A stretch of DNA of 64,000 bases, taken from assembly GCA_020832905.1 (NCBI GenBank), contig JAJHRG010000001.1, positions 474,903 through 538,902 of the forward strand. Reading direction: 5' to 3'. The notes beneath the pieces are model-generated. The model saw only the letters and a list, made by a program, of their open reading frames with translations, did no database searches and had not been told where the DNA came from. The translations under genes were made by a program, and so were the position numbers. Shown one piece after another: positions 1-64,000 of the stretch. Within the stretch, counting starts at the first letter, position 1; every line of letters begins with the position of its first letter. This stretch comes from Thermoproteota archaeon (GTDB lineage Archaea; Thermoproteota; Methanomethylicia; Methanomethylicales; Methanomethylicaceae).

Positions 1-592
1 TAATATTAAAATTTGGTCTAATTTTCTTTATAATTTTCTCAAATACATCAATTATTCTTTCAATTAACTTTTTGTATTTTTTTATTGCATATAATGCTAA
101 TATTAATGATGAAATAATTATAATAGAAATTGTAATTAGAAATAATGCTAATAATAAATTATAATTAATAAGCTTTAATCCACATAATATTATTATAACT
201 CCAAATGTTAATGTTAACATAATTCTATGTAAAATAACAGATGTAGTTGCTTTACCTAATCCTATATTAGCTTTTCTTGCTGTAAGATTAATTCTTACTA
301 CTTCTCCAGAAATAGAAGCTGTAGGTATCATTAAGTCACAGAAGATACTTATTAAAACAATTTCAAAACAATCTCTGAATTTTATACTAGGATTTCCTAA
401 AAATAAATACCAACTTAATGTAAATAATCCAATACATATAATATCAATTAATAATAGTAAAAATAAAGTAGTTTTATCAGCAATAATAATTTCATTAACT
501 AGAGTTTTTAATCCTATGAATTGTAAGTAAATTATGAATATTATTATTCCAATTATTAGCATTAAATTAGTAATACTTATTGGTAGCTTCAT
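1..592 (-). CDS. Polytopic membrane protein, N-terminal part (gene runs off the left edge); UPF0104 'flippase-like' family suspected
   Basis: Absent from the ORF track because no stop lies inside the window. My translation of the minus strand from ATG (592-590) gives MKLPISITNLMLIIGIIIFIIYLQFIGLK...FCDLMIPTASISGEVVRINLTARKANIGLGKATTSVILHRIM... The frame stays open to position 1 and has several hydrophobic helices. The P-x-GE-x2-R loop resembles UPF0104 proteins (recalled, not searched). Confidence 0.45.
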   Translation of the reverse strand, partial: MKLPISITNLMLIIGIIIFIIYLQFIGLKTLVNEIIIADKTTLFLLLLIDIICIGLFTLSWYLFLGNPSIKFRDCFEIVLISIFCDLMIPTASISGEVVRINLTARKANIGLGKATTSVILHRIMLTLTFGVIIILCGLKLINYNLLLALFLITISIIIISSLILALYAIKKYKKLIERIIDVFEKIIKKIRPNFNI

Positions 593-659
593 TACTTTCA
601 CTTTTTTAGCAAAAAATACTTTACTTCCTAAAAAAATATTTTAATTTTTAGGTGAAAAA

Positions 660-1205
660 ATGATAGAAGCAAGTTTATGTGGTTCTAGAGTAATTGTATG
701 GTCTAAAGAAGATAGTGTAAAACTCTATAGTATGGGATATTATGGAAAACCAGTAAATATTAATAAGCCAAAAAGTATATCTGAAATAAATACTTATCTT
801 GAACTTTCACTTTTAGAAGCAAATTATCTTGTTGAAAAGGGAATAATAGTTGTAAAAGATAACAATAGAATATTAACAAAAGAAGAACTATTTGAATTTT
901 CAAAAAAGCATTATCGTCTTTTCAAAGAATTATATGAAGTTTATAAGGACTTAAGAGAAAAAGGATATATTGTAAGATCAGGTCTAAAATTTGGAGCTAA
1001 TTTTGCAGTATACAAATATGGTCCTGGTATTGATCATGCTCCTTTTATAGTTCATGTAATTCCAAATTCTGCTGAAATAGATCCAATAGAAATAATTAGA
1101 GCAGGTCGTCTTTCACATACAGTAAGAAAAAAATTCATATTAGCTACATTAGATGAAACTCATAAGAAAGTAATATATTATATGTTTGATTGGTGGAAAG
1201 CTTAG
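660..1205 (+). CDS. endA: tRNA-splicing endonuclease, catalytic subunit
   Basis: 181 aa. The C-terminal catalytic domain 'RSGLKFGANFAVYKYGPGIDHAPFIVHV' is typical of archaeal EndA. TAG stop is followed directly by TAA. Confidence 0.9.
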   Translation: MIEASLCGSRVIVWSKEDSVKLYSMGYYGKPVNINKPKSISEINTYLELSLLEANYLVEKGIIVVKDNNRILTKEELFEFSKKHYRLFKELYEVYKDLREKGYIVRSGLKFGANFAVYKYGPGIDHAPFIVHVIPNSAEIDPIEIIRAGRLSHTVRKKFILATLDETHKKVIYYMFDWWKA

Positions 1206-2095
1206 TAAATTGGAATTCCATTTTTTGGATCTGTAACATACTTCTTAAATTCTTCAATAATAAATTTAGTAATTTTTCCAGGTTTACCATCTCCTATTTT
1301 TCTACCACTTACCTCTACTATTGGAACTATTTCTGCTCCAGTACCTGTAAAAAATGCCTCATTAGCATTAAATAATTCATGTACTGTAATTAATTTTTCT
1401 CTTACATTTATACCATTTTTTTTAGCAATTTCCATAACAACTTGTCTAGTAATTCCAGGAAGTGCTCCAGTATATGTTGGAGGTGTTAAAAGCTCATCAT
1501 TAATTACTAAGAATATATTTTCTCCAGGTCCTTCACATACATATCCATCAGTAGTTAATATTATTGCTTCATCAGCATTAAAGACATTAGCTTCAATTTT
1601 TGCTAATATACTATTCAAATAATTAAGAGATTTAATTTCATGTGATGTAGCATCTATTCTATCTCTTCTTATCCAGCTAATGATTACTCTTGCTCCTCTT
1701 TCATATACTTCTTTTGGTAATACTTCAATTTTTTCAGTTATTATAATTATATTTGGTTTTTTACATTTTCTTGGATCTAATCCTAAATCTCCTTCTCCTC
1801 TTGTAACAATAACTCTAATATAAGCATCTTTTAAAGAATTTACTCTTAATGTTTCTATTATTGCTTTAATCATTTCTTCTTTGCTTATTGGTATTTTTAG
1901 CATTATGCTATGAGCAGATGCATAAAGTCTATCTATATGTTCTTTTAGTTTAAATACATATCCATTATATGCTCTTATTCCTTCAAATACACCATCACCA
2001 TAGAGAAATCCATGATCAAAAACAGATATACAAGCTTTTGATTTCTCAACAAAATTACCATTTATATAAACCAATGGTTCTTTCATTTTTCTCAC
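1202..2095 (-). CDS. ilvE: Branched-chain amino acid aminotransferase (class IV PLP enzyme)
   Basis: 297 aa with 'FDHGFLYGDGVFEGIRAY', 'EGPGENIF' and 'GALPGITR' motifs. Its 3' end overlaps endA by 4 nt (convergent). Confidence 0.9.
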   Translation of the reverse strand: MRKMKEPLVYINGNFVEKSKACISVFDHGFLYGDGVFEGIRAYNGYVFKLKEHIDRLYASAHSIMLKIPISKEEMIKAIIETLRVNSLKDAYIRVIVTRGEGDLGLDPRKCKKPNIIIITEKIEVLPKEVYERGARVIISWIRRDRIDATSHEIKSLNYLNSILAKIEANVFNADEAIILTTDGYVCEGPGENIFLVINDELLTPPTYTGALPGITRQVVMEIAKKNGINVREKLITVHELFNANEAFFTGTGAEIVPIVEVSGRKIGDGKPGKITKFIIEEFKKYVTDPKNGIPIY

Positions 2096-2146
2096 CTTTA
2101 AGACTAAAGATTTATAGATTTTTTATATTTTAATTTTTCTAATTTT

Positions 2147-2165
2147 AAAACGTTAATTATAAAAG
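2147..2165 (+). promoter_or_regulatory. Putative BRE/TATA promoter element for the 2201 operon
   Basis: 'AAAACGTTAATTATAAAAG' lies about 37-55 nt upstream of the TTG start at 2201. An AGAGGGG Shine-Dalgarno sits at about 2188-2194. A similar AACGTTATAA element precedes cstA. Confidence 0.3.
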
Positions 2166-2200
2166 TTTGTCTTCTCTAATACTATTAAGAGGGGAATGAT

Positions 2201-3763
2201 TTGAGCGATCCAGTTTTAAAAGAACTTGAAGCAATCGTAGGCCCTGATAATGTCATATCAGATCCAGCAAGAATTTTTGCTGAAGTCTATGATGCATGGC
2301 TTCAAATATTTCCAGGAAAACCTCCAAAAATGCCAAAATATATTGTTAGACCAGCAAATGAATTTGAAGTACAAGATATTGTATTAATGGCAAATAGATA
2401 TAAAATACCAATACAAGTAGCAAGTAATTATAGCTATAAACTTCCATGCTATGGTGGTATATTACTTCAAACAGTAAGAATGAATAGAATACATGAAGTA
2501 AATGTTGATGAAGGATATGCTGTTATTGATGCTGGTGTTACTTTTAATCAATTCTATAGATATTTAAGATCAAGAAATATAGATCTTACTATTCCTACAA
2601 CAACAGCTCCTCCAAATACTTCAATTGTTGCTAATTTCTTATTCAAAGGAATTGGAATGAGTATGACATCAATAAGTGATGGAAATCAAGAAGCAATAAT
2701 GGCTTTAGAAGTTGTATTACCTACTGGTGAAATAGTACATACAGGATCATGGGCTCTTCAAACTGCCTCATGTAAATATACATTTGATTTAGGATTTGGT
2801 CCTCAATTATCAAGAATATTTGTAGGTGCTTTAGGAACATTAGGTATTGTTACAAAAGCAGCAATAAAGCTTTGGCCAAAGCCAAAAGCATTAACTGTTA
2901 AGTTCCTAGGTATGAAAAAATGTGAAGATCTTGCAAAACATCTAAGTAAGATAATGTATACAAAGCTTGCTCCAAATAGTTCAGGAGGTCATTGGTTATT
3001 ACTTGTCTTACATGCTACAAACTTAGCTCCATATTGGGGATTTGAACAAAATAAGAAATTATATCAAATAACAGATGAAGATATTGTGAAGATGAGAGAA
3101 TACTATGGATTCCCTGGAGATGGTACACAATACTTCTATATTCTTGCATGTACACCTCATTATCAATCTGAAGATGAAGCAAAATTATGGGAAAAACTAT
3201 GGTCAAATTACATATCATCAAATCCTGAAATAATAGAACTTACAGAAGATAATTGTCCTGGCTTAAAGTTTGGAGAAATAGAAGCTTCTATTAAGATGTA
3301 TGGAGGAATTGGTGAAGGAGAACCAGGAAATCAACGTATAAGATATTGTGGATGGACTCCTGGACACATATGGAGCTTTTATGGTAGTGTTGGAAATAAA
3401 GCTCTTCCAAAACTTCATGAAATAACTTGGAATACTGGAAGAAAGTATGGATTAATTCCTGCATTACATGTTATAGGTATAAATGAAGGAAGAGTATCAC
3501 ATGTAAGATATATGGTACCAATAGAACGTGGTGATGATGAAGGTATAAGAAGATATGCAGGATTCTTCAGTGAAGTTATTCCAAGAGTTATTCGTGAAGG
3601 AGGATTTGTACCTGCTAGATGCTTTGGTTTAGGAGCTAAAATTGTTTCACAACACATGGATCCTGGCTTCTTTGAATTATATCGTAGAATAAAGAAGGCA
3701 CTAGATCCAAATAATATAATGGCTCCTTGGTTAGGTTTTAATATACCATTTGAATATGAGTAG
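2201..3763 (+). CDS. FAD-linked oxidase/dehydrogenase, GlcD/D-lactate dehydrogenase-like (divergent), copy A
   Basis: 520 aa, TTG start. It has the layout of a VAO/PCMH FAD-binding domain ('PKYIVRPANEFEVQDIVLMANRYKIPIQV', 'AVIDAGVTF', 'GTLGIVTKAAIKL') and a C-terminal 'LDPNNIMAP' typical of the GlcD family. The canonical GGGTS loop is not conserved. Confidence 0.8.
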   Translation: MSDPVLKELEAIVGPDNVISDPARIFAEVYDAWLQIFPGKPPKMPKYIVRPANEFEVQDIVLMANRYKIPIQVASNYSYKLPCYGGILLQTVRMNRIHEVNVDEGYAVIDAGVTFNQFYRYLRSRNIDLTIPTTTAPPNTSIVANFLFKGIGMSMTSISDGNQEAIMALEVVLPTGEIVHTGSWALQTASCKYTFDLGFGPQLSRIFVGALGTLGIVTKAAIKLWPKPKALTVKFLGMKKCEDLAKHLSKIMYTKLAPNSSGGHWLLLVLHATNLAPYWGFEQNKKLYQITDEDIVKMREYYGFPGDGTQYFYILACTPHYQSEDEAKLWEKLWSNYISSNPEIIELTEDNCPGLKFGEIEASIKMYGGIGEGEPGNQRIRYCGWTPGHIWSFYGSVGNKALPKLHEITWNTGRKYGLIPALHVIGINEGRVSHVRYMVPIERGDDEGIRRYAGFFSEVIPRVIREGGFVPARCFGLGAKIVSQHMDPGFFELYRRIKKALDPNNIMAPWLGFNIPFEYE

Positions 3764-3772
3764 GTGATAAAT

Positions 3773-5077
3773 ATGGGAGAGGTTGAAAGAAAAATTCCAT
3801 TTATGATTCATAAAAATATAGAATTTGTACCATTTATTAGTCATGCAAGTTTTGATAAAACTCCAAGAGAATGGGTAAACATAAAGTTTCCAAAAGATGA
3901 TGAATATCCAGATTTAGCAGTAGCAAAATTTGAAGCAATAAGATGTTGGGCTTGTGGACAATGTGAACTTTCCTATATGGCAAATTGGGCAATGAACTGT
4001 CCATCTGCTACTTTTCCAGCAAATTATAGAAAAGCAGCATATAGAGGTCAAGGAAAGCATATGATTGTCTTAGGTTTATTACAAGGATTTATAGAACCAT
4101 CACCTGAAATTGTTCATGTTGCTTACTTCTGTAATCTATGTGGAAATTGTACAATTCAATGCAGTATGGGTATTGGAAGTGATCCTGTTATTTCAGCAAT
4201 GGCTTTAAGAAGAATGCTTGTTAAACTTGGAATGGGACCACTTCCTGCTCATAAACGTTTTGCAGAATATATTAAGAAATATCATAATCCTTATGGAGAA
4301 CCTCATGAAAATAGATTTGCTTGGTTAAAGAAGAAAATTGAAAAGAAAAAAGCAGATATTGTATATTTTGCAGGATGTACAGGTCCATATAGAACTCCTG
4401 AAGTATGTGAAGCAACAGTTAATCTATTAGAATTAGCAAATGCAGATTTTACAGTATTATATGGAGATGAATGGTGTTGTGGATCTCCATTATATATGGT
4501 TGGATTATGGGAAGAAGCAAAAGAAACATTAGAACATGATATATCAGTAATAGAAAGCTTAGGTGCCTCTAAAGTAATTACATCTTGTGCTGGTTGCTTT
4601 AGACAACTTCATGAAGGATATAAAAAATTAGGAATATCAAAACCATCATTTGAAGTATTACATTCATCTCAATTATTTGCAGAATATTTAAACTCAGGTA
4701 AATTAAAACCAAAATCAACTCCAACTGATAAAGTAGTTACATATCATGATCCATGTCATTTAGGAAGACATGTTGGTGTATTTGATGAGCCAAGAGAAGT
4801 ACTTGCTAATATTCCAGGATTAAAATTCATTGAATTTGAAAGAACTGCTCATAATGCATGGTGTTGTGGTGCTGGAGCTGGTGTAATGTCAGGATTTCCT
4901 GAATTAGCAAGATTTGCAGCAAGTGAAAGATTAAAAGAAGCAAAAGGAATAGGTGCAAACTATGTATCAAGTGCATGTCCATTCTGTGAATTAAATCTTA
5001 AAAGAACTGAAGATGCTATGAAATTTGGTATAGAAATTGGAGATATATTATTACTATTAGAAAAATCATTAAGGTGA
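3773..5077 (+). CDS. Fe-S oxidoreductase with two CCG cysteine-rich domains (GlcF/HdrD-like), copy A
   Basis: Ferredoxin-type 'CWACGQC...NCP' and 'CNLCGNCTIQC', then 'WCCGSPL' and 'WCCGAGAG' CCG-type motifs plus 'YHDPCHLGR'. The track start 3764 (GTG) is replaced by ATG 3773, which follows a GGTGAT Shine-Dalgarno overlapping the upstream stop. Confidence 0.8.
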   Translation: MGEVERKIPFMIHKNIEFVPFISHASFDKTPREWVNIKFPKDDEYPDLAVAKFEAIRCWACGQCELSYMANWAMNCPSATFPANYRKAAYRGQGKHMIVLGLLQGFIEPSPEIVHVAYFCNLCGNCTIQCSMGIGSDPVISAMALRRMLVKLGMGPLPAHKRFAEYIKKYHNPYGEPHENRFAWLKKKIEKKKADIVYFAGCTGPYRTPEVCEATVNLLELANADFTVLYGDEWCCGSPLYMVGLWEEAKETLEHDISVIESLGASKVITSCAGCFRQLHEGYKKLGISKPSFEVLHSSQLFAEYLNSGKLKPKSTPTDKVVTYHDPCHLGRHVGVFDEPREVLANIPGLKFIEFERTAHNAWCCGAGAGVMSGFPELARFAASERLKEAKGIGANYVSSACPFCELNLKRTEDAMKFGIEIGDILLLLEKSLR

Positions 5078-5082
5078 TAATC

Positions 5083-5238
5083 TTGGGATTTGAATATAAT
5101 ATGCAATGTAGAGATTGTAGACATAAATGGTCTTCTAATAAAATTTCATCATCTATAAAATGTCCAAAATGTGGTTCACATAATGTAAGATTACTTCCTT
5201 CAAGTAACTTTAAAACATTTATTGCACCATATGCATAA
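5083..5238 (+). CDS. Small zinc-ribbon protein (about 45-51 aa), not in ORF track
   Basis: My translation from ATG 5101 is MQCRDCRHKWSSNKISSSIKCPKCGSHNVRLLPSSNFKTFIAPYA, with a CxxC...CxxC pair. An in-frame TTG at 5083 lies 5 nt after an AGGTGA Shine-Dalgarno that overlaps the stop of the preceding gene. Confidence 0.4.
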   Translation: MGFEYNMQCRDCRHKWSSNKISSSIKCPKCGSHNVRLLPSSNFKTFIAPYA

Positions 5239-5252
5239 TTTTTTTATTTTTT

Positions 5253-6416
5253 TTAAATAATTTTTCCATTATATGATAATTTAAAATGTTTTCCTGATAA
5301 TTCAATAAATCCCATATTTATTAATTCCTTTAATGTTTCTCTATCTTTTATATTATTTAAATTTTCTAGACATTTTTTGTATTTTTCATCTAAGTAAATT
5401 GTACCATTTGTTAGTAATCTTATAATATTTCCACATATGTTATATGTTCTATCATTTTCAGCATTCCATGGATCTATTTCCATTATATCAAGACCAATAA
5501 TATTTACATTTTTTTCAAAAATTAAAAGTAATGCTTTGTAAATTTCTGCTTCTTTTAATCCTTCTACATTTAAAAATTTACTTCCATATAATGCTTTTCT
5601 TGCACCAATATCTATATCAATTGATATGTAAACATTATTACTTAAATATGAAAGAATACTTTTAATAGCTTCTTCTACTCCTAATGAATCTATAATTCTT
5701 CTATGAATTATTTTTATTCCTTCTTTTTCTAATGTCTTATACTGATTAACAAATTCTCTTACTCTTGGATCTTTTATTTTTTCTAATTTTTCAGAAGGAT
5801 AATCTATAGGACCAAATACAATTATCTTTTCTATAATTCCTTCATAAAATAAATGATATAAAAAAGATCCACTATTATAACTGTTCTTCCTACCTATTGG
5901 ACTAAATACATAATCTTTTGCTTTATATCCATATACTTCATAATTTGCCTCATTTTCCATCATGTAACTTATAAGATTATTTCTAATTGGTGATGGAATT
6001 CCATCAAAATGAGAATCAAATACTATTAATGTCATATCATTAAATCTATTAGATAGTTCATCAATTACTCCACCACTCATTGAATGATCAATTCCAATCA
6101 TAAGTGGTTTTTCCATATTCTTAACAAAATCTCTTACTTTACTTCTATATTCTCTACAACCATCAGAATCTAAAAATACTTCAAAATTTATTGGTGTAAG
6201 CATTATTAAATCTTCTTCATCTGGATATATAGATAACCAACTTTCTATAGGTAATTCTCCATAGTACTTAATATCAATTCCTTGAATTTCTTTTAGTTTT
6301 AAAATTACTTCAATTGGATTTTTTGGTTTTTTCCCTGAGATAATACTATTTATTTTTTTATTTATTGAATCACCACCTTCATCAGGATCAAGTAAAACTT
6401 CAAATAATGACCACAT
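5253..6416 (-). CDS. Arginase/agmatinase/formiminoglutamase-fold metallohydrolase (divergent ureohydrolase family), copy A
   Basis: 387 aa. The ureohydrolase metal-ligand pattern is retained: 'IGIDHS' (His), 'FDSHFD' (DxHxD), 'SIDIDIG' (DxD) and 'DIMEIDP'. There is a non-canonical N-terminal region of about 100 aa and a C-terminal extension of about 45 aa. Confidence 0.7.
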   Translation of the reverse strand: MWSLFEVLLDPDEGGDSINKKINSIISGKKPKNPIEVILKLKEIQGIDIKYYGELPIESWLSIYPDEEDLIMLTPINFEVFLDSDGCREYRSKVRDFVKNMEKPLMIGIDHSMSGGVIDELSNRFNDMTLIVFDSHFDGIPSPIRNNLISYMMENEANYEVYGYKAKDYVFSPIGRKNSYNSGSFLYHLFYEGIIEKIIVFGPIDYPSEKLEKIKDPRVREFVNQYKTLEKEGIKIIHRRIIDSLGVEEAIKSILSYLSNNVYISIDIDIGARKALYGSKFLNVEGLKEAEIYKALLLIFEKNVNIIGLDIMEIDPWNAENDRTYNICGNIIRLLTNGTIYLDEKYKKCLENLNNIKDRETLKELINMGFIELSGKHFKLSYNGKII

Positions 6417-6582
6417 TACTTATTACTCTCCATAATACTTATTTTAATATTACTCAATACTAACTATTTAGTTTTTTATTTTTGAATATTTTTTAAATTT
6501 AAGTATAATAAAATTTTAAATGAAATTACTTTAATAATCTTTAAATAATACTTAGACAATATTTATAACTTAGTGAGATAAA

Positions 6583-8451
6583 ATGAAAGGCGGATATATG
6601 GGTAAAATTCTAAGAATAGATCTTACAACTCAGAAAGTTTCAGAATCTCCATTACCTGAAGAATATGTTAAGAAGTACGTTGGTGGAAGAGGAATTGCTG
6701 CAAGAATTCTTTATGATATAATGAAACCTGGTACAGATCCATTCTCTCCAGAAAATAAAATGGTTTGGGGTACTGGACCTCTAACGGGTTTACCTGTTCA
6801 AGCAGCTTCAAGTGGTTGGGTTGTTGTTACAAGATCTCCACTTACTTACACATACTTTAGAAATCGATGTGTAAGTAATTTTGGAATAATGTTAAAGAAA
6901 GCTGGTTATGACTTTATGATAATAGAAGGAAAAGCAGAAAAACCTACTTATATTTACATAAATGATGGTAATGTAGAATTTGGTGATGCTTCTTCTCTTT
7001 GGGGTACTACTACTGATTTAGCTCAACATATACTAAAAGAACATATAATAAGAAATCCAAAAGCAGAAACAGCTGTTATAGGTCCTGCTGGAGAAAGACT
7101 TGTTAGATATGCTATTGTTCAGTCTGGTACAAGACAATTAGGTAGAGGTGGAATAGGTGCAGTAATGGGATCAAAGAACTTAAAAGGAGTTATTGTTTAT
7201 GGAGAGAAATCAATTCCAATAGCTAATGAAGAATTACTTAAAGAACTTGTTAAAGAGCAAGTAAAACAACTTGCTACATCACATGGTGCAAAAAGAATGC
7301 AAAGATATGGAACTGCTGCAATTCATGCTTTAATAAATCAAATTGGAGATTATCCACATAAGAACTTTAGAGAAACATTCTTCCCTGATCATGAAAAATT
7401 AGATGGTGAACAAAGAGTTAAAAGAACAATTAGAAATGCTGGGTGTCCTAATTGTTTAATAATGTGTTGGAAATATACATATGTTAAAGAAGGACCATAT
7501 GCTGGTGCTTGGGTCGATGGTCCTGAATATGAGACCTTCTGGTCTTTTGGTGGTCTATTGGGTATATCCAATCTAGATGCAGTTATATATGCAAATCAAC
7601 TTGCAGATCTCTATGGAATAGATACCATATCTGCAGGAAATTGTATTGCTTTTGCTATGGAACTTTTTGAAAAAGGTATAATAACAAAAAAGGATACTGA
7701 TGGTTTAGAATTAACATGGGGAAATGAAAATGCTTTAATAACTTTAGTTAAGAAAATTGCTTTTAGAGAAGGAATCGGTGATATATTAGCAGAAGGTGTT
7801 AAAAGAGCAGCAGAAAAAATTGGAAAAGGTGCTGAATATTATGCAATGCATATAAAAGGTTTAGAGATGCCTGGTTATGATCCAAGACCTGTAAAAGCAC
7901 ATGGACTCGCAATGGTTACATCAAATATTGGAGGAAGTCATGCTCTTGGCTATGGAACACAAGAAGTATTTGGATTACCCACACCAGTAGATAAGTATAC
8001 TATAGAAGGTAAAGGAAAATTAACAGTATACAATCAAAATAGATTAACATGGGGAGAATGTTGTATATGGTGTACTTTTCCAACAAGATCTGAATGGCAT
8101 AAACCAGATTTACTTACTAAAATAGTTAATGCAGCTACAGGAATAGACTTTGGAGGTTGGGAAGAAGCTCTAAAAATAGGCGAAAGAGTATGGAATGTTG
8201 AAAGAGCATTTAATGTCAGAGAAGGATTTGATAGAAGACATGATACACTACCAGAAAGATTCTTAAAGGAACCTATACCCTCAGGACCAGCAAAAGGTCA
8301 AATATTTGAATTAGAGCCTTTACTAAATGAATACTATCAAGCAAGAGGCTGGGATGTAGCTACTGGTCTACCTACAAGAGCTAAACTAGAAGAACTTGGT
8401 CTTAAGGATATAGCTGATGAACTTGAAAAAATGGGTCGTCTGGCTAAATAA
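6583..8451 (+). CDS. aor: Aldehyde:ferredoxin oxidoreductase family (tungstopterin enzyme)
   Basis: 622 aa with 'GKILRIDLT...GGRGIAARILY', 'GPAGERLVRYA', 'EYETFWSFG' and 'DTISAGNCIAFAMELFEKG', typical of the AOR family. ATG 6598 is an alternative start. Confidence 0.92.
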   Translation: MKGGYMGKILRIDLTTQKVSESPLPEEYVKKYVGGRGIAARILYDIMKPGTDPFSPENKMVWGTGPLTGLPVQAASSGWVVVTRSPLTYTYFRNRCVSNFGIMLKKAGYDFMIIEGKAEKPTYIYINDGNVEFGDASSLWGTTTDLAQHILKEHIIRNPKAETAVIGPAGERLVRYAIVQSGTRQLGRGGIGAVMGSKNLKGVIVYGEKSIPIANEELLKELVKEQVKQLATSHGAKRMQRYGTAAIHALINQIGDYPHKNFRETFFPDHEKLDGEQRVKRTIRNAGCPNCLIMCWKYTYVKEGPYAGAWVDGPEYETFWSFGGLLGISNLDAVIYANQLADLYGIDTISAGNCIAFAMELFEKGIITKKDTDGLELTWGNENALITLVKKIAFREGIGDILAEGVKRAAEKIGKGAEYYAMHIKGLEMPGYDPRPVKAHGLAMVTSNIGGSHALGYGTQEVFGLPTPVDKYTIEGKGKLTVYNQNRLTWGECCIWCTFPTRSEWHKPDLLTKIVNAATGIDFGGWEEALKIGERVWNVERAFNVREGFDRRHDTLPERFLKEPIPSGPAKGQIFELEPLLNEYYQARGWDVATGLPTRAKLEELGLKDIADELEKMGRLAK

Positions 8452-8483
8452 TTTTTATATCCTAGTTTTTTTTATAATTTTTT

Positions 8484-8759
8484 ATGCCGAAAGTAACTAT
8501 TAAATTTTTTCAAGATATTAGAGAACTAACAGGTACTTCATCAACAGAAATAGAAATTGATAATCCAAAATTTCTTAAAGATATTTTAAATGAAATATCA
8601 AATAAATATCAAAAACTAAGAGATGTTTTTAAAAATATTGAAGGAGAAAATAGATCAGTAATAATATTAGTAAATGGAAGAATGCCTACTCCTTTATCAT
8701 CTACAATTATAAAAGGAGGAGAAGAAATTAGTATTCTTCCTATTGTTGAAGGAGGATAA
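8484..8759 (+). CDS. MoaD/ThiS-family ubiquitin-like small protein ending in Gly-Gly
   Basis: 91 aa. The C-terminus is '...EISILPIVEGG' immediately followed by the stop. It lies directly downstream of aor. Confidence 0.8.
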   Translation: MPKVTIKFFQDIRELTGTSSTEIEIDNPKFLKDILNEISNKYQKLRDVFKNIEGENRSVIILVNGRMPTPLSSTIIKGGEEISILPIVEGG

Positions 8760-8808
8760 TTTTTAAAGTTTAAATATTTAAAAAATAATATATTCTTTAG
8801 GGATTTTT

Positions 8809-9852
8809 ATGAAAAAAGAAGAGATGACTCCATATGATCGCTTAATGACTGCTTTTGAAAGAAAAAAACCTGATAGAGTGCCAGTAACTCCTTTTGTAAG
8901 AGAATGGGCAGTAAGACAAGCAGGTTTTAAATTTTCTGAAGTTATGACAAATCCTGAAAAATATGTTTATTCTCAATTATATGCAATAAGAAAATATGGA
9001 TATGATATGGTTCTTGATTTACTTGCTGTACATGCAGAATCTGAAGCTATGGGAAGTATTCTTAAGATACCAGAAGATGCTCCACCATCAGTTGATATAC
9101 CTGCTGTTCAAGATTATTCAAAAGATTTACCTAAATTAAAAATACCTCATCCAAGAAGAGATGGTCGTCTTCCAATTATATTAGAAGGAATACGTAGACT
9201 TAAACAAGCAGTTGGTGGTTATATACCTGTAATGGGTTATGTACAAGCATGTTGGAGACATACATGTATGTTAAGAGGTACTGAAAAAGCTCTTTTAGAT
9301 ATGAAGAAAAATCCTGATCAACTAAAAGAATTAATTGAAATTGCTACTGAGAGTTTAATTGTATATGCTGAAGCTGTTGTTGAAGCAGGTGCAGATTTGA
9401 TATGGGTTTCAGATCCTACATCTTCAGGTGATATGATATCAAGAAAAGCATTTGAAGAATTTGTATTTCCATATTTAAGAAGAGAAATTAGAGCAATAAA
9501 AAGAATGGGTGTTAAAGTATTTTTACATATATGTGGAAATGTAAATGATAGACTAGATCTAATGGCAGATACTGGTGCTGATGCAATAAGTGTAGATGAA
9601 AAAGTAGATTTGGCAAGAGCAAAATCTTTAGTAGGACATAAAGTATGTATTATGGGTAATATTAGTCCAGGGGTTACTTTGCTTCAAAAAACTCCAAAAG
9701 ATGTAGAAGAAGAATGTAAAATTGCTTTAGAAAAAGCCATGGCTGGAGGAGGATTTGTTTTAGCATCAGGATGTATTGTTCCTGCAGCTGCACCTGGTGA
9801 AAATATAGCAGCTATGGTAGAAGCTGCAAGAAAGTATGGTTTCTATGAGTAA
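8809..9852 (+). CDS. URO-D-family corrinoid-dependent methyltransferase (MtaA/CmuA/O-demethylase-type)
   Basis: 347 aa. 'KPDRVPVTPF' N-terminus, 'FLHICGN' and 'ASGCIVPAAAP' Zn-ligand regions of the uroporphyrinogen-decarboxylase-like methyltransferase family. Confidence 0.8.
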   Translation: MKKEEMTPYDRLMTAFERKKPDRVPVTPFVREWAVRQAGFKFSEVMTNPEKYVYSQLYAIRKYGYDMVLDLLAVHAESEAMGSILKIPEDAPPSVDIPAVQDYSKDLPKLKIPHPRRDGRLPIILEGIRRLKQAVGGYIPVMGYVQACWRHTCMLRGTEKALLDMKKNPDQLKELIEIATESLIVYAEAVVEAGADLIWVSDPTSSGDMISRKAFEEFVFPYLRREIRAIKRMGVKVFLHICGNVNDRLDLMADTGADAISVDEKVDLARAKSLVGHKVCIMGNISPGVTLLQKTPKDVEEECKIALEKAMAGGGFVLASGCIVPAAAPGENIAAMVEAARKYGFYE

Positions 9853-9863
9853 GAGGTGATATT

Positions 9864-10508
9864 ATGGAGAAAGAGGAAATTTTTAAAAATCTTGCTAAAT
9901 GTGTTGTAGATGGTGATGAAGAAGGAGCAAAGAAATGGGCAGAAGAAGCTATAAAAGCTGGAATAGATGCTTATGAAGCAATAATGAAGGGATTAGCAGA
10001 AGGAATGAAAGTTGTAAGTGAAAAGTATGAAAAAGGAGAATACTATGTTCCTGAAGTTTTATTATCTGCTTCTGCTATGACTGCAGCAGTAGAAATACTT
10101 AAGCCACATATAAAAGTAGAAAAAGCAGAAAAACCTATTACAATTGTAATTGGAGTTGTTGAAGGAGATATTCATGATATTGGTAAAAATCTAGTAAAAA
10201 TAATGCTAGAAAGTGCTGGATTTAAAGTTATAGATCTTGGTAGAGATGTACCATTATCAAAATTTGTAGAAGAAGCAAAGAAGCATAATGCTGATGTAAT
10301 TGCTATGTCTGCTTTAATGACAACAACAATGCCAGGAATGAAAAAAGTAATCGAATTACTTATAAAAGAAGGATATAGAGATAAAGTAAAAACAATAATT
10401 GGAGGAGCACCAACATCACTAGAATATGCAAAATCTATAGGTGCTGATGCTTGGGCTAAGGATGCATCTGAAGCAGTTGATGTAATTAGAAATCTAGTAG
10501 CTAAATAA
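9864..10508 (+). CDS. Corrinoid (cobalamin-binding) protein, MtaC/MtbC/MttC-like
   Basis: 214 aa. N-terminal helical cap domain, then the B12-binding Rossmann domain with 'EGDIHDIGKNLV' (DxHxxG), 'SALMTTTM' and 'IGGAP'. A GAGGTGAT Shine-Dalgarno lies 3 nt before the ATG. Confidence 0.9.
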   Translation: MEKEEIFKNLAKCVVDGDEEGAKKWAEEAIKAGIDAYEAIMKGLAEGMKVVSEKYEKGEYYVPEVLLSASAMTAAVEILKPHIKVEKAEKPITIVIGVVEGDIHDIGKNLVKIMLESAGFKVIDLGRDVPLSKFVEEAKKHNADVIAMSALMTTTMPGMKKVIELLIKEGYRDKVKTIIGGAPTSLEYAKSIGADAWAKDASEAVDVIRNLVAK

Positions 10509-10516
10509 TTTTTTAT

Positions 10517-11188
10517 ATGCCACAAGTTATTCTAGATTCTGTTACAAAAAAGTATAAAGTTGCAGGAAGAGAAATTATAGCTCTAGATTCTATTTCTTTA
10601 GAATTTCCAGAAAAAGGTATTGTTGTTATAGCAGGACCATCAGGAGCAGGAAAAACTACATTAATAAAGATAATTGCAGGCTTAGAAATACCAACATCTG
10701 GTTCTGTTTTTATTGATGGTGTTGATATATCTCATTTAAGTGGTTATGAAATTGCATGGTTTAGAAGAAAGAAAATTGGATTTAAACCTCAAGATCCAGT
10801 ACTAATACCACAATTAACTGTATTAGAAAATGTTGCTCTTCCTTTACTTATAAATTATATTGAAAAAGAAAAAGCATTTAAAGCTGCTAAAGAACTTCTT
10901 GAAGAATTAGAACTTTCTGAAAGAATTTATCATAGACCTTCACAATTAAGTGGTGGAGAATATGAAAGAGTAAGTTTAGCTCAAACTATTATAGGATCTC
11001 CTCCTATTGTAATACTTGATGAACCAACTGCTCATCTTGATATTTTAACTTCAAAAAAAGTAGCTAATATATTAAAGAGAAGACAAAGAGAAACAGGTTC
11101 TCTTTACATTATTACTACACTTGAAGAATCACTTATTGAAGGTGCTGATAAGATTTTTAATTTAGTTAAAGGTAAATTAATAAGATAA
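10517..11188 (+). CDS. ABC transporter ATP-binding protein (MacB/LolD/FtsE-like)
   Basis: Walker A 'GPSGAGKTT', signature-like 'LSGGEYERV', Walker B 'VILDEPT'. Confidence 0.9.
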   Translation: MPQVILDSVTKKYKVAGREIIALDSISLEFPEKGIVVIAGPSGAGKTTLIKIIAGLEIPTSGSVFIDGVDISHLSGYEIAWFRRKKIGFKPQDPVLIPQLTVLENVALPLLINYIEKEKAFKAAKELLEELELSERIYHRPSQLSGGEYERVSLAQTIIGSPPIVILDEPTAHLDILTSKKVANILKRRQRETGSLYIITTLEESLIEGADKIFNLVKGKLIR

Positions 11189-11191
11189 AAA

Positions 11192-12109
11192 ATGGGTTTA
11201 ATTGATAAGTATATAGATCCAAAAACAGAAGCAATTCTTAGAATTGTAATTAAAAAAATAGTTCATAGATTTCCATTAAGTTTATGCATGATAATAAGTA
11301 CCACTATTCTTACTTATATATTCATATTTTATGAAGTTTTATTAGTAGGATGGAATGTATTTATTGTATTAATTATGACATTTCTTTTAGCAATTACAAC
11401 TTCTTTTGCTTTTGAATATGATACAAAAGATGAATTAATGAATTTAATAAATATAGGAGTTTCTCCATCAGATATTTTTAAAATTGGAATAATTAGATTA
11501 TTGTCCATTTCATTAATAGGTTATTTTATTGGTATAATATTTGCTATTATCTTTCCATTATCTGAAATAAAAAATAATATGTTATTTTATTCTTTTCTAA
11601 TTTCTATAATACTAGGTATATTTCCTTCACTTTACTCATCTTTAAAATCAATGCAAATTAGTTTAGTAGGAAGAATAGCTTTTAGACCACTTATGGAAAA
11701 TATTGCACCAGTAATTCTTTCAGTTAAAGAATTACCTTATGTAAAAGATTATATTGAAGAAAGATTAAAAGAAAGAGAAGATTTAGTAATACTAAATGTA
11801 AGTACAAAAGAGAATTCAATTGAAATTTTATGTAGATATTTAGGAGATACTGGAAGATTAACTTTTGCTACATTATCATCACTTGGTATAAATCCATATG
11901 AAAGTCTAAAAAATGATGAAACACTACCAATTATAGGAGCCAGAGTAATTGTAAAAGAAGGAAGTAAAACAATTATTGATTATTGGGAAGGAAAAGAAAA
12001 GAAAAAATCCTTTATTTCTCAAAGCTTTCAATCATATATTCAACAATTATTAATAGAATATAAAGTATTTAAGAGTAAAGGAAGAGGTTTTGAGTTTAAG
12101 TCATATTAG
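11192..12109 (+). CDS. Membrane protein, minimal FtsX-like permease with C-terminal soluble domain (uncertain)
   Basis: 305 aa, starting 3 nt after the ABC ATPase gene. The first ~150 aa contain about four hydrophobic helices, including an FtsX-like 'LINIGVSPSDIFKIGIIRLLSISLIGYFIG'. The remaining ~150 aa are hydrophilic and have no motif I recognise. Confidence 0.5.
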   Translation: MGLIDKYIDPKTEAILRIVIKKIVHRFPLSLCMIISTTILTYIFIFYEVLLVGWNVFIVLIMTFLLAITTSFAFEYDTKDELMNLINIGVSPSDIFKIGIIRLLSISLIGYFIGIIFAIIFPLSEIKNNMLFYSFLISIILGIFPSLYSSLKSMQISLVGRIAFRPLMENIAPVILSVKELPYVKDYIEERLKEREDLVILNVSTKENSIEILCRYLGDTGRLTFATLSSLGINPYESLKNDETLPIIGARVIVKEGSKTIIDYWEGKEKKKSFISQSFQSYIQQLLIEYKVFKSKGRGFEFKSY

Positions 12110-12815
12110 GTTTTCCTATTGGACATACTTTTATACATATACCACAGACTGTAGCAGCATAAGCTGATTGAAAAGACTTCTTTAAAAGAACATTCTTAAG
12201 ATTTTCTAATCTTTCTGAACATTTTTTAGCATCAAATATTTCTTCTCTTGATTTTGGATAATATTCAAAATTTGAATACTTTAATGCACCTGTAGGACAG
12301 GAATCGATGCATAATCTACAATCACCACATTGGTTTTTCATAGGAATACCAGGTTCTAAGGGCATATTAGTTAATATACTACCAAGACGAATTCTAGGTC
12401 CATATATTGGATTTATTAATAAACCATTTCTACCAATCCATCCTAATCCAGCAGCACATGCAATTGCTTTATGAGATATATGACCTACTAGCTTTTCTAT
12501 ATCTTCTCTTAAAGATGCTGGAATAATTAATGATAAATAACCCTTACTTGAAATCCATCCTGCTATTCTCATAGAGATTAAATCAATAAGATTATTAGCT
12601 AAATGATAAGCATGAGCATATAAAATTCCAGGATTATCAGTTTGAATAAGTTCAATAGCATAATTTGGAAGTGCAACTCCAATTGAAATTCCATATTTGA
12701 ACTTATCTATTTTGATATTATATGTTGGTAAATCTCTAAGTAATGATAAATCAGCAACTCCAATAATACTTGCACCAGCTATTTTTGCAATAGAGAAAAG
12801 TTCATCATTCTTCAT
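12096..12815 (-). CDS. QueG-like (COG1600) protein with two 4Fe-4S ferredoxin motifs
   Basis: 239 aa. 'ISHKAIACAAGLGWIGRNGLLINPIYGPRIRLGSILTNMPL' matches the core of epoxyqueuosine-reductase-like proteins. This is followed by 'CGDCRLCIDSCPTGAL' and 'CGICIKVCPIG'. Confidence 0.65.
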   Translation of the reverse strand: MKNDELFSIAKIAGASIIGVADLSLLRDLPTYNIKIDKFKYGISIGVALPNYAIELIQTDNPGILYAHAYHLANNLIDLISMRIAGWISSKGYLSLIIPASLREDIEKLVGHISHKAIACAAGLGWIGRNGLLINPIYGPRIRLGSILTNMPLEPGIPMKNQCGDCRLCIDSCPTGALKYSNFEYYPKSREEIFDAKKCSERLENLKNVLLKKSFQSAYAATVCGICIKVCPIGKPNMT

Positions 12816-12830
12816 AATAATAATTAAAAA

Positions 12831-13793
12831 TTACTTAATTATAAGTTTTCTTAAACCTAACCAACTCATTAATATTAGTAATGCACTTAAATAAAACATA
12901 ATAATATAACTAATATTCCATAATATAAATGCAATAATAGGTCCAAATATAGATATTATAAAAGAATTTCTAGAAAATTTATACTCACTAAATACTTTCT
13001 TATTTCTATTTAAAATAACTATAAAAGAATTTAAAAAACTTAAGTCAATTAATATAAATATCCATAATAGAATAAATATGAAAATATTATTTACAAATCC
13101 TATTAGTAATAAAGAAAGAAATAATGAAATAATTAATAATCTTCCTAATCCTTCTTGAATAATTTTTCTTTTGTTTATTTGCCATCCTATTATATGAGTA
13201 ATTATTAATGAAGTTGTTAATACTATTCCTATTTTTATAATATCAATACCTATTATTTCTAATGCTATTATAGGAAGAAAAATTGTTCCTATACTTCCTC
13301 CTAATCCAATTCCTATAGATATTAACCATCCTTCTAATTTAAAGCTCTTTATTTCATCTTCAGGAATTTTTGGTTTTGCTACTATTATTTTAAGTGAAAA
13401 TATTAAAAATACAGAAAGAATTAATGCTAAAACTCCTGAAATTAATAACAATTTATCTACTTCATAAAAATAAATAATAATAGCTCCTATGATTGGAAAT
13501 AAAGAAAAAATAATAAGTTTTGATAAGTTAAGAACTGCATAAGAAGGTAGTGATAGTAATCCTCCAATTGAAATTCCTAATAATAAAGAAAATAATATTG
13601 AGAAATATCCATAACCATATGATAAGAAAAGAATAGTAGTAATAACATGTGAAGTAAGAAAAATACCAGTAATTCTAGATAGTGAGGTTTTAGATTTATT
13701 GTAATAAATACTTCCTATAAAAAATCCAATATAGTATGTAGTAAGAGAAATACTTGTTATAAATAAATCTTGAATCCTCATCCATAATATCAA
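12831..13793 (-). CDS. Polytopic integral membrane protein (about 10 TM helices), function unknown
   Basis: 320 aa, almost entirely hydrophobic helices, TTG start. The 5' end is uncertain (see the finding on 13794-13880). Confidence 0.6.
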   Translation of the reverse strand: MILWMRIQDLFITSISLTTYYIGFFIGSIYYNKSKTSLSRITGIFLTSHVITTILFLSYGYGYFSILFSLLLGISIGGLLSLPSYAVLNLSKLIIFSLFPIIGAIIIYFYEVDKLLLISGVLALILSVFLIFSLKIIVAKPKIPEDEIKSFKLEGWLISIGIGLGGSIGTIFLPIIALEIIGIDIIKIGIVLTTSLIITHIIGWQINKRKIIQEGLGRLLIISLFLSLLLIGFVNNIFIFILLWIFILIDLSFLNSFIVILNRNKKVFSEYKFSRNSFIISIFGPIIAFILWNISYIIMFYLSALLILMSWLGLRKLIIK

Positions 13794-13932
13794 TACTATT
13801 AAATAGTGAAGAATTCCAGCTATTGGAAATGTAAGTGATAAAATAAATTTAAATAACTTTAAGTAATCTATACATCATTCCCTCCGTTAAATTTTTTTAA
13901 ATGATAGTCCTATATATAATTTAGGTGAATAT

Positions 13933-14256
13933 ATGGAAAAGCCAAAGCTTACTATTATGCAAGAATTAATAATAGAAGGAATTTTGAAAAAAATTGGTGA
14001 TGAAAGTAAAGTAGGAACTGCTGAAGTAAGTAGTGGTGATATACTTGGATATGTTACTAATGAAATGACAAAAAGAAAAGATAGTGGAATAAAAGGAACA
14101 GTTGCTGCTACTAGAGGTTGGGCAGATATGTTTAGATTAGCAGTTAAAGATTTAGTTGAAAAAGGATATTTAAAAGAAAAGAAAGGATTGATATCTTCAA
14201 AGCTTATCCTCACAAAAGAAGGTCTTGAGGCTTATAAAAAACATAAAGGAATATAA
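13933..14256 (+). CDS. Small soluble protein, possible winged-helix fold
   Basis: 107 aa with balanced charged composition ('AVKDLVEKGYLKEKKGLISSKLILTKEGLEAYKK'). The antisense ORF 13887-14213 is Ser/Phe/Ile-rich low complexity and is rejected. Confidence 0.5.
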   Translation: MEKPKLTIMQELIIEGILKKIGDESKVGTAEVSSGDILGYVTNEMTKRKDSGIKGTVAATRGWADMFRLAVKDLVEKGYLKEKKGLISSKLILTKEGLEAYKKHKGI

Positions 14257-14257
14257 A

Positions 14258-14875
14258 ATGTTTAAAAAATTAATTTCTTTTCTTATTATTCACAAAAATT
14301 TTTTTAAATTATATGAAAAGATAATTTATTCTCTTGGATTATTATCTGTACCTTTTATATTAATCTCAATAACTTTCTTAATTGCTTATGGTAGCATTCC
14401 AAAAATACTTTTACCATCTTCTCTAGATTATATTTCCTTTTTCATAATAATATCTTCATTTATTATCAGTATTTTTTTACATGAAATTTCTCATGTTATT
14501 ATTCTTACTAATAGAGATATTAGCAATATAAACTTAGGTATTTCTTTACGTGGAATTATTGGTGGATTTATAAGTGCAAATATAGATGTAAAAACTTATA
14601 ATGAAATTATATTACCATTTTATTCAAGTGGTCTAGGTCTTAATTTTCTATTATTTCTTATTTTTCTTCCTTTCTTTTATATAAATTCATATTTACATAT
14701 AATTTCAGTAATCAATTTTTGGTTACTATTTATGAATGGCATTCCTGCTCCTTTTGTTGATGGAGGAAAATTATTTGAAATCCTATCGAAAAGAGTTAAT
14801 ATAGAACTAGAATATATTTCAATTGTCATTATACTTATTTGGCTTTTAATATTTATTATTAGAATATTCATGTAA
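14258..14875 (+). CDS. Minimal site-2 protease (peptidase M50 family)
   Basis: 'LHEISHVI' (HExxH) inside a TM helix and 'MNGIPAPFVDGGKL' (NxxPxxxxDG) are the two M50 signature motifs. ATG 14258 lies 1 nt after the upstream stop, so the track start 14225 is rejected. Confidence 0.7.
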   Translation: MFKKLISFLIIHKNFFKLYEKIIYSLGLLSVPFILISITFLIAYGSIPKILLPSSLDYISFFIIISSFIISIFLHEISHVIILTNRDISNINLGISLRGIIGGFISANIDVKTYNEIILPFYSSGLGLNFLLFLIFLPFFYINSYLHIISVINFWLLFMNGIPAPFVDGGKLFEILSKRVNIELEYISIVIILIWLLIFIIRIFM

Positions 14876-14948
14876 ATTAAAATTTTATTAACAAAAATTT
14901 ATAAGAACTTTTGAATTATTAAGAAGAAATTTATAAAATTTTTGGAAA

Positions 14949-14970
14949 ACGTTATAAATACGTTATAATA
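14949..14970 (+). promoter_or_regulatory. Tandem 11-nt BRE/TATA-like repeat upstream of cstA
   Basis: 'ACGTTATAAAT' (14949-14959) is directly followed by 'ACGTTATAATA' (14960-14970), 26-47 nt upstream of ATG 14996. An AGGGGT Shine-Dalgarno-like element lies at about 14982. Confidence 0.3.
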
Positions 14971-14995
14971 CTATTTATTATAGGGGTATACTATT

Positions 14996-16666
14996 ATGCA
15001 AATGACAACTACATATTTAGTAATAATTGGTCTTGCATTTTGGTTATTCGGTATATTTGTTATTTCAAAGAAACTTGAAAAAGCATACTTTACACCTGAT
15101 CCTAATAGAAGAACTCCTGCTGTAGCTTTTAGAGATGATTTTGACTTCTATCCTGCAAATCCATATTCATTATTTGGTGATCATTGGGCAGCAACTGCAG
15201 GAGGAGCACCTCTATCAGGTGGTGTAGCAATAGCTCAGTGGGGATGGGCCTCAGGTATATTATATGTACTTCCAGTTAACATATTATTAGGAGCAGTTCA
15301 TGATTATGCTACTGGATTTGTTGCTATGCGTCAGCGTGGTCAAACACTAAGTGAAGTATCATATAGATGGATTACTCCTCTATCAGGTATTCTCTTTGTA
15401 TTTTTAGGTTATATTGCAATTGTAAGCTTTTGTGCAGCATTTGTTAGATTAGTAATAGTTGGAACAACAGGATTTCCAGCTCTTTTCATTCCTGTAATTT
15501 TACTAGCAGTAATAGGTCCTCCTAGTGGTTATTTACTTTATAGAAAGGGATGGCCTGTATGGCTTGTTGGAATAGTTCAGTATGTTATATTCTTAATAGC
15601 TTTATATGTGGGCTTAATGTATCCAGTAAAACTTCCTGTAGAATTTTGGTATTTATTTCTTGCAATTATAGGAATATTAGCTGCATGTCTTCCTAATTGG
15701 CTATATTCAGAACCAGCAAACTTCATGATGTTTTTATATATGACTACAGGTGTTGTATTGCTATTCTTAGGAGCTCTTATTTCAAATATGCCAGTAGAAT
15801 TTCCAGCTCTTATTTTCTATGATCCAAAATTAACACCTAGTGGATGGTTCTATCCTGGTATTACTATGATGGTATCATGTGGTGCACTTACAGGAATGCA
15901 TGTATATTGGATAGGTGCATATACATGTAAGCGTTTTCCTGAAGAAAAATGGGTAAGAATAATTGGATATGGTGGAGAAGTCTTAGAAAGTGTAGGTTTA
16001 TGGACTGCATTTTTAGCAATGCTAGTTCTTCCTGTAACAGAATATCTTCCAGCATTAAAAGCAGGTTGGACTGTAGCATATGGTGTAGGTTTTTCAAAAA
16101 TTGTAGGTACAATATTACCATTACCTGTAGATATGCTTAAAATACTTGGTATGTGGGTTGCTTTAGTATTCATAATAAGTACTTACTATTCAGGATTTAG
16201 AAATATGCGTGTACTAGGCTTAGAATTTGTACAATTAGTTACAAAAAGAAAAATAACAAAGCATGTTACAGCATCTAGATGGATTGCTGCTATTGTAACA
16301 GCACTTATTGTAATTGGTCTTGCAGTAAGTGCTGGTTATTTATACATATGGGCATTATTCCCAATATTATCAACATCATTAGCAGTATTTTCATTCATAA
16401 TAGTTGGTGAATGGTGTAGATTACATGGAAAGAATCCAATATACTGGAGAATTGCTATGTTAGTAACATTATGTGGAATATCTCTTCCAGCATCAATTTA
16501 TGGTGCATGGTGGAACTTCATGGCAGGTGCATATGTTCCTGGTGTAGTATCATTAATAGCAGCAATTGTCACATTAATATACGTAGCTGAATGGGCTAGA
16601 AAAAGATGGAGACGTGGATATACACCAGAGGAAAGAGAGCAATTCCTTAAATTCGAACAATTCTAA
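14996..16666 (+). CDS. cstA: Carbon starvation protein A family transporter (peptide/pyruvate uptake)
   Basis: 556 aa polytopic protein. The N-terminal 'NPYSLFGDHWAATAGGAPLSGGVAIAQWGW' corresponds to the CstA signature region (GHHFAAIAGAGPLVGP...). Confidence 0.8.
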   Translation: MQMTTTYLVIIGLAFWLFGIFVISKKLEKAYFTPDPNRRTPAVAFRDDFDFYPANPYSLFGDHWAATAGGAPLSGGVAIAQWGWASGILYVLPVNILLGAVHDYATGFVAMRQRGQTLSEVSYRWITPLSGILFVFLGYIAIVSFCAAFVRLVIVGTTGFPALFIPVILLAVIGPPSGYLLYRKGWPVWLVGIVQYVIFLIALYVGLMYPVKLPVEFWYLFLAIIGILAACLPNWLYSEPANFMMFLYMTTGVVLLFLGALISNMPVEFPALIFYDPKLTPSGWFYPGITMMVSCGALTGMHVYWIGAYTCKRFPEEKWVRIIGYGGEVLESVGLWTAFLAMLVLPVTEYLPALKAGWTVAYGVGFSKIVGTILPLPVDMLKILGMWVALVFIISTYYSGFRNMRVLGLEFVQLVTKRKITKHVTASRWIAAIVTALIVIGLAVSAGYLYIWALFPILSTSLAVFSFIIVGEWCRLHGKNPIYWRIAMLVTLCGISLPASIYGAWWNFMAGAYVPGVVSLIAAIVTLIYVAEWARKRWRRGYTPEEREQFLKFEQF

Positions 16667-16699
16667 ATTTTTAAATATTTTTTTATTTTTTATTTTTAT

Positions 16700-17689
16700 A
16701 TGAGTCCAAAAGAAAGAACTTTTAAAATATTAGAAGGAGAAAAAGTAGATAGACCATCTGTTTTATCAGTTACTCAAACTGGTACAGTTGAGTTAATGGA
16801 AGCATCAAATGCTTATTGGCCTGATGCAAATTTTAATGCTGAGCTTATGGCAAAATTAGCAATTGCAGGTCATACAATAGCTAATTTAGAAGGTATAAGA
16901 ATTCCTTTTTGTCTTACTGTATTAGCAGAATCTATGGGTTGTATTATAGATAAAGGAAGAATTGATCGTCAACCATCTATAGCAAAAACATTATATGATC
17001 AAGGAAAAACACCAAAAGTGGAAAATTTACTAGATAGCTATAGAATTCATGTAATTCTTGATGCAATACATAAAATTAAAGAAATGAATTTTAATGTTCC
17101 ATTAATAGTTGGATTTGAAGGTCCTACTACATTAGCAGGTCATTTACTTGGTGTTGAACGACTTTGTTTAATGATGATAAGAAAACCTGAAGAAGTAAAA
17201 AGCTATATAGAAAAAGCAGAAGAAGCATGTGTTATTTATGCAAAAGAACTTATAAAAGAAGGTGCAGATATAATAGTTGTTGCTGATCCTACTGCTTCTC
17301 CATCTGTTATAAGTCCAAAAATGTTTGAAAAATTTTCAAAAGAACCATTAAAATCTATAGCAAAATTAACAAAAAGATCTGTTCTTCATATATGTGGAAA
17401 TGCTACACCAATACTTAATCATATGGCAGAATGTGGATTTTCTGGATTAAGTATAGAAGAAAAAGTAGATTTAAAAACTGCTAAATCTATTTTAAAGGAT
17501 AAAAAAGTTGCTATTATTGGTAATGTTCCTTCTGCTGGAGTTCTACTTAATGGTACTGAAGAAGAAGTTTATAATGTAGCTAAACAAGCTATTGCCTCTG
17601 GTGTAGATATTTTAGCTCCAAGTTGTGGTATAGCTCCACGTACACCTACAAGAAATATTAAAGCAATGGTTAGAGCAGCTATTTCTTAA
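16700..17689 (+). CDS. Methylcobamide:thiol (CoM-type) methyltransferase, MtaA/MtbA-like (URO-D family)
   Basis: 329 aa. 'KVDRPSVLSVTQTGTVELMEASNAYWPDA...IRIPFCLTVLAESMGC...DRQPS' closely follows the MtaA/MtbA N-terminal consensus as I recall it. 'LHICGN' and 'APSCGIAP' are the Zn-ligand regions. Confidence 0.8.
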   Translation: MSPKERTFKILEGEKVDRPSVLSVTQTGTVELMEASNAYWPDANFNAELMAKLAIAGHTIANLEGIRIPFCLTVLAESMGCIIDKGRIDRQPSIAKTLYDQGKTPKVENLLDSYRIHVILDAIHKIKEMNFNVPLIVGFEGPTTLAGHLLGVERLCLMMIRKPEEVKSYIEKAEEACVIYAKELIKEGADIIVVADPTASPSVISPKMFEKFSKEPLKSIAKLTKRSVLHICGNATPILNHMAECGFSGLSIEEKVDLKTAKSILKDKKVAIIGNVPSAGVLLNGTEEEVYNVAKQAIASGVDILAPSCGIAPRTPTRNIKAMVRAAIS

Positions 17690-18425
17690 TTTTTAATATT
17701 TCAGGAATATCTAATTCAGTAATAGTTGCAGCTATTGGTATAGGATATCTAATTCCAAGATTATGTGTTTTTTCTAATCCTTCTGCTATTTTATCTATAT
17801 ATTTAAAAGGAATTACCATTGCTATTTCATCATCTTGTGAATGACCAAATCTTCTTTCCCCATAGCATGGTATTACAATTTTAGGTTTTTGAGTATTATA
17901 AGCATCAGCAATACCATCTCCACAAATACCACAATCTCCTACTGTACCAAATATTAATCTTTCTCCATTCATTGCATAAACTACTCCTTGTATTAATCTC
18001 ATTATTTGAGCACTATTTCCATATACTATAAACATATCAGGTTCAAAATCTAAAGCTTCTAAAGGACCAACAATAAATCCTTTTTTCTTATTTTTAATTT
18101 TTGGAATATTTTCTACAAATCTTTTAGCAGATTCATTATCATTAACATATCCTAATTTTATTATTATATCACCATTAATAAATGATTCATCAGGTTCTTT
18201 TAAACCAAGTGCTATCGCTCCTAAAATACATTCTATATTATCTAGTGTGACATTCCAAGACCATCCATAAAGTCTTGCAGTATTTATAATTTGACAAATA
18301 GTAAGTTTTTTTCTTGGTTTTCTTTGTATTTTTGTATTAATTTCAGATTCATATAACTTAATTCCTAAGATTTTTGATTTTGGTTTTATGTATTCATATA
18401 TTTTATTTAAATATTCTATACTCAT
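17679..18425 (-). CDS. Conserved hypothetical protein, DUF169/COG2043-like (tentative)
   Basis: About 248 aa from ATG 18425. This start has a GGGAGGG Shine-Dalgarno and an ATGA overlap with the ahcY stop, so the track start 18440 is rejected. '[17 protein letters not shown]' and 'GDCGICGDG' resemble DUF169 proteins (recalled). Confidence 0.45.
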
Positions 18426-19681
18426 GTTCCCTCCCACCAAGTTTTAAGATAATTTATTTGCTCTTCAGTCATAGTATCAATTTCAATTCCCATTTTCTTA
18501 AGTTTCAATCTTGCAATTTCTTCATCAATTTCTCTTGGAACATCATATACCTTTGGTTCTAATTTATGATAATTTTTAACAATATATTCTATACATAATG
18601 CTTGATTTGAAAAACTCATATCCATTACTTCACTTGGATGTCCTTCTGCAGCAACAAGATTTACAAGTCTTCCTTCAGCTAATAGATATATTTTTCTTCC
18701 ATCATTTAGTATATATTCATCAGTAAAATCATTAATTTTTCTTTTTTCTTTCTTCATTTCTTCTAAAGCATTAATATCTATTTCAACATTGAAATGTCCT
18801 GCATTTGCTAATATAGCACCATTTTTCATTAATTCAATATGTTCTTTTCTTATTACATTTTTATTTCCTGTTGCTGTTACAAAAATATCTCCATACTTAG
18901 CTGCTTCTTTCATTGGCATAACATCAAATCCATCCATAACTGCTTTTAAAGCTTTTATTGGATCTACTTCAGTAACTATAACTCTTGCTCCCATTCCTCT
19001 TGCTCTTATTGCAATTCCTTTACCACAATGTCCATATCCTGCAACTACAAATTTCTTTCCAGCAATTAAAATATTAGTTGCTCTTAATATTCCATCTATT
19101 GTACTTTGTCCTGTACCATATACATTATCAAAATCCCATTTTGTTTCAGCATTATTTACTGCAATAATAGGATATTTTAATAATTTTTTATCTGCCATAG
19201 CCTTAAGTCTTAATACTCCTGTAGTTGTTTCTTCAGTACCTCCAATAACAATATTAATATTTCCTTTTCCTTTATGAAGTGTTGTTACTAAATCTGCTCC
19301 ATCATCTATTGTTATTATTGGCTCATTTTCTAAAACCATTTCTATAAACTTATAATATTCTTCTCTAGTTTCTCCTCTTATTGCATATACTTTTATTCCT
19401 TCAGATGCAAGTGCTGCAGCTATATCATCTTGTGTTGATAAGGGATTTGAAGCAGTTAGAGCAATATCTGCTCCACCTGCTTTTAATGTTCTTATTAGTA
19501 CAGCAGTTTCCTTTGTAACATGTAAACAAGCTCCTATTCTTATATTCTTAAGAGGTTTTTCTTCTTGAAATCTTTTTCTTATTTCCATTAATACTGGCAT
19601 ATGATTTTCTGCCCATTCAATAGATTTTTTACCTTTTTCAGCTAATTTTATATCTTTAACTATATATTCCATGTTATACAC
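18422..19681 (-). CDS. ahcY: S-adenosyl-L-homocysteine hydrolase
   Basis: 419 aa with 'WAENHMPVL', 'DDGADL', the NAD-binding '[12 protein letters not shown]', and 'GHFNVEID'. Confidence 0.93.
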
Positions 19682-20381
19682 CTTTATCTTTATTTTTTAT
19701 ATTTACTCTTCTTAATATTTCATCATTTAATTTTATCTTATTAAGTTCTAAAACTGGTATTCTAATCATACTATCTTCAATACTTATTTCCTTTATCGGA
19801 AGAGATTTATTAATCCAAAATTCTCTTATTTTTTCTTCAAGTTCTATATCATTAATTATTGGATTGAAATATTTTTCTATTAATTTAATTAATTCTTTAT
19901 CTTTTATCCAATCTTCAGGTTTTACTAAATATGTACTATCAAAAGCAAGAAAAACTTCTGGTGCTACTGGTTTTATTCCAGCTAATTTTTCTAATGATTT
20001 TTCCTTTAAGATAATTGTTATAAATATATAATGTAAAAATTCATGAGCTAAACATGCTTTAATTAAATCATTATTTGCAAATAAAACAAATGGAAGAGTA
20101 AGTTCAATACATAATTTAAATTCATTATTAAAATTTTGAATTTTTGTTGATGCATAAATTACTGTACTTGTAAAACCTAATGGATATTTTACAATAATTA
20201 AATAAGGATTAAAAACAATAGGAGGATAAGATAATTCAAAAGCTTTTTCAACTTCATATACTAATTTATCAATAGAGGGAAGTTTTTCAAAAAACATTCT
20301 TAAAATATCATCACTTATATATCCATTTTCATGAAATTTCATTATTTTTTCAAAATAATAATCTCTTAGCATTATTCTCAC
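19674..20381 (-). CDS. Hypothetical protein with HExxH motif (putative zinc metallopeptidase)
   Basis: 235 aa. '[13 protein letters not shown]' is the only motif I recognise. Both ends overlap neighbouring genes in the operon. Confidence 0.45.
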
Positions 20382-21430
20382 AAAAAGGATATTTTACTTT
20401 CCATTAATCCAATTACTAGCTTTATTCCATCTTCTAAATCTTTTTTTGAGACTACTTCACTAAAAGTATGTAAATATCTAGTTGGAATTGAAATACAACC
20501 TGATGGTATTCCTCCTCTTGATAATTGTATAGCTGCAGCATCTGTAGTTCCTCCTTCTAAAACTCCTAATTGATATTTTATACCTAATCTATTTGCTAAT
20601 TCTATTAACCAATTAACAACTAATGAATTTGCTAATAATCCTCCTCCTAAGGACTCTCTTCTTCCATCAGCTACTACTATAACTGGTCCTTTACCAATTT
20701 TTACGGGAGCTTCACTTTCAGATACTTCAGGATGATCTCCAGCAATTGTAGTATCAATAGCAATACCTATATCTGGTTTAACATTATAAGAACTTATTGT
20801 AGCTCCTCTAAGTCCTACTTCTTCTTGAACTGTAAAAACAGCAACAATTCTATTTACTGGTTTTGCTTTTCTTAAAGCCTCAATTAATATATAACATCCA
20901 GCTCTATCATCCATTGCTTTTCCTACTATTAAATCATTTTCTAATTCTATAAGATCTCTTTCAATAGTTATAGGTGTTCCAATTCCAATACCATATTTTT
21001 CAAGTTGTTCTTTTGATAATCCAGTATCAATAAACATTTTATCATAAGTAACTAATTGTTTTCTCTCTTCTTCTTTCATTATATGTATTGCTTTACAACC
21101 AATAACTCCATATACTTTCTTATATTTTCCATGAATAATTACTCTTTGACCAAGTAGAACATGATCTGGAATTCCTCCAATTTTTGCAAATCTTATAAAT
21201 CCTTTATCATCTATATGTTTTACAATTAATCCAATTTCATCCATATGTGCTGTAATCATTATAGTTTTTTCTCCATTTCCTTTATATGCATATATATTAC
21301 CAAATTTATCTTCTTCAATTTTATCAACAAATCCTTGTAATTCCTTTTTTATTATTTCACTTATACTATATTCAAATCCAGAAACTCCTGGTGCTTCACT
21401 TATTTTTCTTAATAATTCCATTATTATCAC
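20378..21430 (-). CDS. M42 family aminopeptidase (TET/FrvX-type)
   Basis: 350 aa with 'ITAHMDEIGL', 'GKAMDDRAG', 'FTVQEEVGLRGA' and 'AIDTT'. Confidence 0.85.
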   Translation of the reverse strand: MIIMELLRKISEAPGVSGFEYSISEIIKKELQGFVDKIEEDKFGNIYAYKGNGEKTIMITAHMDEIGLIVKHIDDKGFIRFAKIGGIPDHVLLGQRVIIHGKYKKVYGVIGCKAIHIMKEEERKQLVTYDKMFIDTGLSKEQLEKYGIGIGTPITIERDLIELENDLIVGKAMDDRAGCYILIEALRKAKPVNRIVAVFTVQEEVGLRGATISSYNVKPDIGIAIDTTIAGDHPEVSESEAPVKIGKGPVIVVADGRRESLGGGLLANSLVVNWLIELANRLGIKYQLGVLEGGTTDAAAIQLSRGGIPSGCISIPTRYLHTFSEVVSKKDLEDGIKLVIGLMESKISFL

Positions 21431-22827
21431 TCCTCAATTTTTATTTCAATTTCCTCATTATCAATTTTAATCTTAAACCATTTAATTTCTTTTCTTTTTT
21501 CTTTTCTTTCACTCATACTAATAGCTTTTGTTTCACCTTTTAAGAATGATACTGCTACTTGTGGAAATAATAAATATGTAAGAGCATCTTCTTCTTTTTT
21601 AAATAAAGATTTAACATCTTCAGGAATATCCTTAAATGTTAATTCTTTTGGAGGATTTGATGGCTTTACTTTTTGTAAAAGCTCTTCACTTATTTTACCA
21701 GGAGGTTTTCCATAAAATCCATTAATGTAATCTTCAACTTCTTTTATAATTGTTCCATATCTCTTTCCAGTAATTACATTAATAACTGCTTGTGTTCCAA
21801 CTATTTGACTCATTGGAGTAACTAATGGTGGATATCCTAAATCTCTTCTTACTATTGGTACTTCATCTAATACTTCTTTTAATTTTGATAATGCATTAAA
21901 TTCTTTAAGTTGAGCTATAAGATTAGATAACATACCTCCAGGTATTTGATGTTTTAAAGCTTTAGGATCTATTCTATCTGTAATTTCTGATGCATAACCT
22001 TTGTACTTTTCTCTTATTTTCTCAAAATATTCAGAACATTCATATATAATTTCAATATTTATATGAGATAATAATCCTGTATCTCTTAAGGCATCATAAA
22101 TTACTTCAATTGAAGGATGAGAAGTTCCAAAAGCAAATGGTGCTAATGCAGTATCAATAAATTCTGCTCCTGCTTCTATTCCTTTCATAAGTGAAAGAGA
22201 TGCTAATCCACAAGAATAATGACAATGTAAACCTACTGGTAATCCAGTTTCCTTTCTTATTCCTCTTACAAGATCAAATGCAGTTCTTGGTGCTAATAAT
22301 CCTGCCATATCTTTTATTCTTATTGCATCTACTTCCATTTCTGCAATTTTTTTTGCTACTTCAATAAAATAATCTACTGTATGTATTGGACTACGTGTAT
22401 ATACTATATCTCCATGTACTTCTGCTCCTACTTCTTTTGCAATTTTTATTGGCTTTCTTAAATTATCTACATCATTTAAAGCATCAAATATTCTAAAAAC
22501 ATCAACACCATTTTCATATGCTTTCTTAATAAAAGCTTCAATAACCTCATCATGATAATGTCTATAACCTACTAAATTCTTTCCTCTTAATAGCATTACT
22601 ACTTTTGTCTTTTTCAATTCTCTTTTTATTTTTCTTAATCTTTCCCAAGGATCTTCATTTAAATATCTTATACATACATCAAAAGTTGCTCCTCCCCAAG
22701 CTTCAATACCATAAAATCCAGCATCATCCATTTTTCCTAATATGGGTAAAATATCTTCAGTTTTTAATCTAGTAGCAATTAATGATTGTTGTCCATCTCT
22801 TATTGTTACATCTATTACTTTTAGCAA
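21427..22827 (-). CDS. Carboxyltransferase subunit (pyruvate carboxylase B / oxaloacetate decarboxylase alpha-like) without biotinyl domain
   Basis: 466 aa with 'DVTIRDGQQS', 'IKDMAG' and 'LHCHYSCG'. The protein ends '...KWFKIKIDNEEIEIKIEE', and I find no AMKM biotin-attachment motif. Confidence 0.85.
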   Translation of the reverse strand: MLKVIDVTIRDGQQSLIATRLKTEDILPILGKMDDAGFYGIEAWGGATFDVCIRYLNEDPWERLRKIKRELKKTKVVMLLRGKNLVGYRHYHDEVIEAFIKKAYENGVDVFRIFDALNDVDNLRKPIKIAKEVGAEVHGDIVYTRSPIHTVDYFIEVAKKIAEMEVDAIRIKDMAGLLAPRTAFDLVRGIRKETGLPVGLHCHYSCGLASLSLMKGIEAGAEFIDTALAPFAFGTSHPSIEVIYDALRDTGLLSHINIEIIYECSEYFEKIREKYKGYASEITDRIDPKALKHQIPGGMLSNLIAQLKEFNALSKLKEVLDEVPIVRRDLGYPPLVTPMSQIVGTQAVINVITGKRYGTIIKEVEDYINGFYGKPPGKISEELLQKVKPSNPPKELTFKDIPEDVKSLFKKEEDALTYLLFPQVAVSFLKGETKAISMSERKEKRKEIKWFKIKIDNEEIEIKIEE

Positions 22828-22953
22828 TACTTCATCACCATTATGTAAACTTTATTAATACATTTTTAAATATATTGATTTACTTTTTGTTTATCCTTCT
22901 TTTAGAATTTAAAGCGAAATATATATTTTTAGGTTCTTTTTTCCTTTTCCTAG

Positions 22954-24423
22954 GTGAGTTTTTTGGCAAGAGGAAGCAAAGAAATACTTCAAAAACTTGA
23001 ACAAATTGTTGGTCCTGATTATGTAAGCAATGAAGAAGCAGTACTTTTGCCATATTCTTGGGATTTAACATGGACAGAACCAAGAATGCCTGATTATGTT
23101 GTTATGCCAAAAACAGTTACTGAAATACAACGTATACTAAGATTAGCAAATCATTACAGAATACCAGTAATTCCATATGTAAATGCAACTAATATTGGTG
23201 GATTATGTGTTCCAGAAGAAGGAGGTATTGTAATAGATTTAAAAAGAATGGATAGAATAATAAAAATTGATCCTGAGACATGCTATGCAGTAATAGAACC
23301 AGGAGTAAGTCATGCACAACTTTCAGCTGCACTTAAAGCAACAAATCCACAATGGGAAGGTTATGAATTTTCAAAAGGATTTGAATTTGGATGGGGAGTA
23401 CATCCAGCATCAGCATCTGTTTTAGCTATGGCAATTAATCATGGAATTGGTCATCTTAATGGTAGATTAGGAATTAATAGTCAATTAATTTCAAGTATGG
23501 AAGTAGTACTTCCTACAGGTGAAGTTGTAAAATTAGGATCTTGTGCATTTTCTGATTCATGGCATTCATTCCTTCCATTACCAAGAATGGATGGACTTTT
23601 TGTAGGATGGATGGGAACTACTGGTATTGTAACAAAATTAGGAATATGGATCTTTCCAATAAGACCATACAAAGATGTACTAACAATAGCAGCAGAAACT
23701 GCATACGATATGACAAGATATATGGTTCATTGGCGTCATTATTCATTATGTGATGAAGTTACTGCAGTAAGTTGGTGGTTAGCTCAAATACCTATTCCAT
23801 ATCCATATCAAGAAAAACCAAAAGATGTTCCTGAATGGTTTAGCTATACTGTAATAAGTGGTTGGAGTGAAGAAGAATTAGAATATAAAAGAAAAATGTG
23901 GAAGAAAGTTGTAGAAGAAGAAAGAGCAAGAGGTACAAAATTAATTGATTTTGAATATCCACCTGAAGCAAAAAGAGGAAGAACAGAATTACCAAGTAGA
24001 ATTATAGGATCTACAAAGAATTATTCAAAATCATGTGGTGGAGGATTGGCTTGGCCAGGAACATTTGCACCATGTAAGAGCTGGCCTATATTATATGAAA
24101 AATGGAAGGAAATTTATATACGTCATAATCTATCACCTGCAGTAAGATTTACTGACTTCCAAGGTGCACATTATGGAATGTTAAGAGCAATGACACCATT
24201 TGATAAAAGAGATCCTGATTCTGTAAGAAGAGCTAAAGAAGCTATGATAGAATGTATAAGAGTTGGAATACCATTAGGAATGCTTCCTTATAAGCCACCA
24301 GTAGAATTTGTAAATGAATTAAATGCTAGAGCAGATCCAGGTTATATTTATCTATTAACAAAAATAAAGGATATGTTAGATCCAAATAATATAATGAATC
24401 CAGGTAAATTAGGTATAAGATGA
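22954..24423 (+). CDS. FAD-linked oxidase/dehydrogenase, GlcD-like (divergent), copy B
   Basis: 489 aa, a paralogue of 2201-3763 ('LEQIVGPDYVS', 'PDYVVMPKTVTEIQRILRLANHYRIPV', 'AVIEPGVS', 'GTTGIVTKLGI', 'LDPNNIMNPGKL'). The start is GTG 22954 or TTG 22963; the latter lies 4 nt after an AGGTGAG Shine-Dalgarno. Confidence 0.8.
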   Translation: MSFLARGSKEILQKLEQIVGPDYVSNEEAVLLPYSWDLTWTEPRMPDYVVMPKTVTEIQRILRLANHYRIPVIPYVNATNIGGLCVPEEGGIVIDLKRMDRIIKIDPETCYAVIEPGVSHAQLSAALKATNPQWEGYEFSKGFEFGWGVHPASASVLAMAINHGIGHLNGRLGINSQLISSMEVVLPTGEVVKLGSCAFSDSWHSFLPLPRMDGLFVGWMGTTGIVTKLGIWIFPIRPYKDVLTIAAETAYDMTRYMVHWRHYSLCDEVTAVSWWLAQIPIPYPYQEKPKDVPEWFSYTVISGWSEEELEYKRKMWKKVVEEERARGTKLIDFEYPPEAKRGRTELPSRIIGSTKNYSKSCGGGLAWPGTFAPCKSWPILYEKWKEIYIRHNLSPAVRFTDFQGAHYGMLRAMTPFDKRDPDSVRRAKEAMIECIRVGIPLGMLPYKPPVEFVNELNARADPGYIYLLTKIKDMLDPNNIMNPGKLGIR

Positions 24424-24433
24424 GGTGATGGAA

Positions 24434-25672
24434 ATGGCACTTGTATTAAAGAGAACTGATATGAAAGAATTAGCACAGCTTTATGATAGAATTTCCATGT
24501 GTACACAGTGTGGAAATTGTAAATATGGATATGAATATGGTCCAACTGAAAACTTTGCAGCAATGCTATGTCCTCAAGGAGATAAATATCAATTTGAAGC
24601 ATATAGAGGATCAAAAGGAAAAGCAGCTCTTGCTAAAGGTCTTTTAAGTGGAATGATAGAATGGAGTGATAAAGCAGCACATATCATATTTACATGTATT
24701 GGATGTGGTGCTTGTGTAGAAATGTGTGAAACTGATATCAAAGATTATCTTCAAAGAATGTTTGAAGCTCTTAAAAGTGAAGCTTGGAAACAAAATGTTG
24801 CCATACCTGAAGGTGTAAGAAAATGGAGTAGTACTATTAGAGAAAATCGTAATCCTTACTTAGAGAAACATGAAGATAGACTTAATTGGTTACCAGCTAG
24901 TATAAGAGAAAGTCTTCCAAAGAAAGCTGAATATATATACTTTGTTGGTTGTACTGCCTCATATAGACAAAAAAATATTGCATTAGCTACAGTTAAATTA
25001 TTACAAAAATTAAAAATTGACTTCACAATAGTTCCTGATGAATGGTGTTGTGCATCTCCATTATTAAGAACAGGACAATATGATATAGCAAAAGAATTCA
25101 TAGAGCACAATAGAGAATTACTAGGAAAATATGGTGCAAGTGCATTTATAACTACATGTGCTGGATGTTATAGGACATTATCTATAGACTATCAGAAAGA
25201 TCCTCCAGAAGGATATACAGATAAATTTGGTAAATCTAACTTCAAAGTAATTCATACAATACAATTAGTAGAAGAAATGATAAAGAAAGGTGAAGTAGAA
25301 TTTGAAGGAAGCTTTAATTATGTAGTTACATATCATGATCCATGTCATCTTGGAAGACATGCAAAAGTCTATGATTCTCCACGTAATGTACTACAAGCCA
25401 TACCTGGATTAAAACTTGTTGAAATGTATAGAAGTAAAAAGTTCTCATTCTGTTGTGGTGCTGGTGGAGGAGTAAGAGGAGGATTCCCAGATTATTCAAT
25501 TGAAACAGCAATTAAGCGTATAAGAGAAGCAGAATCTACTGGTGCATCTATAATAACATGTGTTTGTCCATTCTGTTGGAGAAATTTAAATGATGCTATT
25601 AATGCATCTAAATCATCAATGAAAATGATGGATATTACAGAAATACTTGAACCTATAATTAAAAGAAAGTAA
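24434..25672 (+). CDS. Fe-S oxidoreductase with two CCG domains (GlcF/HdrD-like), copy B
   Basis: 'CTQCGNC...LCPQ', 'CIGCGACVEMC', 'WCCASPL', 'FCCGAGGG' and 'YHDPCHLGR'. ATG 24434 lies 5 nt after a GAGGTGA Shine-Dalgarno overlapping the upstream TGA, so track start 24425 is rejected. Confidence 0.8.
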   Translation: MALVLKRTDMKELAQLYDRISMCTQCGNCKYGYEYGPTENFAAMLCPQGDKYQFEAYRGSKGKAALAKGLLSGMIEWSDKAAHIIFTCIGCGACVEMCETDIKDYLQRMFEALKSEAWKQNVAIPEGVRKWSSTIRENRNPYLEKHEDRLNWLPASIRESLPKKAEYIYFVGCTASYRQKNIALATVKLLQKLKIDFTIVPDEWCCASPLLRTGQYDIAKEFIEHNRELLGKYGASAFITTCAGCYRTLSIDYQKDPPEGYTDKFGKSNFKVIHTIQLVEEMIKKGEVEFEGSFNYVVTYHDPCHLGRHAKVYDSPRNVLQAIPGLKLVEMYRSKKFSFCCGAGGGVRGGFPDYSIETAIKRIREAESTGASIITCVCPFCWRNLNDAINASKSSMKMMDITEILEPIIKRK

Positions 25673-25693
25673 TCTTTCTTCTTTTTATTTTTT

Positions 25694-26728
25694 ATGAATT
25701 TTAAAATTATTAATGGTTTATTAGATCCTGATGAAAGGATTAGTTATATAAATAGAAAAATTGAATCATGTAGAAATAACTATATAAATGTTCCTTTTAA
25801 AGATCCTGCTATTGGAATTTTAAGTAAATTAAGAAAAAATTTTGAATTAATAGAAAATGAAGTAGAAAATTGGCTTACTCCTACACCATCTCCTGATTTT
25901 ATCTTTATGGTTACAGTTGAGAATATTGTTACTTTTATTGATTCTAATGGTTGTAAAGAATATGCAGATAAACTCATGGAAATTGTAAAAAATAATGTAC
26001 TTCCTGATATACCTATTTTAATTGGTATTGATCATTCACTTTCAGGTGGTGTAATAAAAGCTATTTGTAAAGAATATGGTGAAGAAAATATTAGATTAAT
26101 TATTTTTGATAGTCATTTTGATTTTATATTACCAAAAATAAGATGTGGTCTTATACATTATGACTTAGAAAATAATCCAAATACAAAATTTTCTCCATTT
26201 GATCCATATATATACAATAGACCAAATAGTTATAATGCTGATTCTTTTTTATATTATTTACTTAAAGATTTTCCACCAGAAAATATGTTTATAATTGGTG
26301 TAAATGATTATCCATCAAAAATTGTAGAAAAAATAGATGATATTCGTGTAAGAAGATATGTTGAATTCTACAAAACTATAGAAGAAGCAGGAGTTCATGT
26401 TATTAAAAGAGAAGATATTGAAAAGAATTGGAATAATGTTCATCAAATAATTTCAAATACAAATTTACCATATACTTATGTATCAATTGATGTTGATGTA
26501 TGTGCTAATACTTCTATTAAAGGAGCAAGATTTTTAGATTATATGGGAATATCACATAGAGATCTTTATAAACTTGTATCTTCTATAAAAAATTCAAAAA
26601 TTATTGGTATTGATATTATGGAATTTGATGTTTATAATGCAGGAGCAAAAATTTTTGGTAAAGAAGATAGAACTTATGATATTATGGCTGAAGTACTAAA
26701 TAGATTAATAGACAAATGTCTAGTATAA
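25694..26728 (+). CDS. Arginase-fold metallohydrolase (divergent ureohydrolase family), copy B
   Basis: 344 aa, a paralogue of 5253-6416. Shared blocks are 'LLDPDE', 'FIDSNGCKEY', 'IGIDHSLSGGVI', 'IIFDSHFDF', 'NSYNADSFLY', 'VSIDVDV', 'IGIDIMEFD' and 'EDRTYDI'. Confidence 0.7.
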   Translation: MNFKIINGLLDPDERISYINRKIESCRNNYINVPFKDPAIGILSKLRKNFELIENEVENWLTPTPSPDFIFMVTVENIVTFIDSNGCKEYADKLMEIVKNNVLPDIPILIGIDHSLSGGVIKAICKEYGEENIRLIIFDSHFDFILPKIRCGLIHYDLENNPNTKFSPFDPYIYNRPNSYNADSFLYYLLKDFPPENMFIIGVNDYPSKIVEKIDDIRVRRYVEFYKTIEEAGVHVIKREDIEKNWNNVHQIISNTNLPYTYVSIDVDVCANTSIKGARFLDYMGISHRDLYKLVSSIKNSKIIGIDIMEFDVYNAGAKIFGKEDRTYDIMAEVLNRLIDKCLV

Positions 26729-26943
26729 TTACGATAAAAGTCGAAGGGAAAATATTATATATTTCGTTAGTTATCTATTATATTGAAGAAAAATGTTAGT
26801 ATTAAGAAAAGAAGTAAAAATAGATAAAGAGAAGGAAATACAAAAAAGAATTATAGAGTTATGGAATAGTCCATTAGAAATATGGGATCCACAAGAATAA
26901 GAATTATATTTTAGACTTTAATTTTTATAAATGGTGTTAAAAA

Positions 26944-27753
26944 TTGTTATTTAGTATTGTAAAGGAATTAGTACCTATTATTGCAAACTTTATTATATAT
27001 TTCATAATATTATTAATTTTAATTCTATTTCTCTCATCATCTATTAAAATAGTAAAAGAATATGAAAGAGCAGTAATATTTAGATTAGGAAGACTACTTG
27101 GTGCAAAAGGTCCAGGATTATTCTTTATAATACCTTTTGTTGATAGTATGAGAAAAATAGATCTAAGAGTTTTAACATTTGATGTTCCTAAGCAAACAAT
27201 AATAACAAAAGATAATGTAACAGTTCAAGTAGATGCTGTTGTTTATTATAGAGTTTATGATCCTATTAAAGCAGTTACTCAAGTAGAGAATTATATACTA
27301 TCTACAAATCTACTTGCTCAAACAACTCTTAGAGATATTCTTGGACAAGTAACACTTGATGATTTACTTACTAAAAGAGAAGAATTAAATCAAAAACTTC
27401 AAATTGCTTTAGATGCTCCTACAGATGCATGGGGGGTAAAAGTTACTGCAGTAGTTATAAAAGATGTAGTATTACCTGAATCACTTCAAAGAGCTATGGC
27501 AAAACAAGCTGAAGCTGAAAGAGAAAGAAGATCAAGAATTATTGTTGCAGAAGGAGAATATGAAGCAGCAAAGAAAATGCGTGAAGCTGCTGAATTATAT
27601 GAAAAGAATCCAATTGCTCTTCGTTTAAGAGAACTTCAAATGATATCAGAAGTCGCAAGAGAGAAAAATCTTATATTAATTACTACAACAGGTACATCTT
27701 CAATTGCAGAATATGCAGGTTTAGCTAAAGCCTTAATTAAAACGGAGAAATAA
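26944..27753 (+). CDS. Stomatin/prohibitin-like SPFH (band 7) protein
   Basis: 269 aa, TTG start. N-terminal TM helix, then 'IVKEYERAVIFRLGR', 'VDAVVYYRV', 'RDILG' and a coiled-coil 'AEAERERRSRIIVAEGE'. Confidence 0.9.
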   Translation: MLFSIVKELVPIIANFIIYFIILLILILFLSSSIKIVKEYERAVIFRLGRLLGAKGPGLFFIIPFVDSMRKIDLRVLTFDVPKQTIITKDNVTVQVDAVVYYRVYDPIKAVTQVENYILSTNLLAQTTLRDILGQVTLDDLLTKREELNQKLQIALDAPTDAWGVKVTAVVIKDVVLPESLQRAMAKQAEAERERRSRIIVAEGEYEAAKKMREAAELYEKNPIALRLRELQMISEVAREKNLILITTTGTSSIAEYAGLAKALIKTEK

Positions 27754-27754
27754 T

Positions 27755-29065
27755 ATGAAAAAACTTCTTATTTTTCTTTTCTTAATTTTTTTCACTTGCT
27801 TTATTTCATATTCTTATTCTACATATAATGAAGAAAAAGTATTAGTATTTAAAATAAGTGGAACAATAACCATAGCTCATTATGAAGCATTATTAGATGC
27901 AATTAATATTGCAAAAAAAGAAAATTATAATGCAGTAATAATTCTAATTTCTACTCCTGGTGGAAGTTTAGATGCTACATTAAAAATAATTACTCTTATT
28001 GAAAATTCACCTATTCCTATTATTGGTTATGTTTATCCTCCAGGATCAACAGCATGGTCTGCTGGCACATACATACTAATGGCGTGTCATATTGCTGCAA
28101 TGGCACCAAATACAATAATAGGCTCATGTCAACCTGTTTCTTATTCTCCTTTTGGCTCAACACCTATCAATGATACAAAAATAATAAATGCTCTTATATC
28201 ATTAATGTCAACTCAAGCTAAAGCTCATGGAAGAAATGAAACTATAGCTATTAAGTTTATAACAGAAAACTTAAATTTAAATGATGAAGAAGCATTTTTA
28301 TATAATGTAATAGAAGTAAGAGCAAAAGATATTAATGATTTACTTAATAAAATTGATGGAAAAGAAGTTAATACAATTTTTGGTACAATTAAATTAAATA
28401 CAAAAAATGCAATAATTACAGAATATAGCTTTAGAATAAGAGAAAGTATGCTAAATGTAATTTCTGATCCTATGATTGCTAGTATTTTATTTCTAATTGG
28501 AATAATTGCTTTAATATATGGATTTTCTACTCCTGGTCATGGAGGTGAAATTATTGGTATTATTTCATTAATATTATCATTAATTGGAATGGGCTTTGAT
28601 ATTAATATAGCTGGACTTATTATGATGTTAGGTGGAGCAATTTTACTTATTTATGAGCTTATGACACCTGGTTTTGGATTTTTTGGAATTTCAGGAATAA
28701 TATTATTAGTACTAGGATCTTTATTTATACCACCTCTATCACCTGAAAAATGGATTATATCTAGTGAGTGGTATTCTACTTTTACTTATACAATTCTACT
28801 TACAGCAATTCTATTTTCTTCATTATTTACTTTAATAATAATTAAAGTAATTCAAGTAAGAAGAAGAAAACCTATTATTGGTAATATGATAGGAGATATA
28901 GTAACATCAACATCAGATGCTTTACCAAATGAAATAGCATTTGTAATGTATAAAGGAGAATATTGGCAAGCAAAATGTAAAAATGGAATTAAAAAAGGTA
29001 AAAAATATAAAATTATTGGTAAAGATGGACCTGTATTAATTCTTGAGGAAATTGATGAAATATGA
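27755..29065 (+). CDS. NfeD-family membrane-bound ClpP-class serine protease (stomatin operon partner)
   Basis: 436 aa. Signal/TM, then a ClpP-like domain 'ISTPGGSLDAT...AWSAGTYILMACHIAAMAP', central TM helices and a C-terminal OB-like NfeD domain. The gene starts 1 nt after the stomatin gene. Confidence 0.85.
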   Translation: MKKLLIFLFLIFFTCFISYSYSTYNEEKVLVFKISGTITIAHYEALLDAINIAKKENYNAVIILISTPGGSLDATLKIITLIENSPIPIIGYVYPPGSTAWSAGTYILMACHIAAMAPNTIIGSCQPVSYSPFGSTPINDTKIINALISLMSTQAKAHGRNETIAIKFITENLNLNDEEAFLYNVIEVRAKDINDLLNKIDGKEVNTIFGTIKLNTKNAIITEYSFRIRESMLNVISDPMIASILFLIGIIALIYGFSTPGHGGEIIGIISLILSLIGMGFDINIAGLIMMLGGAILLIYELMTPGFGFFGISGIILLVLGSLFIPPLSPEKWIISSEWYSTFTYTILLTAILFSSLFTLIIIKVIQVRRRKPIIGNMIGDIVTSTSDALPNEIAFVMYKGEYWQAKCKNGIKKGKKYKIIGKDGPVLILEEIDEI

Positions 29066-29101
29066 TAAATACTTTAATATTTGTTTCTTATATTATTAAA
29101 T

Positions 29102-29854
29102 ATGAATCAAGAAGAAGTCTCAATAATAGAAATTACTGAAATTAAAGCAAAAAATCCAATAATTTTATGTGGTCTACCTGATGTTGGACTTGTTGGTGTT
29201 ATTGCAGTATCTCATATTATCAAATCATTAAATATGAAGGAAGTAGCATATATTGATTCAGATTTATTTCCACCAATTATGGTCTTTCATAATGGTACTC
29301 CTACATATCCTTTAAGAATTTATCAAAAAGAAGATATTTTTGCAATATTTTCAGAATCTGCATTATCTCCTGAATCTATTTATCCATTAGCAAGAAGTAT
29401 TGTCTCTTGGGCAAAAGAAAAAAATACTTCTTTACTAATATCACTAGGTGGTATTGGAACTCCTAATAGAATTGATATTGATGTGCCAAAAGTCTATAGT
29501 GCATCTAATATGCCAAGTGTAAGAGAAATTATTAAAAAATATGAAATTCCAATAATGGAAGAAGGATTTATGGTAGGACCTTATGCTCTTATTGCAAAGT
29601 ATTCAATTCATAAAAATCTTCCTAATTTATTATTACTAGCTGAAGCTTTTCCTAACTATCCTGATCCTGGTGCTGCAGCTTCTATTATTAATGTATTAAA
29701 TAAGATTATTTCACTAAATGTAGATGTAAAACCTTTATTAGAAAAATCAGAAGAAATTCGTTTAAGTGCAAGAGAACTTATGAAGAGAACAGTAGAAAGC
29801 TTAAAGAAAATGGGTAAATCACAAGAATATGAAGTTCCATTAATGTATGTATGA
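29102..29854 (+). CDS. PAC2-family protein (proteasome assembly chaperone 2-like, COG1938)
   Basis: 'NPIILCGLPDVGLVGVIAVSHII' matches the PAC2 N-terminal signature. The start is ATG 29102 or, in frame, TTG 29081. Confidence 0.7.
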   Translation: MNQEEVSIIEITEIKAKNPIILCGLPDVGLVGVIAVSHIIKSLNMKEVAYIDSDLFPPIMVFHNGTPTYPLRIYQKEDIFAIFSESALSPESIYPLARSIVSWAKEKNTSLLISLGGIGTPNRIDIDVPKVYSASNMPSVREIIKKYEIPIMEEGFMVGPYALIAKYSIHKNLPNLLLLAEAFPNYPDPGAAASIINVLNKIISLNVDVKPLLEKSEEIRLSARELMKRTVESLKKMGKSQEYEVPLMYV

Positions 29855-29864
29855 GGTGAATAAT

Positions 29865-30230
29865 ATGGAGTTTTGGATGGATGAATCAATATGGAATTAT
29901 GAATATGGAAAATTAGAACCATTATATGAGATTTATGAAAGTAATGGTGAAATTATTATAAGAATAGATTTACCTTGTGTTCAAGATAAATCAGATATAC
30001 AAGTTAATGTTACTGAATATTCAGTTAACATAGAAGCTAAAATTGGAAGAATAATTCAATATGAAAGATGGGGAACATTTCAAAGATCAATAAGATTTTG
30101 TAAATATAGTAAAACAATTAGACTTCCAGTAAGAATAGATCCTAAATCTGCTAAAGCAAGATTTAAGAATGGTATCTTAGAAATTCACTTAACTAAGAAA
30201 GAACAACTACATACCATACCTATTGAGTAG
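29865..30230 (+). CDS. Small heat-shock protein (Hsp20/alpha-crystallin family)
   Basis: 'AKARFKNGILEIHLTKK' is the C-terminal alpha-crystallin motif. ATG 29865 lies 5 nt after a GAGGTGA Shine-Dalgarno overlapping the upstream stop, so track start 29847 is rejected. Confidence 0.85.
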   Translation: MEFWMDESIWNYEYGKLEPLYEIYESNGEIIIRIDLPCVQDKSDIQVNVTEYSVNIEAKIGRIIQYERWGTFQRSIRFCKYSKTIRLPVRIDPKSAKARFKNGILEIHLTKKEQLHTIPIE

Positions 30231-31319
30231 ATTTTTTATTTCATAATCAATAATTTTTATTAATGTAGTTTTTATTATTTCAATACTCTCAAGATATTCT
30301 CTTATTGATATATTTTCTTTTTCAGTATGACTAAGTTTTGAATTTCCAGGACCGTAAACTACACATGGAATTTTCATTTTTTCAGCAAAATCATTTACAT
30401 CACTTGTTCCAGTTTTTTTGATTAATTTTCCTTCTCTTCCTGTAATTTCTTTTATACTTTCAAGAAATAACTTAGCAAGTATTGAATTTTCACTTTCTAG
30501 AAAAGGAGGATTTTCACTAAGCTTTTTTATCTTTATATTTTCATTTTTTTTAATTCTTCTTATTAATTCCTCTTTTACTTTATTCATCATATTTGGTGGC
30601 ACTCTTATATCAACAATTATATCACATTTTGAAGGTATAACATTATGAGAATTTCCACCTTTAATTTTTGTTACACATAAACTTGGTCTCCAAAATGTTT
30701 CTTTATTTATATTTTCCCATTCTTCTTCAATTTTTAATAGCTCATCAATTATGCTTTTAGCTTTATATATTGCATTATCAGAAAATTTAGGAATACTAGA
30801 GTGTGCTTCTTTTCCTTTACATGAAATTTTTAGTAATATTCTTCCTCTATATCCTATTGTTATACCATATGTACCACTAGGTTCTCCAAATATGGCATAA
30901 TCATATTTTTCATTACATTTTGATAAAAAATATCTTATTCCTTTTCCATAACCTTCTTCATCAACAACTGCTAATAAAGTTATTTCACCTTTATTGCATA
31001 TTTCTTTAAACTTTTTTGCTCCACATATTAAAGCTGCAAGAGAAGATTTTGCATCTACTGCACCTCTTCCAAATATTACTTTTCCTCTAATATATGGATT
31101 TATCATTCCTTTTACAGTATCCATATGTCCACATAAAAAAATCCTTGGTCTACCTTCTCCTATAACTGCTTTAACATTACCAACTTCATCTATTTCTGTA
31201 TTAAATCCTAATTTTCTTAGTTCTAAAAAAAGAAAATTAGAAATTTCTTTTTCTCTTCCACTTGGACTATAAATTTTTAATAAATTTAGTAAAAGCTCTA
31301 CTGGATAATTTTCATCCAT
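30207..31319 (-). CDS. lysK: M20-family deacylase, [LysW]-lysine/ornithine hydrolase (LysK/ArgE-like)
   Basis: 370 aa with 'LCGHMDTV', 'GRGAVDAKS' and 'DEEG'. It is the last gene of the lysX-Y-Z-J-K co-directional cluster. Confidence 0.8.
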   Translation of the reverse strand: MDENYPVELLLNLLKIYSPSGREKEISNFLFLELRKLGFNTEIDEVGNVKAVIGEGRPRIFLCGHMDTVKGMINPYIRGKVIFGRGAVDAKSSLAALICGAKKFKEICNKGEITLLAVVDEEGYGKGIRYFLSKCNEKYDYAIFGEPSGTYGITIGYRGRILLKISCKGKEAHSSIPKFSDNAIYKAKSIIDELLKIEEEWENINKETFWRPSLCVTKIKGGNSHNVIPSKCDIIVDIRVPPNMMNKVKEELIRRIKKNENIKIKKLSENPPFLESENSILAKLFLESIKEITGREGKLIKKTGTSDVNDFAEKMKIPCVVYGPGNSKLSHTEKENISIREYLESIEIIKTTLIKIIDYEIKNLLNRYGM

Positions 31320-32482
31320 TAAATTTTCACCGATTCTATCACTTCCTTTAATACTGAAACTACCTTTTCAACTTCTTCTTTTTTAATAACTAATGGTGGA
31401 AGTAACCTTATTATGTTTCTTCCAGATTCTAATACTATAACACCTTTTTCAAGTGTTTTAAGTATAATATCTCTTACTTCAATTCTCATTTCTATACCTA
31501 TCATTAGTCCTAATCCTCTTACTTCACGTATAAGCTTACTTTCTATTTTTGAAAGTCCATTTAGGAATAAATTCCCCATAATTTTTGCGTTTTCTATAAG
31601 ATTTTCTTCAAGAATTACATCTATTGCTGCTTTACATGCTGCACATGTAAGTGGATTTCCACCAAATGTACTAGAATGTTCTCCTCTCTTTAAGGAATCC
31701 ATTATGTCCTCTCTTGCAAAAGTTACTCCTATAGGTAGTCCTCCTCCTATTGCTTTACCTGCACATAATATATCTGGCTTAATTCCGAAATGCTCATGTG
31801 CCCACATTTTTCCAGTTCTACCAAAACCTGTTTGAACTTCATCAAGTACTAGAATAATATCCTTTTCATCACAAATTTCTCTTACTTCTTTTAAGTAATC
31901 ACGAGGTGGAATATTTATTCCACCTTCTCCTTGTATTGGCTCAATAAATATTGCAGCAGTATTTTCATCAATCATAGATCTTAATTTCTCTATATTACCA
32001 AAAGGAGCAAATTTTACTCCTTCAAGTAGTGGAAGAAATGGCTCTCTATATTTTGAATTCCATGTAAGTGAAAGAGCCCCCATTGTTTTTCCATGAAATC
32101 CATTTATCATTGATATAATTCCTCTCTTTTTTGTATACTTTCTAACTAGTTTTATAGCAGTCTCAACAGCCTCAGCACCTGAATTTGAAAGAAATACCTT
32201 ATCTGTACCTTCAGGTTTTATTTTCTTGAGTCTTGAAAGACATTCTTCTCTTGTATCATTATAAAAAGATCCATGACATGTAATTAATTTTTCACATTGT
32301 TTTTTTATAGCTTCAACAATTTTTGGATGACAATGTCCTAAAAGTGCTACACCATAACCACAACCACAATCAATATATTCCCTACCTTCAGAATCCCATA
32401 CTTTTGCTCCTAATCCTCTTACTAGAGTTATAGGACGTTTCCAGTAAGTATTTGCTAAAAATGTATCTTCAAGTCTCATCAT
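31319..32482 (-). CDS. lysJ: Class III aminotransferase, LysJ/ArgD (acetylornithine/[LysW]-aminoadipate semialdehyde aminotransferase)
   Basis: 387 aa with 'SNSGAEAVE', 'LDEVQTGFGRTG', 'PDILCAGKAIGGG' and 'HSSTFGGNPL'. Confidence 0.88.
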   Translation of the reverse strand: MMRLEDTFLANTYWKRPITLVRGLGAKVWDSEGREYIDCGCGYGVALLGHCHPKIVEAIKKQCEKLITCHGSFYNDTREECLSRLKKIKPEGTDKVFLSNSGAEAVETAIKLVRKYTKKRGIISMINGFHGKTMGALSLTWNSKYREPFLPLLEGVKFAPFGNIEKLRSMIDENTAAIFIEPIQGEGGINIPPRDYLKEVREICDEKDIILVLDEVQTGFGRTGKMWAHEHFGIKPDILCAGKAIGGGLPIGVTFAREDIMDSLKRGEHSSTFGGNPLTCAACKAAIDVILEENLIENAKIMGNLFLNGLSKIESKLIREVRGLGLMIGIEMRIEVRDIILKTLEKGVIVLESGRNIIRLLPPLVIKKEEVEKVVSVLKEVIESVKI

Positions 32483-33288
32483 AAATAAATCACAGTACCT
32501 TCTTCCTCTTTTATAGCTTTTGTAATTGGTCTTTCAATAAATCCAGAAGTAATAATGGCTTTTTCAACACCATTCTTTATAGCATCAATTGCTGCATGAA
32601 CTTTTGTTGACATACCAGGTCCTATTTTTTCTAATATTTTTTCTGCATCAGTAACACTTATTCTTCGAATAATTTCTCCATTTATTAATACTCCCTTAAC
32701 ATCAGTTAAATAAATTAATATATTTGCATTAATTGATTTTGCTATTGCTCCTGCTGCTCTATCTCCATCTACATTTAATGGTTCAAATGCTTCTCCCATT
32801 GCTATTGGTGATATTACAGGAACATAACCTTTTTCCATTAATAGTGATATTAATTCTGAATTTACTGAAGTGATTTTTCCAGTATAACCTCCATCAATTG
32901 CTCTTTTCCTTCCTTTTTCATCTATTATAACAATTCTTTCTTTTCTTTTTGCTCTTAATAAGCCTCCATCAAAACCTGAAAGACCTATTGCATTTATACC
33001 AAAAGACTGAAGTAATCTAACTATTTTTTTATTTATTTCTCCTGCCATTACCATTGTATAAATTTCAATAGTCTCTTTATCAGTATATCTACTTTTAAAT
33101 CCTTCAGGTGAAATAACAAATTTTTGCTCTTTTCCTAATTTTGTTGCTATTTCTGTAACTCTATCTCCACCACCATGAACTATTATTAATTCCTTATTTT
33201 TTGCATATTCCTTAAAATCTTCTATTAGTGATGTATTAATATTTTCTTCTTTTATTAAATCTCCACCTATTTTTACAACAATTTTCAT
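32479..33288 (-). CDS. lysZ: Amino-acid kinase family, LysZ/ArgB ([LysW]-aminoadipate/glutamate kinase)
   Basis: 269 aa with 'VVKIGG', 'IVHGGG' and 'NVDGDRAAGAIA'. Confidence 0.88.
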   Translation of the reverse strand: MKIVVKIGGDLIKEENINTSLIEDFKEYAKNKELIIVHGGGDRVTEIATKLGKEQKFVISPEGFKSRYTDKETIEIYTMVMAGEINKKIVRLLQSFGINAIGLSGFDGGLLRAKRKERIVIIDEKGRKRAIDGGYTGKITSVNSELISLLMEKGYVPVISPIAMGEAFEPLNVDGDRAAGAIAKSINANILIYLTDVKGVLINGEIIRRISVTDAEKILEKIGPGMSTKVHAAIDAIKNGVEKAIITSGFIERPITKAIKEEEGTVIYL

Positions 33289-34340
33289 ACAGGTCTTACT
33301 CCTGCAAATTCTAAACCTGTTTTTTCATCTATACCTATCATTATATTAAAATTCTGAACTGCTTGTCCTGCAGCTCCTTTTATTAAATTATCAATAGCTC
33401 CAAATGTTATAACTCTATTTACATGAGGATCTATTTCAAATCCAACATCACAGAAATTAGAACCAATTGTATTAAGTGGATTTGGTAATCTATGTAGTCC
33501 TTTATGTTCTCTTACAATTCTTACAAAAGGCTCATTTTGATAAGCTTCTCTATAAAGTCTCCATAGTTCTTGTAAGCTAATTTCTCTTTTTAAAAACAAA
33601 TGTCCAGTTACTAAAATTCCTCTTACCATATCTATGGCATGTGGAGTAAGAGCAACTTTAACTTTTTCTCCTGTTTTTAATGATACTTCTTGTTCTATTT
33701 CAGCTATATGTCTATGCATTACTGGCTTGTATACTCTTACTATATTAGAATGTTCAGGATGATGTGTTGCTTTACTTACACTCATTCCAGCACCAGAAGA
33801 ACCTATTTTTACATCTAAAACAATTCTTTCATTTTCTACAATTCCTGCTTTTACTACTGGAGTTATACTTAATATACTTGCTGTTGATATACATCCTGGA
33901 TTTGCAACTAATTTTGCATTTTTAATTTCATCTCTATGAAATTCTGGAAGACCATATACTGCCTTCTCTAATAATTCAGGACATGGATGTTCCCATCCAT
34001 ACCACTTTAAGTAATCTTCTTTATTTTTTAATCTAAAATCAGCACTTAAATCTATTACTCTAACTCCTACTTCTAGGAATTTTTTTGCTATAAGTGCTGA
34101 TTTACCATGTGGTAATGCTAAGAAAACTATATCACATAAAGATGATATTTTATCAATATCAGGTTCAATAAATTTTAAATTAGTAATTTTTCTTAAATGT
34201 GGATGTACCCTGTATACTGGTTCTCCTGCATATTCTCTTGATGTTACTGCTCTTATTTCTACTTTTGGATGATTTAATAGTATTCTAAGAAGTTCTCCTC
34301 CAGTATATCCTGATCCTCCTATTATTCCAATAGGTATCAT
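33285..34340 (-). CDS. lysY: N-acetyl-gamma-glutamyl-phosphate reductase family, LysY/ArgC
   Basis: 351 aa with 'IGIIGGSGYTGGELLRIL', 'NPGCISTA' (active-site Cys) and 'DNLIKGAAGQAVQN'. Confidence 0.9.
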   Translation of the reverse strand: MIPIGIIGGSGYTGGELLRILLNHPKVEIRAVTSREYAGEPVYRVHPHLRKITNLKFIEPDIDKISSLCDIVFLALPHGKSALIAKKFLEVGVRVIDLSADFRLKNKEDYLKWYGWEHPCPELLEKAVYGLPEFHRDEIKNAKLVANPGCISTASILSITPVVKAGIVENERIVLDVKIGSSGAGMSVSKATHHPEHSNIVRVYKPVMHRHIAEIEQEVSLKTGEKVKVALTPHAIDMVRGILVTGHLFLKREISLQELWRLYREAYQNEPFVRIVREHKGLHRLPNPLNTIGSNFCDVGFEIDPHVNRVITFGAIDNLIKGAAGQAVQNFNIMIGIDEKTGLEFAGVRPV

Positions 34341-35212
34341 TTTTTAGCCTCCTTAATTGCATAATCAATAATCATACCAGGTATATCTACACCAGTAGCA
34401 GGAACAGTATTCTTAAATTCTACAGTACCATTAATTTCATGTACTAAATATTCACCATCTTTTTCCATCATATCTACTCCAAAAATACCTCCTCCAACAG
34501 CTTCTGCAGCTTTAAGTGCAAGTTCTCTTATTTCAGATGTAATAGGACATCTTTCTACTCTTCCTCCTCTAGCAGTATTTGTTCTCCAATCATTTTCATT
34601 TATTCTATAAATAGCAACAGGTACTTCATCTCCTATTACAAATACTCTAATATCTCTTGGAGGTCTTTTTATCATTTCTTGTACATAATATACTTGATAT
34701 AGTGGAAACATCATTTCTCTATGTTCTAAGGCTACTATAGCAGAAGTTCTATCATTTATTAAAGAAACTAATCTACCCCAGCTTCCTATTATTGGCTTTA
34801 ATATTGCAGGATATCCAACTTTTTCAAAAGCTTCTAAAGCTGAATTAATATCAAATGCAACAAAAGTACGAGGTGTTGGAATATTATGCTTCTTAAATAC
34901 TAATGTACTTAAAAGTTTATTACCACATATTTCTAAGGTCTTAAAACTATTTATTACTTTAACTCCATAGCTTTCAAGAATAGCAGTAAAATATAATCCA
35001 CAAAAATGTTCAACACATCTTTGAAGTACAATATCACCAAAATCATTAGGTTTATTATTAGAAGTTAACTCAAGAGGGAAACTTTTTGCATTTATCATAG
35101 AAAATTCTATATTACGCTTTTTACAAGCTTCATAAAGTGCTTTTTCTTCCCATCTCATATGATCATAAAGTATACTTAATTTAACCATATGATTAACCTT
35201 TATAAAATTCAT
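34337..35212 (-). CDS. lysX: RimK-type ATP-grasp ligase, LysX/ArgX (amino-group carrier protein ligase)
   Basis: 'LSILYDHMRWEEKAL' matches the LysX N-terminus. ATP-grasp motifs include 'PAILKPIIGSWGR' and 'VHEINGTVEFKN'. The true start is probably ATG 35188 (MVKLSILYD). Confidence 0.85.
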   Translation of the reverse strand: MNFIKVNHMVKLSILYDHMRWEEKALYEACKKRNIEFSMINAKSFPLELTSNNKPNDFGDIVLQRCVEHFCGLYFTAILESYGVKVINSFKTLEICGNKLLSTLVFKKHNIPTPRTFVAFDINSALEAFEKVGYPAILKPIIGSWGRLVSLINDRTSAIVALEHREMMFPLYQVYYVQEMIKRPPRDIRVFVIGDEVPVAIYRINENDWRTNTARGGRVERCPITSEIRELALKAAEAVGGGIFGVDMMEKDGEYLVHEINGTVEFKNTVPATGVDIPGMIIDYAIKEAKK

Positions 35213-35245
35213 TATTTAAATTTATTTATATTTTACTATAAAGAT

Positions 35246-35668
35246 TTAAGCCCAAGATCTAAGAACAATCATTGAACTAGTTTTAGCAATTCCTTCTATT
35301 TTTCTTATATCATCTATATACTTATTTATTTCATGTATACTCCTACCAGAAGCAATAGCAATAATATCAACTTCTCCAGCAACTTCATATACTTTTTCTA
35401 TACCATTAATTTTCTTTATAGCTTGAGCAATAGTAGGATTTGGATATGATGGTAAAACTGATATAAGTATTAATGCTTGTATTCTTTCACCAAGATCTAC
35501 TTCTATTGTGAACTTCTTAATTATTCCTTCATTTTTTAATTTTTCAACTCTTTTTCTTACAGCAGCTTCTGATATATGTAATTCTTCAGCAATTTTTGTA
35601 TATGGTGTTCTACTATCATTTTTTAAAATTGATATTATTTTGAGATCAATTTCATCAAGATTCTTCAT
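35246..35668 (-). CDS. Lrp/AsnC-family transcription regulator (LysM-like by position)
   Basis: 140 aa. 'LDEIDLKIISILKNDSRTPYTKIAEELHISEAAVRKRVEKL' is the HTH, followed by a RAM domain. It lies directly upstream of lysX on the same strand. Confidence 0.9.
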   Translation of the reverse strand: MKNLDEIDLKIISILKNDSRTPYTKIAEELHISEAAVRKRVEKLKNEGIIKKFTIEVDLGERIQALILISVLPSYPNPTIAQAIKKINGIEKVYEVAGEVDIIAIASGRSIHEINKYIDDIRKIEGIAKTSSMIVLRSWA

Positions 35669-35766
35669 ATTTACTCATAACTAAAAAATACTTTTTACTT
35701 CTTATTTTTTATTTTTTTATCAATATCTTTTTTAGTAAGTTTAACAAGTACTTAATGGGAATATAA

Positions 35767-37200
35767 TTGTCAGAAATATGGAAGAGATCTATTACTTTTG
35801 ATATAAATATACCATATGAAAGTTTACCAGAATTACTAGATTATATTATTGATAATTTAGAAAAATCATCAAATGTTATTTATATTAGTAAGTACTTATC
35901 AAGAGATATTGCTTTTATACAATTTAGATTAATAGCTAATGGTAATCCTATAGATATTCAAATAAGATTTTACAAGGATAAAGTAGATATTCTTTATTCT
36001 CCACAACTTAGAGATCTTACAGAGAGAGATTATAAGCTAATTGATTTAGAAATTGAAAGATTATTAAGATCATTTATTTCAGAAAAAGAAAGTAGTTCTT
36101 TATTTCTTGTATTTTCTCCAAAAATGGAATTAATTCCAAAAAGCAAAGAAGTAGGTATTAAGAAGATAATTTCATCTATTGTATTTGGTAATTTTCTTTA
36201 TCTATTTATGATTATATTACTATTTGGTATTTTGCTTTATCAAGTATTTGAAATGCTAACACCAATAATATTAGTATTAATTCAATTTATCATACTCATA
36301 TTTGCAAATAATCTTATTCTTTATCGTGGAGAATTTGAAATATCAAAAGATAATCCATCTATTCATATTGCTGAATTAAAAATGAAAAGAGAAGAACTTA
36401 ATAATATTCTAAGGAAGTGCTTACCAAGAATAAAAGAAATTAAGAAAGAAATCTATGATAATACATTAGCTTTAGGAAAGGAATTAGATCCAGAAATAAT
36501 TAGATCTATACTAAGAAAATATGAAGAATTATGCATACCTGAATCTATAAGAATAAAAGTAATTAATGTCTATAAAATTATTGAAAATTTAGCTTCTAAA
36601 TTTAAATTTCCTAAATTACCAAGAATTACATTATTAAATATTCTTCCTCCAAATGCTGCAGCAACAGGTATTTCTCCAAGAAGATCTGCAGTATTAATAA
36701 CTAGTGGATTAATTATATCTATGAATGAAGAGGAAATAGAAGCTGTTATTGCACATGAGTTTAGTCATATTAAGGCAAGAGATCCATTAATTTTAATGTC
36801 TCTTGCAACATTTGAATACTTAACAAGAGTTTATATCATATGGCCTAAAATAGCATCACTAGGATTATTTTTTGATATTTTGTATTTATTCTTTTCATTT
36901 ACAATATTATTTTTTATAGCAAAATTTTTAGAGGCAAGAGCAGATCTTGATGCTGCAATTATAACAAATAAACCAAAAGCATTAGCTTCAGCTTTAAGAA
37001 AAATAGGCTTATTTAAATATCAATCACATATATTTGAAATTGTAAATACTGAAGAATGGCTTAAATGGGATCCTCATCCTCCATTATATTATAGAATAAG
37101 AGTACTTGAAAATCTTGAAATAACAAAAATAAAGAATACTTTTATTTCTGCAATTAATGGTTGTATAAAAGGATTTTTAGATTCCTTAAAAGGAAAATAA
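35767..37200 (+). CDS. M48-family (HtpX-like) membrane zinc metalloprotease with long N-terminal domain
   Basis: 477 aa, TTG start. 'IAHEFSHIKARD' (HExxH) follows TM helices. The N-terminal ~130 aa are soluble and have no motif I recognise. Confidence 0.7.
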   Translation: MSEIWKRSITFDINIPYESLPELLDYIIDNLEKSSNVIYISKYLSRDIAFIQFRLIANGNPIDIQIRFYKDKVDILYSPQLRDLTERDYKLIDLEIERLLRSFISEKESSSLFLVFSPKMELIPKSKEVGIKKIISSIVFGNFLYLFMIILLFGILLYQVFEMLTPIILVLIQFIILIFANNLILYRGEFEISKDNPSIHIAELKMKREELNNILRKCLPRIKEIKKEIYDNTLALGKELDPEIIRSILRKYEELCIPESIRIKVINVYKIIENLASKFKFPKLPRITLLNILPPNAAATGISPRRSAVLITSGLIISMNEEEIEAVIAHEFSHIKARDPLILMSLATFEYLTRVYIIWPKIASLGLFFDILYLFFSFTILFFIAKFLEARADLDAAIITNKPKALASALRKIGLFKYQSHIFEIVNTEEWLKWDPHPPLYYRIRVLENLEITKIKNTFISAINGCIKGFLDSLKGK

Positions 37201-37989
37201 TTAAAAAGTAACTATATTTATTTCATCATTTATTATTACTAAATATGCACCACTTTCTAAATCATATACATTTTTTGCAGAAAAAATTGTTAATACTCTA
37301 TTATTATGATTCCATTTATATCCTTTAATTACTGATTGATGACTTCTTATTAGATATTTTACATTTAATCTATTTAATACTAATGAAGTAACATCAGGAC
37401 CAAATATAAAACCAGCTCCTCTATCTGATGGAATTATTCCATTGATATTATCAGAAGGATCACTCCATAATATAGTTTCTAAGTCTTCTTTAGTTGGTTG
37501 TACTAAGCTATCTTTTGTTATTTTATTTGATATTCCACCATGTAGTAAAAGTGCAAAATTATTAATAATAACAGCTATTGGAATTTTATTATATAACTCA
37601 ATTAAATTATCATAAATTTCTCTCCATTTTTCTCCATATTTTTCTTTTAAATACCATGGAAAATCATGAGGATAAAATGGTATAAGATCTGGTGCCTCAT
37701 GATTTCCTCTCAATAAAAATACTTTATCTGGATGTTCAATTTTTAATTCAAATATTTTTTCATAAACTTCTATTGGAAAAGGTCCTCTATCTGCATAATC
37801 TCCAAGAAAAACTATAATTTCTGTTTCTATTTTATCTAATATTTTATTTAAAGAAAATAAATCTCCATGTAAATCTCCTATTACTGTAATTGATGATTTT
37901 TTTAAGTTAATAAGTTTACCTTCTCTTACTACTTTTTCTTTTTCTATTGCTTTTTCTACGTCCTTAATTAACTCAATCATTTTTCTCAA
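37201..37989 (-). CDS. PPP-family serine/threonine protein phosphatase (metallophosphoesterase)
   Basis: 'GDLHGD', 'GDYADRG' and 'LRGNHE' motifs are in canonical order. Its stop abuts the stop of the convergent M48 gene with zero gap. Confidence 0.85.
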   Translation of the reverse strand: MRKMIELIKDVEKAIEKEKVVREGKLINLKKSSITVIGDLHGDLFSLNKILDKIETEIIVFLGDYADRGPFPIEVYEKIFELKIEHPDKVFLLRGNHEAPDLIPFYPHDFPWYLKEKYGEKWREIYDNLIELYNKIPIAVIINNFALLLHGGISNKITKDSLVQPTKEDLETILWSDPSDNINGIIPSDRGAGFIFGPDVTSLVLNRLNVKYLIRSHQSVIKGYKWNHNNRVLTIFSAKNVYDLESGAYLVIINDEINIVTF

Positions 37990-38006
37990 ATAATTATGAT
38001 TAAAAA

Positions 38007-38903
38007 TTACTTATTACAATTATCTTTTAAGTAACATATATTACAATTCTTTTTTCTACAATATTTCTTTACATGAACATAAACTAAGGTTTGAAACAAT
38101 CCTGTTAGCTTTCCTAAGTCTCTTTTAAGCTTATATTCTATACATGAAGTTAATTTACAGTTATTACATTCATTTATCATACAGTATTTTTTATTTGGTT
38201 TACTATACTCTTTGTATATTTTAAGATTTTTAATAAAGAATTCTAAATTAGAATCTATAGGTGCATAACTTGTATTTAGTAATATGTGTAGTAGAAAGGA
38301 GTATAGTACCTTAGGACCTATACCTTTACAAAAAAGTAATTTTCTAGCACTAATAGCTTTAGATAAAATTAAGTCTCTTATGTTTAAATAATAGGATAAT
38401 AGTCTAGGCAAATCTTTAATTTGATAGCTTTTTGTTATTTTAAATAAATTGGAAAAATTCTCTTTTGCTATTATGCTTAAGTCTTGATAATTTTCTATAA
38501 GTGCTCTTATCCACTTAATAGTATTAACATGATAATTTGTTCTTCTAGATAAAACTATAGAGGTAAATATAACTAAATCATCAAGAGGTGAAACACTAAG
38601 ACTAAAATTTGGATACATTTTTAATAAATTTATTATAATTGACTTAAAATTATTAGAAATTTCATTTATATAAGACCATGGATTAAACCATAAACCTAAA
38701 ATATATTCAGCATATTTTAAACATTTTAAATCATCATGAATAACAATATATCCATCTTCTATTCTTTTAATAATTAAATTAGAACAAAATCCATATTTCT
38801 TAACTATGAAATCTTCTTTTATATCAAAAAGTGGTAAAGCAAAAGAAGGATATAATAATAAATCTAATTTCATTGGAAATTTTACTTTGTAAAAAATCTT
38901 CAA
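38007..38903 (-). CDS. HhH-GPD superfamily DNA glycosylase-like protein with Cys-rich C-terminus (tentative)
   Basis: 298 aa. 'LLFCKGIGPKVLYSFLLH' (helix-hairpin-helix) is followed by 'APIDSNL' (position of the catalytic Asp in EndoIII/Ogg-type enzymes). The C-terminus has two Cys4 clusters, 'CMINECNNCKLTSC' and 'CRKKNCNICYLKDNC'. Confidence 0.5.
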   Translation of the reverse strand: MKIFYKVKFPMKLDLLLYPSFALPLFDIKEDFIVKKYGFCSNLIIKRIEDGYIVIHDDLKCLKYAEYILGLWFNPWSYINEISNNFKSIIINLLKMYPNFSLSVSPLDDLVIFTSIVLSRRTNYHVNTIKWIRALIENYQDLSIIAKENFSNLFKITKSYQIKDLPRLLSYYLNIRDLILSKAISARKLLFCKGIGPKVLYSFLLHILLNTSYAPIDSNLEFFIKNLKIYKEYSKPNKKYCMINECNNCKLTSCIEYKLKRDLGKLTGLFQTLVYVHVKKYCRKKNCNICYLKDNCNK

Positions 38904-38961
38904 GTTTATCTCCTCTTGACTTTCAAAAAAATTAAATTTTACTTAGAATAATATTTCTTTT

Positions 38962-40044
38962 GTGTATTATACAGGATCTGCATATTTACCATTACATTCA
39001 GGTCATGTTCCTAATTGGTTAATTGAGCGTATGGAGGCTTTAGCTCGAAATATTACTACTATAATTATTAATGAATATGGAAGAAAAGAATTTCTAAGAA
39101 GAATTTCTAATCCATATTGGTTTCAAGCATTTGGATGTGTTTTAGGATTTGATTGGCATTCTTCTGGATTAACTACTGTTGTTACAGGCATTCTTAAATC
39201 TAGTATAAGTTATGAAGAAACTGGTATTGCTATTTGTGGAGGTAAAGGAATAAAATCTAGATCTACACCTGAAGAAATTACTACTATTGGAGAGAAATTA
39301 GGATTATCTACATCAAGAATCTCTAAATTAATATATGCAAGTAAGATGTGTGCAAAAGTAGATAATACAGCAATTCAAGCAGGATATCAGCTTTATCATC
39401 ATGTTTTTATTCTTTCTGAAGATGGAGAATGGGCTATTGTACAACAAGGTATGAATTTAAAAAATAAACTTGCAAGAAGATATCATTGGTTATCAGAAAA
39501 TCTTAATAGTTTTGTAGTAGAACCACATAAAGGAATTATAGGCTATAAAGAAGATAAAGTATTAAATATGATAGCAAAAGAATCTGAAGGTTGTAGAAAA
39601 GTATCAGTAGATATTGTTAAAGATAAATCATTAAGAAAATATATTGTTGAAGTAAAATCAGGTCAAAAATCTCTATTAGAATATATTAATAATAATATTT
39701 TAGTAATGCCATGGCATATAAATTGGAAAGCTTTAGAGAAAGCTTATGAAATTCAACCAAAAAATTATGAAGAGTTATTAGCAATTGAAGGTATTGGTCC
39801 AGCTACTATAAGAGCTCTTGCTTTAGTATCTGATATAATCTATGGAGAACCTCCAAGTTGGAAAGATCCTGTAAAATATTCTTTTGCCTTTGGAGGTAAA
39901 GATGGTGTTCCATTTCCAATACTAAGAAAAGAAATGGATGAAGCCATAGAATTCTTAAGAATTGCAATAGAACAAGCTAAAATTAATGAAAAAGAAAAAC
40001 TTAATGCTCTTAAACGACTAAGATCTATTTTAAAAGATAAATAG
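38962..40044 (+). CDS. Conserved hypothetical protein, DUF763/COG1415-like (tentative)
   Basis: 360 aa, GTG start. 'LPLHSGHVPNWLIERM' and 'FDWHSSGLTTV' resemble DUF763 as I recall it. It contains an HhH-like 'IEGIGPATIRALAL'. Confidence 0.5.
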   Translation: MYYTGSAYLPLHSGHVPNWLIERMEALARNITTIIINEYGRKEFLRRISNPYWFQAFGCVLGFDWHSSGLTTVVTGILKSSISYEETGIAICGGKGIKSRSTPEEITTIGEKLGLSTSRISKLIYASKMCAKVDNTAIQAGYQLYHHVFILSEDGEWAIVQQGMNLKNKLARRYHWLSENLNSFVVEPHKGIIGYKEDKVLNMIAKESEGCRKVSVDIVKDKSLRKYIVEVKSGQKSLLEYINNNILVMPWHINWKALEKAYEIQPKNYEELLAIEGIGPATIRALALVSDIIYGEPPSWKDPVKYSFAFGGKDGVPFPILRKEMDEAIEFLRIAIEQAKINEKEKLNALKRLRSILKDK

Positions 40045-40140
40045 ATAAAAAATCTTATCCAGTAGGTTTAAATATAACTTTTCTAAATTACATCACTTAC
40101 GGAGGGAAAGTAGTGAAGGAGGTAGCTTCTCAGCAAAAAG

Positions 40141-40476
40141 GTGTCTATCTTTTCAAGTACTAAAAGTACAATTGATCCCTCCAAGATATTAGAAGACTCA
40201 TTAAAGAAAATTTGTTCTAGAGTTTTAACAAATCTACAAAAAAAGATATTATTGTATATTATGAAAGATAAGGAAGAAGAAATAACTCTTTCTAGACAAG
40301 CAAGAGAAATTGCAAAAAAGCTCAATATTCCAGAATCTACAGTAAAATGGAATCTTAGAGTTCTTAGAGATTTAGGTCTTATAGAATGTGGAAGTATGAA
40401 TAATAAGGGTATTCCCATTAGATTAACATATGCTGGTTTAATTATAGCAAATAGTATAAAAGAGGAGATAAAATGA
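40141..40476 (+). CDS. Winged-helix (ArsR/MarR-like) transcription regulator
   Basis: 'LQKKILLYIMKDKEEEITLSRQAREIAKKLNIPESTVKWNLRVLRDLGLIE' is a typical wHTH. The 5' end is uncertain (see finding). The antisense ORF 40083-40418 is rejected. Confidence 0.6.
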   Translation: MSIFSSTKSTIDPSKILEDSLKKICSRVLTNLQKKILLYIMKDKEEEITLSRQAREIAKKLNIPESTVKWNLRVLRDLGLIECGSMNNKGIPIRLTYAGLIIANSIKEEIK

Positions 40477-40640
40477 GTATAATAATATTCATAATATTAC
40501 TTTCTTTATGTTTTATATTAGTTCCAATAATTGCAGTAACAATTGGTGGATGGTATGCATACTGGGGTGCTTTAATAATTAGCATTATATGGACTATAAT
40601 ATTATTGATTTTAAGAATTAAATATTGGGAGGAAGAATAA
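40473..40640 (+). CDS. Small two-helix membrane protein (55 aa) preceding the symporter, not in ORF track
   Basis: My translation is MSIIIFIILLSLCFILVPIIAVTIGGWYAYWGALIISIIWTIILLILRIKYWEEE. It has an AGAGGAG Shine-Dalgarno, an ATGA overlap with the regulator stop, and its TAA overlaps the symporter ATG (TAATG). Confidence 0.45.
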   Translation: MSIIIFIILLSLCFILVPIIAVTIGGWYAYWGALIISIIWTIILLILRIKYWEEE

Positions 40641-42181
40641 TGATACCTACACCAACACAAGAAACAGCAATTTCAACAATTATAGCAGTATTATCAATGT
40701 TAGCTATTAGTACTATAATTGGAGTATTATTTTATAGAAAATCAAAAAATTTTGATGAATGGCTTATTGGTCATAGAGATCTTGGCCCTATTACTACTGG
40801 TTTAGCTCTTACAGCAACATGGATGAGTGGTTGGGCAATATTTGGAAATGCTGGTCTTGGTTATACTTATGGCTGGTCTGGCTCATGGCTTATTGGTATT
40901 ACAAATTTAATGGGATTATCTTTATGTGTTGTTATTGGATATAGAATGCGACATTATGTTTCACTTGGAGCAAGAACAGTTCCTGAAGTTGTTAGAGTAA
41001 GATTTGATAGTAAGTTATTACAGATTCTTACTGGTATAACAATGATACTTTTATTAATTGTATATAGTGTTGGTCAATATAAGGCAATGGCTTCTGTTTG
41101 GTGTCTTACTACTGGAAGTGATTGGCTATTAAGTTTAACATTTACTGCAATATTATGTGGTATATATTTAGCTCTTGGTGGTTATACTGGTACACAATTT
41201 TCATTAGCATTACAAGGTTTAATCTTTATGATAATTGGATGGATATTTGGAATAGCTTCTATTATATGGGCAGGTGGTCCTGAAAAAATTGCAGAATGTC
41301 TATTAAATGCAAATTATGTAGCACCAGGAGGTAGAATAACATCAATACCTTTAAGTGGTTATACTGCAGCTATTACTCCAGCTTTTGCTGCATATGATTG
41401 GATTGGAGTTACAGGTGTATTATTTATGTTCTTACTTATGGCAACAGGTTTTCCACATAATATTGCTAGATTCTTAGGTATGAGGAAAGTAACAAAAAGA
41501 GAATTCATCATACTAATGATAATTGTTATACTAAATTGTATTACACCATTAATGATAGGCGTAATGGGATTTGCAGCAAGAACTGTTTGGGGAGCAGAAC
41601 TTATGAAGATAGCTCCAGTTTATGGTGATGCTGCTGCTACACTTGTAAGTATGGCAATTGGAGGTCCTTTAGGTGCAGGAGTATTCTCTATGGCAGTATT
41701 TGCTGCTGCAATTTCAACATTAGCAGGTATGGTAATGATAATGGCAACAAATATTACAAAAGATATTATTAGTAATATTGTACCAAATATTAAGCCTAAT
41801 ATACTTCTTATAATTTCAAGAATTTCTATAATTCCATTAATGTTAATTCCTCTATGGTGGACTTATACATCACCTCCACCTTTATTATCAGAATTTATGG
41901 CAGGATCTGCAGTAGCTCAAGCAGGAATATTCTTTTTTGTTGTAGCAATTTCTATGTATTGGAAAAGAGCTACAAAAATTGGAGCTATATGTACTATAAT
42001 TTATGGTATAATTCTTACATTATTACATCCTTCAGTTTATGGTAAATATATTCCACCATTTAATCATTGGGGTATTTGGGCATTAACATTAATGTTTGGT
42101 TGTGGAGTAGTATACTTTACAGTAAGCTTATTTACAAGACCACTACCAAAAGAAAAACTTGATACTATTTTTCCAAAATAA
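40640..42181 (+). CDS. Sodium:solute symporter family (SSF) transporter, copy 1
   Basis: About 513 aa and polytopic. 'GHRDLGPITTGLALTATWMSGWAIFGNAGLGY' is typical of the SSF N-terminal region. ATG 40640 follows a GGGAGG Shine-Dalgarno, so the track TTG 40625 is rejected. Confidence 0.85.
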   Translation: MIPTPTQETAISTIIAVLSMLAISTIIGVLFYRKSKNFDEWLIGHRDLGPITTGLALTATWMSGWAIFGNAGLGYTYGWSGSWLIGITNLMGLSLCVVIGYRMRHYVSLGARTVPEVVRVRFDSKLLQILTGITMILLLIVYSVGQYKAMASVWCLTTGSDWLLSLTFTAILCGIYLALGGYTGTQFSLALQGLIFMIIGWIFGIASIIWAGGPEKIAECLLNANYVAPGGRITSIPLSGYTAAITPAFAAYDWIGVTGVLFMFLLMATGFPHNIARFLGMRKVTKREFIILMIIVILNCITPLMIGVMGFAARTVWGAELMKIAPVYGDAAATLVSMAIGGPLGAGVFSMAVFAAAISTLAGMVMIMATNITKDIISNIVPNIKPNILLIISRISIIPLMLIPLWWTYTSPPPLLSEFMAGSAVAQAGIFFFVVAISMYWKRATKIGAICTIIYGIILTLLHPSVYGKYIPPFNHWGIWALTLMFGCGVVYFTVSLFTRPLPKEKLDTIFPK

Positions 42182-42194
42182 TTTTTTATTTTTT
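42182..42194 (+). terminator. Oligo-T tract (archaeal-type terminator candidate)
   Basis: 'TTTTTTATTTTTT' immediately follows the symporter TAA. Confidence 0.35.
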
Positions 42195-42234
42195 AGAAAA
42201 ATTTAAATATTAGCTTTTATTGAATTCTAGTTCA

Positions 42235-42365
42235 CTGGAGGAGTCTAGGTGAGCTGGAGGAGTTTAGTTTATTGAAAATACTTCTGTAATTCCTCCAGCT
42301 ATTACTGTCTTTAATTCAATTAACGGGGGTGAATTCTTTGCAAATAAGTGAAAGGAGGAGTCTAG
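42235..42365 (+). repeat. Three copies of a GGAGGAGTYTAG box in the ligase leader
   Basis: CTGGAGGAGTCTAG (42235-42248), CTGGAGGAGTTTAG (42254-42267) and GGAGGAGTCTAG (42354-42365). 'TGAATTCT' also occurs twice (42221-42228 and 42330-42337). Confidence 0.6.
42252..42300 (+). promoter_or_regulatory. Hairpin pairing a GGAGGA box with an anti-Shine-Dalgarno-like TCCTCC element
   Basis: AGCTGGAGGAGT (42252-42263) is complementary to ATTCCTCCAGCT (42289-42300), giving 12 bp with one G-U and a 25-nt loop. The TCCTCC arm could pair alternatively with any of the three GGAGGA boxes. Confidence 0.45.
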
Positions 42366-42452
42366 TTTACAACAAGTGAAGTCTATTTCCAACCAAGTCT
42401 AGAAAAAATAGATCCAGTACTTCTTAAGAAAATTCAAAATAAGAAATTAATA

Positions 42453-43661
42453 ATGGCATTTAATAGAGCAAAAAGAGTTCCTTTTATAAGAGAAAAATTA
42501 AAGCAAATGAAAATAGATTCAATAAATGGTATTGAGGACTTAAAGAAACTTCCATTTACAACAAAGAAGGATCTTATTGAATGTTTTCCATATGGTGCTT
42601 TAGCAGTACCATTAAGAAAAGTTCTAAGAATTCATACATCATCTGGTACAACAAATAAACCTATTCCTACATTTTATACAAAAAGGGATTTAAAAATATG
42701 GTCTGAATTAATGGCAAGAGCATTTGCTTGTGTAGGTGCAAGAAAAGGTGATATATTCCAAAATACTACTTCACAAGGGTTATTTACAGGAGGATTAGGT
42801 TTAATTCAAGGAGCTGAAAGATTTGGTATAACAGTAATTCCTTTTGGTTCTGGTAATCCAGAAAAACAACTTGAAATAATGAGAGATTTTGGAGTTACTA
42901 TATTCCATGCTATTCCATCATTTGCATTACGCTTTATAGAAGTTTTAGAAAATCGTGAAGATCTTAGAAAATCTCTTAAGCTAAGAATAGGCATATTAGG
43001 AGCAGAACCATGGACAAAAGAAACAAGAAATAAAATAGAAGAAGGTCTTGGAATAGAAGCATTTAATAATTATGGTATGGCTGAACTTACAGGTCCTGGG
43101 GTTGCAATTGAATGTAGAGCTAAAAATGGACTTCATGTATGGGAGGATCATTTCATAGCTGAAATTATAGATCCAAAGACTGGAGAAAATGTTGATATAG
43201 AAGAAGAAGGTGAATTAGTAATAACACCTCTATCAAGAGAAGCAATGCCTTTAATTCGCTATAGAACAGGTGATATTACAAGATTTATTGAAGGTCCTTG
43301 TGAATGTGGAAGAACACATATAAAAATAGATTGGATTAAGGGGAGAATTGATGATATGATTAAAATTAGAGGAATAGGTCTATATCCATCTACTATAGAG
43401 AAAATAATTGCATCTCATAAAGAAACAAATGGTAACTTTCTTATTGTCTTATCTGGTATTGATGATATAATAGTTAAGGTAGAAGTTAATAATAGTATAA
43501 TTAATAATGCTACATTAGTTGAAAAATTAAAACAAGAAATATTTGAAGAAATAAAAAATGCTACACAATTAAGAACAATTGTAGAAATAGTTCCATCAGG
43601 TACTTTACCAAGAAGTGATGGAAAAACAAAAAGAGTATTAGACTTAAGGAGGTTGATTTAG
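42453..43661 (+). CDS. Phenylacetate-CoA ligase / coenzyme F390 synthetase family (PaaK-like adenylate-forming enzyme)
   Basis: 'LKKLPFTTKKDL', 'RIHTSSGTTNKP', 'GLFTGGLG', 'YGMAELTGPG', 'WEDHF' and 'RYRTGD'. Coordinates are those of the ATG-bounded ORF. PaaK-like coding sequence continues upstream to about 42384 in the same frame without a canonical start (see finding). Confidence 0.85.
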   Translation: MAFNRAKRVPFIREKLKQMKIDSINGIEDLKKLPFTTKKDLIECFPYGALAVPLRKVLRIHTSSGTTNKPIPTFYTKRDLKIWSELMARAFACVGARKGDIFQNTTSQGLFTGGLGLIQGAERFGITVIPFGSGNPEKQLEIMRDFGVTIFHAIPSFALRFIEVLENREDLRKSLKLRIGILGAEPWTKETRNKIEEGLGIEAFNNYGMAELTGPGVAIECRAKNGLHVWEDHFIAEIIDPKTGENVDIEEEGELVITPLSREAMPLIRYRTGDITRFIEGPCECGRTHIKIDWIKGRIDDMIKIRGIGLYPSTIEKIIASHKETNGNFLIVLSGIDDIIVKVEVNNSIINNATLVEKLKQEIFEEIKNATQLRTIVEIVPSGTLPRSDGKTKRVLDLRRLI

Positions 43662-43832
43662 ATGTTTTCTATATTAATTACTAAGTTAGCTATAAAAATA
43701 ATATCAAGTAGTGATAGAATCTTAGGAATGCTTCCAATAACATTTGTTTGCTTAATTATTCCCATTATAGTTCAGATATTAATACTAACATTATGGGCAC
43801 TTAAGTGGAAATCACCAGAAAAGGAGGGTTAA
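43662..43832 (+). CDS. Small membrane protein (56 aa) preceding second symporter, not in ORF track
   Basis: My translation is MFSILITKLAIKIISSSDRILGMLPITFVCLIIPIIVQILILTLWALKWKSPEKEG. The ATG directly follows the ligase TAG, and the stop lies 2 nt before the symporter ATG. Confidence 0.45.
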   Translation: MFSILITKLAIKIISSSDRILGMLPITFVCLIIPIIVQILILTLWALKWKSPEKEG

Positions 43833-43834
43833 AA

Positions 43835-45421
43835 ATGGATATTTTAGCTATTGGAGCAACTATTATTTACTTTATTGCAATTGGAATAATATCTTACTTT
43901 GGTGCTAAAAGAACAAAAACTTTAGCAGATTTTGTAGCAGCATCAGGAAGACTTGGATTCTGGACTTATGTTTTACTAATGGTAGGTTCTGTAACAAGTG
44001 GAATGACTATAATAGGTGTAGCTGGTACTAGTTTTCAAGGAGGATGGGCAAATCTTTGGGAAAGAGTAATTGGTCCACCATTTGCAATATCCTTCTGTAC
44101 AATATTAATAGGCTATAAATTATGGAATTTAAGAAAGAAATTCCAAATGCTAACAATACAAGATTATTTTGCAATACGTTATGAAGATCCTAAGATTATT
44201 AGAATGATTGCAGGTATAATTTCAGCAGCTACATGTTTTGCATACTTAATAGCTCAATATACTGCTATAGGCATAGTAAGTGAGGCTATACTTGGAATTC
44301 CATACTCTTTAGCATCATTTATTGCCTTAATTGTAGTAATTGGATATGTAATGACTGGTGGAATGTTTTCAACAGCTTGGACTACATTTTTACAATCAAT
44401 TCTAATAATCTTAGTAATTTTCATTAGTACTCCAATAATAATAAGTTGGATGGGAGGATGGATTATACTTAATGAATTGGTTTCTCAAGTACCTATATTA
44501 CAGCAAACTATAAGAGGAGTATCATCAACTTATCTATTTGCTCAATTCTTAGATAAACCCTTTGGACCAGCTGATATTCCATTAGTTGGTTGGGCTTATA
44601 ATTTAACATTATTTGGTATTACTGTACCATTAGGCTTAATGGTAGCTCCTCATATTGTAAATAATGTACTTTGTTTTAAAGACTCTAAATATACTAAATG
44701 GAGTCCTTTACTAACGTATGTTCTTTGCGTTCCAATAATATTATCTACATCAATTATAGGAATTGCTGCTAGAGTTGCATGGGCACAAGGTAAGCTAAAT
44801 ATTTCATCATTAATCCTTGAAGGTGGTGTTACAGTAGCATGGAATGATATGGCATTTCCAACAATAGCAAAAGTAGCTTTACCTTATGGTCTTCTTATGC
44901 TTTTATTACCATGTGTATTAGCTGCAGTAATGTCTACTACTGATAGATTATTAGTAACTGCTGCAAGTAATATTTCATATGATGTAATTAAGAATGCTAT
45001 AAGATCAACAATTTCAGATAAAGGAATAAAATGGATAAATAGAATAACAATTTTAGTAATAGGAATATTCTCATGGTGGCTCTCATTAACACCACAACCA
45101 ATGTTAGCATGGTTCATATGGGCTGCACTTTCATTAATGGTAAATTGTTTCTTCTGGCCAATAATTGGAGGTTTATACTGGAAGAGAATGAATAAGCATG
45201 CAGCAAGATGGTGTATGATAATTGGCTTTATTACTACATTACTATCCTTTGCTATATGGGGAAGGAATATTATAATTCCTGGTGTATTAGCAGTTTATGC
45301 AGTAGTTCCTGGCTTTATAGCAAGTACTTTAACTGTAATAATTCTCTCCTTTATAACAAAACCACAATCTGAAGAAGTACTTAAAGAAACTTGTACAGGA
45401 CTTTTCTTAAGAAGAAAATAA
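43835..45421 (+). CDS. Sodium:solute symporter family (SSF) transporter, copy 2
   Basis: About 528 aa and polytopic, with 'ASGRLGFWTYVLLMVGSVTSGMTIIGVAG'. ATG 43835 follows an AAGGAGGG Shine-Dalgarno, so the track GTG 43805 is rejected. Confidence 0.85.
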   Translation: MDILAIGATIIYFIAIGIISYFGAKRTKTLADFVAASGRLGFWTYVLLMVGSVTSGMTIIGVAGTSFQGGWANLWERVIGPPFAISFCTILIGYKLWNLRKKFQMLTIQDYFAIRYEDPKIIRMIAGIISAATCFAYLIAQYTAIGIVSEAILGIPYSLASFIALIVVIGYVMTGGMFSTAWTTFLQSILIILVIFISTPIIISWMGGWIILNELVSQVPILQQTIRGVSSTYLFAQFLDKPFGPADIPLVGWAYNLTLFGITVPLGLMVAPHIVNNVLCFKDSKYTKWSPLLTYVLCVPIILSTSIIGIAARVAWAQGKLNISSLILEGGVTVAWNDMAFPTIAKVALPYGLLMLLLPCVLAAVMSTTDRLLVTAASNISYDVIKNAIRSTISDKGIKWINRITILVIGIFSWWLSLTPQPMLAWFIWAALSLMVNCFFWPIIGGLYWKRMNKHAARWCMIIGFITTLLSFAIWGRNIIIPGVLAVYAVVPGFIASTLTVIILSFITKPQSEEVLKETCTGLFLRRK

Positions 45422-45447
45422 TTTCTTTTTCTTTTTCTTATTTTTTT
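45422..45447 (+). terminator. Pyrimidine/oligo-T-rich terminator candidate
   Basis: T5, T5 and T7 tracts in 'TTTCTTTTTCTTTTTCTTATTTTTTT' lie directly after the symporter stop. Confidence 0.3.
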
Positions 45448-45449
45448 CT

Positions 45450-46154
45450 ATGATAAATTTATTCATAGTAGGTCCTGCTGGTTCAGGTAAAACAACTCTT
45501 ACATACTCCTTTGGTAAATGGCTTGAAAAAGAAGGATATAGTGTAGGATATATTAATTTAGATCCTGGGGTAATATTACTACCATTTACTCCTTCTTTTG
45601 ATGTAAGAGAAATAGTAAATATAAATGAGATAATGTTAAATGAAAAATTAGGACCTAATGGTGCTTTAATAAGAGCTAGTGAAATCATAGAAAATAATAT
45701 GTCAAAAATTATTAAGAAGATAAATAGTATAAATTATGATTATTTACTCATAGATACTCCAGGACAAATGGAACTATTTTTATTTAGAGAAATGGGACCA
45801 CTTCTTTCATCTTCTCTTAATGGAAGAAAAGCCTCAATATTTATAATAGATCCATCATTTATGAAAAGAAAAAATGATTTCATTACATTAAAACTACTAG
45901 GAATAGTTGTTGAATTGAGACTAGGAGTTCCTTCTATTGAAATTATAAATAAATGTGATTTATTAGAAGAAGAAATTCCTTCTAGAATAGAAACAGGAAT
46001 GTTAGCTGGATTAGCAGAAGAAATTAGTGTTATTGTAGAGAAAATTGAAAAGAAAAAAAGAACTATTTTAGTTTCTGCAAAAGATAGTACTGGTTTTTTA
46101 GAACTTTATAGTGCTATAAATGAATTATTTTGTGTATGTGGAGATTTAACATAA
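45450..46154 (+). CDS. GPN-loop GTPase
   Basis: 234 aa with P-loop 'GPAGSGKTT', 'LGPNGAL' (GPN motif), 'DTPGQ' and 'NKCD'. Confidence 0.85.
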   Translation: MINLFIVGPAGSGKTTLTYSFGKWLEKEGYSVGYINLDPGVILLPFTPSFDVREIVNINEIMLNEKLGPNGALIRASEIIENNMSKIIKKINSINYDYLLIDTPGQMELFLFREMGPLLSSSLNGRKASIFIIDPSFMKRKNDFITLKLLGIVVELRLGVPSIEIINKCDLLEEEIPSRIETGMLAGLAEEISVIVEKIEKKKRTILVSAKDSTGFLELYSAINELFCVCGDLT

Positions 46155-46212
46155 AAATTTTTATAAAATTTATCTATTTTTTAATAATTATAAATTATAT
46201 TAGGAGATTTAA

Positions 46213-47118
46213 ATGGCTCAATTATCTTCACCTCAAAGAGAAATCATACTAGCATTAATTGAAATTTATGAACAGAAAAAATCATTTGTAAAAAGTAAAG
46301 AAATTGCTATGAAAATTGGAAAAGGCGAAGGTACTATTAGAAATATGATGCCTATATTAAGAAGTTTAGGTTTAGTAGAATCTATTCCAGGACCAAAAGG
46401 AGGGTATATTCCAACAAGTAAAGCTTATGAGAGTTTTAGCATTCCTAAACATCTTAAAATTCTTAAAATTCCAATTTATAGGAAAAATGGAGAAAATACT
46501 GGTATTGTAGTAACAGATATTTTCTTTAAAAGTGTTTATAGTCCAGATTTTTGTCAAGCTGTTATTAAAACAGTTGGTGATCTTTCTAAATTAAATCTTG
46601 GTGAGGAAATAATAATTGGACCAACATTATTTGGTAGAATGGTAATTGAGGGAAAAATAATTGGAAGAGATGAAATTCATGGAGAATTACTTATTGATAT
46701 TATAAATGTAATAAGTATTCCAAGAGAAAGTGTAAAAAATATAATGTCAAAAAGACTTGTAACTCTCAGATCAGATATGTCAATAAGAGAAGCAGCTTCA
46801 ATTATGTATAAGGAGTTTATAAGAGCTGCACCAATAGTAGAAAATAATTCATTAATTGGATTATTAACTAGCTCAGATATTGCAAGATGTTTAAGTGAAG
46901 GAAAAATTGATATAACTGTAAAAGAAGCTGCTACTCGAAAACCAATTACAATAAATCTAAATGAAGATATACTTGAGGCTATGAATAAAATGCGAAAATC
47001 AAGTATAGGACGTCTTATAGTTGTTGATGATGAAGGAAGACCTGTTGGAATTGTAACAAGAACAGACTTACTTTATAGAATGATTAAACCATTTGAAATA
47101 ATAGAATCTAAGAAATAA
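46213..47118 (+). CDS. Winged-helix + tandem CBS-domain regulator (COG2524-like)
   Basis: 301 aa. The N-terminal 'REIILALIEIYEQKKSFVKSKEIAMKIGKGEGTIRNMMPILRSLGLVES' is a wHTH. The C-terminal half has two CBS repeats ('IMSKRLVTL...APIVENNSLIGLLTSSDI' and 'PITINLNEDILEAM...LIVVDDEGRPVGIVTRTDL'). Confidence 0.75.
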   Translation: MAQLSSPQREIILALIEIYEQKKSFVKSKEIAMKIGKGEGTIRNMMPILRSLGLVESIPGPKGGYIPTSKAYESFSIPKHLKILKIPIYRKNGENTGIVVTDIFFKSVYSPDFCQAVIKTVGDLSKLNLGEEIIIGPTLFGRMVIEGKIIGRDEIHGELLIDIINVISIPRESVKNIMSKRLVTLRSDMSIREAASIMYKEFIRAAPIVENNSLIGLLTSSDIARCLSEGKIDITVKEAATRKPITINLNEDILEAMNKMRKSSIGRLIVVDDEGRPVGIVTRTDLLYRMIKPFEIIESKK

Positions 47119-47155
47119 TTAAAATTTATATCCCAATCTTAATATTTTTAATTTT

Positions 47156-47371
47156 ATGGAGTATACTCCAATAGTATTTTCACCATCTAAAAAATATTCA
47201 CCAAGAAAGAAAAGAGAAGGAAGAGGCTTTAGTCTCTTAGAATTAAAGGCTGCAGGTATAAGTGAAAAAGAAGCTAAGAAGTTAGGTATTAGAATTGATA
47301 AAAGAAGAAGAAGTTGCCATCAAGAAAATGTAGAACTCTTAAAGAATATTAAGAATAGTTCTAAGATCTGA
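47156..47371 (+). CDS. rpl13e: Ribosomal protein eL13 (L13e)
   Basis: 71 aa. '[32 protein letters not shown]' matches the eL13 core. Its 3' end overlaps convergent thrC by 33 nt. Confidence 0.75.
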
Positions 47372-48541
47372 TGGTATTTCAATTGGTCTACCACATACTT
47401 TAATAACTTCTTCAGGATCTTTTAATAAATGACCAGTACCAATGCATACAACTTCACTTTCTTTATCTATCATATTGTTTAATACTGCTTTTCTAACACC
47501 AGCTACAGAAGCAGCACTTGCTGGTTCAACTCCTATTCCTTCTAAGCTTGCTATTAATCGTTGTGCTTCTATTATTTCATTATCACTTACAGTTTCACAT
47601 AAGCCATTAGATTCCTTTAATGCCATTACTGCTTTTGGCCAATTTACTGGATTTCCTATTCTTATAGCAGTAGCAATAGTTTCAGGATTACTTACTGGTA
47701 CTAATTTATCTAATCCCTTTCTTAACATATTAACTACTGGAGCAGCACCTTCTGCTTGTATTCCAAACATTCTTGGTAATTTATCAATAATACCTGCTTT
47801 ATAAAATTCCTTAAAACCTTTCCATATTGCTGAAATATTTCCACAATTCCCCATAGGAACTGCTATAATATCAGGTACATGTCCTAATTGTTCAATAATT
47901 TCAAAAGCTAATGTTTTCTGTCCTTCTAATCTCCATGGATTTACACTATTTAATAAATACAATCCCATTTTTGATGATAATTCCATTACTAATTTTAAAG
48001 CCTCATCAAAATTTCCCTTTACACTCATTACTTTTGCACCATGCATCATTGCTTGTGCAAGTTTTCCTAATGCTACTTTATTCTCTGGTAATATTACATA
48101 ACATTTTAATCCAGCTCTAGCTGCATAAGCTGCTAGAGAAGCTGATGTATTACCTGTTGAGGCACAAGCAACACTTTTTAAACCAAGACTTTTAGCTTTT
48201 GTAACACCAACACTCATTCCTCTATCTTTAAAACTACCAGTTGGATTCATTCCTTCATATTTTATATATAATTTCTTTACACCAACCCATTTGGCTAATC
48301 TATTACATTCATATAGTGGGGTTCCTCCTTCTCTTAAAGTTATAATTTCACATCCTTCTTCTATTGGTATGAATTCTCTATATCGCCATATATTAAATTC
48401 TCTTTTCTTAAATTCACTAAGAGAAACTTTTGGTATCTCCATTATTACATCAAGTAGAGAATTACATTTTTTGCATAAATATACAATTTCATCACTTCTA
48501 TATTCTGCACCACAATTTATACATTTAAGCTTAGGAGACAA
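47339..48541 (-). CDS. thrC: Threonine synthase
   Basis: 400 aa. N-terminal zinc ribbon 'CINCGAEY...CKKCNS', the PLP lysine region '[10 protein letters not shown]', and '[13 protein letters not shown]'. Confidence 0.9.
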
Positions 48542-49472
48542 GTTTTACACCATCCTCAGAATTTTCATGAATGGAATATTCTGATAGTATTCCATCTTCT
48601 TTTAGTATTGAAGAAAGAATTTCTCCAATTCTTTTTCCTTCTCCTTTTGGAACTAAAGCAAAAACTGATGGTCCAGCACCACTTATAGAAAAACCATAAG
48701 CTCCATTTTCTAAAGCTTTACTTTTTAATTCATAAAACTTTGGTATTAATTTAGCTCTAGCAGGTTCTATCACATGATCTCCTGAAATTCCTAATCCAAT
48801 AAGATTTAAATCTTTTTTCATTAATCCTATTATTAAATTACCAAATGATTGTACTTGATTTATCATAGTCTTTAACATTATTTCCTTTGGTAAAATTTCT
48901 CTTGCTATTTTTGTTTTTTCAACTCCAATTTCTATCTTTGGACTTAAAACAAGAATTTCAGCATTTCTTATTGGTTCTAATTTTATTATTTTTATAGGAT
49001 TAAATGATGATATAAAAGTAATTCCTCCAAATAATGCAGGTGCAATATTATCTATATGAGGAGATCCACAAGCAATTTTCTCTCCTTCTGTAGCACATTC
49101 AATTAATTCTTCTATTCTTAAAGGATTTCCTAATATATAATTAACTGCATAAGCTCCAGCTATAGATGATGCACCAGAGCTTCCTAATCCTCTTCTTGTA
49201 GGTATTTCTTTTATAATTTTCATTTTTATTGCAAAATTTTCTTTTTTTAATTTTTTAAGTACAGCTCTAGCGGCAACTATAGCAGAATTTCTATTTGGAT
49301 CTATAGGTATATCATTGGCATATAAACCTGAAACCTTTACTTCATCTTCTCCTTTTTCTTCTAAGGAAACCTCTACAATATCTCTTGGTCTATCTAAAGC
49401 CATACCTATTAAATCAAATCCTGGTCCTAAATTTGCTATTGTTGCTGGTACTGTTAATCTTATCGATGACAT
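48531..49472 (-). CDS. thrB: Homoserine kinase (GHMP kinase)
   Basis: 313 aa with 'PATIANLGPGFD' and 'IPTRRGLGSSGAS'. Confidence 0.9.
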   Translation of the reverse strand: MSSIRLTVPATIANLGPGFDLIGMALDRPRDIVEVSLEEKGEDEVKVSGLYANDIPIDPNRNSAIVAARAVLKKLKKENFAIKMKIIKEIPTRRGLGSSGASSIAGAYAVNYILGNPLRIEELIECATEGEKIACGSPHIDNIAPALFGGITFISSFNPIKIIKLEPIRNAEILVLSPKIEIGVEKTKIAREILPKEIMLKTMINQVQSFGNLIIGLMKKDLNLIGLGISGDHVIEPARAKLIPKFYELKSKALENGAYGFSISGAGPSVFALVPKGEGKRIGEILSSILKEDGILSEYSIHENSEDGVKLVS

Positions 49473-49556
49473 ATACTATCACAAAATATTTTCTTAGAAT
49501 ATTTCTAAAATTTTTCTGAATAATAAAAAATTTAAATTTAAAGTACAATCTATATA

Positions 49557-50219
49557 TTGATGAGTCAATTAGTTACAAATCAATTAACTACAGGTTTGGT
49601 AATTACTGGTGCTTATGCAGATAAAGTAAGAAAAACACTTTTTGCACAATTAAAAGATAATATAAAAAAAGGAGAAGTAGTATCTCAAGAAGTAGCAAGA
49701 GCAATTGCAGAACTAAATAAAGTATTATACTATATTTTTGTAGAAAAACTTAAGCTTGATAAAGGTGATGTTGTAAGAGTAAGAATTGAGTATACTATTG
49801 AAAATGGTAAAATAAAATGGAAATATGAGAATTTACAAATAGAAGTCTTTAAAAGACAAGATGTTTCCAGTATAATAAGTGAAATTATTCCAGAGATTGA
49901 GAAATTAATTATTCCAAATTATGTTATTGAACGTATATCTACAACAATTCTTGGTGATTACATATATAGGATAAAATTAAATGATAAAGATGTTGGTAGA
50001 ATAGTTTTAACTAAAATAGATGAAGAATTAGGAATTCTACATGGAGCAATAATAGAACCTTCACCATTATTAATAAATAAAAGAAAAGTTACTATAAAAG
50101 AGGATATAGATAAATTCTTATCGGAAAATTTAAGTAATTTTATATCATCTGCTCAAAATGTAGAAGTTACAGAAGCTGAAAAAGTAATAAAAAGCATTGA
50201 TGCTTTAGTAAGTAAGTAA
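49557..50219 (+). CDS. Conserved hypothetical protein
   Basis: 220 aa, TTG/ATG start, balanced composition ('GAYADKVRKTLFAQL...'). No motif I can assign with confidence. Confidence 0.5.
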   Translation: MMSQLVTNQLTTGLVITGAYADKVRKTLFAQLKDNIKKGEVVSQEVARAIAELNKVLYYIFVEKLKLDKGDVVRVRIEYTIENGKIKWKYENLQIEVFKRQDVSSIISEIIPEIEKLIIPNYVIERISTTILGDYIYRIKLNDKDVGRIVLTKIDEELGILHGAIIEPSPLLINKRKVTIKEDIDKFLSENLSNFISSAQNVEVTEAEKVIKSIDALVSK

Positions 50220-50257
50220 TAACTTTTATATACAGAATATTTGTAGAAAATTAACAA

Positions 50258-51340
50258 ATGAAAATCTTTCATGAAAAATTTGAAGAAATAAATCTTACAC
50301 CTGAAAAAGAAGATAAGAGAAGAAAAATATTAAGAGATAAAGTAATTCAATTAGACTTAGATAAAGTTATAACAATTAAAGATTTAGTAGAAGCATGGAA
50401 AAATTGTAGTATTCAATCTAGAAGTCTTGCAGAATGTGCAATTGTATATGAAAATATGCTTTTAGATGAAGATAATCCAATTATCTTTATTGGTCTTTCA
50501 GGAGCATTAATTGCTGGTGGATTAAGAAAAGTAATAAGTGATATGATATCAAAAGGAATTGTTGATGTTGTAGTTTCTACAGGAGCAATATTGTATCAAG
50601 ATTATTATTTAGCTCAAGGATATAATCATTATAAGGGTTATTTTGATATATCTGATGAAGAACTTCATTCTCTTTACATTAATAGAATATATGATACTTA
50701 TGTAGATGAAATTGGTTTTGTAGAATGTGATGAAAAAATAGCAGAATTTTGTAAATCTCTTGAACCAAGAGGATATTCTACAAGAGAATTTCTTTATATA
50801 CTTGGTTCTACAATAAGAGATGAAAATTCAATATTATTTAATGCTTATCGTTATAATATTCCTATTTTTTGTCCTGCTATAGCAGATAGTTCTATAGGTA
50901 TAGCATTAGCAGGATATTTTAGATGGGCAAAGGAAAATAATGTAAAAACATTTTATATTGATATTATGAAAGATAATTATGAAATTGCACAAATAGTATT
51001 AAAATCAAAGAAAACTGGAGCTATTTATATTGGAGGAGGTGTTCCTAAGAACTATATTAATGATGCTTCTGTAATGTTAAAATATACAAAAGGACATTAC
51101 TATGCAATTCAAATAACAACAGAACCACCACATTGGGGAGGATTAAGTGGAAGTACACTTGATGAAGCAAAATCATGGGGAAAAATTTCAGAAAAAGCAA
51201 GAAGAGCTATAGTATATTCAGAAGCTACTATTGCTCTTCCTCTTATAGTAGGATATATATTTCAAAAAGGTCTTTATAAAAATAGAAAAAGACCAAAATT
51301 TATTTGGTTAGATAATGGTGATTTAGATATTCAATATTAA
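50258..51340 (+). CDS. dys: Deoxyhypusine synthase
   Basis: 360 aa with 'IFIGLSGALIAGGLRKVI', 'VDVVVSTGA' and 'GGGVPKNY'. Confidence 0.9.
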   Translation: MKIFHEKFEEINLTPEKEDKRRKILRDKVIQLDLDKVITIKDLVEAWKNCSIQSRSLAECAIVYENMLLDEDNPIIFIGLSGALIAGGLRKVISDMISKGIVDVVVSTGAILYQDYYLAQGYNHYKGYFDISDEELHSLYINRIYDTYVDEIGFVECDEKIAEFCKSLEPRGYSTREFLYILGSTIRDENSILFNAYRYNIPIFCPAIADSSIGIALAGYFRWAKENNVKTFYIDIMKDNYEIAQIVLKSKKTGAIYIGGGVPKNYINDASVMLKYTKGHYYAIQITTEPPHWGGLSGSTLDEAKSWGKISEKARRAIVYSEATIALPLIVGYIFQKGLYKNRKRPKFIWLDNGDLDIQY

Positions 51341-52108
51341 ATCCATTTTTCCACTTACATAACCTTCTAGATCTAATGTTACTATCTTATATCCAAGCTC
51401 TTTAAATTTTTTTAATATTCTTTCTCTTAAATCTTCTTGTAAAAATCTTGAAATTTCTTCTTTTCCAATTTCTATTTTTGCAATATTTTTGAAATGTCTA
51501 ACTCTTATGATTTTAAATCCTTCTTCTTCTAAAATTTCCTCTGCTTTTATTACCATATCTATATCTTCTTTTCTTATTTTATAGCCATAAGGAAATCTTG
51601 TTATTAAACATGGACTACTTGGTTTTTCATAATCTAGTCCAATTTCTTTTGATAATTCTATTACTTCTTTTTTTCCAAATTTTAATTCCAATAATGGACT
51701 TTTTACATTTTCTTCTATAATTGCTTTTATTCCTAATCTATTTTCTTTAATATCATCATAATTTGTACCATCAATAATAAAATTATATCCAAGCTCTTTA
51801 GCAATTTTTTTCAATTCATTAATCATATGTTTCTTACATATGTAACATCTATCATATGGATTTTCCATAATAATTTCAGGAAGATTAATTTCTATAATCT
51901 TGTGATTAATTCCAAGAGAATTTGCTTTATTTTTTGCATATTCTATTTCTTTATTTTTTATAAATGGCGTTTTAATTGTAATTGCTAACATTTTATTTTT
52001 TAAAACTTTTTTTGCTATATATGCTACTAAGGTACTATCTATCCCTCCAGAATAAGCAATTATTGCACTATCAATATTACTAAACCAATCTTCAAGTACT
52101 TTTAGCAT
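51323..52108 (-). CDS. PP-loop ATP pyrophosphatase, LarE/TIGR00268-like sulfur transferase
   Basis: 261 aa with 'AYSGGIDST' (SGGxDS), 'DRCYICK', 'DGTNYDD', 'KSPL', 'PSSPCLITRFPYG' (Cys at the LarE sacrificial-Cys position) and 'RVRHF...AKIEI'. Confidence 0.75.
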   Translation of the reverse strand: MLKVLEDWFSNIDSAIIAYSGGIDSTLVAYIAKKVLKNKMLAITIKTPFIKNKEIEYAKNKANSLGINHKIIEINLPEIIMENPYDRCYICKKHMINELKKIAKELGYNFIIDGTNYDDIKENRLGIKAIIEENVKSPLLELKFGKKEVIELSKEIGLDYEKPSSPCLITRFPYGYKIRKEDIDMVIKAEEILEEEGFKIIRVRHFKNIAKIEIGKEEISRFLQEDLRERILKKFKELGYKIVTLDLEGYVSGKMDLILNI

Positions 52109-52934
52109 TTTTCCTTATTTCTATATCTAAGACAACTTGATATAATTTTTTCCCAACACTTCTTACAACTCTTTCATTTATAATATTAAAATCTTTTAAA
52201 AGTTTTTTAGCTTCTTCAATAGCTTCTTTTCTATTATTAGCTTTTTGATGTAAGTATACATGTAGCCAACCTTGCTCTTTTAAGCACTCTATAGCATATG
52301 GTAAGTACTCTATTGCTAATTCTGGAAATGGTAATAAAACTCTATCAGCAATTCCCTTTAGATCTTTTACAACATCTTTTGCATCTCCTAGTATAGGTAT
52401 AACAATTCCTTCTAATTTATTTAACTTAATATTTTCACACATCAATTCAAAAGCATATGGATTTTTGTCTATAGAATATACCTTTTGAGCTCCACTTTTT
52501 GCAATTAAAATTGAAAAAGTACCAACACCTGCAAACATATTTACTACAATCTCTCCTTTTTTTACTAATTTAGCAATTCTTAATCTCTCAAAGGATAAAC
52601 GAGGAGAGAAAAATACCTTTGATATATCTACTTTGAATAAACAATTATGTTCTTTATGAATTGTTACTGTATCTTTTTTTCCAGCAAGCCATTCTATTCC
52701 TCTTACTTTATATTCACCACTTGCAGGACTTATTTGTCTAAAAACTCCTTTCACACCACCTAAATGAGATAATAATGCTTCACCTATTTCATACTTCTTA
52801 TTTTCCCATTCTCTTGGTATTTTTATAATTGCAATATCTCCAATAATATCAATACTTGTAATAGCTTTTTTTAACTCCTCCTCAGAAAATAGACTACTAA
52901 GTGCTTTTCTCATTATTCTCAATTTAGGCACCAA
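52092..52934 (-). CDS. Met-10+ domain tRNA modification enzyme (Trm5/Taw2 family)
   Basis: 280 aa with 'VFFSPRLSFERLRIA' and the SAM-binding 'VNMFAGVGTFSI'. I cannot distinguish m1G37 methyltransferase from a wyosine-pathway Taw2/Taw22 enzyme by eye. Confidence 0.75.
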   Translation of the reverse strand: MVPKLRIMRKALSSLFSEEELKKAITSIDIIGDIAIIKIPREWENKKYEIGEALLSHLGGVKGVFRQISPASGEYKVRGIEWLAGKKDTVTIHKEHNCLFKVDISKVFFSPRLSFERLRIAKLVKKGEIVVNMFAGVGTFSILIAKSGAQKVYSIDKNPYAFELMCENIKLNKLEGIVIPILGDAKDVVKDLKGIADRVLLPFPELAIEYLPYAIECLKEQGWLHVYLHQKANNRKEAIEEAKKLLKDFNIINERVVRSVGKKLYQVVLDIEIRKNAKST

Positions 52935-54455
52935 TTATATTGCTTTTAATGTTATTTTTACTCCTACTTTTTGTTCTAATCTTTGTATTTTTCTTTTACA
53001 CTTCTTTGCAATATAATTTATTCTATTTGAAGGTATATTAATTATAACTTCTTTATCATTTGTTTCTAATGTTACTTCTTCTATTGGTAAGTATCTTTCC
53101 AATAACTTCAAAATCATAGATTCTATTATTTTTTCTTCTTTTTTTGTTTTTAATGGTATTACAAATGTTCTTTCTCCAAATACATAAATTTCATATTCTA
53201 CTTCATTTGTTTCAAAATCTTTTACTAATAATACTGGTCTTGTGAGATCTGATTCAGTAAGACCATGAGGTATTTTAACTTTTGTCTCAAGTTCATAAAC
53301 TTTTTCTACAGTACCTTTATTTATAAATATTACAGTATCTATTATTGAAGGTATCATTCCTAATTCTACTCTACCAATAAATCTTTGTATAGCATCTATT
53401 GGTGATGCTGCATGTACAACACCTACCATTCCAACACCTGCTAATCTTAAATCTGTAAATATCTTAAAATCTTCAGTATCTCTCATTTCATCAAAGAAAG
53501 TATAATCTGGTCTACTTAATAATAAAACATCATGAAGTTCTTCTGATGATACTTTTGATTTTGAATATTGAGTAACAGTAGGAGGAAGACAAAGATCTCT
53601 TGGAGATTCTATTGTTTTTATTATTTTATTTTCTCTTAAGTAGAATTTAGCTAAAGCTCTAGCAAAAGTAGTCTTTCCCATACCAGGTGCTCCAGCAATT
53701 AAAATACCTTCTGCTCTTTCTTTTAATCTCTTTATAAGTTTTGGTGATAAGTTATAATCTTCAATTTCTAAATCAACTAATTTTTTAGTAATTGTTAGTT
53801 CTAATCTATCTGAAAATGGTGGATATGTTATTATTATTCTATAATTTCTTAACATTAAAATTTTAGAACTTTCTCTATCCAATTCTATAAATCCTTCTTC
53901 ATCTACTCTTTCAAATATATCTTCAATAATCTTTTCTAACTCCTTTATATCCATAACTTTATTTTCTAATGTTTGAAGTTGCCAAGAGCCAGGTCTTCCA
54001 ACTTTTCCTCTTGGCATTAATCCTTCTTTAAGATGTACTGACATAACATTTTCATTAAAATATTTTACAAAAATTGGTTCTCCTTGAATTTTAGTTGCTT
54101 TACCATATAATACTTCTATACCCATTGCTTTTGCAATTTTAGCTAAATTTTCATTTGAAGTAATAAGAGGATAGTTATTACTCATTGCTACATGTAATAC
54201 AGATTCTTCATCATCTAATACTTTTCTATCTTCTCTTATTATTTCAATATTTACTCCTACTTGTTCTGCTATACTTTTTAGAGTTGAAAAATTCTCTAAA
54301 ATAAGATAATTACCTTTTTTTACTTCTCTTCTTATACTATTAATTACTTCTTCTGGTATTATTATTTTACTTGTAATCTTTCCTCCACTAACTAAATCTA
54401 AAATAAATCTTGATCTTATAGCAGATATATCACAAACAGCTACATCAATTAACAT
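52935..54455 (-). CDS. PIN-domain + P-loop ATPase + KH-domain protein (PINA / PilT-family ATPase-like)
   Basis: 506 aa. PIN-like N-terminus, Walker A 'GAPGMGKTTFARAL', 'FFDEMRD' Walker B region, and a C-terminal KH-like 'RLEQKVGVKITLKAI'. Confidence 0.7.
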   Translation of the reverse strand: MLIDVAVCDISAIRSRFILDLVSGGKITSKIIIPEEVINSIRREVKKGNYLILENFSTLKSIAEQVGVNIEIIREDRKVLDDEESVLHVAMSNNYPLITSNENLAKIAKAMGIEVLYGKATKIQGEPIFVKYFNENVMSVHLKEGLMPRGKVGRPGSWQLQTLENKVMDIKELEKIIEDIFERVDEEGFIELDRESSKILMLRNYRIIITYPPFSDRLELTITKKLVDLEIEDYNLSPKLIKRLKERAEGILIAGAPGMGKTTFARALAKFYLRENKIIKTIESPRDLCLPPTVTQYSKSKVSSEELHDVLLLSRPDYTFFDEMRDTEDFKIFTDLRLAGVGMVGVVHAASPIDAIQRFIGRVELGMIPSIIDTVIFINKGTVEKVYELETKVKIPHGLTESDLTRPVLLVKDFETNEVEYEIYVFGERTFVIPLKTKKEEKIIESMILKLLERYLPIEEVTLETNDKEVIINIPSNRINYIAKKCKRKIQRLEQKVGVKITLKAI

Positions 54456-54503
54456 TTTTCACATCCAATAAAATCTAACTAGTATAAAAACTTATTCTCT
54501 AAA

Positions 54504-56096
54504 TTAAGATAGCTTTTTCATCATGTAAGGTGAATTAGGAAGCTTTCTATATCCTCTTTTTCTGTAGTAATCTCTTACTCCTACACCTGGTAGTACAACA
54601 ATTTTCTTTAAATTAAATTCATTTAAAACAATTTCTTCTGCTTTATTTAATAACATAGTTCCATATCCTTTATGCTGATATGCATCTTCTAATTTTTCAC
54701 CAACAGGTACTTGAGGTCCATATACATGAAGCTCTCTTATTACTCCAGCATTCTTTACTTCTCTCCTATGAGCATATTCAGATGGAATTCTTAATCTTAA
54801 AAAACCAATTAAATAATCTTTATTTTTATCTTCTAATGATATGAAAAACTCAACTCCTTTGCTAGCATTATATTCTTCTACTTCTATACTTGGATTAATA
54901 TCAAAAATCTCTTCTTTTCTTATTTTTGCAAGACCTATTTCTCTACATCTTATACATTTACATTTTAATCCCATTTCCTTAAGTCTTCTTTCAAATTCTT
55001 CTCTTAAATTACTCTTTTTTACTCCATCTACTATTATATCAGCAGGAATATCTCTTTGAATTCTTGAAATTCTAACCCATTTAGGAAAATATTTATGAGC
55101 TTTAATTAATAGATTTATAACATCTTCAGTTTGCATTGGTTTATATTTTCCTTCTAACCATTCCTTATATAATTCTGTACCTTCTATTACAAGTGTAGGA
55201 TAAATTTTTAAATAATCTGGCTTAAAGTCTTCATCTTCAAATATTCTTCTTAAATCCTCTAAATCTTTATCAAAATTACTACCAGGAAGACCAGGCATCA
55301 TATGATATCCTACTTTTAATCCACTATCTCTTAATATTCTTGTTGCCTCAATAACATCTTTTGTAGTACAACCTCTTTTTACTCTTTTTAAGATTTCATC
55401 ATCTAATGTTTGAACACCTATTTCTACTAATGTTGCTCCAAGTCTTATCATTCTATCTACATGAACTTCTTTTGCCCAATCAGGTCTTGTCTCCATTGTT
55501 ATTCCTATACATCTTACATTACTTTTTTCATTTCTTCTTTGAGCTTCTTCAAGACTAATCCATCTATATGGTTTTGAAATTGGAAAATCATTCATTGCTT
55601 CTAAGCATCTTGTTACAAACCATTCTTGATAATCAAGATCCATAGCAGGAAATGTTCCTCCCATTATTATTAATTGTATTTTTGATGGAGTATGTCCCAT
55701 ATTAACATACTGAAGTAATCTTTGCATTACTTGTTTATATGGATCAAAATTATTTTGAATAGCTCTCATTAATGCAGGCTCTTTTCCTATATAGCTTTGA
55801 GGTGTTCCATATTTAATACCTCCTGGACAGTATGAACATGGTTCTTCTTTTGGACATTTTGATGGTTTTGTCATTACTGCTACTGTAAATATACCTGATG
55901 CTCCTCTTACTTTTTTACTTTTTAATTTCTCTAATAATTCTTTTTCACTTTTTCCTATACTCTTTAAATATCTTAATATTTCATAATTTTTAAGAACTCT
56001 TCCAATTTTTTGAGAAAACATGAACTTTACTTTATTTATATCACTACAAATCTTTAGATATTCTATCATTTCCTTTATAATATTTTCTTCAATCAT
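54504..56096 (-). CDS. elp3: Elp3: radical SAM + GNAT tRNA U34 carboxymethyl-modification enzyme
   Basis: 530 aa. 'CPKEEPCSYCPGG' is the Cys-rich radical SAM region, with 'GGTF', 'EIGVQT...DEIL' and the C-terminal GNAT motif 'YQHKGYGTMLL'. Confidence 0.92.
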   Translation of the reverse strand: MIEENIIKEMIEYLKICSDINKVKFMFSQKIGRVLKNYEILRYLKSIGKSEKELLEKLKSKKVRGASGIFTVAVMTKPSKCPKEEPCSYCPGGIKYGTPQSYIGKEPALMRAIQNNFDPYKQVMQRLLQYVNMGHTPSKIQLIIMGGTFPAMDLDYQEWFVTRCLEAMNDFPISKPYRWISLEEAQRRNEKSNVRCIGITMETRPDWAKEVHVDRMIRLGATLVEIGVQTLDDEILKRVKRGCTTKDVIEATRILRDSGLKVGYHMMPGLPGSNFDKDLEDLRRIFEDEDFKPDYLKIYPTLVIEGTELYKEWLEGKYKPMQTEDVINLLIKAHKYFPKWVRISRIQRDIPADIIVDGVKKSNLREEFERRLKEMGLKCKCIRCREIGLAKIRKEEIFDINPSIEVEEYNASKGVEFFISLEDKNKDYLIGFLRLRIPSEYAHRREVKNAGVIRELHVYGPQVPVGEKLEDAYQHKGYGTMLLNKAEEIVLNEFNLKKIVVLPGVGVRDYYRKRGYRKLPNSPYMMKKLS

Positions 56097-56775
56097 GATT
56101 AATTCTCCTTGCTATTACTACACAATTCTCTGGAAATATTTTAGAATTAACTTTTTCACCATATGCTTTCTCAATTATAAAACCACTTTCTCTTACTAAA
56201 GATTTTAATTCTCTCATAGTAAATAAGTGATAAAATCTTTTTTCCTTTCCCCATGGTACATATATATCTCCAAATTCATATCCTTTAAGATACATATATA
56301 TTATACTTAAAATTTTTCTTAAGAATCTCATTTGAATCAATGACCATGTTGTTATAATTATTCTTCCTCCTTTCTTTAAGACTCTATAACATTCCTTTAT
56401 ACTCATTTTTCTCATTTCCTTATTAGGTATATGATGTAATGTAGCGATATATAGTATTTTATCAAATACAGAAGAACGAAAAGGTAAGTAAATTGCATCA
56501 CATCTAATAGGAATAATACTTTCTTTTTCTTCTTTCCCTAGGTTTGATAGTAAATTTTCTAGCATTCTTTTTGAAAAATCTGCAGCAATAACTAATTTAG
56601 CACCTTTTTTAAGAACATATTTTGAATTTCTACCACTACCTGCTCCTAAATCTAATATAATATTACCATCAAAAGGAGCTAACTCATCAATACTTTTCCA
56701 TATTTTTCTTCTTTTTATACTAAAATCATTAGCAATTTTATCAAAAACCTTCATTATTTCTTTTCTACTTATCAT
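56089..56775 (-). CDS. Trm9-like class I SAM-dependent methyltransferase
   Basis: 228 aa. 'VFDKIANDFSIKRRKIW', 'LDLGAGSGRN', 'IATLHHIPNKEMR', 'GGRIIITTWSLIQ', 'DIYVPW' and 'RFYHLFTMRELKSLV' are co-linear with the yeast Trm9 blocks (VYNEIAPHFSQTRYKPW / DVGCGNGK / AVVHHWSTRERR / ALIYCWALEQ / DVFVPW / RYYHLYREGEL) as I recall them. Confidence 0.7.
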   Translation of the reverse strand: MISRKEIMKVFDKIANDFSIKRRKIWKSIDELAPFDGNIILDLGAGSGRNSKYVLKKGAKLVIAADFSKRMLENLLSNLGKEEKESIIPIRCDAIYLPFRSSVFDKILYIATLHHIPNKEMRKMSIKECYRVLKKGGRIIITTWSLIQMRFLRKILSIIYMYLKGYEFGDIYVPWGKEKRFYHLFTMRELKSLVRESGFIIEKAYGEKVNSKIFPENCVVIARRINHD

Positions 56776-57455
56776 ATTTTCTCCTCTAAAATTTTTTCAG
56801 CAATTTCTACAAAACCAAGTCCAAATTCTTTACTTGCTACATAATCAGCAATTTTTTTAATTCTAGGATCAGCATTTGCAACTGTTGCCTTAAACTTACA
56901 TATATTTAACATTTCTAAATCTGTTATACTATCACCTACACCTGCAACTTCTTCAGGTTTTAATCCAATAAGTTTCAATGCTAATAATAGACCTTTTCCT
57001 TTATCAACATTTTCATCTGTTATATGATACGCAAATCCACTATCGATAACTTTAGCTCCTTTAATTTTTTTAATAACATTTTCTACTTTTTCAATATCTA
57101 ATGTTCTTCTTATTGCAACATCTACAAATCTAAAAGCATTAGACCATGATTCTTTTATTTCATTAGGATATACTTTTTTAAGCTCTTCAACTGCTTTTCT
57201 TCCTATTCCTTTTCTTCCTATTATTCTTATTTTTGCATTATATTCTACAACAGCACCATTTTCTGCAATTGTAGGACCACTACATCCAATGTATTTTGAA
57301 AGAGCCTTAACAACACATAATGCATTTCCTGAACTTAGTATTACCATTATTTTATTTTCTTCTAATTTCCTTATACTACTTATAGCTTCTAAACATAATT
57401 TACCACTACTATCAGTTATAGTACCATCTATATCTAATGCTATTGCTTTAATCAT
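56772..57455 (-). CDS. HAD-superfamily phosphatase, archaeal phosphoglycolate phosphatase/Cof type
   Basis: 227 aa with 'IKAIALDIDGTIT', 'SGNA' and 'GVGDSITDLEM'. Confidence 0.8.
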   Translation of the reverse strand: MIKAIALDIDGTITDSSGKLCLEAISSIRKLEENKIMVILSSGNALCVVKALSKYIGCSGPTIAENGAVVEYNAKIRIIGRKGIGRKAVEELKKVYPNEIKESWSNAFRFVDVAIRRTLDIEKVENVIKKIKGAKVIDSGFAYHITDENVDKGKGLLLALKLIGLKPEEVAGVGDSITDLEMLNICKFKATVANADPRIKKIADYVASKEFGLGFVEIAEKILEEKI

Positions 57456-57514
57456 ATCAAAAAATAAGAACTACAGAAAGTTTATATTAATTTAATTCTT
57501 TCTATAGTTAAGAA

Positions 57515-58999
57515 ATGATTAAACTTAGAGTATTAGGTGGAGGAAGAGAAGTAGGAAGATCTTGTTATCAATTAGATATTGATAATTATCATTTTCTTTT
57601 AGATTGTGGAATTTCTCCTAAATCAAAAGGATTATCTGCACTTCCTATAATACCTGATGTTAATAGTATTGATGCAATTTTTGTATCTCATGCACATTTA
57701 GATCATACAGGAGCAATTCCAAATCTTGTAAAAAATGGTTTTAAAAATAAAGTCTTTATGACACTTCCAACTTTAGCTCTTTTAAAACTTTTATGGCAAG
57801 ATGAACTTTCAATAATGGAAAGAGAATGGCCACAAGAAGAAAGATTATGGTCTTCAAAAGAAATGAATATTGTACTTGCAAAATTAACAGAAACTCTAAC
57901 TTATCATGAGCTTTATAAATTTGATTCAATTTCTATTAATTTTCATAATGCAGGTCATATATTAGGCTCATCAATGATAGAAATTTCATATAATGATTTT
58001 AGAATTGTCTATACTGGAGATTTAGGAACATCATCTAATCATTTAAGATATTGGAGAACTGATGATATTGCTTATCCTAATGTCTTAATATGTGAAGGAA
58101 CTTATGGTGGAAAAAATAGGAAAAGTAAAGAAGAAATATCAAAAGAATTTATAGAATGTATTAAAACTACACTTGAAAGAAAAGGAAAAATATTGATACC
58201 TGTATTTGCTGTAGGAAAAACTCAAGAAATTTTAAAAATTTTAAAGGATAATTGGAATAAATTACCAAATGTTAATGTATATTTAGAAGGAATGTCTTTA
58301 GATGCTTTAGATGTTTATGAACAATTTATGATTTATATGGCTGATAATATAAGACGAGCATTTATTTTCAATAATGTTAATCCATTTAGATGGGAGGCTT
58401 TAAAAAAATTTAAAAGCTTAGCTGAAAGAAAGGAAATTTATTCTAAAAATGAGCCATTTATAATAATAGCACCTTCTGGTATGTTAAGAGGAGGATGGAG
58501 TGTTTGGCATATGATACGTATTGCTCCTATTGAAAATAATTTAATTACTATTTTAGGTCATATGGAAAGTGGTACTATTGGTTATGATTTAATAAATAAT
58601 ATTCGTGAATTTAAATTAAAAGATATGATAAGTAATGAAGAGTTTAATGTAAAAGTTAATTGTGAGGTTAAGCACTTTGATATTTCATCACATGCTATGC
58701 ATAGTGAATTATGCAATTACATAGCAAGAATGAAACCAGAAAAACTTATATTAATTCATGGTGATTATAATAGTTTAAATTCTATTGCTGAAAATGTAAA
58801 ACAACATGTTAATGAAATTATAATACCTTCAAATGGTGATATAATAGATCTTCAATTAACTCCTAGAGAATTAGAATTACCAATAACAAAGGATTTTTCA
58901 ATAATATTACCACAATATACAAAAATTAAGATAAAATATAAAGGAGAAATAAGATATATCAATAGTAGTGATATTAATTCAATTATAAATCAGCCATGA
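57515..58999 (+). CDS. Metallo-beta-lactamase / beta-CASP ribonuclease (aCPSF-like, no KH domains)
   Basis: 494 aa with 'LGGGREVGRSC', 'LLDCG', 'VSHAHLDHTGAIP', 'GHILGS' and 'IHGD'. Confidence 0.8.
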   Translation: MIKLRVLGGGREVGRSCYQLDIDNYHFLLDCGISPKSKGLSALPIIPDVNSIDAIFVSHAHLDHTGAIPNLVKNGFKNKVFMTLPTLALLKLLWQDELSIMEREWPQEERLWSSKEMNIVLAKLTETLTYHELYKFDSISINFHNAGHILGSSMIEISYNDFRIVYTGDLGTSSNHLRYWRTDDIAYPNVLICEGTYGGKNRKSKEEISKEFIECIKTTLERKGKILIPVFAVGKTQEILKILKDNWNKLPNVNVYLEGMSLDALDVYEQFMIYMADNIRRAFIFNNVNPFRWEALKKFKSLAERKEIYSKNEPFIIIAPSGMLRGGWSVWHMIRIAPIENNLITILGHMESGTIGYDLINNIREFKLKDMISNEEFNVKVNCEVKHFDISSHAMHSELCNYIARMKPEKLILIHGDYNSLNSIAENVKQHVNEIIIPSNGDIIDLQLTPRELELPITKDFSIILPQYTKIKIKYKGEIRYINSSDINSIINQP

Positions 59000-59877
59000 A
59001 AATATGTTGATATTTTTTCCTTCCCTGGTATTCCAATAGCATCTGCTCTACATTGTTTACATAATCTAAATTGAGGTAAGTATTTTTCTGCAAGATCTCT
59101 TGCTTTTTTTAATTCATCACATGTAGGTCTTCTTAAATTTTCAAATTTATACATAGGTATTAATGGAATTATGTTCATAAGACTTGCTCCTCTATCTCTA
59201 CATTCTCTAGCAATATTCTCTATTTCATTTGAATTTATTTCCGGAATTAGTACTGTATTTATTCTTACAACAATTCCTCTTTTTACTAATTCTTCTATTC
59301 CTCTTAATTGTTTTTCAATTAATAATTTTGAAGCTTCTATTCCTCTTAGAATTTTCCCTTCATAAAATATCCATTCATATATTTTTGCTCCAATTTCTGG
59401 ATTTATAGCATTTATAGTTATTGTAACAGTACTTACTCCTAAGTTTTTTAATTCATTAGCTTTATCTTCAACAAGTAATCCATTAGTTGAAATACATCTT
59501 ATAAGCCAATTCCATCTTTCCTTTATTATTGATAGAACTTCAAAAGTTTCCTTATTATATAGACTTTCTCCAGGACCTGCTATGCCAACAACTTTTAAAT
59601 CTTTATTACTTTTTATTTCAGCTTCTAGTCTATTTATAGCTTCATTTACATCTGTTATGCAAGAAGCAACACCAGGTCTCCATTCACATTTATTAATATC
59701 TCTTTTACAATAATTACATTGTATATTACATTTGGGTGCTACTGGAAGATGAATTCTTGCTACTCTATAATGTGCTTTTACACCAAAACATGGATGAATA
59801 GAAGTAAAATGAGAAAATTTTGATCCTATTCCTATCCATTTTGGATTTTTTGGCATGAATGAACTTACTCCATCCAC
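58990..59877 (-). CDS. nifB: NifB-family radical SAM protein (radical SAM domain only)
   Basis: 295 aa. 'HPCFGVKAHYRVARIHLPVAPKCNIQCNYCKR', 'RPGVAS', 'VGIAGPGE', 'STNG', 'VTITINA', 'NTVLIP' and 'CKQCRADAIG' are co-linear with the NifB blocks of methanogen NifB proteins as I recall them. Confidence 0.8.
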   Translation of the reverse strand: MDGVSSFMPKNPKWIGIGSKFSHFTSIHPCFGVKAHYRVARIHLPVAPKCNIQCNYCKRDINKCEWRPGVASCITDVNEAINRLEAEIKSNKDLKVVGIAGPGESLYNKETFEVLSIIKERWNWLIRCISTNGLLVEDKANELKNLGVSTVTITINAINPEIGAKIYEWIFYEGKILRGIEASKLLIEKQLRGIEELVKRGIVVRINTVLIPEINSNEIENIARECRDRGASLMNIIPLIPMYKFENLRRPTCDELKKARDLAEKYLPQFRLCKQCRADAIGIPGKEKISTYFHG

Positions 59878-60269
59878 TTAATATATGCTTCTGCTAATCT
59901 CTTGAGAGCTCCAGCAAAATCCCTACTTAATACATATTTAGATTCTGAGGGTCTATATTCTAGAAAACCTAATGGTATCAAATAATTCTTTATAACATTA
60001 TAAGCTGCACTTCTTCTTCTTGGTAATAATCTTTCATTTATGTAATTAGATAATTCACTTGTAGTAACCCATTTTATTTTTCCACGTTTTTCTTCATTAC
60101 TTTTATTTTTAATCCATTCTAATAGTATAATTGCTATTTCTTTATATGATTCAGAATTAGTAAATACTATATCCATAATATCTTTTAAGCTCATATTACT
60201 TGATACTTTTTCAGCTTCAAAAAACATTTTTCCACTTTTTCTTTCTCTTCTTATAATTCTTCTTGGCAT
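59865..60269 (-). CDS. Small basic hypothetical protein, possible winged-helix DNA binder
   Basis: 134 aa. Its stop region overlaps the nifB-like start by 13 nt, which suggests an operon. 'TTSELSNYINERLLPRRRSAAYNVIKNYLIPLGFLE' looks wHTH-like. Confidence 0.45.
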   Translation of the reverse strand: MPRRIIRRERKSGKMFFEAEKVSSNMSLKDIMDIVFTNSESYKEIAIILLEWIKNKSNEEKRGKIKWVTTSELSNYINERLLPRRRSAAYNVIKNYLIPLGFLEYRPSESKYVLSRDFAGALKRLAEAYIKWME

Positions 60270-60326
60270 TTTTACTCAAAAATATATAAGAAAAATTCAA
60301 ATAAAAAACTAAGCTAAGGTGAGATT

Positions 60327-61544
60327 TTGTTTAAAAAAATAGTAATGGATAAGCCTATAGTTGAAATTGATGGAGATGAAATGGCTAGAGTAATGTGGCA
60401 TTTAGTTAAAGAGTACTTAATATTACCTTATGTTGATTTAAAAGTTGAATATTATGATCTACATATTAAGAAAAGAGATGAAACAAATGATATGATAACA
60501 ATAAAAGCAGCTGAAGCTATTAAAAAGTGGAAAATTGGTGTAAAATGTGCTACTATAACACCTAATGCTGAAAGAGTTAAGGAATATAATTTAAAGAAAG
60601 AATGGAAAAGTCCAAATGCTACTATAAGAAATATACTAGATGGAACAATTTTTAGAGCTCCAATAATTTTCAGTAATATAATTCCAGCTGTAAGATTTTG
60701 GAAGAAACCAATTGTTATTGCAAGACATGCTTTTGGAGATATTTATGATGGAATTGGAATGAAATTTAATAATCCAATAAGTATAGAAATTACTATAAAA
60801 CAAAATGGAGATGAAATAAAGGAATATCTTCCAAAAGTAAAAGGAAGTGGAGTACTTCAAGTAATATACAATTTAGATAGTTCTATAGAGAGTTTTGCAA
60901 GAGCGTCATTTAGATATGCTTTAGAAAATAATTTAGATTTATGGTTTGCAACAAAAGATACAATATCAAAAGTTTATGATGCAAGATTTAAAGAAATCTT
61001 TAATAGAATATATGAAGAAGAATTCAAGGAAAAATTTGAAAGTAAGGGATTAAAGTATAATTACTTTTTAATTGATGATGCAATAGCAAGAGTTGTAAGA
61101 TCTGAAGGAGGATTTGTTTGGGCTTGTAAGAATTTTGATGGTGATGTATTTTCAGACTTTATTGCTTCTGCATATGTAGGAAGTCTAGCCTTAATGACTT
61201 CAGTATTATATTCTCCTAATGGTGATTTTCTTTCAGAAGCAGCTCATGGTACTGTACAAAAACATTACTATAGGTTTCTAAAAGGCGAAAAAACATCAAC
61301 AAATCCTACAGCTATTATATTTGCTTGGACTAGTGCATTAAGAAGAAGAGGAGAAATTGATGGTATTATTGAGCTTATTGATTTTGCTAATAAACTTGAA
61401 AAAGCTGTTAAAATGACTATTGAAGTAGATAGAATAATGACAAAAGATGTAGCTAATGTAGCAGAACCACCTATAAATAAAATTGTTACTACAGAAGAAT
61501 TTATAATAGCAGTAAAAAACAATTTAGAAAAATTACTAGGATAA
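60327..61544 (+). CDS. icd: NADP-dependent isocitrate dehydrogenase, eukaryote-like homodimeric type (subfamily II)
   Basis: 405 aa, TTG start. '[15 protein letters not shown]', '[10 protein letters not shown]', '[18 protein letters not shown]', '[14 protein letters not shown]', 'EAAHGTV' and '[11 protein letters not shown]' run parallel to human IDH1 blocks. Confidence 0.9.
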
Positions 61545-61619
61545 ATAATCTTTTTAATAAATTTTTTAGTAAAATTTTTGAGTATGCTTTCTAAAGTCTA
61601 AATTGATCGAGGTCTGAGT

Positions 61620-62078
61620 TTGACAAGAATTCGTTCTTTAAGAAAAGGATCATTTACAAAACTTGAAGTAGAGAAGGCTATATTTGAAGCATGTGAAAGA
61701 ATTTCTAGTCTTTTATATTCAAATATATTTAAAAATAATGAAGGTATAATTGATCTTTGGGATATAGAATTAAAAATAAATTCTATTATTTTAGATACAA
61801 TAGAAAAAATTTCTTTTGTTGATCCAGCATTAGCTGAAGTACTATCACTAGAAACTAAAAGAAGATATGGATTTACAAAAGAAATAATTTCTTCTATTAT
61901 GGAATGTCTTAAAGATGCATTTGGCTCATCTATCATCATAAGAGATACTAGTCCTAGAATGATTTATTTAAAGCATTACTTAATAGGTAATAAAGAGTTT
62001 ATCCAAAAAGAATTTAAATTTATCATATATGATATAATAATAGGATTAATAAAAAATCTAATAGATAGGGACTACTAA
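61620..62078 (+). CDS. Hypothetical protein
   Basis: 152 aa, TTG start, ordinary charged/helical composition. It is preferred over antisense 61598-61939, which is Ser/Ile-rich. It is followed on the same strand by the radical SAM gene. Confidence 0.4.
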   Translation: MTRIRSLRKGSFTKLEVEKAIFEACERISSLLYSNIFKNNEGIIDLWDIELKINSIILDTIEKISFVDPALAEVLSLETKRRYGFTKEIISSIMECLKDAFGSSIIIRDTSPRMIYLKHYLIGNKEFIQKEFKFIIYDIIIGLIKNLIDRDY

Positions 62079-62114
62079 ACTACTAAAATTCATAATTCTA
62101 GTTGGTGATTATCT

Positions 62115-63092
62115 ATGAATAATTGTGAGCTTGTAGTTTGGCTCATCACTGGAAAGTGTAATTTAAAGTGTTTACATTGCTATGCTTCAAGATTTAATGG
62201 AGATAATGAAATTTCAACAGATTTAGCATTAAGAATAATTAAGGAATTAACTGAAATTAATACACAACATATTTCCTTTACTGGTGGAGAACCTACAATA
62301 AGAAAGGATCTACCTTTATTAATATCAGAAGCAAGAAATTTTGGATATGAATTAAGTATTGTTACAAATACTTTTCTTTTAAATTATGATTTAATGAAAT
62401 TCTTAGTAAAAAATGATGTAGAAATTCAAGTTAGTATAGATGGAGTTAAAAAAGAAACTTTCTACAAAATAAGAGGAATGAACTTAGAGATTTTACTAGA
62501 AAAATTAAGACAATTAAAATCACTTGGAGCAAAAATTAGACCTATTATGACATTAAATAAAATCAATTATGATGAAGTTGCAGATTATGTAGAATTAGCT
62601 GCTAATTATGGTGCAATTGAAGCAGCTATTATTCCAGTAATACCTATAGGAAGAGCAAATAGTGAATTGTTACCTTCATATGAAATTACTAGAGAAGCAA
62701 TAATATCAGCAAGTCAAAAAGCTGATGAAATTGGATTTAATATAGAAATATGGTGTGCACCTTTTGCTTTGCAATTTATTAATTCAAAAAGAACTAAAGT
62801 TTGTTCTTGCTTAATAGGTAGAGGTTTAGATATTGCACCAAATGGTAATATAATGTTATGTGATAGTATTGAAACAAAAATTACTAATATAAAAAATAAT
62901 AATATAAAGGAAATTTGGTTAACATATCTTAATTATGAACTTGTAAGAAAATTAACATCAGTTGAATCATTAAATGAAAAATGTAAGAAATGTAAATATG
63001 TAAATAAATGTCTTGGAGGATGTCATGCAAGAGCATATGCAATATTTAAAAATTTATTAATGCCAGATCCTCTTTGTCCTCTTATTCATTAA
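62115..63092 (+). CDS. Radical SAM protein with C-terminal SPASM/twitch-type Cys cluster (AhbD/NirJ/PqqE-like)
   Basis: 325 aa with 'GKCNLKCLHCY' (CxxxCxxC), 'FTGGEP', and the C-terminal 'CKKCKYVNKCLGGCHARA...DPLCP'. A GGTGAT Shine-Dalgarno precedes the start. Confidence 0.8.
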   Translation: MNNCELVVWLITGKCNLKCLHCYASRFNGDNEISTDLALRIIKELTEINTQHISFTGGEPTIRKDLPLLISEARNFGYELSIVTNTFLLNYDLMKFLVKNDVEIQVSIDGVKKETFYKIRGMNLEILLEKLRQLKSLGAKIRPIMTLNKINYDEVADYVELAANYGAIEAAIIPVIPIGRANSELLPSYEITREAIISASQKADEIGFNIEIWCAPFALQFINSKRTKVCSCLIGRGLDIAPNGNIMLCDSIETKITNIKNNNIKEIWLTYLNYELVRKLTSVESLNEKCKKCKYVNKCLGGCHARAYAIFKNLLMPDPLCPLIH

Positions 63093-63129
63093 TTAAGTTT
63101 AAGATTTTATAATGATTTTTCCTCAATAT

Positions 63130-64000
63130 TTATAAAGTTTCTTTTGTAGAAATCCATAAATAACCTTTTTTAATTACATATCCTTCCTCTTCTAGATATA
63201 ATAAATAGGAAATTACTTGTCTTATTGGAATAAGAGCTCTTATTGGGTTTTCATAAATTTTTTCACCATATATTTTTCTTACAATATCTTTAAGTTTCAT
63301 TCCATTTTTTGTAATTTTTAGTATTTCTTCAAGTCTATCAATAAAGTGATTTTCAAGTTTCTCTATATCACTTCTAGTAAGTGGTGTTTTTCTATGTGAA
63401 GGATAGATATAATTAAAGAATTTTAATTTCTGTAGAGAATTTATTTCTTTTCTAAAATTCTCAATAGCAGTACTTCCTTCAATTGCTACATCTCCACTAA
63501 ATATCTTATCATCTATGGAATATCCTACACTTCCTTGAGTATGACCTGGTAAATGTATTGATGTTAAAACTTTTTCTCCAATAACTAATCTTAAATTTTC
63601 ATATGCTTTAAAACTTCTTGGTAATTTTATCATTTCTATGGTGCTTATTAGCTTATTTTTTATTTCACTTATTTCTTCTTTGCTATATCCTCCCTCAATT
63701 ATCAATTCATAATTTTCATCAAACCATTTTATTGCATTTCTATAATCTTCTAGTTTATCTTTATCTAGCTTATGTATAAGTATTTCAGCTCCAAATTCAT
63801 TTTGTAAATAATCTGCTAATCCAAAATGATCTAAATGACCATGTGTTAGTAATATATAGTCAATTACTGAAATATCTAATTCTTTTAGCTTATTTTTTAT
63901 GAATATTCTATTTTCTTTACTATCTAATCCTGTATCTATTAATATTATTTTTTCATTTTTTATTAAGTAAATGTGAGTAGCTTCTCCTTTTCCTAAATGT
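63130..64000 (-). CDS. Metallo-beta-lactamase-fold hydrolase (5' end beyond right edge of window)
   Basis: The track ORF 63130-63705 stays open upstream. My translation of the minus strand 64000-63706 reads ...LIDTGLDSKENRIFIKNKLKELDISVIDYILLTHGHLDHFGLADYL..., containing the HxHxDH motif. A downstream 'LPGHTQGS' is also present. Confidence 0.75.
   Translation of the reverse strand, partial: HLGKGEATHIYLIKNEKIILIDTGLDSKENRIFIKNKLKELDISVIDYILLTHGHLDHFGLADYLQNEFGAEILIHKLDKDKLEDYRNAIKWFDENYELIIEGGYSKEEISEIKNKLISTIEMIKLPRSFKAYENLRLVIGEKVLTSIHLPGHTQGSVGYSIDDKIFSGDVAIEGSTAIENFRKEINSLQKLKFFNYIYPSHRKTPLTRSDIEKLENHFIDRLEEILKITKNGMKLKDIVRKIYGEKIYENPIRALIPIRQVISYLLYLEEEGYVIKKGYLWISTKETL

Follow-up and report, generated by a model that had tools for sequence, protein, structure and literature searches.

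The first two genes of the set described here, for a FAD-binding protein and a CCG-domain Fe-S protein, carry the published name 'glcD/hdrD' (PMC6421429); no mention of an arginase-fold partner was found in the openly accessible literature. A flavoprotein and a CCG subunit coupled to CoM/CoB thiols have a precedent in TfrB, and a known homologue of MtaA, MtpA, is specific for 3-mercaptopropionate (bioRxiv 10.1101/548461). The window analyzed here (the whole stretch of DNA under study, 64,000 nt) comes from a hot-spring methane-producing archaeon of the Methanomethylicia. It contains two old, diverged gene sets, copy A at 2201-6416 and copy B at 22954-26728. In each, one gene encodes a FAD_binding_4 flavoprotein, another a HdrD-like Fe-S protein carrying two CCG domains, and the third a protein with the arginase fold. 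The features discussed below are as follows.

2201..3763, + strand: copy A flavoprotein dehydrogenase, 520 aa, TTG start, VAO/PCMH/D-LDH fold superfamily ('glcD' in the literature)
3773..5077, + strand: copy A HdrD/TfrB-like Fe-S protein, 434 aa, with a ferredoxin-type 2x[4Fe-4S] region and two CCG domains
5083..5238, + strand: zinc-ribbon protein, 51 aa, CxxC-x16-CxxC, copy A-specific and translationally coupled to the CCG gene
5239..5252, no strand: T/A-rich spacer TTTTTTTATTTTTT, read from sequence, separating the convergent zinc-ribbon and arginase-fold genes
5253..6416, - strand: copy A divergent ureohydrolase, 387 aa (Pfam Arginase PF00491)
6583..8451, + strand: aldehyde:ferredoxin oxidoreductase (AFOR), tungstopterin family (Pfam AFOR_N and AFOR_C, E 4e-139)
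8484..8759, + strand: ThiS/MoaD-like small protein, 3' of the AFOR gene (Pfam ThiS, E 3e-12)
8809..9852, + strand: copy A-associated MtaA/CmuA-family methyltransferase, URO-D fold, H-x-C...C zinc site (Pfam URO-D, E 1e-82)
9864..10508, + strand: corrinoid (B12-binding) protein, cognate to the methyltransferase (Pfam B12-binding_2 and B12-binding)
16700..17689, + strand: MtaA, methylcobamide:CoM methyltransferase, ~5 kb upstream of copy B
22954..24423, + strand: copy B flavoprotein dehydrogenase, 489 aa (Pfam), of a large, highly conserved cross-domain family
24425..25672, + strand: copy B HdrD/TfrB-like Fe-S protein, two CCG domains (Pfam CCG, E 8e-35)
25673..25693, + strand: T-rich 21-nt spacer TCTTTCTTCTTTTTATTTTTT of copy B, between the CCG and arginase-fold genes
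25694..26728, + strand: copy B divergent ureohydrolase, 344 aa (Pfam Arginase, 68.6 bits)

Organization of the two copies

An earlier note on this DNA had delimited the ORFs of copy A and recognized the same three-gene content in both copies; all of these ORFs are found there, and the Pfam domain sets of A and B are identical. Its proposal that the flavoprotein and CCG genes are translationally coupled in both copies is borne out by the Shine-Dalgarno over the upstream stop in each. In copy A (TAGGTGATAAATATG), GGTGAT overlaps the TAG that ends the flavoprotein gene and lies 6 nt ahead of ATG 3773, and in copy B, GAGGTGA lies over the TGA stop (the copy B CCG gene probably starts at ATG 24434 rather than GTG 24425). 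The zinc-ribbon ORF likewise has the Shine-Dalgarno of its own that had been described, as AGGTGA at 5072-5077 overlaps the CCG-gene TGA stop, 5 nt ahead of TTG 5083.

This CxxC...CxxC ORF of 51 codons is a real gene: it occurs in frame in every copy-A locus found elsewhere. The protein is 69-98% identical among copy-A loci (most start with ATG where the window has TTG), and its codon differences, summed over all pairs, comprise 1025 synonymous versus 548 non-synonymous. Its Pfam matches are sub-threshold only (HypA C-terminal zinc ribbon, 28.6 versus 28.9 bits; Zn_ribbon_8).

Archaeal terminators are oligo-T tracts, and for this reason the spacer at 5239-5252 is probably a two-way termination signal. 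In copy B, where all three genes lie on the + strand, no Shine-Dalgarno was found in the spacer at 25673-25693, which is likely a transcription attenuator or terminator. The Methanosuratincola arginase-fold gene sits behind an oligo-T tract homologous to this spacer, and transcript depth falls at the same place.

Divergence of copies A and B

By BLASTP, A and B share 27% identity in the flavoprotein (523 columns, E 3e-40), 39% in the CCG protein (E 6e-84) and 37% in the arginase-fold protein (E 1e-61), values that chance does not explain and that are much too low for a recent duplication, in agreement with the old, diverged copies of the earlier note. The three alignments are co-linear and include the shared blocks quoted there. 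Copy A forms an isolated clade in all three families (27-29% identical to all others in the flavoprotein, 37% and 37% in the other two), and its flavoprotein is 85-98% identical in the other copy-A loci. In each family the nearer relatives of copy B are orthologues from other phyla, not copy A, and for this reason the A/B split is ancient. For example, the copy B flavoprotein, which has at least 2400 homologues at E<1e-20, shares 68% identity with Archaeoglobi and ~53% with Desulfobacterota. The copy B arginase-fold protein has 92 homologues, the majority from Methanomethylicia and Methanofastidiosa, and is 42-45% identical to Methanofastidiosum proteins versus 37% to copy A.

The family trees (simple NJ, without bootstrap support) are congruent, with copy A isolated and copy B near other phyla in all three, and pairwise distances are correlated among the families (Mantel r 0.72-0.91). 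The copies are deep paralogues, as had been claimed, but not the products of a simple within-genome duplication: either the split is older than the phyla or one of the two was acquired. In the flavoprotein, about 25 columns, all candidate active-site positions, hold one residue throughout A and another throughout B. Because these residues differ, copies A and B probably take different substrates, which was also the expectation of the earlier note.

Domain assignments and active-site residues

The copy A flavoprotein matches FAD_binding_4 (E 1e-19) and the end of FAD-oxidase_C in Pfam. For both flavoproteins the top NCBIfam match is TIGR00387 (glcD), at 82-92 bits (copy A, 82), where the cut-off is 568. 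True GlcD-like neighbours retain H398, H405 and E442 (GHVGDGNFH...TGEHG), the metal triad of D-LDH, but it is absent from both flavoproteins, the corresponding columns being E/R/R in copy A and G/R/K in copy B. The missing triad and the low glcD scores rule against a D-lactate or glycolate dehydrogenase identity. Mouse D-LDH is among the top Foldseek matches of the flavoprotein (TM 0.79). The family profile of the copy B flavoprotein aligns to the p-cresol methylhydroxylase (PCMH) PchF over its full length (E 2e-46), with Tyr at the position of PCMH Tyr384 and Tyr-Lys at Tyr473-Arg474; an equivalent of Tyr95 is absent. The copy B flavoprotein resembles PCMH rather than GlcD.

The copy A CCG protein matches Pfam CCG in two stretches (E 9e-36) and Fer4_8. 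Among NCBIfam models the CCG proteins match TfrB best, with 190 bits in copy A (cut-off 385) and 221 bits, also under the cut-off, in copy B. Against the PDB, the copy B protein best matches a 1042-aa 'iron-sulfur-binding reductase' and HdrB.

The copy A arginase-fold protein matches PF00491 at 79.8 bits (E 3e-22; cut-off 22). A conserved region of ~100 aa lies at its N-terminus, and its C-terminus is extended by ~45 aa that are missing from the copy B protein. The binuclear-metal ligands H111, D134, H136, D138, D267 and D269, together with the guanidinium-binding E313, are invariant in 56 sequences, and the AF2 model (pLDDT 95) matches arginase, agmatinase and guanidinopropionase equally. With these residues kept and a confident model, the ureohydrolase looks catalytically competent. 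As a known NCBIfam equivalog (arginase, agmatinase, HutG) it was rejected, every score being far under cut-off. The closest genome additionally has a canonical SpeB-like PF00491 gene near copy A. The arginase-fold gene is solitary in Methanofastidiosa, Helarchaeota and others, and its product would therefore be a pathway partner and not a subunit; in several euryarchaeal loci the gene is divergently paired with a Lrp/AsnC regulator.

Genomic neighborhood within and beyond Methanomethylicia

Both arrangements recur in relatives: the convergent copy-A order with the zinc ribbon in 11/11 copy-A loci found, and the co-directional copy-B order in >20 Methanomethylicia loci. Many anaerobic archaea and bacteria far outside this lineage also keep the trio together, in varying order and orientation. 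They span at least 8 phyla, with Bathyarchaeia, Hecatellales, Archaeoglobi, Promethearchaeota, Desulfobacterota and Thermoleophilia among them, and this spread supports the earlier claim of a functional link despite the inversion. In 47 of 80 non-redundant arginase-fold loci, a FAD and/or CCG gene lies within 10 kb, and the adjacency outlasts inversion (copy A), divergent arrangement (loci L040 and L090) and the insertion of one to several genes.

The three-gene module of the earlier note stands insofar as the trio is kept together; the real set is larger and also includes a MtaA-family methyltransferase, a corrinoid protein and an aldehyde oxidoreductase. A methyltransferase of this family and an aldehyde-oxidising enzyme often adjoin the trio. 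The AFOR gene adjoins copy A in every copy-A locus, and AFOR or ALDH recurs near the module in other phyla; no aldehyde oxidoreductase was found near copy B in the window. The ThiS/MoaD-like protein probably belongs to the AFOR unit, with a putative role in cofactor maturation (in the Archaeoglobi locus L044 a ThiS-Fer4 fusion is the ORF after AFOR). The methyltransferase at 8809-9852 scores 212 bits against NCBIfam mtaA_cmuA (under the cut-off of 235), keeps the LHIC motif and the C-terminal Cys, and falls in a clade apart from the copy-B MtaA (NJ tree); its corrinoid protein exceeds the TIGR02370 cut-off (230 versus 215 bits). The MtaA at 16700-17689 exceeds that of the MtaA equivalog (412 versus 400 bits) and is orthologous to Archaeoglobales URO-D genes located between the CCG and arginase-fold genes (NJ tree). 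The MtaA zinc site is kept in all URO-D neighbours.

Four bacterial orthologues of the copy-B flavoprotein were sampled, and each has CCG, MtaA-like, arginase-fold and ALDH genes beside it; a third FAD-CCG lineage is likewise associated with arginase-fold, AFOR, B12-binding and URO-D genes. The bacterial versions look catabolic because of their uptake transporters (PurT-like NAT, LIV-type ABC, SSF symporter or AA_permease), substrate-type regulators (GntR/FCD, upstream in Desulfobacterota, PucR-type or IclR) and MMSDH-type ALDH. Bacterial clusters also carry a radical-SAM/GNAT/AIRS-like trio. The ALDHs of loci L029, L050 and L085 exceed the MMSDH cut-off (TIGR01722), and malonate decarboxylase genes adjoin the arginase-fold gene in L090.

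Transcription in Methanosuratincola

Transcription of the FAD-CCG pair in two cultured species of Methanosuratincola is roughly 10-400x that of its neighbours, as judged by contig k-mer depth, a poor measure of expression: 4e4-1e5 versus 1e3-4e3 in an M. petrocarbonis transcriptome, and 2000-5000 versus 20-200 in four runs of M. verstraetei. The arginase-fold transcript is roughly 10-30-fold (LWZ-6) and 100-400-fold (LCB70) lower than that of FAD-CCG. The high FAD-CCG levels were seen in methyl-reducing, methanol/H2 cultures, where they exceed the expectation for a side pathway and so point to a core energy role. Given its weak transcript and solitary occurrence, the arginase-fold gene may be tied to FAD-CCG more loosely than as a member of the same pathway.

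Discussion

We favor, tentatively and at somewhat less than an even chance, the reading that this region, as copy A, represents a metabolic gene set of ancient origin in which a substrate dehydrogenase and a guanidino hydrolase serve one pathway. We know of no single metabolite that requires a guanidino hydrolase, an S-methyl transferase and a FAD-CCG dehydrogenase together. The pair could instead be the main heterodisulfide reductase of Methanomethylicia, with a reduced cofactor (e.g. F420H2) as putative donor and the arginase-fold enzyme in an accessory, housekeeping or repair role. HdrABC/Mvh are reported absent from Methanomethylicia MAGs (bioRxiv 10.1101/2022.08.18.504445), so that another heterodisulfide reductase is needed, and the very deep transcription in both cultured species and the oligo-T tract ahead of the arginase-fold gene agree with such a role. 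The full-length PCMH alignment of the copy-B flavoprotein, with its Tyr384-position Tyr and Tyr-Lys pair, also speaks for it: the C5 methylene of F420H2 is benzylic and para to the 8-hydroxyl, and its oxidation would follow PCMH-like quinone-methide chemistry. However, orthologues with identical invariant active-site columns occur in the catabolic-looking bacterial operons and the Tyr95 equivalent is missing, and we consider this explanation unlikely, if well worth keeping in view. Much less probable is the D-lactate (or glycolate) dehydrogenase implied by the glcD/hdrD annotation, which would reduce heterodisulfide with lactate beside an unrelated arginase-fold neighbour. That annotation was made by analogy to Bathyarchaeota and Archaeoglobus (PMC6421429), and glcD as best family match, the mouse D-LDH similarity and the GntR/FCD regulators of Desulfobacterota, like glcC and lldR, are in its favor; it is contradicted by the low glcD scores, by the absent triad, by an arginase-fold adjacency kept through phyla and gene orders, and by M. 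petrocarbonis LWZ-6, which has copy B and for which lactate can serve neither as electron donor nor as energy source (PMC12244365).

Two further explanations concern the arginase-fold protein. Its solitary occurrences, Lrp/AsnC pairing and separate, weak transcription would suit an independent ureohydrolase (acting on arginine, agmatine or aminopropylagmatine) that shared regulation or long-lived synteny keeps in place. This is rather improbable, as the adjacency survives rearrangement in at least 8 phyla and three FAD-CCG lineages, a canonical SpeB-like gene is also at hand near copy A, and the NCBIfam scores are far under cut-off. The RiPP arginase OspR converts peptidyl-arginine to ornithine, and a comparable maturase of a protein or cofactor in the FAD-CCG complex is conceivable: a ~100-fold lower transcript suits a catalyst acting on an abundant partner, and the radical-SAM/GNAT/AIRS-like trio could be maturases as well. 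With the gene solitary in several lineages, no precursor peptide evident, and conserved Arg residues and a ureohydrolase Glu that suit a small-molecule substrate equally, we give this the least credence of all.

For the preferred reading of one shared pathway, we infer the substrates, the order of steps, and the route and acceptor of the electrons as follows. The dehydrogenase would have two subunits. Its flavoprotein would accept a hydride from some small organic substrate, probably an anion, and its TfrB/HdrD-like subunit would pass electrons by way of two ferredoxin-type [4Fe-4S] clusters to those held by the two CCG domains. In copy A the zinc ribbon would be a small accessory subunit. The ureohydrolase would act on a guanidino compound of the same pathway and release its amidino group as urea, the MtaA-family zinc methyltransferase and corrinoid protein would perform a methyl-thiol step, and the aldehyde product would be oxidised by AFOR (copy A) or by a malonate-semialdehyde-type ALDH (many bacteria, Archaeoglobales). 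As candidate substrates we propose C3 acids with an omega substituent, X-CH2-CH2-COO- (X = guanidino, amino, methylthio or thiol), converted to malonate semialdehyde; in methanogens, C2-sulfonate isosteres may replace them. The ALDHs above the MMSDH cut-off and the malonate decarboxylase genes of L090 speak for such a C3 theme. In bacteria the electrons would go to a membrane cytochrome b/HdrD-type module instead, whereas the CCG domains in this methanogen would reduce a disulfide, CoM-S-S-CoB.

Gene content of the two copies

The window (G+C content about 28%) contains two copies, A and B, of a three-gene set encoding a FAD flavoprotein, a Fe-S protein with CCG domains (together the FAD-CCG pair) and an arginase-fold protein. 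The genes are as follows.

2201-3763, + strand: copy A FAD_binding_4 protein, 520 aa
3773-5077, + strand: copy A CCG protein, 434 aa, with a ferredoxin-type dicluster region and two CCG domains
5083-5238, + strand: copy A CxxC...CxxC ORF, 51 codons
5253-6416, - strand: copy A Arginase-family protein, 387 aa, convergent
22954-24423, + strand: copy B flavoprotein
24425-25672, + strand: copy B CCG protein
25694-26728, + strand: copy B arginase-fold protein

Both copies have the same three Pfam signatures, and in pairwise BLASTP the A and B proteins are co-linear over nearly their full lengths, with 27% identity for the flavoproteins (E = 3e-40), 39% for the CCG proteins (E = 6e-84) and 37% for the arginase-fold proteins (E = 1e-61). 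The ORFs, signatures and alignments confirm the two diverged three-gene copies proposed in the earlier note, and the junctions with a Shine-Dalgarno motif over the upstream stop codon read in the sequence as it had described them.

Scanning the 64-kb window for tRNAs and Rfam families gave no match, so there is no riboswitch (e.g. a guanidine riboswitch) near either copy. A scan for sigma-70 promoters and hairpin terminators showed no enrichment; these bacterial-type signals are irrelevant to an archaeal host. The Aminotran_4 gene upstream of copy A (1202-2095) was considered as a pathway member and set aside, since, as an IlvE equivalog, it probably has no part in the pathway. The window also has a PaaK-like (phenylacetate-CoA ligase type) AMP-binding gene (42453-43661) between two sodium:solute symporter genes (40625-42181 and 43805-45421), which together span 40625-45421.

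Conservation and history of the arrangement

We scanned one genome per species and obtained 78 loci encoding arginase-fold relatives, onto which the window proteins were mapped and in which all ORFs were clustered. The copy-A order is FAD, CCG, zinc ribbon (the 51-codon ORF), arginase-fold gene on the opposite strand, AFOR (aldehyde:ferredoxin oxidoreductase), a ThiS-like gene, a URO-D gene of the MtaA/CmuA family (URO-D being the Pfam family of MtaA-type methyltransferases) and a corrinoid protein gene. This arrangement is found in 11 out of 11 copy-A loci, all within one Methanomethylicia clade; nine genomes have copy A, and in eight of them copy B is present too. The copy-B arrangement is shared by more than 20 loci of Methanomethylicia, among them loci from complete genomes (the cultured M. 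petrocarbonis LWZ-6 and M. verstraetei LCB70), i.e. both arrangements recur in related genomes. Beyond this class, the copy-B arrangement is seen in other archaea (Bathyarchaeia, Hecatellales in divergent orientation, Archaeoglobi, a 'Halobacteria' MAG and Promethearchaeota) and in bacteria (Desulfobacterota and one actinomycete MAG). A FAD and/or CCG gene lies at most 10 kb from the arginase-fold gene in 47 of 80 non-redundant loci, and the arginase-fold gene stands alone in Methanofastidiosa and Helarchaeota.

At E<1e-20, the copy-B flavoprotein family comprises at least 2400 members (identity in Desulfobacterota about 53%), and all four bacterial members whose contigs were examined cluster with CCG, MtaA-like, arginase-fold and ALDH genes. 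A third FAD-CCG lineage, in a compared locus (L090), shows identities of about 28%/32% to A and B alike and is again linked with an arginase-fold gene, AFOR, a corrinoid protein and URO-D. Adjacency kept despite inversion, divergence and gene insertion, in three paralogous lineages and two domains, is strong evidence of a functional link among the three families rather than chance, as the earlier note had argued.

Homologues of the arginase-fold protein come nearly all from Candidatus Methanomethylicia (Verstraetearchaeota), followed by Methanofastidiosa, Promethearchaeota and others; the closest genome is the hot-spring MAG WYZ-LMO11 (94-98% protein identity). On a metagenomic contig (L091:9102-15420), a copy-B type FAD-CCG-arginase-fold set with a methylmalonate-semialdehyde dehydrogenase (MMSDH)-like ALDH adjoins a further FAD-CCG-FAD set of distant lineages, so such paralogues are also stacked in DNA other than the window's genome. 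At about position 10000 of four loci from euryarchaeal MAGs (L047, L055, L062 and L072), the arginase-fold gene is divergently paired with a Lrp/AsnC-type regulator of the same family as 35246-35668 in the window.

NJ trees and group-mean identities agree across all three families. Copy A is an isolated clade, whose identity to all others is 27-29% for the flavoprotein and about 37% for both the CCG and the arginase-fold protein. The copy-B flavoprotein shares 68% identity with Archaeoglobi, 60-65% with Bathyarchaeia, Hecatellales and 'Halobacteria' and 51-53% with bacteria; the CCG protein shares 53-54% with archaeal orthologues, and the arginase-fold protein 43-48% with orthologues in other phyla. 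Mantel tests on the distance matrices gave correlations between the families of r = 0.75, 0.72 and 0.91 (p<=0.0005), to which the shared species phylogeny contributes. Taken together, the isolated copy-A clade, the closeness of copy B to other phyla and the correlated distances show that the A/B split is ancient and congruent. The congruent trees that a co-evolving module calls for were thus found in all three families, and the duplication is not recent, copy B being nearer to orthologues in other phyla than to copy A; given this congruence and the conserved adjacency, the overall picture of a linked old paralogous module is sound. URO-D is a fourth family repeating the A/B pattern: the gene at 16700-17689 groups with Archaeoglobales URO-D genes sited between the CCG and arginase-fold genes, and the copy-A gene (8809-9852) belongs to a separate clade.

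The arginase-fold protein and the zinc ribbon

The arginase-fold proteins match PF00491 with 79.8 (A) and 68.6 (B) bits (cut-off 22), and the six binuclear-metal ligands (H111, D134, H136, D138, D267 and D269) and E313 are invariant in 56 sequences. The AF2 (AlphaFold) model (pLDDT 95) matches arginase, agmatinase, guanidinopropionase and formiminoglutamase with a Foldseek probability of 1.0 (target-normalised TM 0.6-0.75). Matches to these four and to proclavaminate amidinohydrolase are nearly equal (TM about 0.5, 14-18% identity); Foldseek and PDB profile searches singled out no substrate class, all ureohydrolase classes matching equally. Scores against the NCBIfam ureohydrolase equivalogs fall below the cut-offs (agmatinase, 61.6 vs 174 bits; arginase, 36.8 vs 228; HutG, 33.3 vs 229), and an exhaustive profile search among 1.84 billion representatives gave 147 clusters at E<=1e-30. 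The invariant ligands, confident model, sub-cut-off equivalog scores and small number of clusters indicate a small, distinct and probably active ureohydrolase subfamily. The protein shares with ureohydrolases (guanidinopropionase/guanidinobutyrase, PDB 3niq and 3nio, among them) the fold, the six metal ligands and the Glu of (D)xxE(x)xP, but unlike the known ones it has an additional, conserved region at the N-terminus, and its insert between motifs two and three is longer. In its C-terminal part (5253-5400), the copy-A protein has an extension of about 45 residues, modelled as helices and a small beta unit, which is absent in B.

In every copy-A locus, the zinc ribbon ORF separates the CCG gene from the arginase-fold gene, which is convergent. 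The ORF has the consensus M(G/P)FEYxxxCRDCRxxWxSNKISSSIKCPxCGSHNxxLLPS..FKxF..YA; most orthologues start with ATG, and the window has TTG at 5083. Between the window and L010 (a locus of another genome), 57 of 150 nucleotides differ, giving 26 synonymous and 14 non-synonymous codon changes. The copy-A zinc ribbon is a real gene. Its Pfam matches are all sub-threshold, the best being the C-terminal part of HypA (28.6 vs 28.9 bits, profile positions 68-104 only). A role as a HypA-like nickel loader was considered and is unsupported, as this match is sub-threshold and covers the zinc-ribbon part only. The ORF has no MHE N-terminus and thus no HypA N-terminal Ni site, and no counterpart was found in copy-B loci. 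GdmH is a Ni-dependent guanidine hydrolase with HypA/HypB-like loaders (GhaA/GhaB), and PDB 7esr and 7oi1 (listed under GdmH) are among the PDB profile-search matches. As in the GdmH system, copy A pairs an arginase-fold enzyme with a nearby small zinc-ribbon/HypA-like gene; unlike that system, copy A has neither a HypB-like GTPase nor the N-terminal Ni motif, and copy B lacks any such gene.

The flavoproteins differ from GlcD

Metagenomic papers, which count 1-3 copies per MAG, use the names glcD and hdrD for the first two genes and propose a role for the pair in reducing CoM-S-S-CoB, with lactate or in an Fpo-HdrD-GlcD complex (PMC6421429; bioRxiv 10.1101/2022.08.18.504445). The 'GlcD/HdrD' of Methanomethylicia, Bathyarchaeota and Archaeoglobus are the very genes studied here, copy B being the widespread pair. 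By Pfam, the flavoproteins contain the FAD_binding_4 domain (Foldseek TM 0.79 to mouse D-LDH), and in structure the copy-B model (pLDDT 80) is as close to mouse D-LDH as it is to the VAO/PCMH/eugenol-oxidase group (TM 0.79-0.81 to the latter). Foldseek and PDB profile searches could not split D-LDH from VAO/PCMH, but a residue-level comparison did. The glcD equivalog scores only 82.4 and 91.7 bits (cut-off 567.9), with the FAD domain alone matched. We used the D-LDH metal triad (His-x6-His ... Glu; H398, H405 and E442 of mouse D-LDH) as reference. A canonical GlcD-like gene in another locus (L073) aligns GHAGSGNLH...TGEHG to these residues, and the same columns hold G/R/K in 27/27 copy-B and E/R/R in 12/12 copy-A sequences. 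Unlike what their published name describes, these proteins therefore lack the D-LDH triad and score far under the glcD cut-off. M. petrocarbonis LWZ-6, for which lactate is neither electron donor nor energy source (PMC12244365), carries copy B (locus L056), in agreement with the exclusion of copy B from GlcD/D-LDH.

In sequence comparisons, the VAO/PCMH group is the best match of the copy-B flavoprotein and of its family profile (37 sequences, A1 among them), PchF and the VAO/eugenol oxidase group (PDB 1dii, 1wve, 8s7p and 5fxd) being the best PDB matches. Positions 7-476 of this copy-B family profile align to PchF 18-514 (E = 1.8e-46), cap domain included. The column of the FAD-linking Tyr384 of PchF has an invariant Tyr (Tyr357) in copy B and Ser or Thr in copy A, and that of Tyr473-Arg474 has Y446-K447 in copy B and A-R in copy A. 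The phenolate-binding set of PchF (Y95, Y473, R474) is not kept: the Y95 position (Tyr108 in VAO) is deleted, and copy A has a tyrosine at neither the Tyr384 nor the Tyr473 position. The cytochrome c subunit of PCMH is likewise absent, the downstream partner being an HdrD-like CCG Fe-S protein in all loci. With the triad columns replaced and the PCMH residues incomplete, neither copy is a member of the GlcD/D-LDH family or a typical PCMH. The many conserved Arg, His and Lys residues suggest that the substrate may be anionic rather than phenolic. About 25 columns, each of them invariant inside clade A and inside clade B, distinguish the two copies; this lends indirect, sequence-based support to the earlier idea that the two copies act on different substrates.

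CCG proteins and MtaA-type methyltransferases

The CCG proteins contain two PF02754 stretches and Fer4_8, and their translations have complete CxxCxxC...CP, CxxCxxCxxxC, GC...CCG...CxxC and PC...CCG...CPFC motifs. Their best matches are TfrB (thiol:fumarate reductase; the top NCBIfam match), LdhH, GlpC and HdrB (also a PDB match), all under cut-off. They resemble TfrAB, HdrD/HdrB and GlcF/YdiJ-type CCG proteins in combining a ferredoxin-type dicluster, two CCG domains and a flavoprotein partner. Unlike in TfrAB, this partner has the FAD_binding_4 fold rather than the fumarate-reductase fold; the CCG proteins score under every equivalog cut-off, and the archaeal loci have no membrane anchor gene.

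All URO-D neighbours keep the H-x-C...C zinc site. With 412 bits, the one at 16700-17689 exceeds the cut-off of the MtaA equivalog (400) and is a true MtaA by this NCBIfam measure. The one at 8809-9852, also with the zinc motif, scores 193 bits against that cut-off and 212-218 against family cut-offs of 235-244, and is thus a member of the MtaA family only. The URO-D proteins share the zinc site with MtaA and MtpA, a MtaA homologue specific for 3-mercaptopropionate (bioRxiv 10.1101/548461), but bacterial and copy-A members fall under the cut-offs. A DUF169 (COG2043) gene (17679-18440) lies on the strand opposite to the MtaA gene and overlaps its end; this position next to MtaA is kept in L037, L038 and L071. 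Also syntenic in copy-A loci are an ABC-type ATPase-like gene downstream of the copy-A corrinoid gene (10517-11188), a gene for a 239-aa Fer4_16 protein (12096-12815) and two genes for conserved proteins without Pfam match (11192-12109 and 12831-13793). The genes of 10517-13793 could be candidates for the missing substrate methyltransferase and corrinoid activator.

Gene clusters in bacteria and other archaea

The Desulfobacterota/Thermoleophilia cluster starts with a GntR/FCD, PucR-type or IclR regulator and a PurT-like NAT transporter (PDB 7tak, E = 2e-78) or LIV-type ABC system, followed by FAD, CCG, an MtaA-like gene (zinc site intact), the arginase-fold gene and an ALDH that scores above the cut-off for CoA-acylating methylmalonate/malonate-semialdehyde dehydrogenase (MMSDH, TIGR01722). 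It ends with a gene for a helical protein of about 145 aa and a radical-SAM/GNAT/AIRS-like trio (MSMEG_0568 / MSMEG_0567 / sll0787 type). A cytochrome b/multihaem/HdrD-like membrane module is divergently transcribed from the cluster, and some loci also have MtrH-like, corrinoid and RACo genes. This cluster looks like a catabolic operon, with a carbon skeleton ending at malonate semialdehyde or malonate. In Archaeoglobales, URO-D is fused to a corrinoid domain and sits between the CCG and arginase-fold genes.

Several features of these loci were also seen. The NAT transporter gene is inside the cluster at L085:13028-14793, L086:8420-9847 and L049:7002-8531 (53% identity between Desulfobacterota and Thermoleophilia); in Desulfobacterota loci it is followed by a conserved membrane protein of about 79 aa with two helices, and loci without it have a LIV-type ABC system, SSF symporter or AA_permease. 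The helical protein has no Pfam family and always follows the MMSDH-type ALDH, in bacteria and Archaeoglobales alike, as in the loci below.

L085:18736-19179, helical protein of about 145 aa
L029:12608-13063, helical protein of about 145 aa
L050:4914-5336, helical protein of about 145 aa
L089:9283-9714, helical protein of about 145 aa

The radical-SAM gene (MSMEG_0568) is fused or adjacent to the GNAT gene (MSMEG_0567/Sll0786), with the sll0787 AIRS-like gene, at L085:19703-21446, L029:13156-15719 and L086:20014-21437. This trio is otherwise known from the Nit1C cluster, and the literature links it only to cyanide/nitrile assimilation, with no mechanism; its AIRS-like protein also scores strongly against 'methanogenesis marker 2'. 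The divergent module of Desulfobacterota (L085:109-8862, L088:611-8922 and L089:1-6333) resembles Tmc/Hmc-type transmembrane complexes and encodes a small ferredoxin, a protein of about 435 aa in which the N-terminal domain is all that is present of AFOR, a BPL_N-like protein, two multihaem cytochromes, cytochrome b and a large CCG protein; Thermoleophilia have a NarI-like variant. At L090:9361-17026, a malonate decarboxylase set (MdcA-like, ACP, carboxyltransferases, MdcG and biotin proteins) is directly downstream of the arginase-fold gene, which is divergent from an AA_permease-FAD-CCG-AFOR-B12-URO-D operon.

Expression in cultured relatives

In the M. petrocarbonis metatranscriptome (L056), the k-mer depth is 4e4-1e5 over FAD and CCG, about 1.2e3 over upstream genes and about 3.4e3 over the arginase-fold and downstream genes. 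In four M. verstraetei runs (L066), FAD-CCG has a depth of 2000-5000 vs 20-200 for its neighbours; in two of the four, the high-depth contig stops just short of the CCG stop codon and the arginase-fold depth is 7-50. Contig k-mer depth is a rough measure, and the effect is at least one to two orders of magnitude, in two species. Both genomes have a long oligo-T tract directly 3' of the CCG stop, where copy B of the window has a 21-nt T-rich spacer. The depth contrast and the oligo-T tract indicate that FAD-CCG is a very highly expressed bicistron and the arginase-fold gene a separate, weakly expressed unit. FAD-CCG is thus among the most strongly transcribed loci of its surroundings in two independent cultures.

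Possible substrates and roles

As a working model, the flavoprotein would be the hydride acceptor of a substrate dehydrogenase, wired by the HdrD/TfrB-like subunit to a disulfide or membrane acceptor, and the guanidino-group hydrolase, methyl-thiol transferase and aldehyde oxidoreductase would act on the same small-molecule family. The substrates may be an X-CH2-CH2-COO- series (X = guanidino, amino, methylthio or thiol) whose common end point is malonate semialdehyde, and sulfonate isosteres (taurocyamine, taurine, methyl-CoM/CoM, sulfoacetaldehyde) offer a possible route to relevance in a methanogen. We infer this model, which is chemically coherent, from the gene content. Guanidinopropionase is itself an arginase-fold enzyme, and we know of no single compound that needs all partners of the module. 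Among other substrates considered, methoxylated aromatics found no support, the zinc site of the URO-D proteins being of the thiol type. The PurT-like transporter and PucR-type regulators hinted at modified purines or cytokinin-type bases, which do not explain all partners; neither do methoxylated aromatics, thymine-methyl oxidation, creatine or methylguanidine, or polyamines.

The main rival of this substrate model gives FAD-CCG a core energy role, and better explains its very high expression in methanol/H2 cultures. The lactate model of the literature, in which the pair is GlcD/HdrD, is the least compatible with the data, as the triad is absent and LWZ-6 cannot use lactate as electron donor (PMC12244365). 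We also give a small chance to a bolder proposal, that the copy-B pair is the main heterodisulfide reductase of Thermoproteota methyl-reducing methanogens via PCMH-type hydride abstraction from a donor of para-hydroxybenzyl type (e.g. F420H2), the whole set acting on CoM and C2-sulfonate relatives. If so, the ureohydrolase, MtaA-type methyltransferase and aldehyde oxidoreductase would act on taurocyamine, taurine, methyl-CoM and sulfoacetaldehyde, which are isosteres of the 3-guanidinopropionate, beta-alanine, MMPA/3-mercaptopropionate and malonate semialdehyde of the bacterial clusters, and a previously unrecognised thiol-cofactor metabolism would be common to methanogens and sulfate reducers.

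The gene pair has thus been reported before, and its published name is probably incorrect. What appears to be new is that the pair has conserved ureohydrolase and methyltransferase partners, that its A/B(/C) paralogy is deep, that copy A includes a zinc ribbon and that residue-level comparison excludes the flavoproteins from the GlcD family. In the searchable literature we found no description of the arginase-fold, MtaA-like or aldehyde-oxidoreductase partners, nor of the deep A/B split, and no paper there combines 'arginase' with 'HdrD' or with 'Methanosuratincola'.

Methanomethylicia are the first cultured methanogens outside Euryarchaeota, and 'HdrD/GlcD' is one proposed answer to how they regenerate CoM and CoB. 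Our results exclude the flavoprotein as a canonical lactate/glycolate dehydrogenase and place the pair in a larger archaeal and bacterial set, with a rare ureohydrolase subfamily, an MtaA-type methyltransferase and a malonate-semialdehyde-type ALDH, of which some genomes keep two deeply diverged versions. They turn a vague annotation into concrete enzyme assays, and point to an anaerobic pathway in Desulfobacterota and Thermoleophilia, possibly for guanidino/methylthio C3 acids from DMSP or phosphagens.

Follow-up and report, generated by a model that had tools for sequence, protein, structure and literature searches.

The three co-directional genes at positions 22954..26728 of the analysed window, a stretch of 64,000 nucleotides from a methyl-reducing methanogen of the Methanomethylicia, may be an archaeal, trimmed form of a conserved, horizontally shared catabolic and redox cassette acting on a guanidino acid, a reading to which we assign a probability of roughly 0.4. 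It starts from what was shown for the following features (copy B), namely which genes are present, the families they belong to, the conservation of their linkage and the intactness of the catalytic residues:

22828..22953, + strand: AT-rich, divergent intergenic region upstream of FAD_B, read from the sequence
22954..24423, + strand: FAD_B, flavoprotein of the VAO/PCMH superfamily (489 aa), called 'GlcD' in papers on methanogens
24425..25672, + strand: CCG_B, soluble Fe-S protein of the HdrD type, carrying two ferredoxin motifs ([4Fe-4S]) as well as two CCG domains
25694..26728, + strand: ARG_B, arginase-fold protein of the ureohydrolase superfamily (344 aa)

The coordinates and common orientation of these reading frames matched those given in a preliminary description of this DNA, and all motifs named there were located, namely GIDHS, FDSHFD, SIDVDV, DIMEFD, WCCASPL, FCCGAGGG and, as the two ferredoxin motifs, CTQCGNC and CIGCGAC. 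For CCG_B three in-frame starts are available (GTG 24425, ATG 24428 and ATG 24434), the likely one being ATG 24434, which is preceded by GAGGTGA; with this start the intergenic gaps of about 10 and 21 nt reported earlier hold. The GAGGTGA itself, previously read as a Shine-Dalgarno sequence lying over the upstream stop, was found at 24422-28, where it shares bases with the TGA stop of FAD_B. A TATA-like element, aaatatatattttt, is located at ~22918-22932, ~25 nt ahead of the GTG start of FAD_B, and the region 22828..22953 is the putative promoter of this gene. Copy B has no adjacent aldehyde oxidiser, and no methyltransferase is found close to it in the window.

Pfam searches returned the families proposed earlier for all three proteins. 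In ARG_B the Arginase domain (PF00491) was recognized at 7.8e-19. The six metal ligands and the equivalent of Glu277 are conserved across its clade, H114, D139, H141, D143, D266, D268 and E310 of ARG_B being kept in at least 184 of the 185 members. Where canonical members have the PGTGTP substrate loop, the clade has one containing a near-invariant, clade-specific Arg279 (183/185 members), which would be compatible with an anionic substrate, and a conserved N-terminal extension of ~90 residues is likewise specific to the clade. The AF2 model of ARG_B is confident (pLDDT 94.4). Membership in the agmatinase, arginase or HutG clades was ruled out by NCBIfam scores of 34-46 bits against cut-offs of 174-229 (46 bits with the agmatinase model, which requires 174). 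The best PDB profile match was 6e-11, and Foldseek yielded TM-scores of only 0.5-0.6 at 13-18% identity, guanidinopropionase (3nip/3niq) being no closer in this comparison than other ureohydrolases. Of 1.84 billion representatives searched, no more than 146 clusters reached E<=1e-30. ARG belongs to a small, sharply bounded and deep clade, remote from all characterised ureohydrolases; a position inside one of them had been named in advance as fatal to the proposed module. Clade members of Methanofastidiosa, NM3-type archaea, Helarchaeota and Geothermincolia have no FAD or CCG genes within 10 kb; some of them adjoin sugar genes, and those of Methanofastidiosa and NM3-type archaea stand alone next to Lrp/AsnC-type regulators.

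The earlier label of the flavoprotein, 'VAO/PCMH-type, GlcD-like', is right as to the superfamily and needs correction as to GlcD. FAD_B matched FAD_binding_4 at 9.7e-26 and FAD-oxidase_C over its last ~30 residues only, and its score with the NCBIfam GlcD model, 91.7 bits against a cut-off of 567.9, ruled it out as a GlcD orthologue, the GlcD and D-LDH equivalog cut-offs both being far out of reach. More than 3438 homologues of the protein were found. In sequence FAD_B is closer to the 4-phenol oxidoreductases, its top PDB matches (7.7e-31; D-LDH, 7e-22), than to dehydrogenases of 2-hydroxy acids; its AF2 model (pLDDT 78.5) resembled mLDHD and 4-phenol oxidoreductases alike (Foldseek TM ~0.8). 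The family-specific cap domain gave no match, and we know of no amine-oxidising members among the closest structural neighbours of the flavoprotein.

In CCG_B the CCG domain was detected at 7.8e-35, split over two stretches, together with Fer4_8. In CCG_B as in its paralogue CCG_A (see below) the motif C-x(31-39)-CC-x(35-36)-CxxC occurs twice in full, and neither protein contains a hydrophobic or transmembrane segment. The top NCBIfam match of CCG_B was TfrB (221 bits, under the cut-off of 385), and among PDB entries it matched EtfD (9ojn, 2.5e-31) and HdrB (4.5e-13); its HdrD architecture is complete. The FAD/CCG pair corresponds to the 'glcD/hdrD' of Methanomethylicia, Bathyarchaeota and Archaeoglobi (PMC6421429; bioRxiv 10.1101/2022.08.18.504445, 10.1101/2022.12.01.518715) and has already been treated as a heterodisulfide-linked dehydrogenase and candidate heterodisulfide reductase (PMC6421429; bioRxiv 10.1101/2022.08.18.504445), extra hdrD copies of cultured Mcr-Archaeoglobi being weakly expressed on methanol or methylamines (PMC10945360). 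A full-text literature search revealed no paper on the linkage of ARG with HdrD, GlcD, heterodisulfide reductase or MtaA genes; the module, introduced as undescribed, is so, as far as this search goes, in respect of this linkage, but not of its FAD/CCG pair.

A second set of the same families (copy A) is located in the window together with further genes:

2201..3763, + strand: FAD_A, paralogous flavoprotein, 27% identity to FAD_B
3764..5077, + strand: CCG_A, paralogous HdrD-type protein, 39% identity to CCG_B
5253..6416, - strand: ARG_A, same ureohydrolase clade, 37% identity to ARG_B
6583..8451, + strand: aldehyde:ferredoxin oxidoreductase (AOR) family protein, divergent from ARG_A (Pfam AFOR_N, AFOR_C)
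8484..8759, + strand: ThiS/MoaD-like small protein with GG at its end (Pfam ThiS, 3e-12), between AOR and the methyltransferase
8809..9852, + strand: Zn methyltransferase of the MtaA/CmuA family (URO-D fold; Pfam URO-D, 1.2e-82)
9864..10508, + strand: cognate corrinoid (B12-binding) protein, partner of the methyltransferase (Pfam B12-binding, B12-binding_2)

The paralogues noticed earlier at 2201-6416 are thus present, but they do not form a co-directional trio, because ARG_A lies on the minus strand, convergent with CCG_A at a distance of 175 nt. Their identities to the copy B proteins indicate old paralogues and no recent duplication; ARG_A also carries a C-terminal extension of ~45 residues. 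Orthologues of FAD_A (85-94% identity) adjoin those of CCG_A/ARG_A in nine further Methanomethylicia loci, and the convergent layout is kept in L055, L057-L059, L062, L064, L065, L078 and L079. In the copy-A cluster the aldehyde-oxidising partner is the AOR, which is separated from ARG by 99-200 bp in L055, L059, L064, L065, L078 and L079 and by 548 bp in the Archaeoglobi locus L052. The ThiS/MoaD-like protein is retained across the copy-A loci (cluster c48). The URO-D methyltransferase keeps the zinc motif H-x-C...C and scored 217.8 bits with PRK06252 (cut-off 244), and the corrinoid protein scored 230 bits with TIGR02370 (cut-off 215).

Of 79 GTDB species-representative loci, 44 have FAD and/or CCG no more than 10 kb away from ARG, whereas chance linkage would, by our own estimate, be expected in a few percent of genomes. 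The synteny with GlcD/GlcF-like genes, whose absence elsewhere would have spoken for coincidental adjacency, is common, extending over several gene orders and both domains. At least five arrangements occur: FAD-CCG-ARG, ARG convergent with CCG-FAD, ARG-FAD-CCG (in bacteria), FAD-CCG-[URO-D::B12 fusion]-ARG and FAD-CCG-URO-D-ARG-x-AOR. The orthologous clusters carried by Desulfobacterota and Thermoleophilia include an ARG that belongs to this clade, at 38-44% identity, and shares the N-terminal extension; the cassette is not restricted to archaea, and sulfate-reducing bacteria have it too. An independent sample of metagenomes, for which the flavoprotein served as seed, had ARG in 14 of 15 archaeal-type loci and CCG in all 40 bacterial-type ones. 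Other partners in bacteria were counted in the 18 loci whose downstream flank measured 9.5 kb or more (URO-D, 18/18; ALDH, 14/18; AOR-like, 12/18; ARG, 6/18). Since only about one third of the bacterial clusters include ARG, the flavoprotein can do without it. Nearly all archaeal copies have the ureohydrolase; in bacteria it is accessory, not core.

The tightest neighbours of ARG are the URO-D methyltransferase and corrinoid genes, found within 600 bp of it in 19 loci of other lineages and in 6 loci, respectively; in some operons (L136, L103, L043) ARG stands between the two. The URO-D proteins of the cassette are MtaA-like, scoring 294-390 bits with the MtaA model. Complete systems that also include the corrinoid protein, RACo activase and MtrH occur, ARG and MtrH never being found together in the loci compared. 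The aldehyde oxidiser is an AOR or an MMSDH-type ALDH: all 11 cluster ALDHs tested had CoA-acylating MMSDH (TIGR01722) as their top family, eight of them above its cut-off and three at 405-445 against 448.5. The ABC binding protein of the bacterial clusters is nearest to the urea-binding UrtA, with 83-86 bits, far under the cut-off. The association put forward as a three-gene functional module is thus real, but the recurring unit is larger and comprises, besides the flavoprotein and the CCG protein, the MtaA-like Zn methyltransferase with its corrinoid protein and activase, an aldehyde oxidiser and a transporter.

As to the substrate, the order of steps and the electron acceptor, we infer the following. 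ARG, as an active binuclear-metal ureohydrolase, would act on a guanidino (amidino) compound that is small and anionic, most likely a short omega-guanidino acid akin to 3-guanidinopropionate, and split off urea to expose an amine. The flavoprotein would oxidise the heteroatom-bearing carbon of the product to an aldehyde of the malonate-semialdehyde type, and the HdrD-type subunit, with its [4Fe-4S] and CCG clusters, would carry the electrons to a disulfide, presumably CoM-S-S-CoB in the methanogen of the window and a different acceptor in bacterial hosts. The aldehyde would be taken by the AOR next to copy A or, in Archaeoglobi and bacteria, by the CoA-acylating ALDH, while the MtaA-like methyltransferase and corrinoid protein might deal with a methyl group or thiol, either of this substrate or of a related one. 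The consistently MMSDH-type ALDH indicates a 3-substituted propionate-type skeleton. In Pseudomonas, 3-guanidinopropionate is converted by GpuA, of the arginase family, to beta-alanine and further to malonate semialdehyde, which is taken by MMSDH; this route, sharing in kind an arginase-family enzyme and MMSDH with the proposed cassette, is a precedent for two of the three proposed steps. Urea release followed by FAD/Fe-S oxidation onto a disulfide-type acceptor, as suggested in the preliminary description, would be the most economical reading, but the hydroxy acid or D-amino acid substrate suggested with it lacks specific support, the ALDH pointing elsewhere.

The likeness of the ABC binding protein to UrtA, the complete HdrD architecture and the published treatment of the pair as a heterodisulfide-linked dehydrogenase speak for the guanidino-acid route. 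Against it stand the limited presence of ARG in bacteria, the clade members that have no FAD or CCG nearby, the flavoprotein with its unmatched cap domain and with neighbours among which no amine oxidation is known, the want of any special closeness of ARG to guanidinopropionase, the weak expression of the hdrD copies in Mcr-Archaeoglobi and the missing aldehyde oxidiser beside copy B. A plain version of the route also leaves the methyltransferase and corrinoid protein, although they are the tightest neighbours of ARG, without explanation. These two are accommodated by an alternative that we consider rather unlikely, namely that the cassette uses a compound of the 3-(methylthio)propionate or methyl-CoM type. 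The MtaA-like enzyme and corrinoid protein would transfer the S-methyl group to CoM in methanogens or, via MtrH, to THF in bacteria; the FAD/HdrD-type enzyme would turn 3-mercaptopropionate or a CoM analogue into malonate semialdehyde or sulfoacetaldehyde plus sulfide, ALDH or AOR would complete the pathway, and the ureohydrolase would feed in a guanidino analogue or play a non-canonical role. URO-D is indeed the most constant partner of the flavoprotein in bacteria and has its thiolate-binding zinc motif intact, complete corrinoid protein/RACo/MtrH systems exist, an MMSDH-type ALDH suits malonate semialdehyde, and HdrD-type subunits are thiol/disulfide catalysts. The URO-D::B12 fusion of Archaeoglobi has the same two domains as the Methanosarcina MtsD/F/H proteins. 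However, the ureohydrolase, so regular in archaeal-type loci, is left without a clear job, its mutual exclusion with MtrH is not accounted for, copy B lacks a methyltransferase nearby, and to our knowledge no thiol-oxidising enzyme occurs in the superfamily of the flavoprotein.

It is improbable that FAD/CCG is a D-lactate or other 2-hydroxy-acid:heterodisulfide oxidoreductase (GlcD/HdrD, Dld-like) and ARG a bystander enzyme of arginine or polyamine metabolism, similar to the agmatinase SpeB. The published annotation of the pair, the equally good fit of the flavoprotein fold to mouse D-LDH (TM 0.78-0.84) and the lone ARG beside Lrp/AsnC-type regulators, as an amino-acid-related gene might be, agree with it; however, the linkage has outlasted several rearrangements and is shared by both old paralogous sets and by archaea and bacteria, the separate ARG clade is far from agmatinase, the flavoprotein misses the equivalog cut-offs widely and is nearer in sequence to 4-phenol oxidoreductases, and lactate oxidation has no place for an MMSDH-type ALDH or an MtaA-like methyltransferase.

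The likeness to 4-phenol oxidoreductases would fit a phenol substrate, which we hold to be still more improbable. A corrinoid O-demethylase would unmask the 4-hydroxy group of a methoxylated or para-substituted phenol, the PCMH/VAO-like flavoprotein would oxidise the benzylic side chain and use the CCG protein instead of a cytochrome c subunit as its electron acceptor, and ALDH/AOR would oxidise the aromatic aldehyde. Liv-type ABC transporters are able to carry aromatic acids. In sequence the flavoprotein is best matched by vanillyl-alcohol dehydrogenase, p-cresol methylhydroxylase and eugenol oxidase, its C-terminal 'PYK' falls in the alignment on Tyr473-Arg474 of PCMH, which bind the phenolate, and MtrH-URO-D-B12-RACo is the architecture of bacterial O-demethylases. 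Yet the first Tyr of the phenolate triad (GYGG loop) is deleted family-wide and the second is missing from copy A, the ALDH is no aromatic aldehyde dehydrogenase, and the ureohydrolase has no role. The MtaA-like URO-D proteins also fall outside the O-demethylase branch; identity between that branch and the CoM methyltransferases is only ~17% (PMC10418091), and MtoB proteins are of 47-48 kDa (PMC8630106). Least credible is that ARG is a structural, regulatory or maturation subunit of a methyltransferase or dehydrogenase complex and no substrate-level enzyme, as its position between URO-D and the corrinoid protein, its mutual exclusion with MtrH and its N-terminal extension might suggest, since the near-perfect conservation of metal ligands and catalytic Glu in 185 members argues for catalysis, and stand-alone copies occur in several lineages.

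If the thioether compounds considered above were the true substrates, the methyl-reducing methanogen would gain from them a methyl group plus two electrons for methane.

The three co-directional genes that a preliminary description had placed in one tight operon (copy B) are present in the ORF list of the window, whose G+C content is 28%, and a second set of the same three families (copy A) exists at 2201-6416. In the list below, FAD denotes a flavoprotein ('GlcD'), CCG an HdrD-type Fe-S protein ('HdrD'), ARG an arginase-fold ureohydrolase, URO-D an MtaA-like Zn methyltransferase and AOR an aldehyde-oxidising protein of the aldehyde:ferredoxin oxidoreductase family.

Genes of the two copies and of the copy-A neighbourhood, with Pfam matches
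22954-24423, plus strand: FAD_B; FAD_binding_4, 9.7e-26
24425/24434-25672, plus strand: CCG_B; two CCG domains, 7.8e-35, and a dicluster ferredoxin domain
25694-26728, plus strand: ARG_B; Arginase (PF00491), 7.8e-19
2201-3763: FAD_A, paralogue of FAD_B
3764-5077: CCG_A, paralogue of CCG_B
5253-6416, minus strand: ARG_A, paralogue of ARG_B; PF00491, 3.1e-22
6583-8451: AOR
8809-9852: URO-D; 1.2e-82
9864-10508: corrinoid protein, passing TIGR02370

A ThiS-like protein is encoded in the copy-A neighbourhood as well, together with the AOR, URO-D and corrinoid proteins. CCG_B possesses in-frame starts at 24425 (GTG), 24428 and 24434 (ATG); with the last of these, the spacings of 10 and 21 nt claimed for copy B are reproduced. 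The TGA stop codon of FAD_B (24421-24423) sits inside the GAGGTGA claimed to overlap it, and every motif quoted for the copy B proteins was found. The description of copy A was correct as to the gene families but not as to their orientation, since ARG_A lies on the minus strand and is convergent, so that the co-directional trio is confined to copy B. Given the identities between the two copies (27% for FAD, 39% for CCG and 37% for ARG), the paralogues are old. None of the six proteins contains hydrophobic segments. The nearest genome loci, both belonging to the Methanomethylicota MAG WYZ-LMO11 (L002 and L064), display 90-97% protein identity for both copies, which places the window in a Methanomethylicia archaeon.

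Archaeal operon structure was deduced here solely from gene spacing. The last 40 nt ahead of ARG_B (25654-25693) carry a TATA-like 'tataattaaaag' within the 3' end of CCG_B, followed by a T-rich run (ttcttctttttatttttt); these elements may act as an archaeal promoter inside the operon or as part of a terminator, so that ARG_B might in addition be transcribed on its own. The 215-nt spacer 3' of ARG_B (26729-26943) holds a putative small ORF of about 35 aa at approximately 26794-26900, MLVLRKEVKIDKEKEIQKRIIELWNSPLEIWDPQE. Upstream, a gene of the pyruvate carboxylase subunit B/oxaloacetate decarboxylase alpha type (21427-22827, minus strand; PRK09282, 658.6 bits, NCBIfam) is divergent from FAD_B and has in common with it a 126-nt AT-rich putative promoter region; this arrangement of a carboxylase/decarboxylase-type gene (cluster c18) and the flavoprotein gene is kept in about 10 Methanomethylicia loci. 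Downstream, genes for a 269-aa protein and a 436-aa membrane protein (26944-29065, plus strand), stomatin/SPFH-like and NfeD-like by eye, and about eight further genes extending to approximately 35668 follow ARG_B in the same order in more than 15 Methanomethylicia genomes (c3-c12), which looks like lineage synteny rather than a part of the module.

The AF2 model of ARG_B (pLDDT 94.4) retrieved only ureohydrolases as its top Foldseek matches, and seven residues, namely H114, D139, H141, D143, D266, D268 and E310, are kept in at least 184 of the 185 clade members. They correspond to the six metal ligands of the binuclear centre (His, Asp-x-His-x-Asp and Asp-x-Asp) and to the guanidinium-binding Glu (Glu277 equivalent), and by this conservation ARG is predicted to be a catalytically intact ureohydrolase. 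The canonical loop S-x-D-x-D-x-x-DP ... PGTGTP is absent, SIDVDVCAN...KGARF being found instead, and the clade-specific Arg279, present in 183 of 185 members, stands in place of the PGTGTP loop. The scores of ARG_B against the NCBIfam models for agmatinase (46.3 against a cut-off of 174.3), arginase (34.2 against 227.6) and HutG (36.4 against 229.2), to which those of ARG_A are similar, miss the cut-offs 4-6-fold, and the best PDB matches (TM 0.5-0.6, 13-18% identity) put no subfamily foremost. An exhaustive profile search of 1.84 billion representatives yielded no more than 146 clusters with E ≤ 1e-30, and relaxing the threshold to 1e-10 raised the number to 251. By its sequences, the family is a small and sharply bounded ureohydrolase clade lying outside the characterised agmatinase, arginase and formiminoglutamase clades, membership in which would have spoken for a known stand-alone role; the identity of a housekeeping agmatinase is ruled out by the scores, the clade size and the gene context. 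Homologues were recovered by name from Methanomethylicia/Verstraetearchaeota (54-91% identity), Methanofastidiosa (about 43%), Hecatellales and a few bacteria, and in each of ten longer clade proteins scanned for fusions the Arginase domain stood alone. Distant members with 27-40% identity, from Helarchaeota, Deferrimicrobium, Geothermincolia and Acidimicrobiales (L054, L056, L060, L061, L063, L071, L072, L076), adjoin not FAD/CCG genes but sugar genes: an FGGY kinase, a GH4 glycosidase, a melibiase-like 800-aa protein, a HAD hydrolase and an SDR. Some other distant members adjoin regulators. In view of these neighbourhoods of sugar genes or regulators, the clade may have more than one function.

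The association of ARG with the FAD/CCG pair was assessed by an ARG-clade profile scan of one genome per GTDB species, which gave 80 loci, 79 of them with the gene; loci were scored by tblastn and ORF clustering within 10-kb flanks, so that absence from a locus is not absence from a genome. A FAD and/or CCG gene lies within 10 kb of ARG in 44 of the 79 loci, and two more loci end on the relevant side. The arrangements were as follows.

Arrangements of ARG with FAD and CCG genes (B12, corrinoid protein; x, intervening gene)
FAD-CCG-ARG: Methanomethylicia, a Bathyarchaeia MAG and 'Halobacteria' UBA8915
ARG convergent with CCG-FAD (copy-A type): nine Methanomethylicia loci
FAD-CCG-[URO-D::B12-binding fusion]-ARG: three Archaeoglobi
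FAD-CCG-URO-D-ARG-ferredoxin-AOR: Archaeoglobi JdFR-42
AOR-x-FAD-CCG-URO-D-x-ARG: a peat Methanomethyliaceae MAG
ARG-FAD-CCG: four bacterial MAGs

The FAD-CCG-ARG order is found in the Methanomethylicus V1 and V3 MAGs (L014, L020) and in the complete genomes of Methanosuratincola petrocarbonis LWZ-6 and M. verstraetei LCB70 (L017, L019), which are described as cultured strains (identity of the FAD-CCG orthologues 82-85% and 68-69%). FAD and CCG are the only neighbours common across the ARG lineages. A linkage kept through rearrangement, in both deep paralogous sets and after cross-domain transfer is not due to chance, and coincidental adjacency is ruled out by the synteny counts.

Contigs carrying five bacterial FAD-family proteins and one bacterial ARG displayed one recurring cluster. 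It comprises a GntR/FCD regulator, an aldehyde dehydrogenase (ALDH) with a 145-aa protein after it, the FAD/CCG pair, a transporter, URO-D and ARG, and genes for a corrinoid protein and the RACo activase lie nearby. The transporter is of one of two kinds, a Liv/Urt-type ABC system or a membrane protein of 460-480 aa accompanied by a partner of 80 aa. Divergently from the cluster run genes for cytochromes, a ferredoxin, a BPL_N-like protein and a truncated AOR-like protein. In the bacterial ARG proteins, which fall into the same clade (38-44% identity), the N-terminal extension is retained. A further, independent search of metagenomes, with the flavoprotein as seed, added 80 loci, where ARG was just downstream in 14 of 15 archaeal-type loci and CCG was present in all 40 bacterial-type ones. 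In the group of 18 bacterial-type loci whose downstream flank extends for 9.5 kb or more, URO-D was found in 18, ALDH in 14, AOR-like genes in 12 and ARG in 6. According to these counts, the constant core consists of the flavoprotein, the CCG protein and the MtaA-like methyltransferase, and the ureohydrolase is near-universal in archaeal copies and optional in bacterial ones. The undescribed module proposed from copy B, in which a ureohydrolase is coupled to an FAD/CCG dehydrogenase, holds as an extension of an already noticed gene pair and a part of a wider cassette. The CoA-acylating methylmalonate/malonate-semialdehyde dehydrogenase (MMSDH; TIGR01722, cut-off 448.5) was the top family for 11 of 11 ALDHs of the related loci, eight exceeding the cut-off (473-544 bits) and three falling just below it (405-445); an ALDH of this type is absent from the window. 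Relaxed Pfam searches with the 145-aa protein, the 460-480-aa/80-aa pair and the neighbour clusters c87, c46 and c60 gave weak hints only, namely Rubrerythrin (4e-4) and MFS_MOT1 (6e-3 to 1.6e-2).

Several further features were observed around these loci. In L081, L084-L089 and L117-L170 the conserved divergent set encodes a ferredoxin of 118-122 aa, a protein of 435 aa whose only domain is AFOR_N, a BPL_N/GATase-like protein of 437 aa, a cytochrome b along with multihaem cytochromes c, and a second CCG protein. L090/L091 hold, beside a FAD-CCG-ARG-ALDH cluster, a second set (13098-17420, minus strand) of FAD (487 aa), CCG (439 aa) and FAD (504 aa), which resembles the GlcD-GlcF-GlcE-type order and has two MoeA genes upstream. 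The contigs L084, L085 and L089 have a radical-SAM/GNAT (ELP3-like) gene after the ALDH of their bacterial ARG-type cluster, and in L089, with its longer flank, an AIRS/PurM-like gene comes next. Two sodium:solute symporter paralogues of the window (40625-42181 and 43805-45421, plus strand) fall into cluster c66, which also contains the SSF transporter located beside the Archaeoglobi ALDH-FAD-CCG-URO-D-ARG cluster (L041, L045, L053).

The two CCG proteins each possess two complete C-x(31-39)-CC-x(35-36)-CxxC motifs, which begin at residues 176 and 307 (copy B) or 205 and 331 (copy A), and two CxxCxxC motifs, at positions 26 and 91 and at 61 and 123, respectively. Judging by these motifs, the architecture is of the HdrD type, the two [4Fe-4S] ferredoxin-type motifs and two CCG domains being common to HdrD, TfrB and EtfD-type proteins. 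CCG remains below every curated cut-off (HdrB, HdrD, TfrB, GlcF and GlpC; 220.9 against 385 for TfrB, 62.6 against 345 for HdrB and 40.3 against 333 for GlcF), the best family match being TfrB and the best solved relative EtfD. Its partner, however, is a VAO/PCMH-superfamily flavoprotein and not a fumarate reductase flavoprotein or an ETF, and no gene for a membrane partner (HdrE/cytochrome b) adjoins either copy in the window.

All functional statements made here are drawn from sequence, context and predicted structure. Considering the gene content, which comprises a ureohydrolase with intact catalytic residues, a flavoprotein coupled to a disulfide/Fe-S module of the HdrD type, a corrinoid methyltransferase of the thiol type and an aldehyde dehydrogenase of the type acting on OHC-CH(R)-COO-, we propose, with a probability of roughly 40%, that the substrate of the cassette has a 3-substituted propionate (or isosteric ethanesulfonate) skeleton, X-CH2-CH2-Y, and is processed in three stages. 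In the first, a guanidino group at X would be turned into an amino group by the ureohydrolase with the release of urea, a step on a guanidino acid for which the guanidinopropionase GpuA provides the precedent. In the second, the aldehyde would be formed from X-CH2 by the flavoprotein, the electrons passing to a disulfide (CoM-S-S-CoB in this organism). In the third, the aldehyde would be taken over by AOR or the MMSDH-type ALDH. The narrower proposal that the substrate is specifically of the guanidinopropionate type is rather doubtful. In Pseudomonas, 3-guanidinopropionate is degraded via beta-alanine and malonate semialdehyde to acetyl-CoA. ARG has in common with GpuA and the guanidinobutyrase GbuA the arginase fold, the binuclear metal site and, likely, an anionic substrate, and both the cassette and the GpuA/GbuA route are associated with an MMSDH-type aldehyde dehydrogenase. 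ARG differs from GpuA/GbuA by its additional N-terminal extension and by the remodelling of its substrate loop. The context of the cassette is anaerobic, and the transaminase step of the Pseudomonas route would give way to an FAD/Fe-S dehydrogenase. The structures 3nip and 3niq were among the Foldseek matches (E about 2-5e-11, TM 0.50-0.53, 13-15% identity), ranking no higher than arginases or agmatinases, and arginases are equally near.

The main weakness of the guanidino-acid scheme is the methyltransferase. The URO-D proteins of the cassette resemble MtaA, with scores of up to 390 bits against its model, and the H-x-C...C zinc motif is kept in both bacterial and archaeal ones. The window URO-D at 8809-9852 has the URO-D fold, the zinc motif and the adjacent corrinoid protein, and scores below the MtaA equivalog cut-off (192.7 against 400). 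A distinct MtaA proper is located at 16700-17689 (plus strand; MtaA_Meth, 411.8 bits against the cut-off of 400, NCBIfam), directly downstream of a CstA-family transporter gene (14996-16666, plus strand). The MtaA-like character, zinc motif and corrinoid protein are shared with the MtaA, MtsA/MtsB, MtpA/MtpC and SCMT-like 'mlp' systems, from which the cassette differs by its link to the flavoprotein/HdrD pair, the MMSDH-type ALDH and the ureohydrolase, and in bacteria a RACo activase is added. The 'mlp' methyltransferase cluster of a preprint (PMC10418091) is a different cluster; FAD, aldehyde, agmatinase and ureohydrolase are not mentioned there. The tightest adjacency of ARG is to this system: it lies within 600 bp of URO-D in 19 loci and of the corrinoid protein in 6, and in the bacterial operon L136 it is inserted between the two. 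Among the 171 collected loci (L001-L171), ARG and MtrH never occur together: 35 have ARG and URO-D without MtrH (e.g., L136, L081, L089) and 14 MtrH and URO-D without ARG (e.g., L121, L138, L141, L164), the operon order being either MtrH-URO-D-B12-RACo or URO-D-ARG-B12-RACo. None of the proposed readings accounts for this pattern, the main rival included. That rival is a thioether/thiol route, with methylmercaptopropionate- or CoM-type compounds, leading to the same aldehyde end product; it is in keeping with the thiol-type methyltransferase, and we consider it unlikely.

On the view found in the literature, the pair is a lactate-type dehydrogenase; ARG would then be an unrelated neighbour. 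Co-located hdrD and 'FAD-containing dehydrogenase glcD' genes are a recognised pair in Methanomethyliales, Bathyarchaeota and Archaeoglobus, where they are the proposed reductase of CoM-S-S-CoB (PMC6421429), and an 'HdrD2-GlcD' cluster was singled out in Mcr-Archaeoglobi (bioRxiv 10.1101/2022.12.01.518715). These 'hdrD-glcD' genes of Methanomethylicia, Bathyarchaeota BA1 and Archaeoglobi, taken as a lactate-type dehydrogenase:heterodisulfide reductase, are the same genes as FAD/CCG; the pair itself has thus already been noticed, and what is new is the ureohydrolase clade and its coupling to the pair. No paper found in our literature search joins arginase/agmatinase genes with HdrD, GlcD, MtaA or heterodisulfide reductase. 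FAD_B reaches 91.7 bits against the GlcD model TIGR00387 (cut-off 567.9) and also fails the D-LDH equivalog cut-off, its FAD-oxidase_C match covers the last ~30 residues only (455-486), and neither copy has a GlcE-like gene; identity as a GlcD orthologue is ruled out by the GlcD score, the lack of a full cap domain and the lack of GlcE. Foldseek ties mouse D-LDH with 4-phenol oxidoreductases and does not separate them. With the conserved ARG linkage, we regard the lactate view as improbable.

A methoxy-aromatic/4-phenol route is very improbable. The FAD domain and C-terminal helix are nearest by sequence to the 4-phenol oxidoreductases (p-cresol methylhydroxylase, vanillyl-alcohol dehydrogenase/oxidase and eugenol oxidase), with which the two-domain fold is common, but the cap domain is unrelated in sequence (residues ~240-410, no PDB match by sequence) and there is no cytochrome c subunit. 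The first Tyr of the phenolate triad (GYGG loop) is deleted, which rules out membership in this group, and the 'YR' pair of the triad reads P-Y-K in copy B (second Tyr present, Lys for Arg) and P-A-R in copy A. FAD is a separate flavoprotein subfamily within a very large family (more than 3438 matches at E ≤ 1e-10, among them many from Desulfobacterota, Thermoleophilia and Acidobacteriota with 52-55% identity). That ARG, whose metal ligands and Glu are conserved, has a non-catalytic role is hardly credible.

The hdrD/glcD pair is one of the standing candidates for the re-reduction of CoM-S-S-CoB in Methanomethylicia and related methyl-reducing methanogens. Since it has close orthologues in bacteria that make no CoM or CoB (flavoprotein identity 52-65%), the equation of HdrD/GlcD with a heterodisulfide reductase calls for caution. 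The ureohydrolase, which almost always follows the pair, the cassette shared with sulfate reducers, the MtaA-like system and the malonate-semialdehyde-type ALDH turn a vague annotation into the concrete hypothesis that the electron donor is an organic compound of one particular chemical type, and a small new ureohydrolase clade of about 150-250 sequence clusters is defined. More speculatively, and with a low likelihood in our estimation, the cassette might let 'hydrogen-dependent' methyl-reducers (Methanomethylicia, Mcr-Archaeoglobi and others) take both the methyl group and the two heterodisulfide electrons from one X-CH2-CH2-COO-/SO3- compound, such as guanidinopropionate, taurocyamine or methylmercaptopropionate, with ARG working inside the corrinoid methyltransferase system at the position of the bacterial MtrH; in a variant, the cassette would run to sulfoacetaldehyde and CoM, i.e., serve coenzyme M salvage. 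If one of these versions is true, the substrate range and the energy metabolism now accepted for these archaea would have to be revised, and a new function of ureohydrolases would be defined.

Follow-up and report, generated by a model that had tools for sequence, protein, structure and literature searches.

The leader of the ligase operon probably acts in translation, through two successive programmed +1 frameshifts of the prfB kind, a reading of the sequence to which we give slightly better than an even chance. Comparison of orthologous loci demonstrated that two short upstream open reading frames (uORF1 and uORF2), the cassettes which they carry, the open frames behind the cassettes and the missing start codons of these frames are conserved, and we infer from them the +1 shift itself, its exact site, the coupling through the spacer frame ORF-X and the sensing of tyrosine. 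The window, that is, the whole stretch of DNA analysed, is 64,000 nucleotides long. Homologous leaders exist before the orthologous PaaK-like ligase in 24 distinct Methanomethylicia loci, and the architecture is kept over all of them, down to 58% protein identity. Judged from sequence, the region is a conserved cis-acting control region of the ligase gene and of the genes downstream. The first-pass annotation had proposed a cis-regulatory RNA; a control region with Shine-Dalgarno (SD)-like boxes and an anti-SD-like arm was borne out, while its riboswitch reading was not.

Layout of the leader and the ligase reading frame

The upstream part of the region and the ligase frame are laid out as follows.

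42182..42194, + strand: oligo-T tract (TTTTTTATTTTTT), directly 3' of the stop of the upstream SSS symporter
42196..42209, + strand: BRE/TATA promoter-like element (GAAAAA-TTTAAATA), its box aligned in orthologous leaders
42366..43661, + strand: frame of the PaaK-like aryl-acid CoA ligase, 431 codons plus stop, with Pfam AMP-binding and AMP-binding_C_2

The oligo-T tract, already described in the first-pass annotation, was seen on sequence inspection to abut TAA 42179-81, the stop codon of the upstream symporter; oligo-T terminators being common in archaea, it is likely a candidate transcription termination signal for that gene. Behind it, a (T/C)TTAAATA-type box aligns in 22/22 orthologous leaders, and 25-27 nt separate its 3' end from box 1 in 9 of the 11 loci measured by regular expression (25 nt in the window), so that the 5' end of the transcript would fall a few nucleotides upstream of box 1, at about 42232-42236. 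The three boxes were recovered at 42237-48 (GGAGGAGTCTAG), 42256-67 (GGAGGAGTTTAG) and 42354-65 (GGAGGAGTCTAG), against 0.27 matches expected, and three matches were reached in 0/100 shuffles. The raised GC content proved real (0.295 for 42182-42452 and 0.315 for 42182-42365); the leader tops all 18 window spacers of at least 80 nt (range 0.13-0.29), the whole window having 0.28. As annotated before, the region holds no ORF of at least 60 aa, the element GGGGGTGA is found at 42325-32 and TGAATTCT is found twice, at 42221 and 42330. We rejected the latter repeat as a functional element, as it is specific to the window and absent from its closest relatives (L001-L003), and it is probably due to chance. 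The limits of the leader had to be redrawn: 42182-42365 is leader, while the last 87 nt of the stretch first assigned to it (42366-42452) are ligase codons.

The ligase frame is open from 42366, and its first canonical in-frame start is ATG 42453, which is codon 30. The N-terminal 29 codons (42366-42452) align with full-length homologues, PaaK profiles align from residue 13-20 on, upstream of this ATG, and comparison of these codons with L001 gave 8 synonymous to 5 non-synonymous changes in the ligase frame, the other frames giving 1:13 and 1:11. Homologue alignment, profile coverage and a synonymous bias confined to the ligase frame together imply that the N-terminus is translated, and by these comparisons the 29 codons are under purifying selection. 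ATG 42453, which had been assumed to be the ligase start, thus lies 29 codons inside the conserved protein. Box 3 could not be upheld as the Shine-Dalgarno sequence of the ligase either, for no start codon follows it and TAG 42363-65 stands in the window at the very position where homologues start. This TAG immediately precedes the ligase N-terminus in the window, L001, L002 and L091. In 14 of the 24 distinct orthologous loci the stretch from the upstream in-frame stop to the conserved N-terminus contains no ATG, GTG or TTG, and in L001 and L002 even the ATG equivalent to 42453 is missing. In the remaining 10 orthologues a canonical start stands in frame 1-9 codons ahead of the junction, and direct initiation may suffice there, which speaks against the frameshift. 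Ordinary ligase starts are found in the outgroup loci L166, L173 and L175, and most database homologues are annotated with truncated N-termini.

In four independent hot-spring metagenome runs the boxes, hairpin arms, both uORFs, both cassettes and TAG 42363-65 were identical, and just 3 single-base differences occurred elsewhere, at 42288 (edge of the 3' hairpin arm), 42315 and 42386. Among sequencing runs, this sequence was recovered in DNA metagenome contigs and in no RNA-seq run. Since the sequence is identical at every functional element in all four runs, the missing ligase start is not a sequencing error.

We also asked whether the ligase could be truncated or decaying, starting at ATG 42453, or at GTG 42348 with readthrough of TAG 42363 (for example as pyrrolysine), the boxes being remnants of duplication. 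ATG 42453 is indeed the first canonical start, GTG 42348 is in frame upstream of the TAG, and boxes 2 and 3 are clearly duplicates; but decay does not agree with purifying selection on 29 codons that lie within the PaaK profile, with the lack of an ATG 42453 equivalent in L001 and L002, or with an architecture kept over 24 loci to 58% protein identity. Moreover, in L001 and L002 TAA comes directly before GGA GGA GTT TAG, so that readthrough would have no start upstream to draw on, and TAG is absent from this place in most loci; pyrrolysine insertion or other readthrough from an upstream start was therefore rejected. We consider a decaying gene exceedingly improbable. An intron, or a T4 gene-60-like bypass from box 2 to box 3, was likewise rejected: the 98-nt distance keeps both boxes in uORF phase, and therefore neither splicing nor landing on a matching codon gives the ligase frame. 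A MITE with a 12-nt target duplication (boxes 1 and 3) was dismissed too, the arrangement being kept in distant relatives and terminal inverted repeats being absent.

The ligase scored 403.9 bits with TIGR02155 (cut-off 646.3) and 393.4 with NF041878 (cut-off 700). In the window it sits between two solute symporters. In L004 it is directly followed by a split transketolase, DAHP synthase and 3-dehydroquinate synthase; by gene order the L004 ligase heads a shikimate-pathway operon.

Two upstream reading frames and their cassettes

Between the promoter-like element and the ligase we recognized the following features.

42235..42248, + strand: box 1 (CTGGAGGAGTCTAG), SD of uORF1; its GGAGG core (42237-41) lies 7 nt before GTG 42249
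42249..42275, + strand: uORF1, GTG AGC TGG AGG AGT TTA GTT TAT TGA, with conserved start and peptide end
42256..42272, + strand: cassette A, the conserved motif GGAGG-N6-GUU-UAU, made of box 2 and a proposed shift site
42268..42351, + strand: ORF-X, the +1 frame after cassette A, 27 codons (FIENTSVIPPAITVFNSINGGEFFANK*), recognized by the openness of the frame
42325..42332, + strand: second SD (GGGGGTGA), serving uORF2, with 8 nt from its core to TTG 42338
42338..42379, + strand: uORF2, TTG CAA ATA AGT GAA AGG AGG AGT CTA GTT TAC AAC AAG TGA
42354..42370, + strand: cassette B, box 3 (GGAGGAGTCTAG) and the proposed shift site GUU_UAC, with a near-invariant T-T-T-A-[C/T]

uORF1 encodes M-S-W-R-S-L-V-Y-stop and contains box 2. 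The genes of the window have an SD-to-start spacing of 7-8 nt, and box 1 stands 7 nt from GTG 42249. CTGGAGG of box 1 is invariant in 21/22 leaders, and the uORF1 start is found 6-7 nt past the box in 22/22 loci (GTG in 21/22, TTG in L091). The peptide ends in [V/I/L/F]-Y in all 22, with the stop right after Tyr in 17/22; the pattern of start and peptide end is likewise present in L174 and L176.

ORF-X has no start codon, is immediately preceded by TAG and ends with TGA 42349-51 inside uORF2. Its frame is stop-free up to the region of the uORF2 start in 21/22 loci, as compared with 2/22 and 0/22 for the other frames, the chance of an open frame being 0.12-0.6 per locus, and it is without an in-frame start in 20/22. 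The spacer ORF is about 25 codons long across loci, and in many of them its stop and the start of uORF2 share bases, as UAGUG or AUGA. Only the openness of ORF-X is conserved, not its peptide sequence, which is a point against the frameshift reading. As read from sequence, this open, start-less frame after cassette A is an independent replicate of the signal given by cassette B and the ligase.

The second SD reads GGAGGTG or GAGGTG in relatives and, in every locus, precedes the start of uORF2 by 5-8 nt, its spacing to TTG 42338 being typical for this genome. uORF2 (M-Q-I-S-E-R-R-S-L-V-Y-N-K-stop) overlaps the start of the ligase frame, which is its +1 frame, and this frame relation is identical in all loci. 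Its start may be GTG, TTG or ATG; it stands (as GTG or TTG) 28 nt before the junction in 17/22 loci, with variants at -25, -22 and -19 and, in L084, at -34. Its stop falls at junction +11..13 in 21/22 loci, and column +11 is T in 21/22 despite being the third position of a hypervariable ligase codon, which places the uORF2 stop position under selection. A deletion of 1 nt within uORF2 of L084 moved the GTG to -27 and put it in the ligase frame; judged by its sequence, this fusion is the usual signature of a gene family that depends on frameshifting.

The motif G[G/A]AGG-N7-TTTAY was found at the cassette A site in 17/22 and at the cassette B site in 18/22 of the in-clade leaders, variant SD cores or spacings occurring in L006 and L171 (cassette A) and in L084, L161, L168 and L172 (cassette B); among about 140 outgroup loci it occurred only about 8 times. 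The window holds 3 matches to the cassette pattern, against 0.21 expected. The third match (49012-28, minus strand) was discarded as a chance hit, being in-frame homoserine kinase coding sequence (GGITFI). In cassette A the proposed +1 shift site would be GUU_U (42267-70), where UAU for Tyr stands in the A site; in cassette B, GUU 42365-67 would occupy the P site, T 42368 would be skipped and the Tyr codon UAC 42368-70 would wait in the A site, TAG 42363-65 closing the ligase frame immediately upstream. T-T-T-A-[C/T] shows little or no variation across 22 loci, and in the uORF2 frame the Tyr codon changes only synonymously, while ligase residue 2 varies between T, I and M. At cassette B the first base of N-UUU is C or U in 8/22 and G in 14/22 loci, while cassette A has A or G there; a C or U allows good re-pairing, but slips from GUU and AUU have a first-position mismatch and re-pair at just 2/3 positions, which speaks against the frameshift. 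In either cassette 6 nt separate the GGAGG core (GAAGG is among its variants) from NUU, as against the 7-8 nt of this genome, so that a +1 slip would relax the spacing by restoring 7 nt.

The same spacing has another face: an initiation signal, too, would show GGAGG at just this distance of 7 nt from UUU, and this counts against the frameshift. We therefore weighed an arrangement without any shift, wherein boxes 2 and 3 tether a 30S subunit through SD:anti-SD pairing with its P site on UUU 7 nt downstream, the subunit being a fresh one or one that has just come free at the uORF stop close by (termination-reinitiation), and translation of ORF-X and the ligase begins at a non-canonical codon. 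In its favour, both cassettes place UUU exactly 7 nt past the core, a spacing shared with the window's ordinary genes, the uORF stops lie at fixed near positions (right after Tyr in uORF1, at +11 in uORF2), and reinitiation of the calicivirus type, with tethering to rRNA, tolerates non-AUG codons. On the other hand, UUU has one base in common with AUG, and we know of no initiation at UUU in archaea or bacteria. Tethering would also leave unexplained the conserved reading frame, start codon and Tyr codon of the uORFs, the invariant slippery N-UUU-AY in place of an evolved start codon, and the in-frame fusion of the uORF2 start in L084. We regard this arrangement as unlikely.

The boxes were also considered as DNA operators for the winged-helix regulator encoded at 40141-40476, forming direct repeats with spacings of 19 and 98 bp and a transcriptional roadblock downstream of the promoter. 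The regulator gene belongs to the same gene cluster, several relatives carry beside the leader, divergently oriented, a 146-aa gene with a weak LexA_DNA_bind match, and the repeated 16-nt box is conserved. But the boxes lie downstream of the predicted transcription start and in fixed codon phase with starts, stops and open frames, which a DNA site does not need, and at their core they carry nothing beyond the SD consensus of this genome. The operator array, offered earlier as the alternative to a regulatory RNA, was given up on these grounds of codon phase and position, and we hold it to be very improbable. LexA_DNA_bind is a DNA-binding domain of the winged-helix type. What is conserved in the leader are features of reading frames, namely start and stop codons, frames kept open and a Tyr codon that does not vary, and these point to translated uORFs and recoding instead of a ligand-binding RNA or an array of DNA operators.

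Two other shifts were tried and rejected. A -1 shift from the third frame would start at an ATG of L004 and L005, which is not conserved and stands 1 nt from its SD. The other, strictly modelled on prfB, would take place at the stop codon of uORF2, where the codon just before the stop is not a slippery one and is hypervariable.

Possible pairing of the boxes with the anti-SD-like arm

The hairpin of the first-pass annotation is real. Its arms, 42252-64 and 42288-300, are 13 nt long, 92% complementary and 23 nt apart; they pair in the MFE fold, with a duplex energy of -20.8 kcal/mol (z = -6.1 against shuffles of the inter-uORF segment).

42288..42300, + strand: anti-SD-like arm (AATTCCTCCAGCT), complementary to box 2 or box 1

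The arm can pair with box 2 (42252-64, 13 bp) or, alternatively, with box 1 (CTGGAGGA/TCCTCCAG), and a CUCCAG-like element is found in relatives. We thus considered that the leader is an RNA-structure switch (riboswitch, thermosensor or protein-binding leader), in which the CUCCAG arm sequesters box 1, 2 or 3 and the uORFs are incidental. The 13-bp hairpin of the window is in keeping with such a switch, as are G.U-compatible variants such as CUUCAG and CCUUCCAG with GAAGG boxes, and the complementarity of the inter-uORF segment exceeds that of shuffles for box 1 in 11/22 and for box 2 in 8/22 loci. The alternative pairing suggested in the first-pass annotation is retained to this extent, without a consensus helix: RNAalifold on the 22 orthologous leaders returned 0 pairs, with neither a consensus structure nor a covarying pair. 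Rfam gave no match at gathering score in the whole window and only chance-level matches (E >= 0.97) in 42000-42700. The window leader folds no better than its shuffles (z = -1.16), nor do the inter-uORF segments (z around 0). With no Rfam match, no RNAalifold consensus and fold energies like those of shuffles, the riboswitch reading found no support. The conserved signals, moreover, are codon-phased (starts, stops, open frames), and a structure switch alone would still leave the ligase without a start codon. We consider such a switch quite improbable.

Proposed mechanism and known systems

In the frameshift reading that we favour, transcription would begin just upstream of box 1, and ribosomes would initiate uORF1 at GTG 42249 with box 1 as SD. 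Within uORF1 they would meet cassette A, that is, GGAGG, the slippery NUU_U 6 nt further on and UAY in the A site, where the majority would decode Tyr and terminate one codon later. Ribosomes that have slipped by +1 would read on in the start-less ORF-X, across the anti-SD-like arm and then the second SD, until they terminate at the uORF2 start or beside it, which probably opens or feeds initiation of uORF2. uORF2 (TTG 42338) holds cassette B exactly where the ligase frame opens, and a second +1 slip, on GUU_U 42365-68, would join its 10-residue peptide to the ligase, unshifted ribosomes ending at TGA 42377-79. The predicted trans-frame product begins with MQISERRSLV, followed after the junction by TTSEVYFQPSLEK..., and its junction tryptic peptide would be SLVTTSEVYFQPSLEK or SLFTTSEVYFQPSLEK.

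We suggest that shifting would rise when charged tRNA-Tyr is scarce, so that a shortage would switch on an operon for aryl-acid uptake and activation, or one for aromatic amino acids. That the L004 ligase heads a shikimate-pathway operon is the ground on which sensing of Tyr-tRNA supply may hold; the single invariant codon and the gene context of this one relative are what such sensing may rest upon. A sense Tyr codon is not intrinsically slow, and this counts against the frameshift reading. Taken further, the leader would be an amino-acid sensor with two hungry-codon +1 sites in series, in which scarcity of Tyr-tRNA causes two slips, the first leading via the spacer to the uORF2 start and the second into the ligase. 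Expression would thus depend steeply on the shift frequency, growing with about its square, and the output, aryl-acid uptake and activation or a shikimate operon, would restore aromatic amino acids. We put this sensor forward tentatively, as a possibility that we ourselves rather doubt.

The closest parallel is prfB, whose shift codon is CUU_U, or UUU_U in a minority, together with an internal SD (PMC5009743). In both, a short initial ORF has its own start and unshifted ribosomes end after a short peptide (PMC5009743), an internal SD-like stimulator lies a few nucleotides upstream of NUU_U (a proposed shift codon here, where CUU_U and UUU_U also occur), and the main protein lies in the +1 frame without a start of its own, some orthologues being fused. 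The leader differs from prfB in that its A site holds a sense Tyr codon, whereas in prfB it holds a stop codon decoded by the gene's own product, and in its SD spacing of 6 nt, as against 3 nt in E. coli prfB, a difference that also counts against the shift. It also belongs to an archaeon and to an unrelated gene (for a PaaK-like ligase), and its cassette is present twice in series, the first copy leading only into a spacer frame.

At hungry codons and at the rare-tRNA sites of yeast Ty1 and Ty3, a slow A site lets the P-site tRNA slip forward, as we propose here, and in these and in antizyme the efficiency of frameshifting reflects a metabolic state and determines how strongly the downstream frame is expressed, as it would in this leader. 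The +1 shift of antizyme senses polyamines and uses a stop codon, whereas sensing here is our proposal from sequence. No natural case is known in which starvation-type ('hungry codon') frameshifting makes a functional trans-frame protein (PMC5009743), a question that this leader would make directly testable.

Frameshifted ribosomes from the ermC uORF open downstream structure (PMC5009743). The present leader resembles this ketolide-induced one in its uORF and in that out-of-frame ribosomes may open structure in the spacer and so allow downstream initiation; it differs in being archaeal and in involving no antibiotic. With pheL and trpL it may share a leader peptide bearing a codon for an amino acid related to the operon, the tie to an aromatic-pathway operon coming from L004 alone, but each uORF has one Tyr codon instead of a run of regulatory codons, and no conserved terminator/antiterminator pair was found by RNAalifold in the 22 leaders.

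Recoding demonstrated in archaea comprises insertion of selenocysteine and of pyrrolysine and a single -1 frameshift, in fucA1, and up to a 2021 review there was no demonstrated case of a +1 frameshift in a cellular archaeal gene (PMC8211752), which weighs against our reading. The -1 shift of Saccharolobus solfataricus fucA1, at A-AAA-AAT, is accompanied by rare codons and a stem-loop, and through it two large portions of the enzyme are joined (PMC8211752). The likeness would be recoding in a cellular archaeal gene split over two overlapping frames; the shift proposed here differs in being +1 and SD-stimulated, in falling right at the beginning of the gene and in its conservation over a class-level clade. 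If true, a clade-wide +1 shift in Methanomethylicia would mean that SD-stimulated +1 shifting exists in archaeal ribosomes, with a compact, portable cassette of 17 nt for its test. If the sensor is true as well, the leader would be a first in three respects: as a programmed +1 frameshift in a cellular archaeal gene, as natural starvation-type frameshifting that yields a functional protein and as control of leader-peptide style by an amino acid in Archaea. Gene callers truncate the ligase in most genomes, and annotation of MAGs and metabolic inference on aryl acids should allow for that.

The ligase N-terminus and its missing start codon

The first-pass annotation had started the PaaK-like ligase at ATG 42453, which was not borne out. 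The 29 codons upstream of this ATG (FTTSEVYFQPSLEKIDPVLLKKIQNKKLI) aligned with the N-termini of full-length homologues, e.g. P0003 (MFTTPENYFQPNLEKIN...), and were covered by PaaK family profiles, whose match starts at residue 13-20. When these codons were compared with those of L001, a close relative, 8 of the codons differing in the ligase frame did so synonymously and 5 non-synonymously; the two other frames gave 1:13 and 1:11. Taken together, the homologue alignment, the profile coverage and the synonymous bias indicate from the sequence that codons 42366-42452 are translated, yet a TAG (42363-42365) stands at the position of the homologues' start, and immediately 3' of it, at 42366, the open ligase frame begins. 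The closest relatives, L001 and L002 (93% identity), carry TAG at the same position with a TAA just upstream, and are without an ATG corresponding to 42453.

The source organism is an archaeon of Methanomethylicia (Verstraetearchaeota), and we compared 24 distinct orthologous loci (protein identity 58-93%), drawn from collections of genomes and metagenomes and from contigs encoding homologous proteins. In 14 of the 24 the stretch from the upstream in-frame stop to the conserved N-terminus contains no ATG, GTG or TTG, which accounts for most database homologues being annotated with 15-45 residues missing. The ligase frame opened in 24/24 loci with ...GGAGG(A/G)GTY NNN TTT AYN, the codon preceding TTT being TAG, GCG, GCC, GCT, GTC, GTG and so on. 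The gene encodes a PaaK-like aryl-acid CoA ligase which scores under the equivalog cut-offs.

Upstream reading frames and a duplicated cassette

The elements of the aligned leaders followed the same order everywhere. Those of the window are as follows.

3' end 25-27 nt upstream of box 1 (leader alignment): promoter-like (T/C)TTAAATA box
42237-42248: box 1, GGAGGAGTCTAG
42249-42275: uORF1, MSWRSLVY*
42256-42267: box 2, GGAGGAGTTTAG
42268-42351: ORF-X, +1 frame following the uORF1 copy of the cassette
42338-42379: uORF2, MQISERRSLVYNK*
42354-42365: box 3, GGAGGAGTCTAG
42366-43661, forward strand: PaaK-like ligase

All three GGAGG-type boxes of the first-pass annotation were present, against 0.27 matches expected from shuffles, none of which reached three. 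From the spacing of the promoter-like box, the mRNA 5' end is predicted just before box 1, whose CTGGAGG was invariant in 21/22 leaders. uORF1 begins at a GTG 6-7 nt after box 1, runs for 8-17 codons and ends in [V/I/L/F]-Y, with the stop directly after Tyr in 17/22 loci. A second SD (GGAGGTG, GAGGTG or GGGGGTGA, the last located at 42325-42332 as had been described) precedes by 5-8 nt the start (GTG, TTG or ATG) of uORF2, which is about 13 codons long; for both uORFs the SD-to-start spacing is the 7-8 nt used by ordinary genes of the window. The uORF2 start lay 28 nt before the junction, where the ligase frame opens, in 17/22 loci, its stop fell at +11 to +13 in 21/22, and the ligase was always in the +1 frame relative to it. 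Column +11 was T in 21/22 loci even though a hypervariable ligase codon has its third position there, which argues that the uORF2 stop itself is under selection. The overlap of the two frames holds an invariant N-UUU-A-[C/U], read NUU UAY in the uORF frame; its Tyr codon showed synonymous changes only, and ligase residue 2 varied between T, I and M.

Boxes 2 and 3 proved to be the SD-like portions of two copies of a 17-nt cassette, GGAGG-N6-NUU-UAY, which was present at the uORF1 position (cassette A) in 17/22 and at the uORF2 position (cassette B) in 18/22 in-clade leaders; the remaining leaders carried it with variant SD cores or spacing. Across about 140 outgroup loci it turned up only about 8 times. 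The only other GGAGG-N7-TTTAY match in the window (49012-49028, reverse strand) is an in-frame part of the homoserine kinase coding sequence (GGITFI) and seems to be due to chance. ORF-X was stop-free up to the uORF2 start region in 21/22 loci (per-locus chance 0.12-0.6), the other two frames in 2/22 and 0/22. It had no in-frame start in 20/22 loci, a TAG stood immediately 5' of it in five, and in many its stop and the start of uORF2 overlapped (UAGUG or AUGA); its peptide sequence was not conserved. Thus an SD-like box with NUU UAY inside a short initiated ORF, followed by an open +1 frame with no start, is an anomaly seen at two separate places.

A candidate programmed +1 frameshift

On this comparative evidence, the simplest reading is that ribosomes would make a programmed +1 frameshift at NUU_U while the Tyr codon UAY occupies the A site, and that the SD-like box upstream would stimulate it. 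Between this box and the P-site codon there are 6 nt, and a +1 slip would restore the 7 nt that this genome favours. A first shift would take ribosomes across the spacer to the uORF2 start; a second would yield the ligase, for which the N-terminus MQISERRSLV|TTSEVYFQ... is predicted. The second shift can be placed only between 42365 and 42379, and it was assigned to GUU_U since no other conserved slippery element lies there. The chief competing reading, less probable but compatible with the sequence, is initiation or reinitiation at UUU by SD-tethered ribosomes. In ten orthologues a canonical start lies 1-9 codons upstream of the junction, and in these direct initiation may coexist with shifting.

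The proposed frameshift follows the same logic as bacterial prfB, which has a short ORF, an SD within it, a CUU_U (in some cases UUU_U) shift site and fused-frame orthologues, and the first shift would be comparable to that of the ermC uORF, where frameshifted ribosomes open downstream structure (PMC5009743). In L084, an orthologous locus, a 1-nt deletion within uORF2 (2474-2503) brings its GTG in frame with the ligase; this natural 'fused' version has an additional ATG at codon -5 and keeps uORF1, cassette A and ORF-X intact. Outgroups L166, L173 and L175 have ordinary ligase starts. That of L175 (1180-1225) is an SD followed by TTG AAG GAA ATT GCA TTT TGG (MKEIAFW), and that of L173 (277-320) begins ATGGAGGAGTTGCGCTTACAG; both resemble cassette B in nucleotides, L173 reading the stretch in the third frame. 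Such ordinary but cassette-like starts suggest that cassette B evolved from ancestral N-terminal coding sequence.

A 2021 review on recoding in archaea lists only one demonstrated -1 frameshift (fucA1); it mentions a +1 shift solely as a suggestion, for a haloarchaeal virus, and a frameshift of unspecified type for magnesium chelatase (PMC8211752). In full-text literature searches neither this leader nor frameshifting of an archaeal PaaK gene was found described.

RNA structure, tyrosine and gene context

A riboswitch had also been considered for the leader, but it was unsupported in every test run: the Rfam scan gave no match, RNAalifold found no consensus structure in the orthologous leaders, and fold energies were not unusual. 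The hairpin itself is real, an inverted repeat (42252-42264 / 42288-42300) with 13-nt arms, 92% complementary and 23 nt apart, which appears as the principal hairpin in the MFE structure. Since the inter-uORF segment was more complementary than shuffles to box 1 in 11/22 loci and to box 2 in 8/22, the anti-SD arm probably belongs to the system, e.g. masking the SD-like boxes until ribosome passage. Other descriptive points stood: the oligo-T tract comes after the symporter stop codon, the GC content of the leader spacer (0.295-0.315) is the highest among the window's 18 spacers (0.13-0.29), and no ORF of at least 60 aa occurs. TGAATTCT is indeed found twice (42221-42228, 42330-42337); it is absent from L001, L002 and L003, and is probably chance or lineage-specific. 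Leader elements were identical in contigs from four independent hot-spring metagenome runs, which differed by single bases at 42288, 42315 and 42386 only; among RNA runs the sequence was not found.

Tyr is the only invariant codon common to uORF1 and uORF2, the window ligase is flanked by two solute:sodium symporters, and in L004, a related locus (5442-9291; JACTUC010000003.1), the genes directly after leader and ligase encode a split transketolase, DAHP synthase and 3-dehydroquinate synthase, with which the synthesis of aromatic amino acids begins. Their same orientation implies that the ligase heads a shikimate-pathway operon there. From the shared Tyr codon, the PaaK-like ligase, the symporter flanks and these aromatic genes we infer that shifting would rise when charged tRNA-Tyr is limiting (a hungry codon). 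According to a review, natural hungry-codon frameshifting of this kind has no known example (PMC5009743).

A conserved neighbourhood 5' of the leader (window 38962-42181; also L002, L003, L161, L174 and L176) comprises a DUF763 protein, a small winged-helix regulator, with a weak TK0271-family match, and an SSS symporter; other relatives have instead a divergently transcribed gene of 146 aa that matches LexA_DNA_bind weakly. A 56-aa ORF (43662-43832, forward strand) begins at the ligase stop codon and separates the ligase from the second symporter; it gave no family match, ORFs of 52-55 aa occupy the equivalent position in L163, L168 and L171, and one possibility is a small membrane subunit of that symporter. 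In the mechanical ORF list both symporters begin at TTG or GTG (40625-40639, 43805-43834); ATG 40640 and ATG 43835 are the more likely starts, because each lies 7 nt after a GGAGG.
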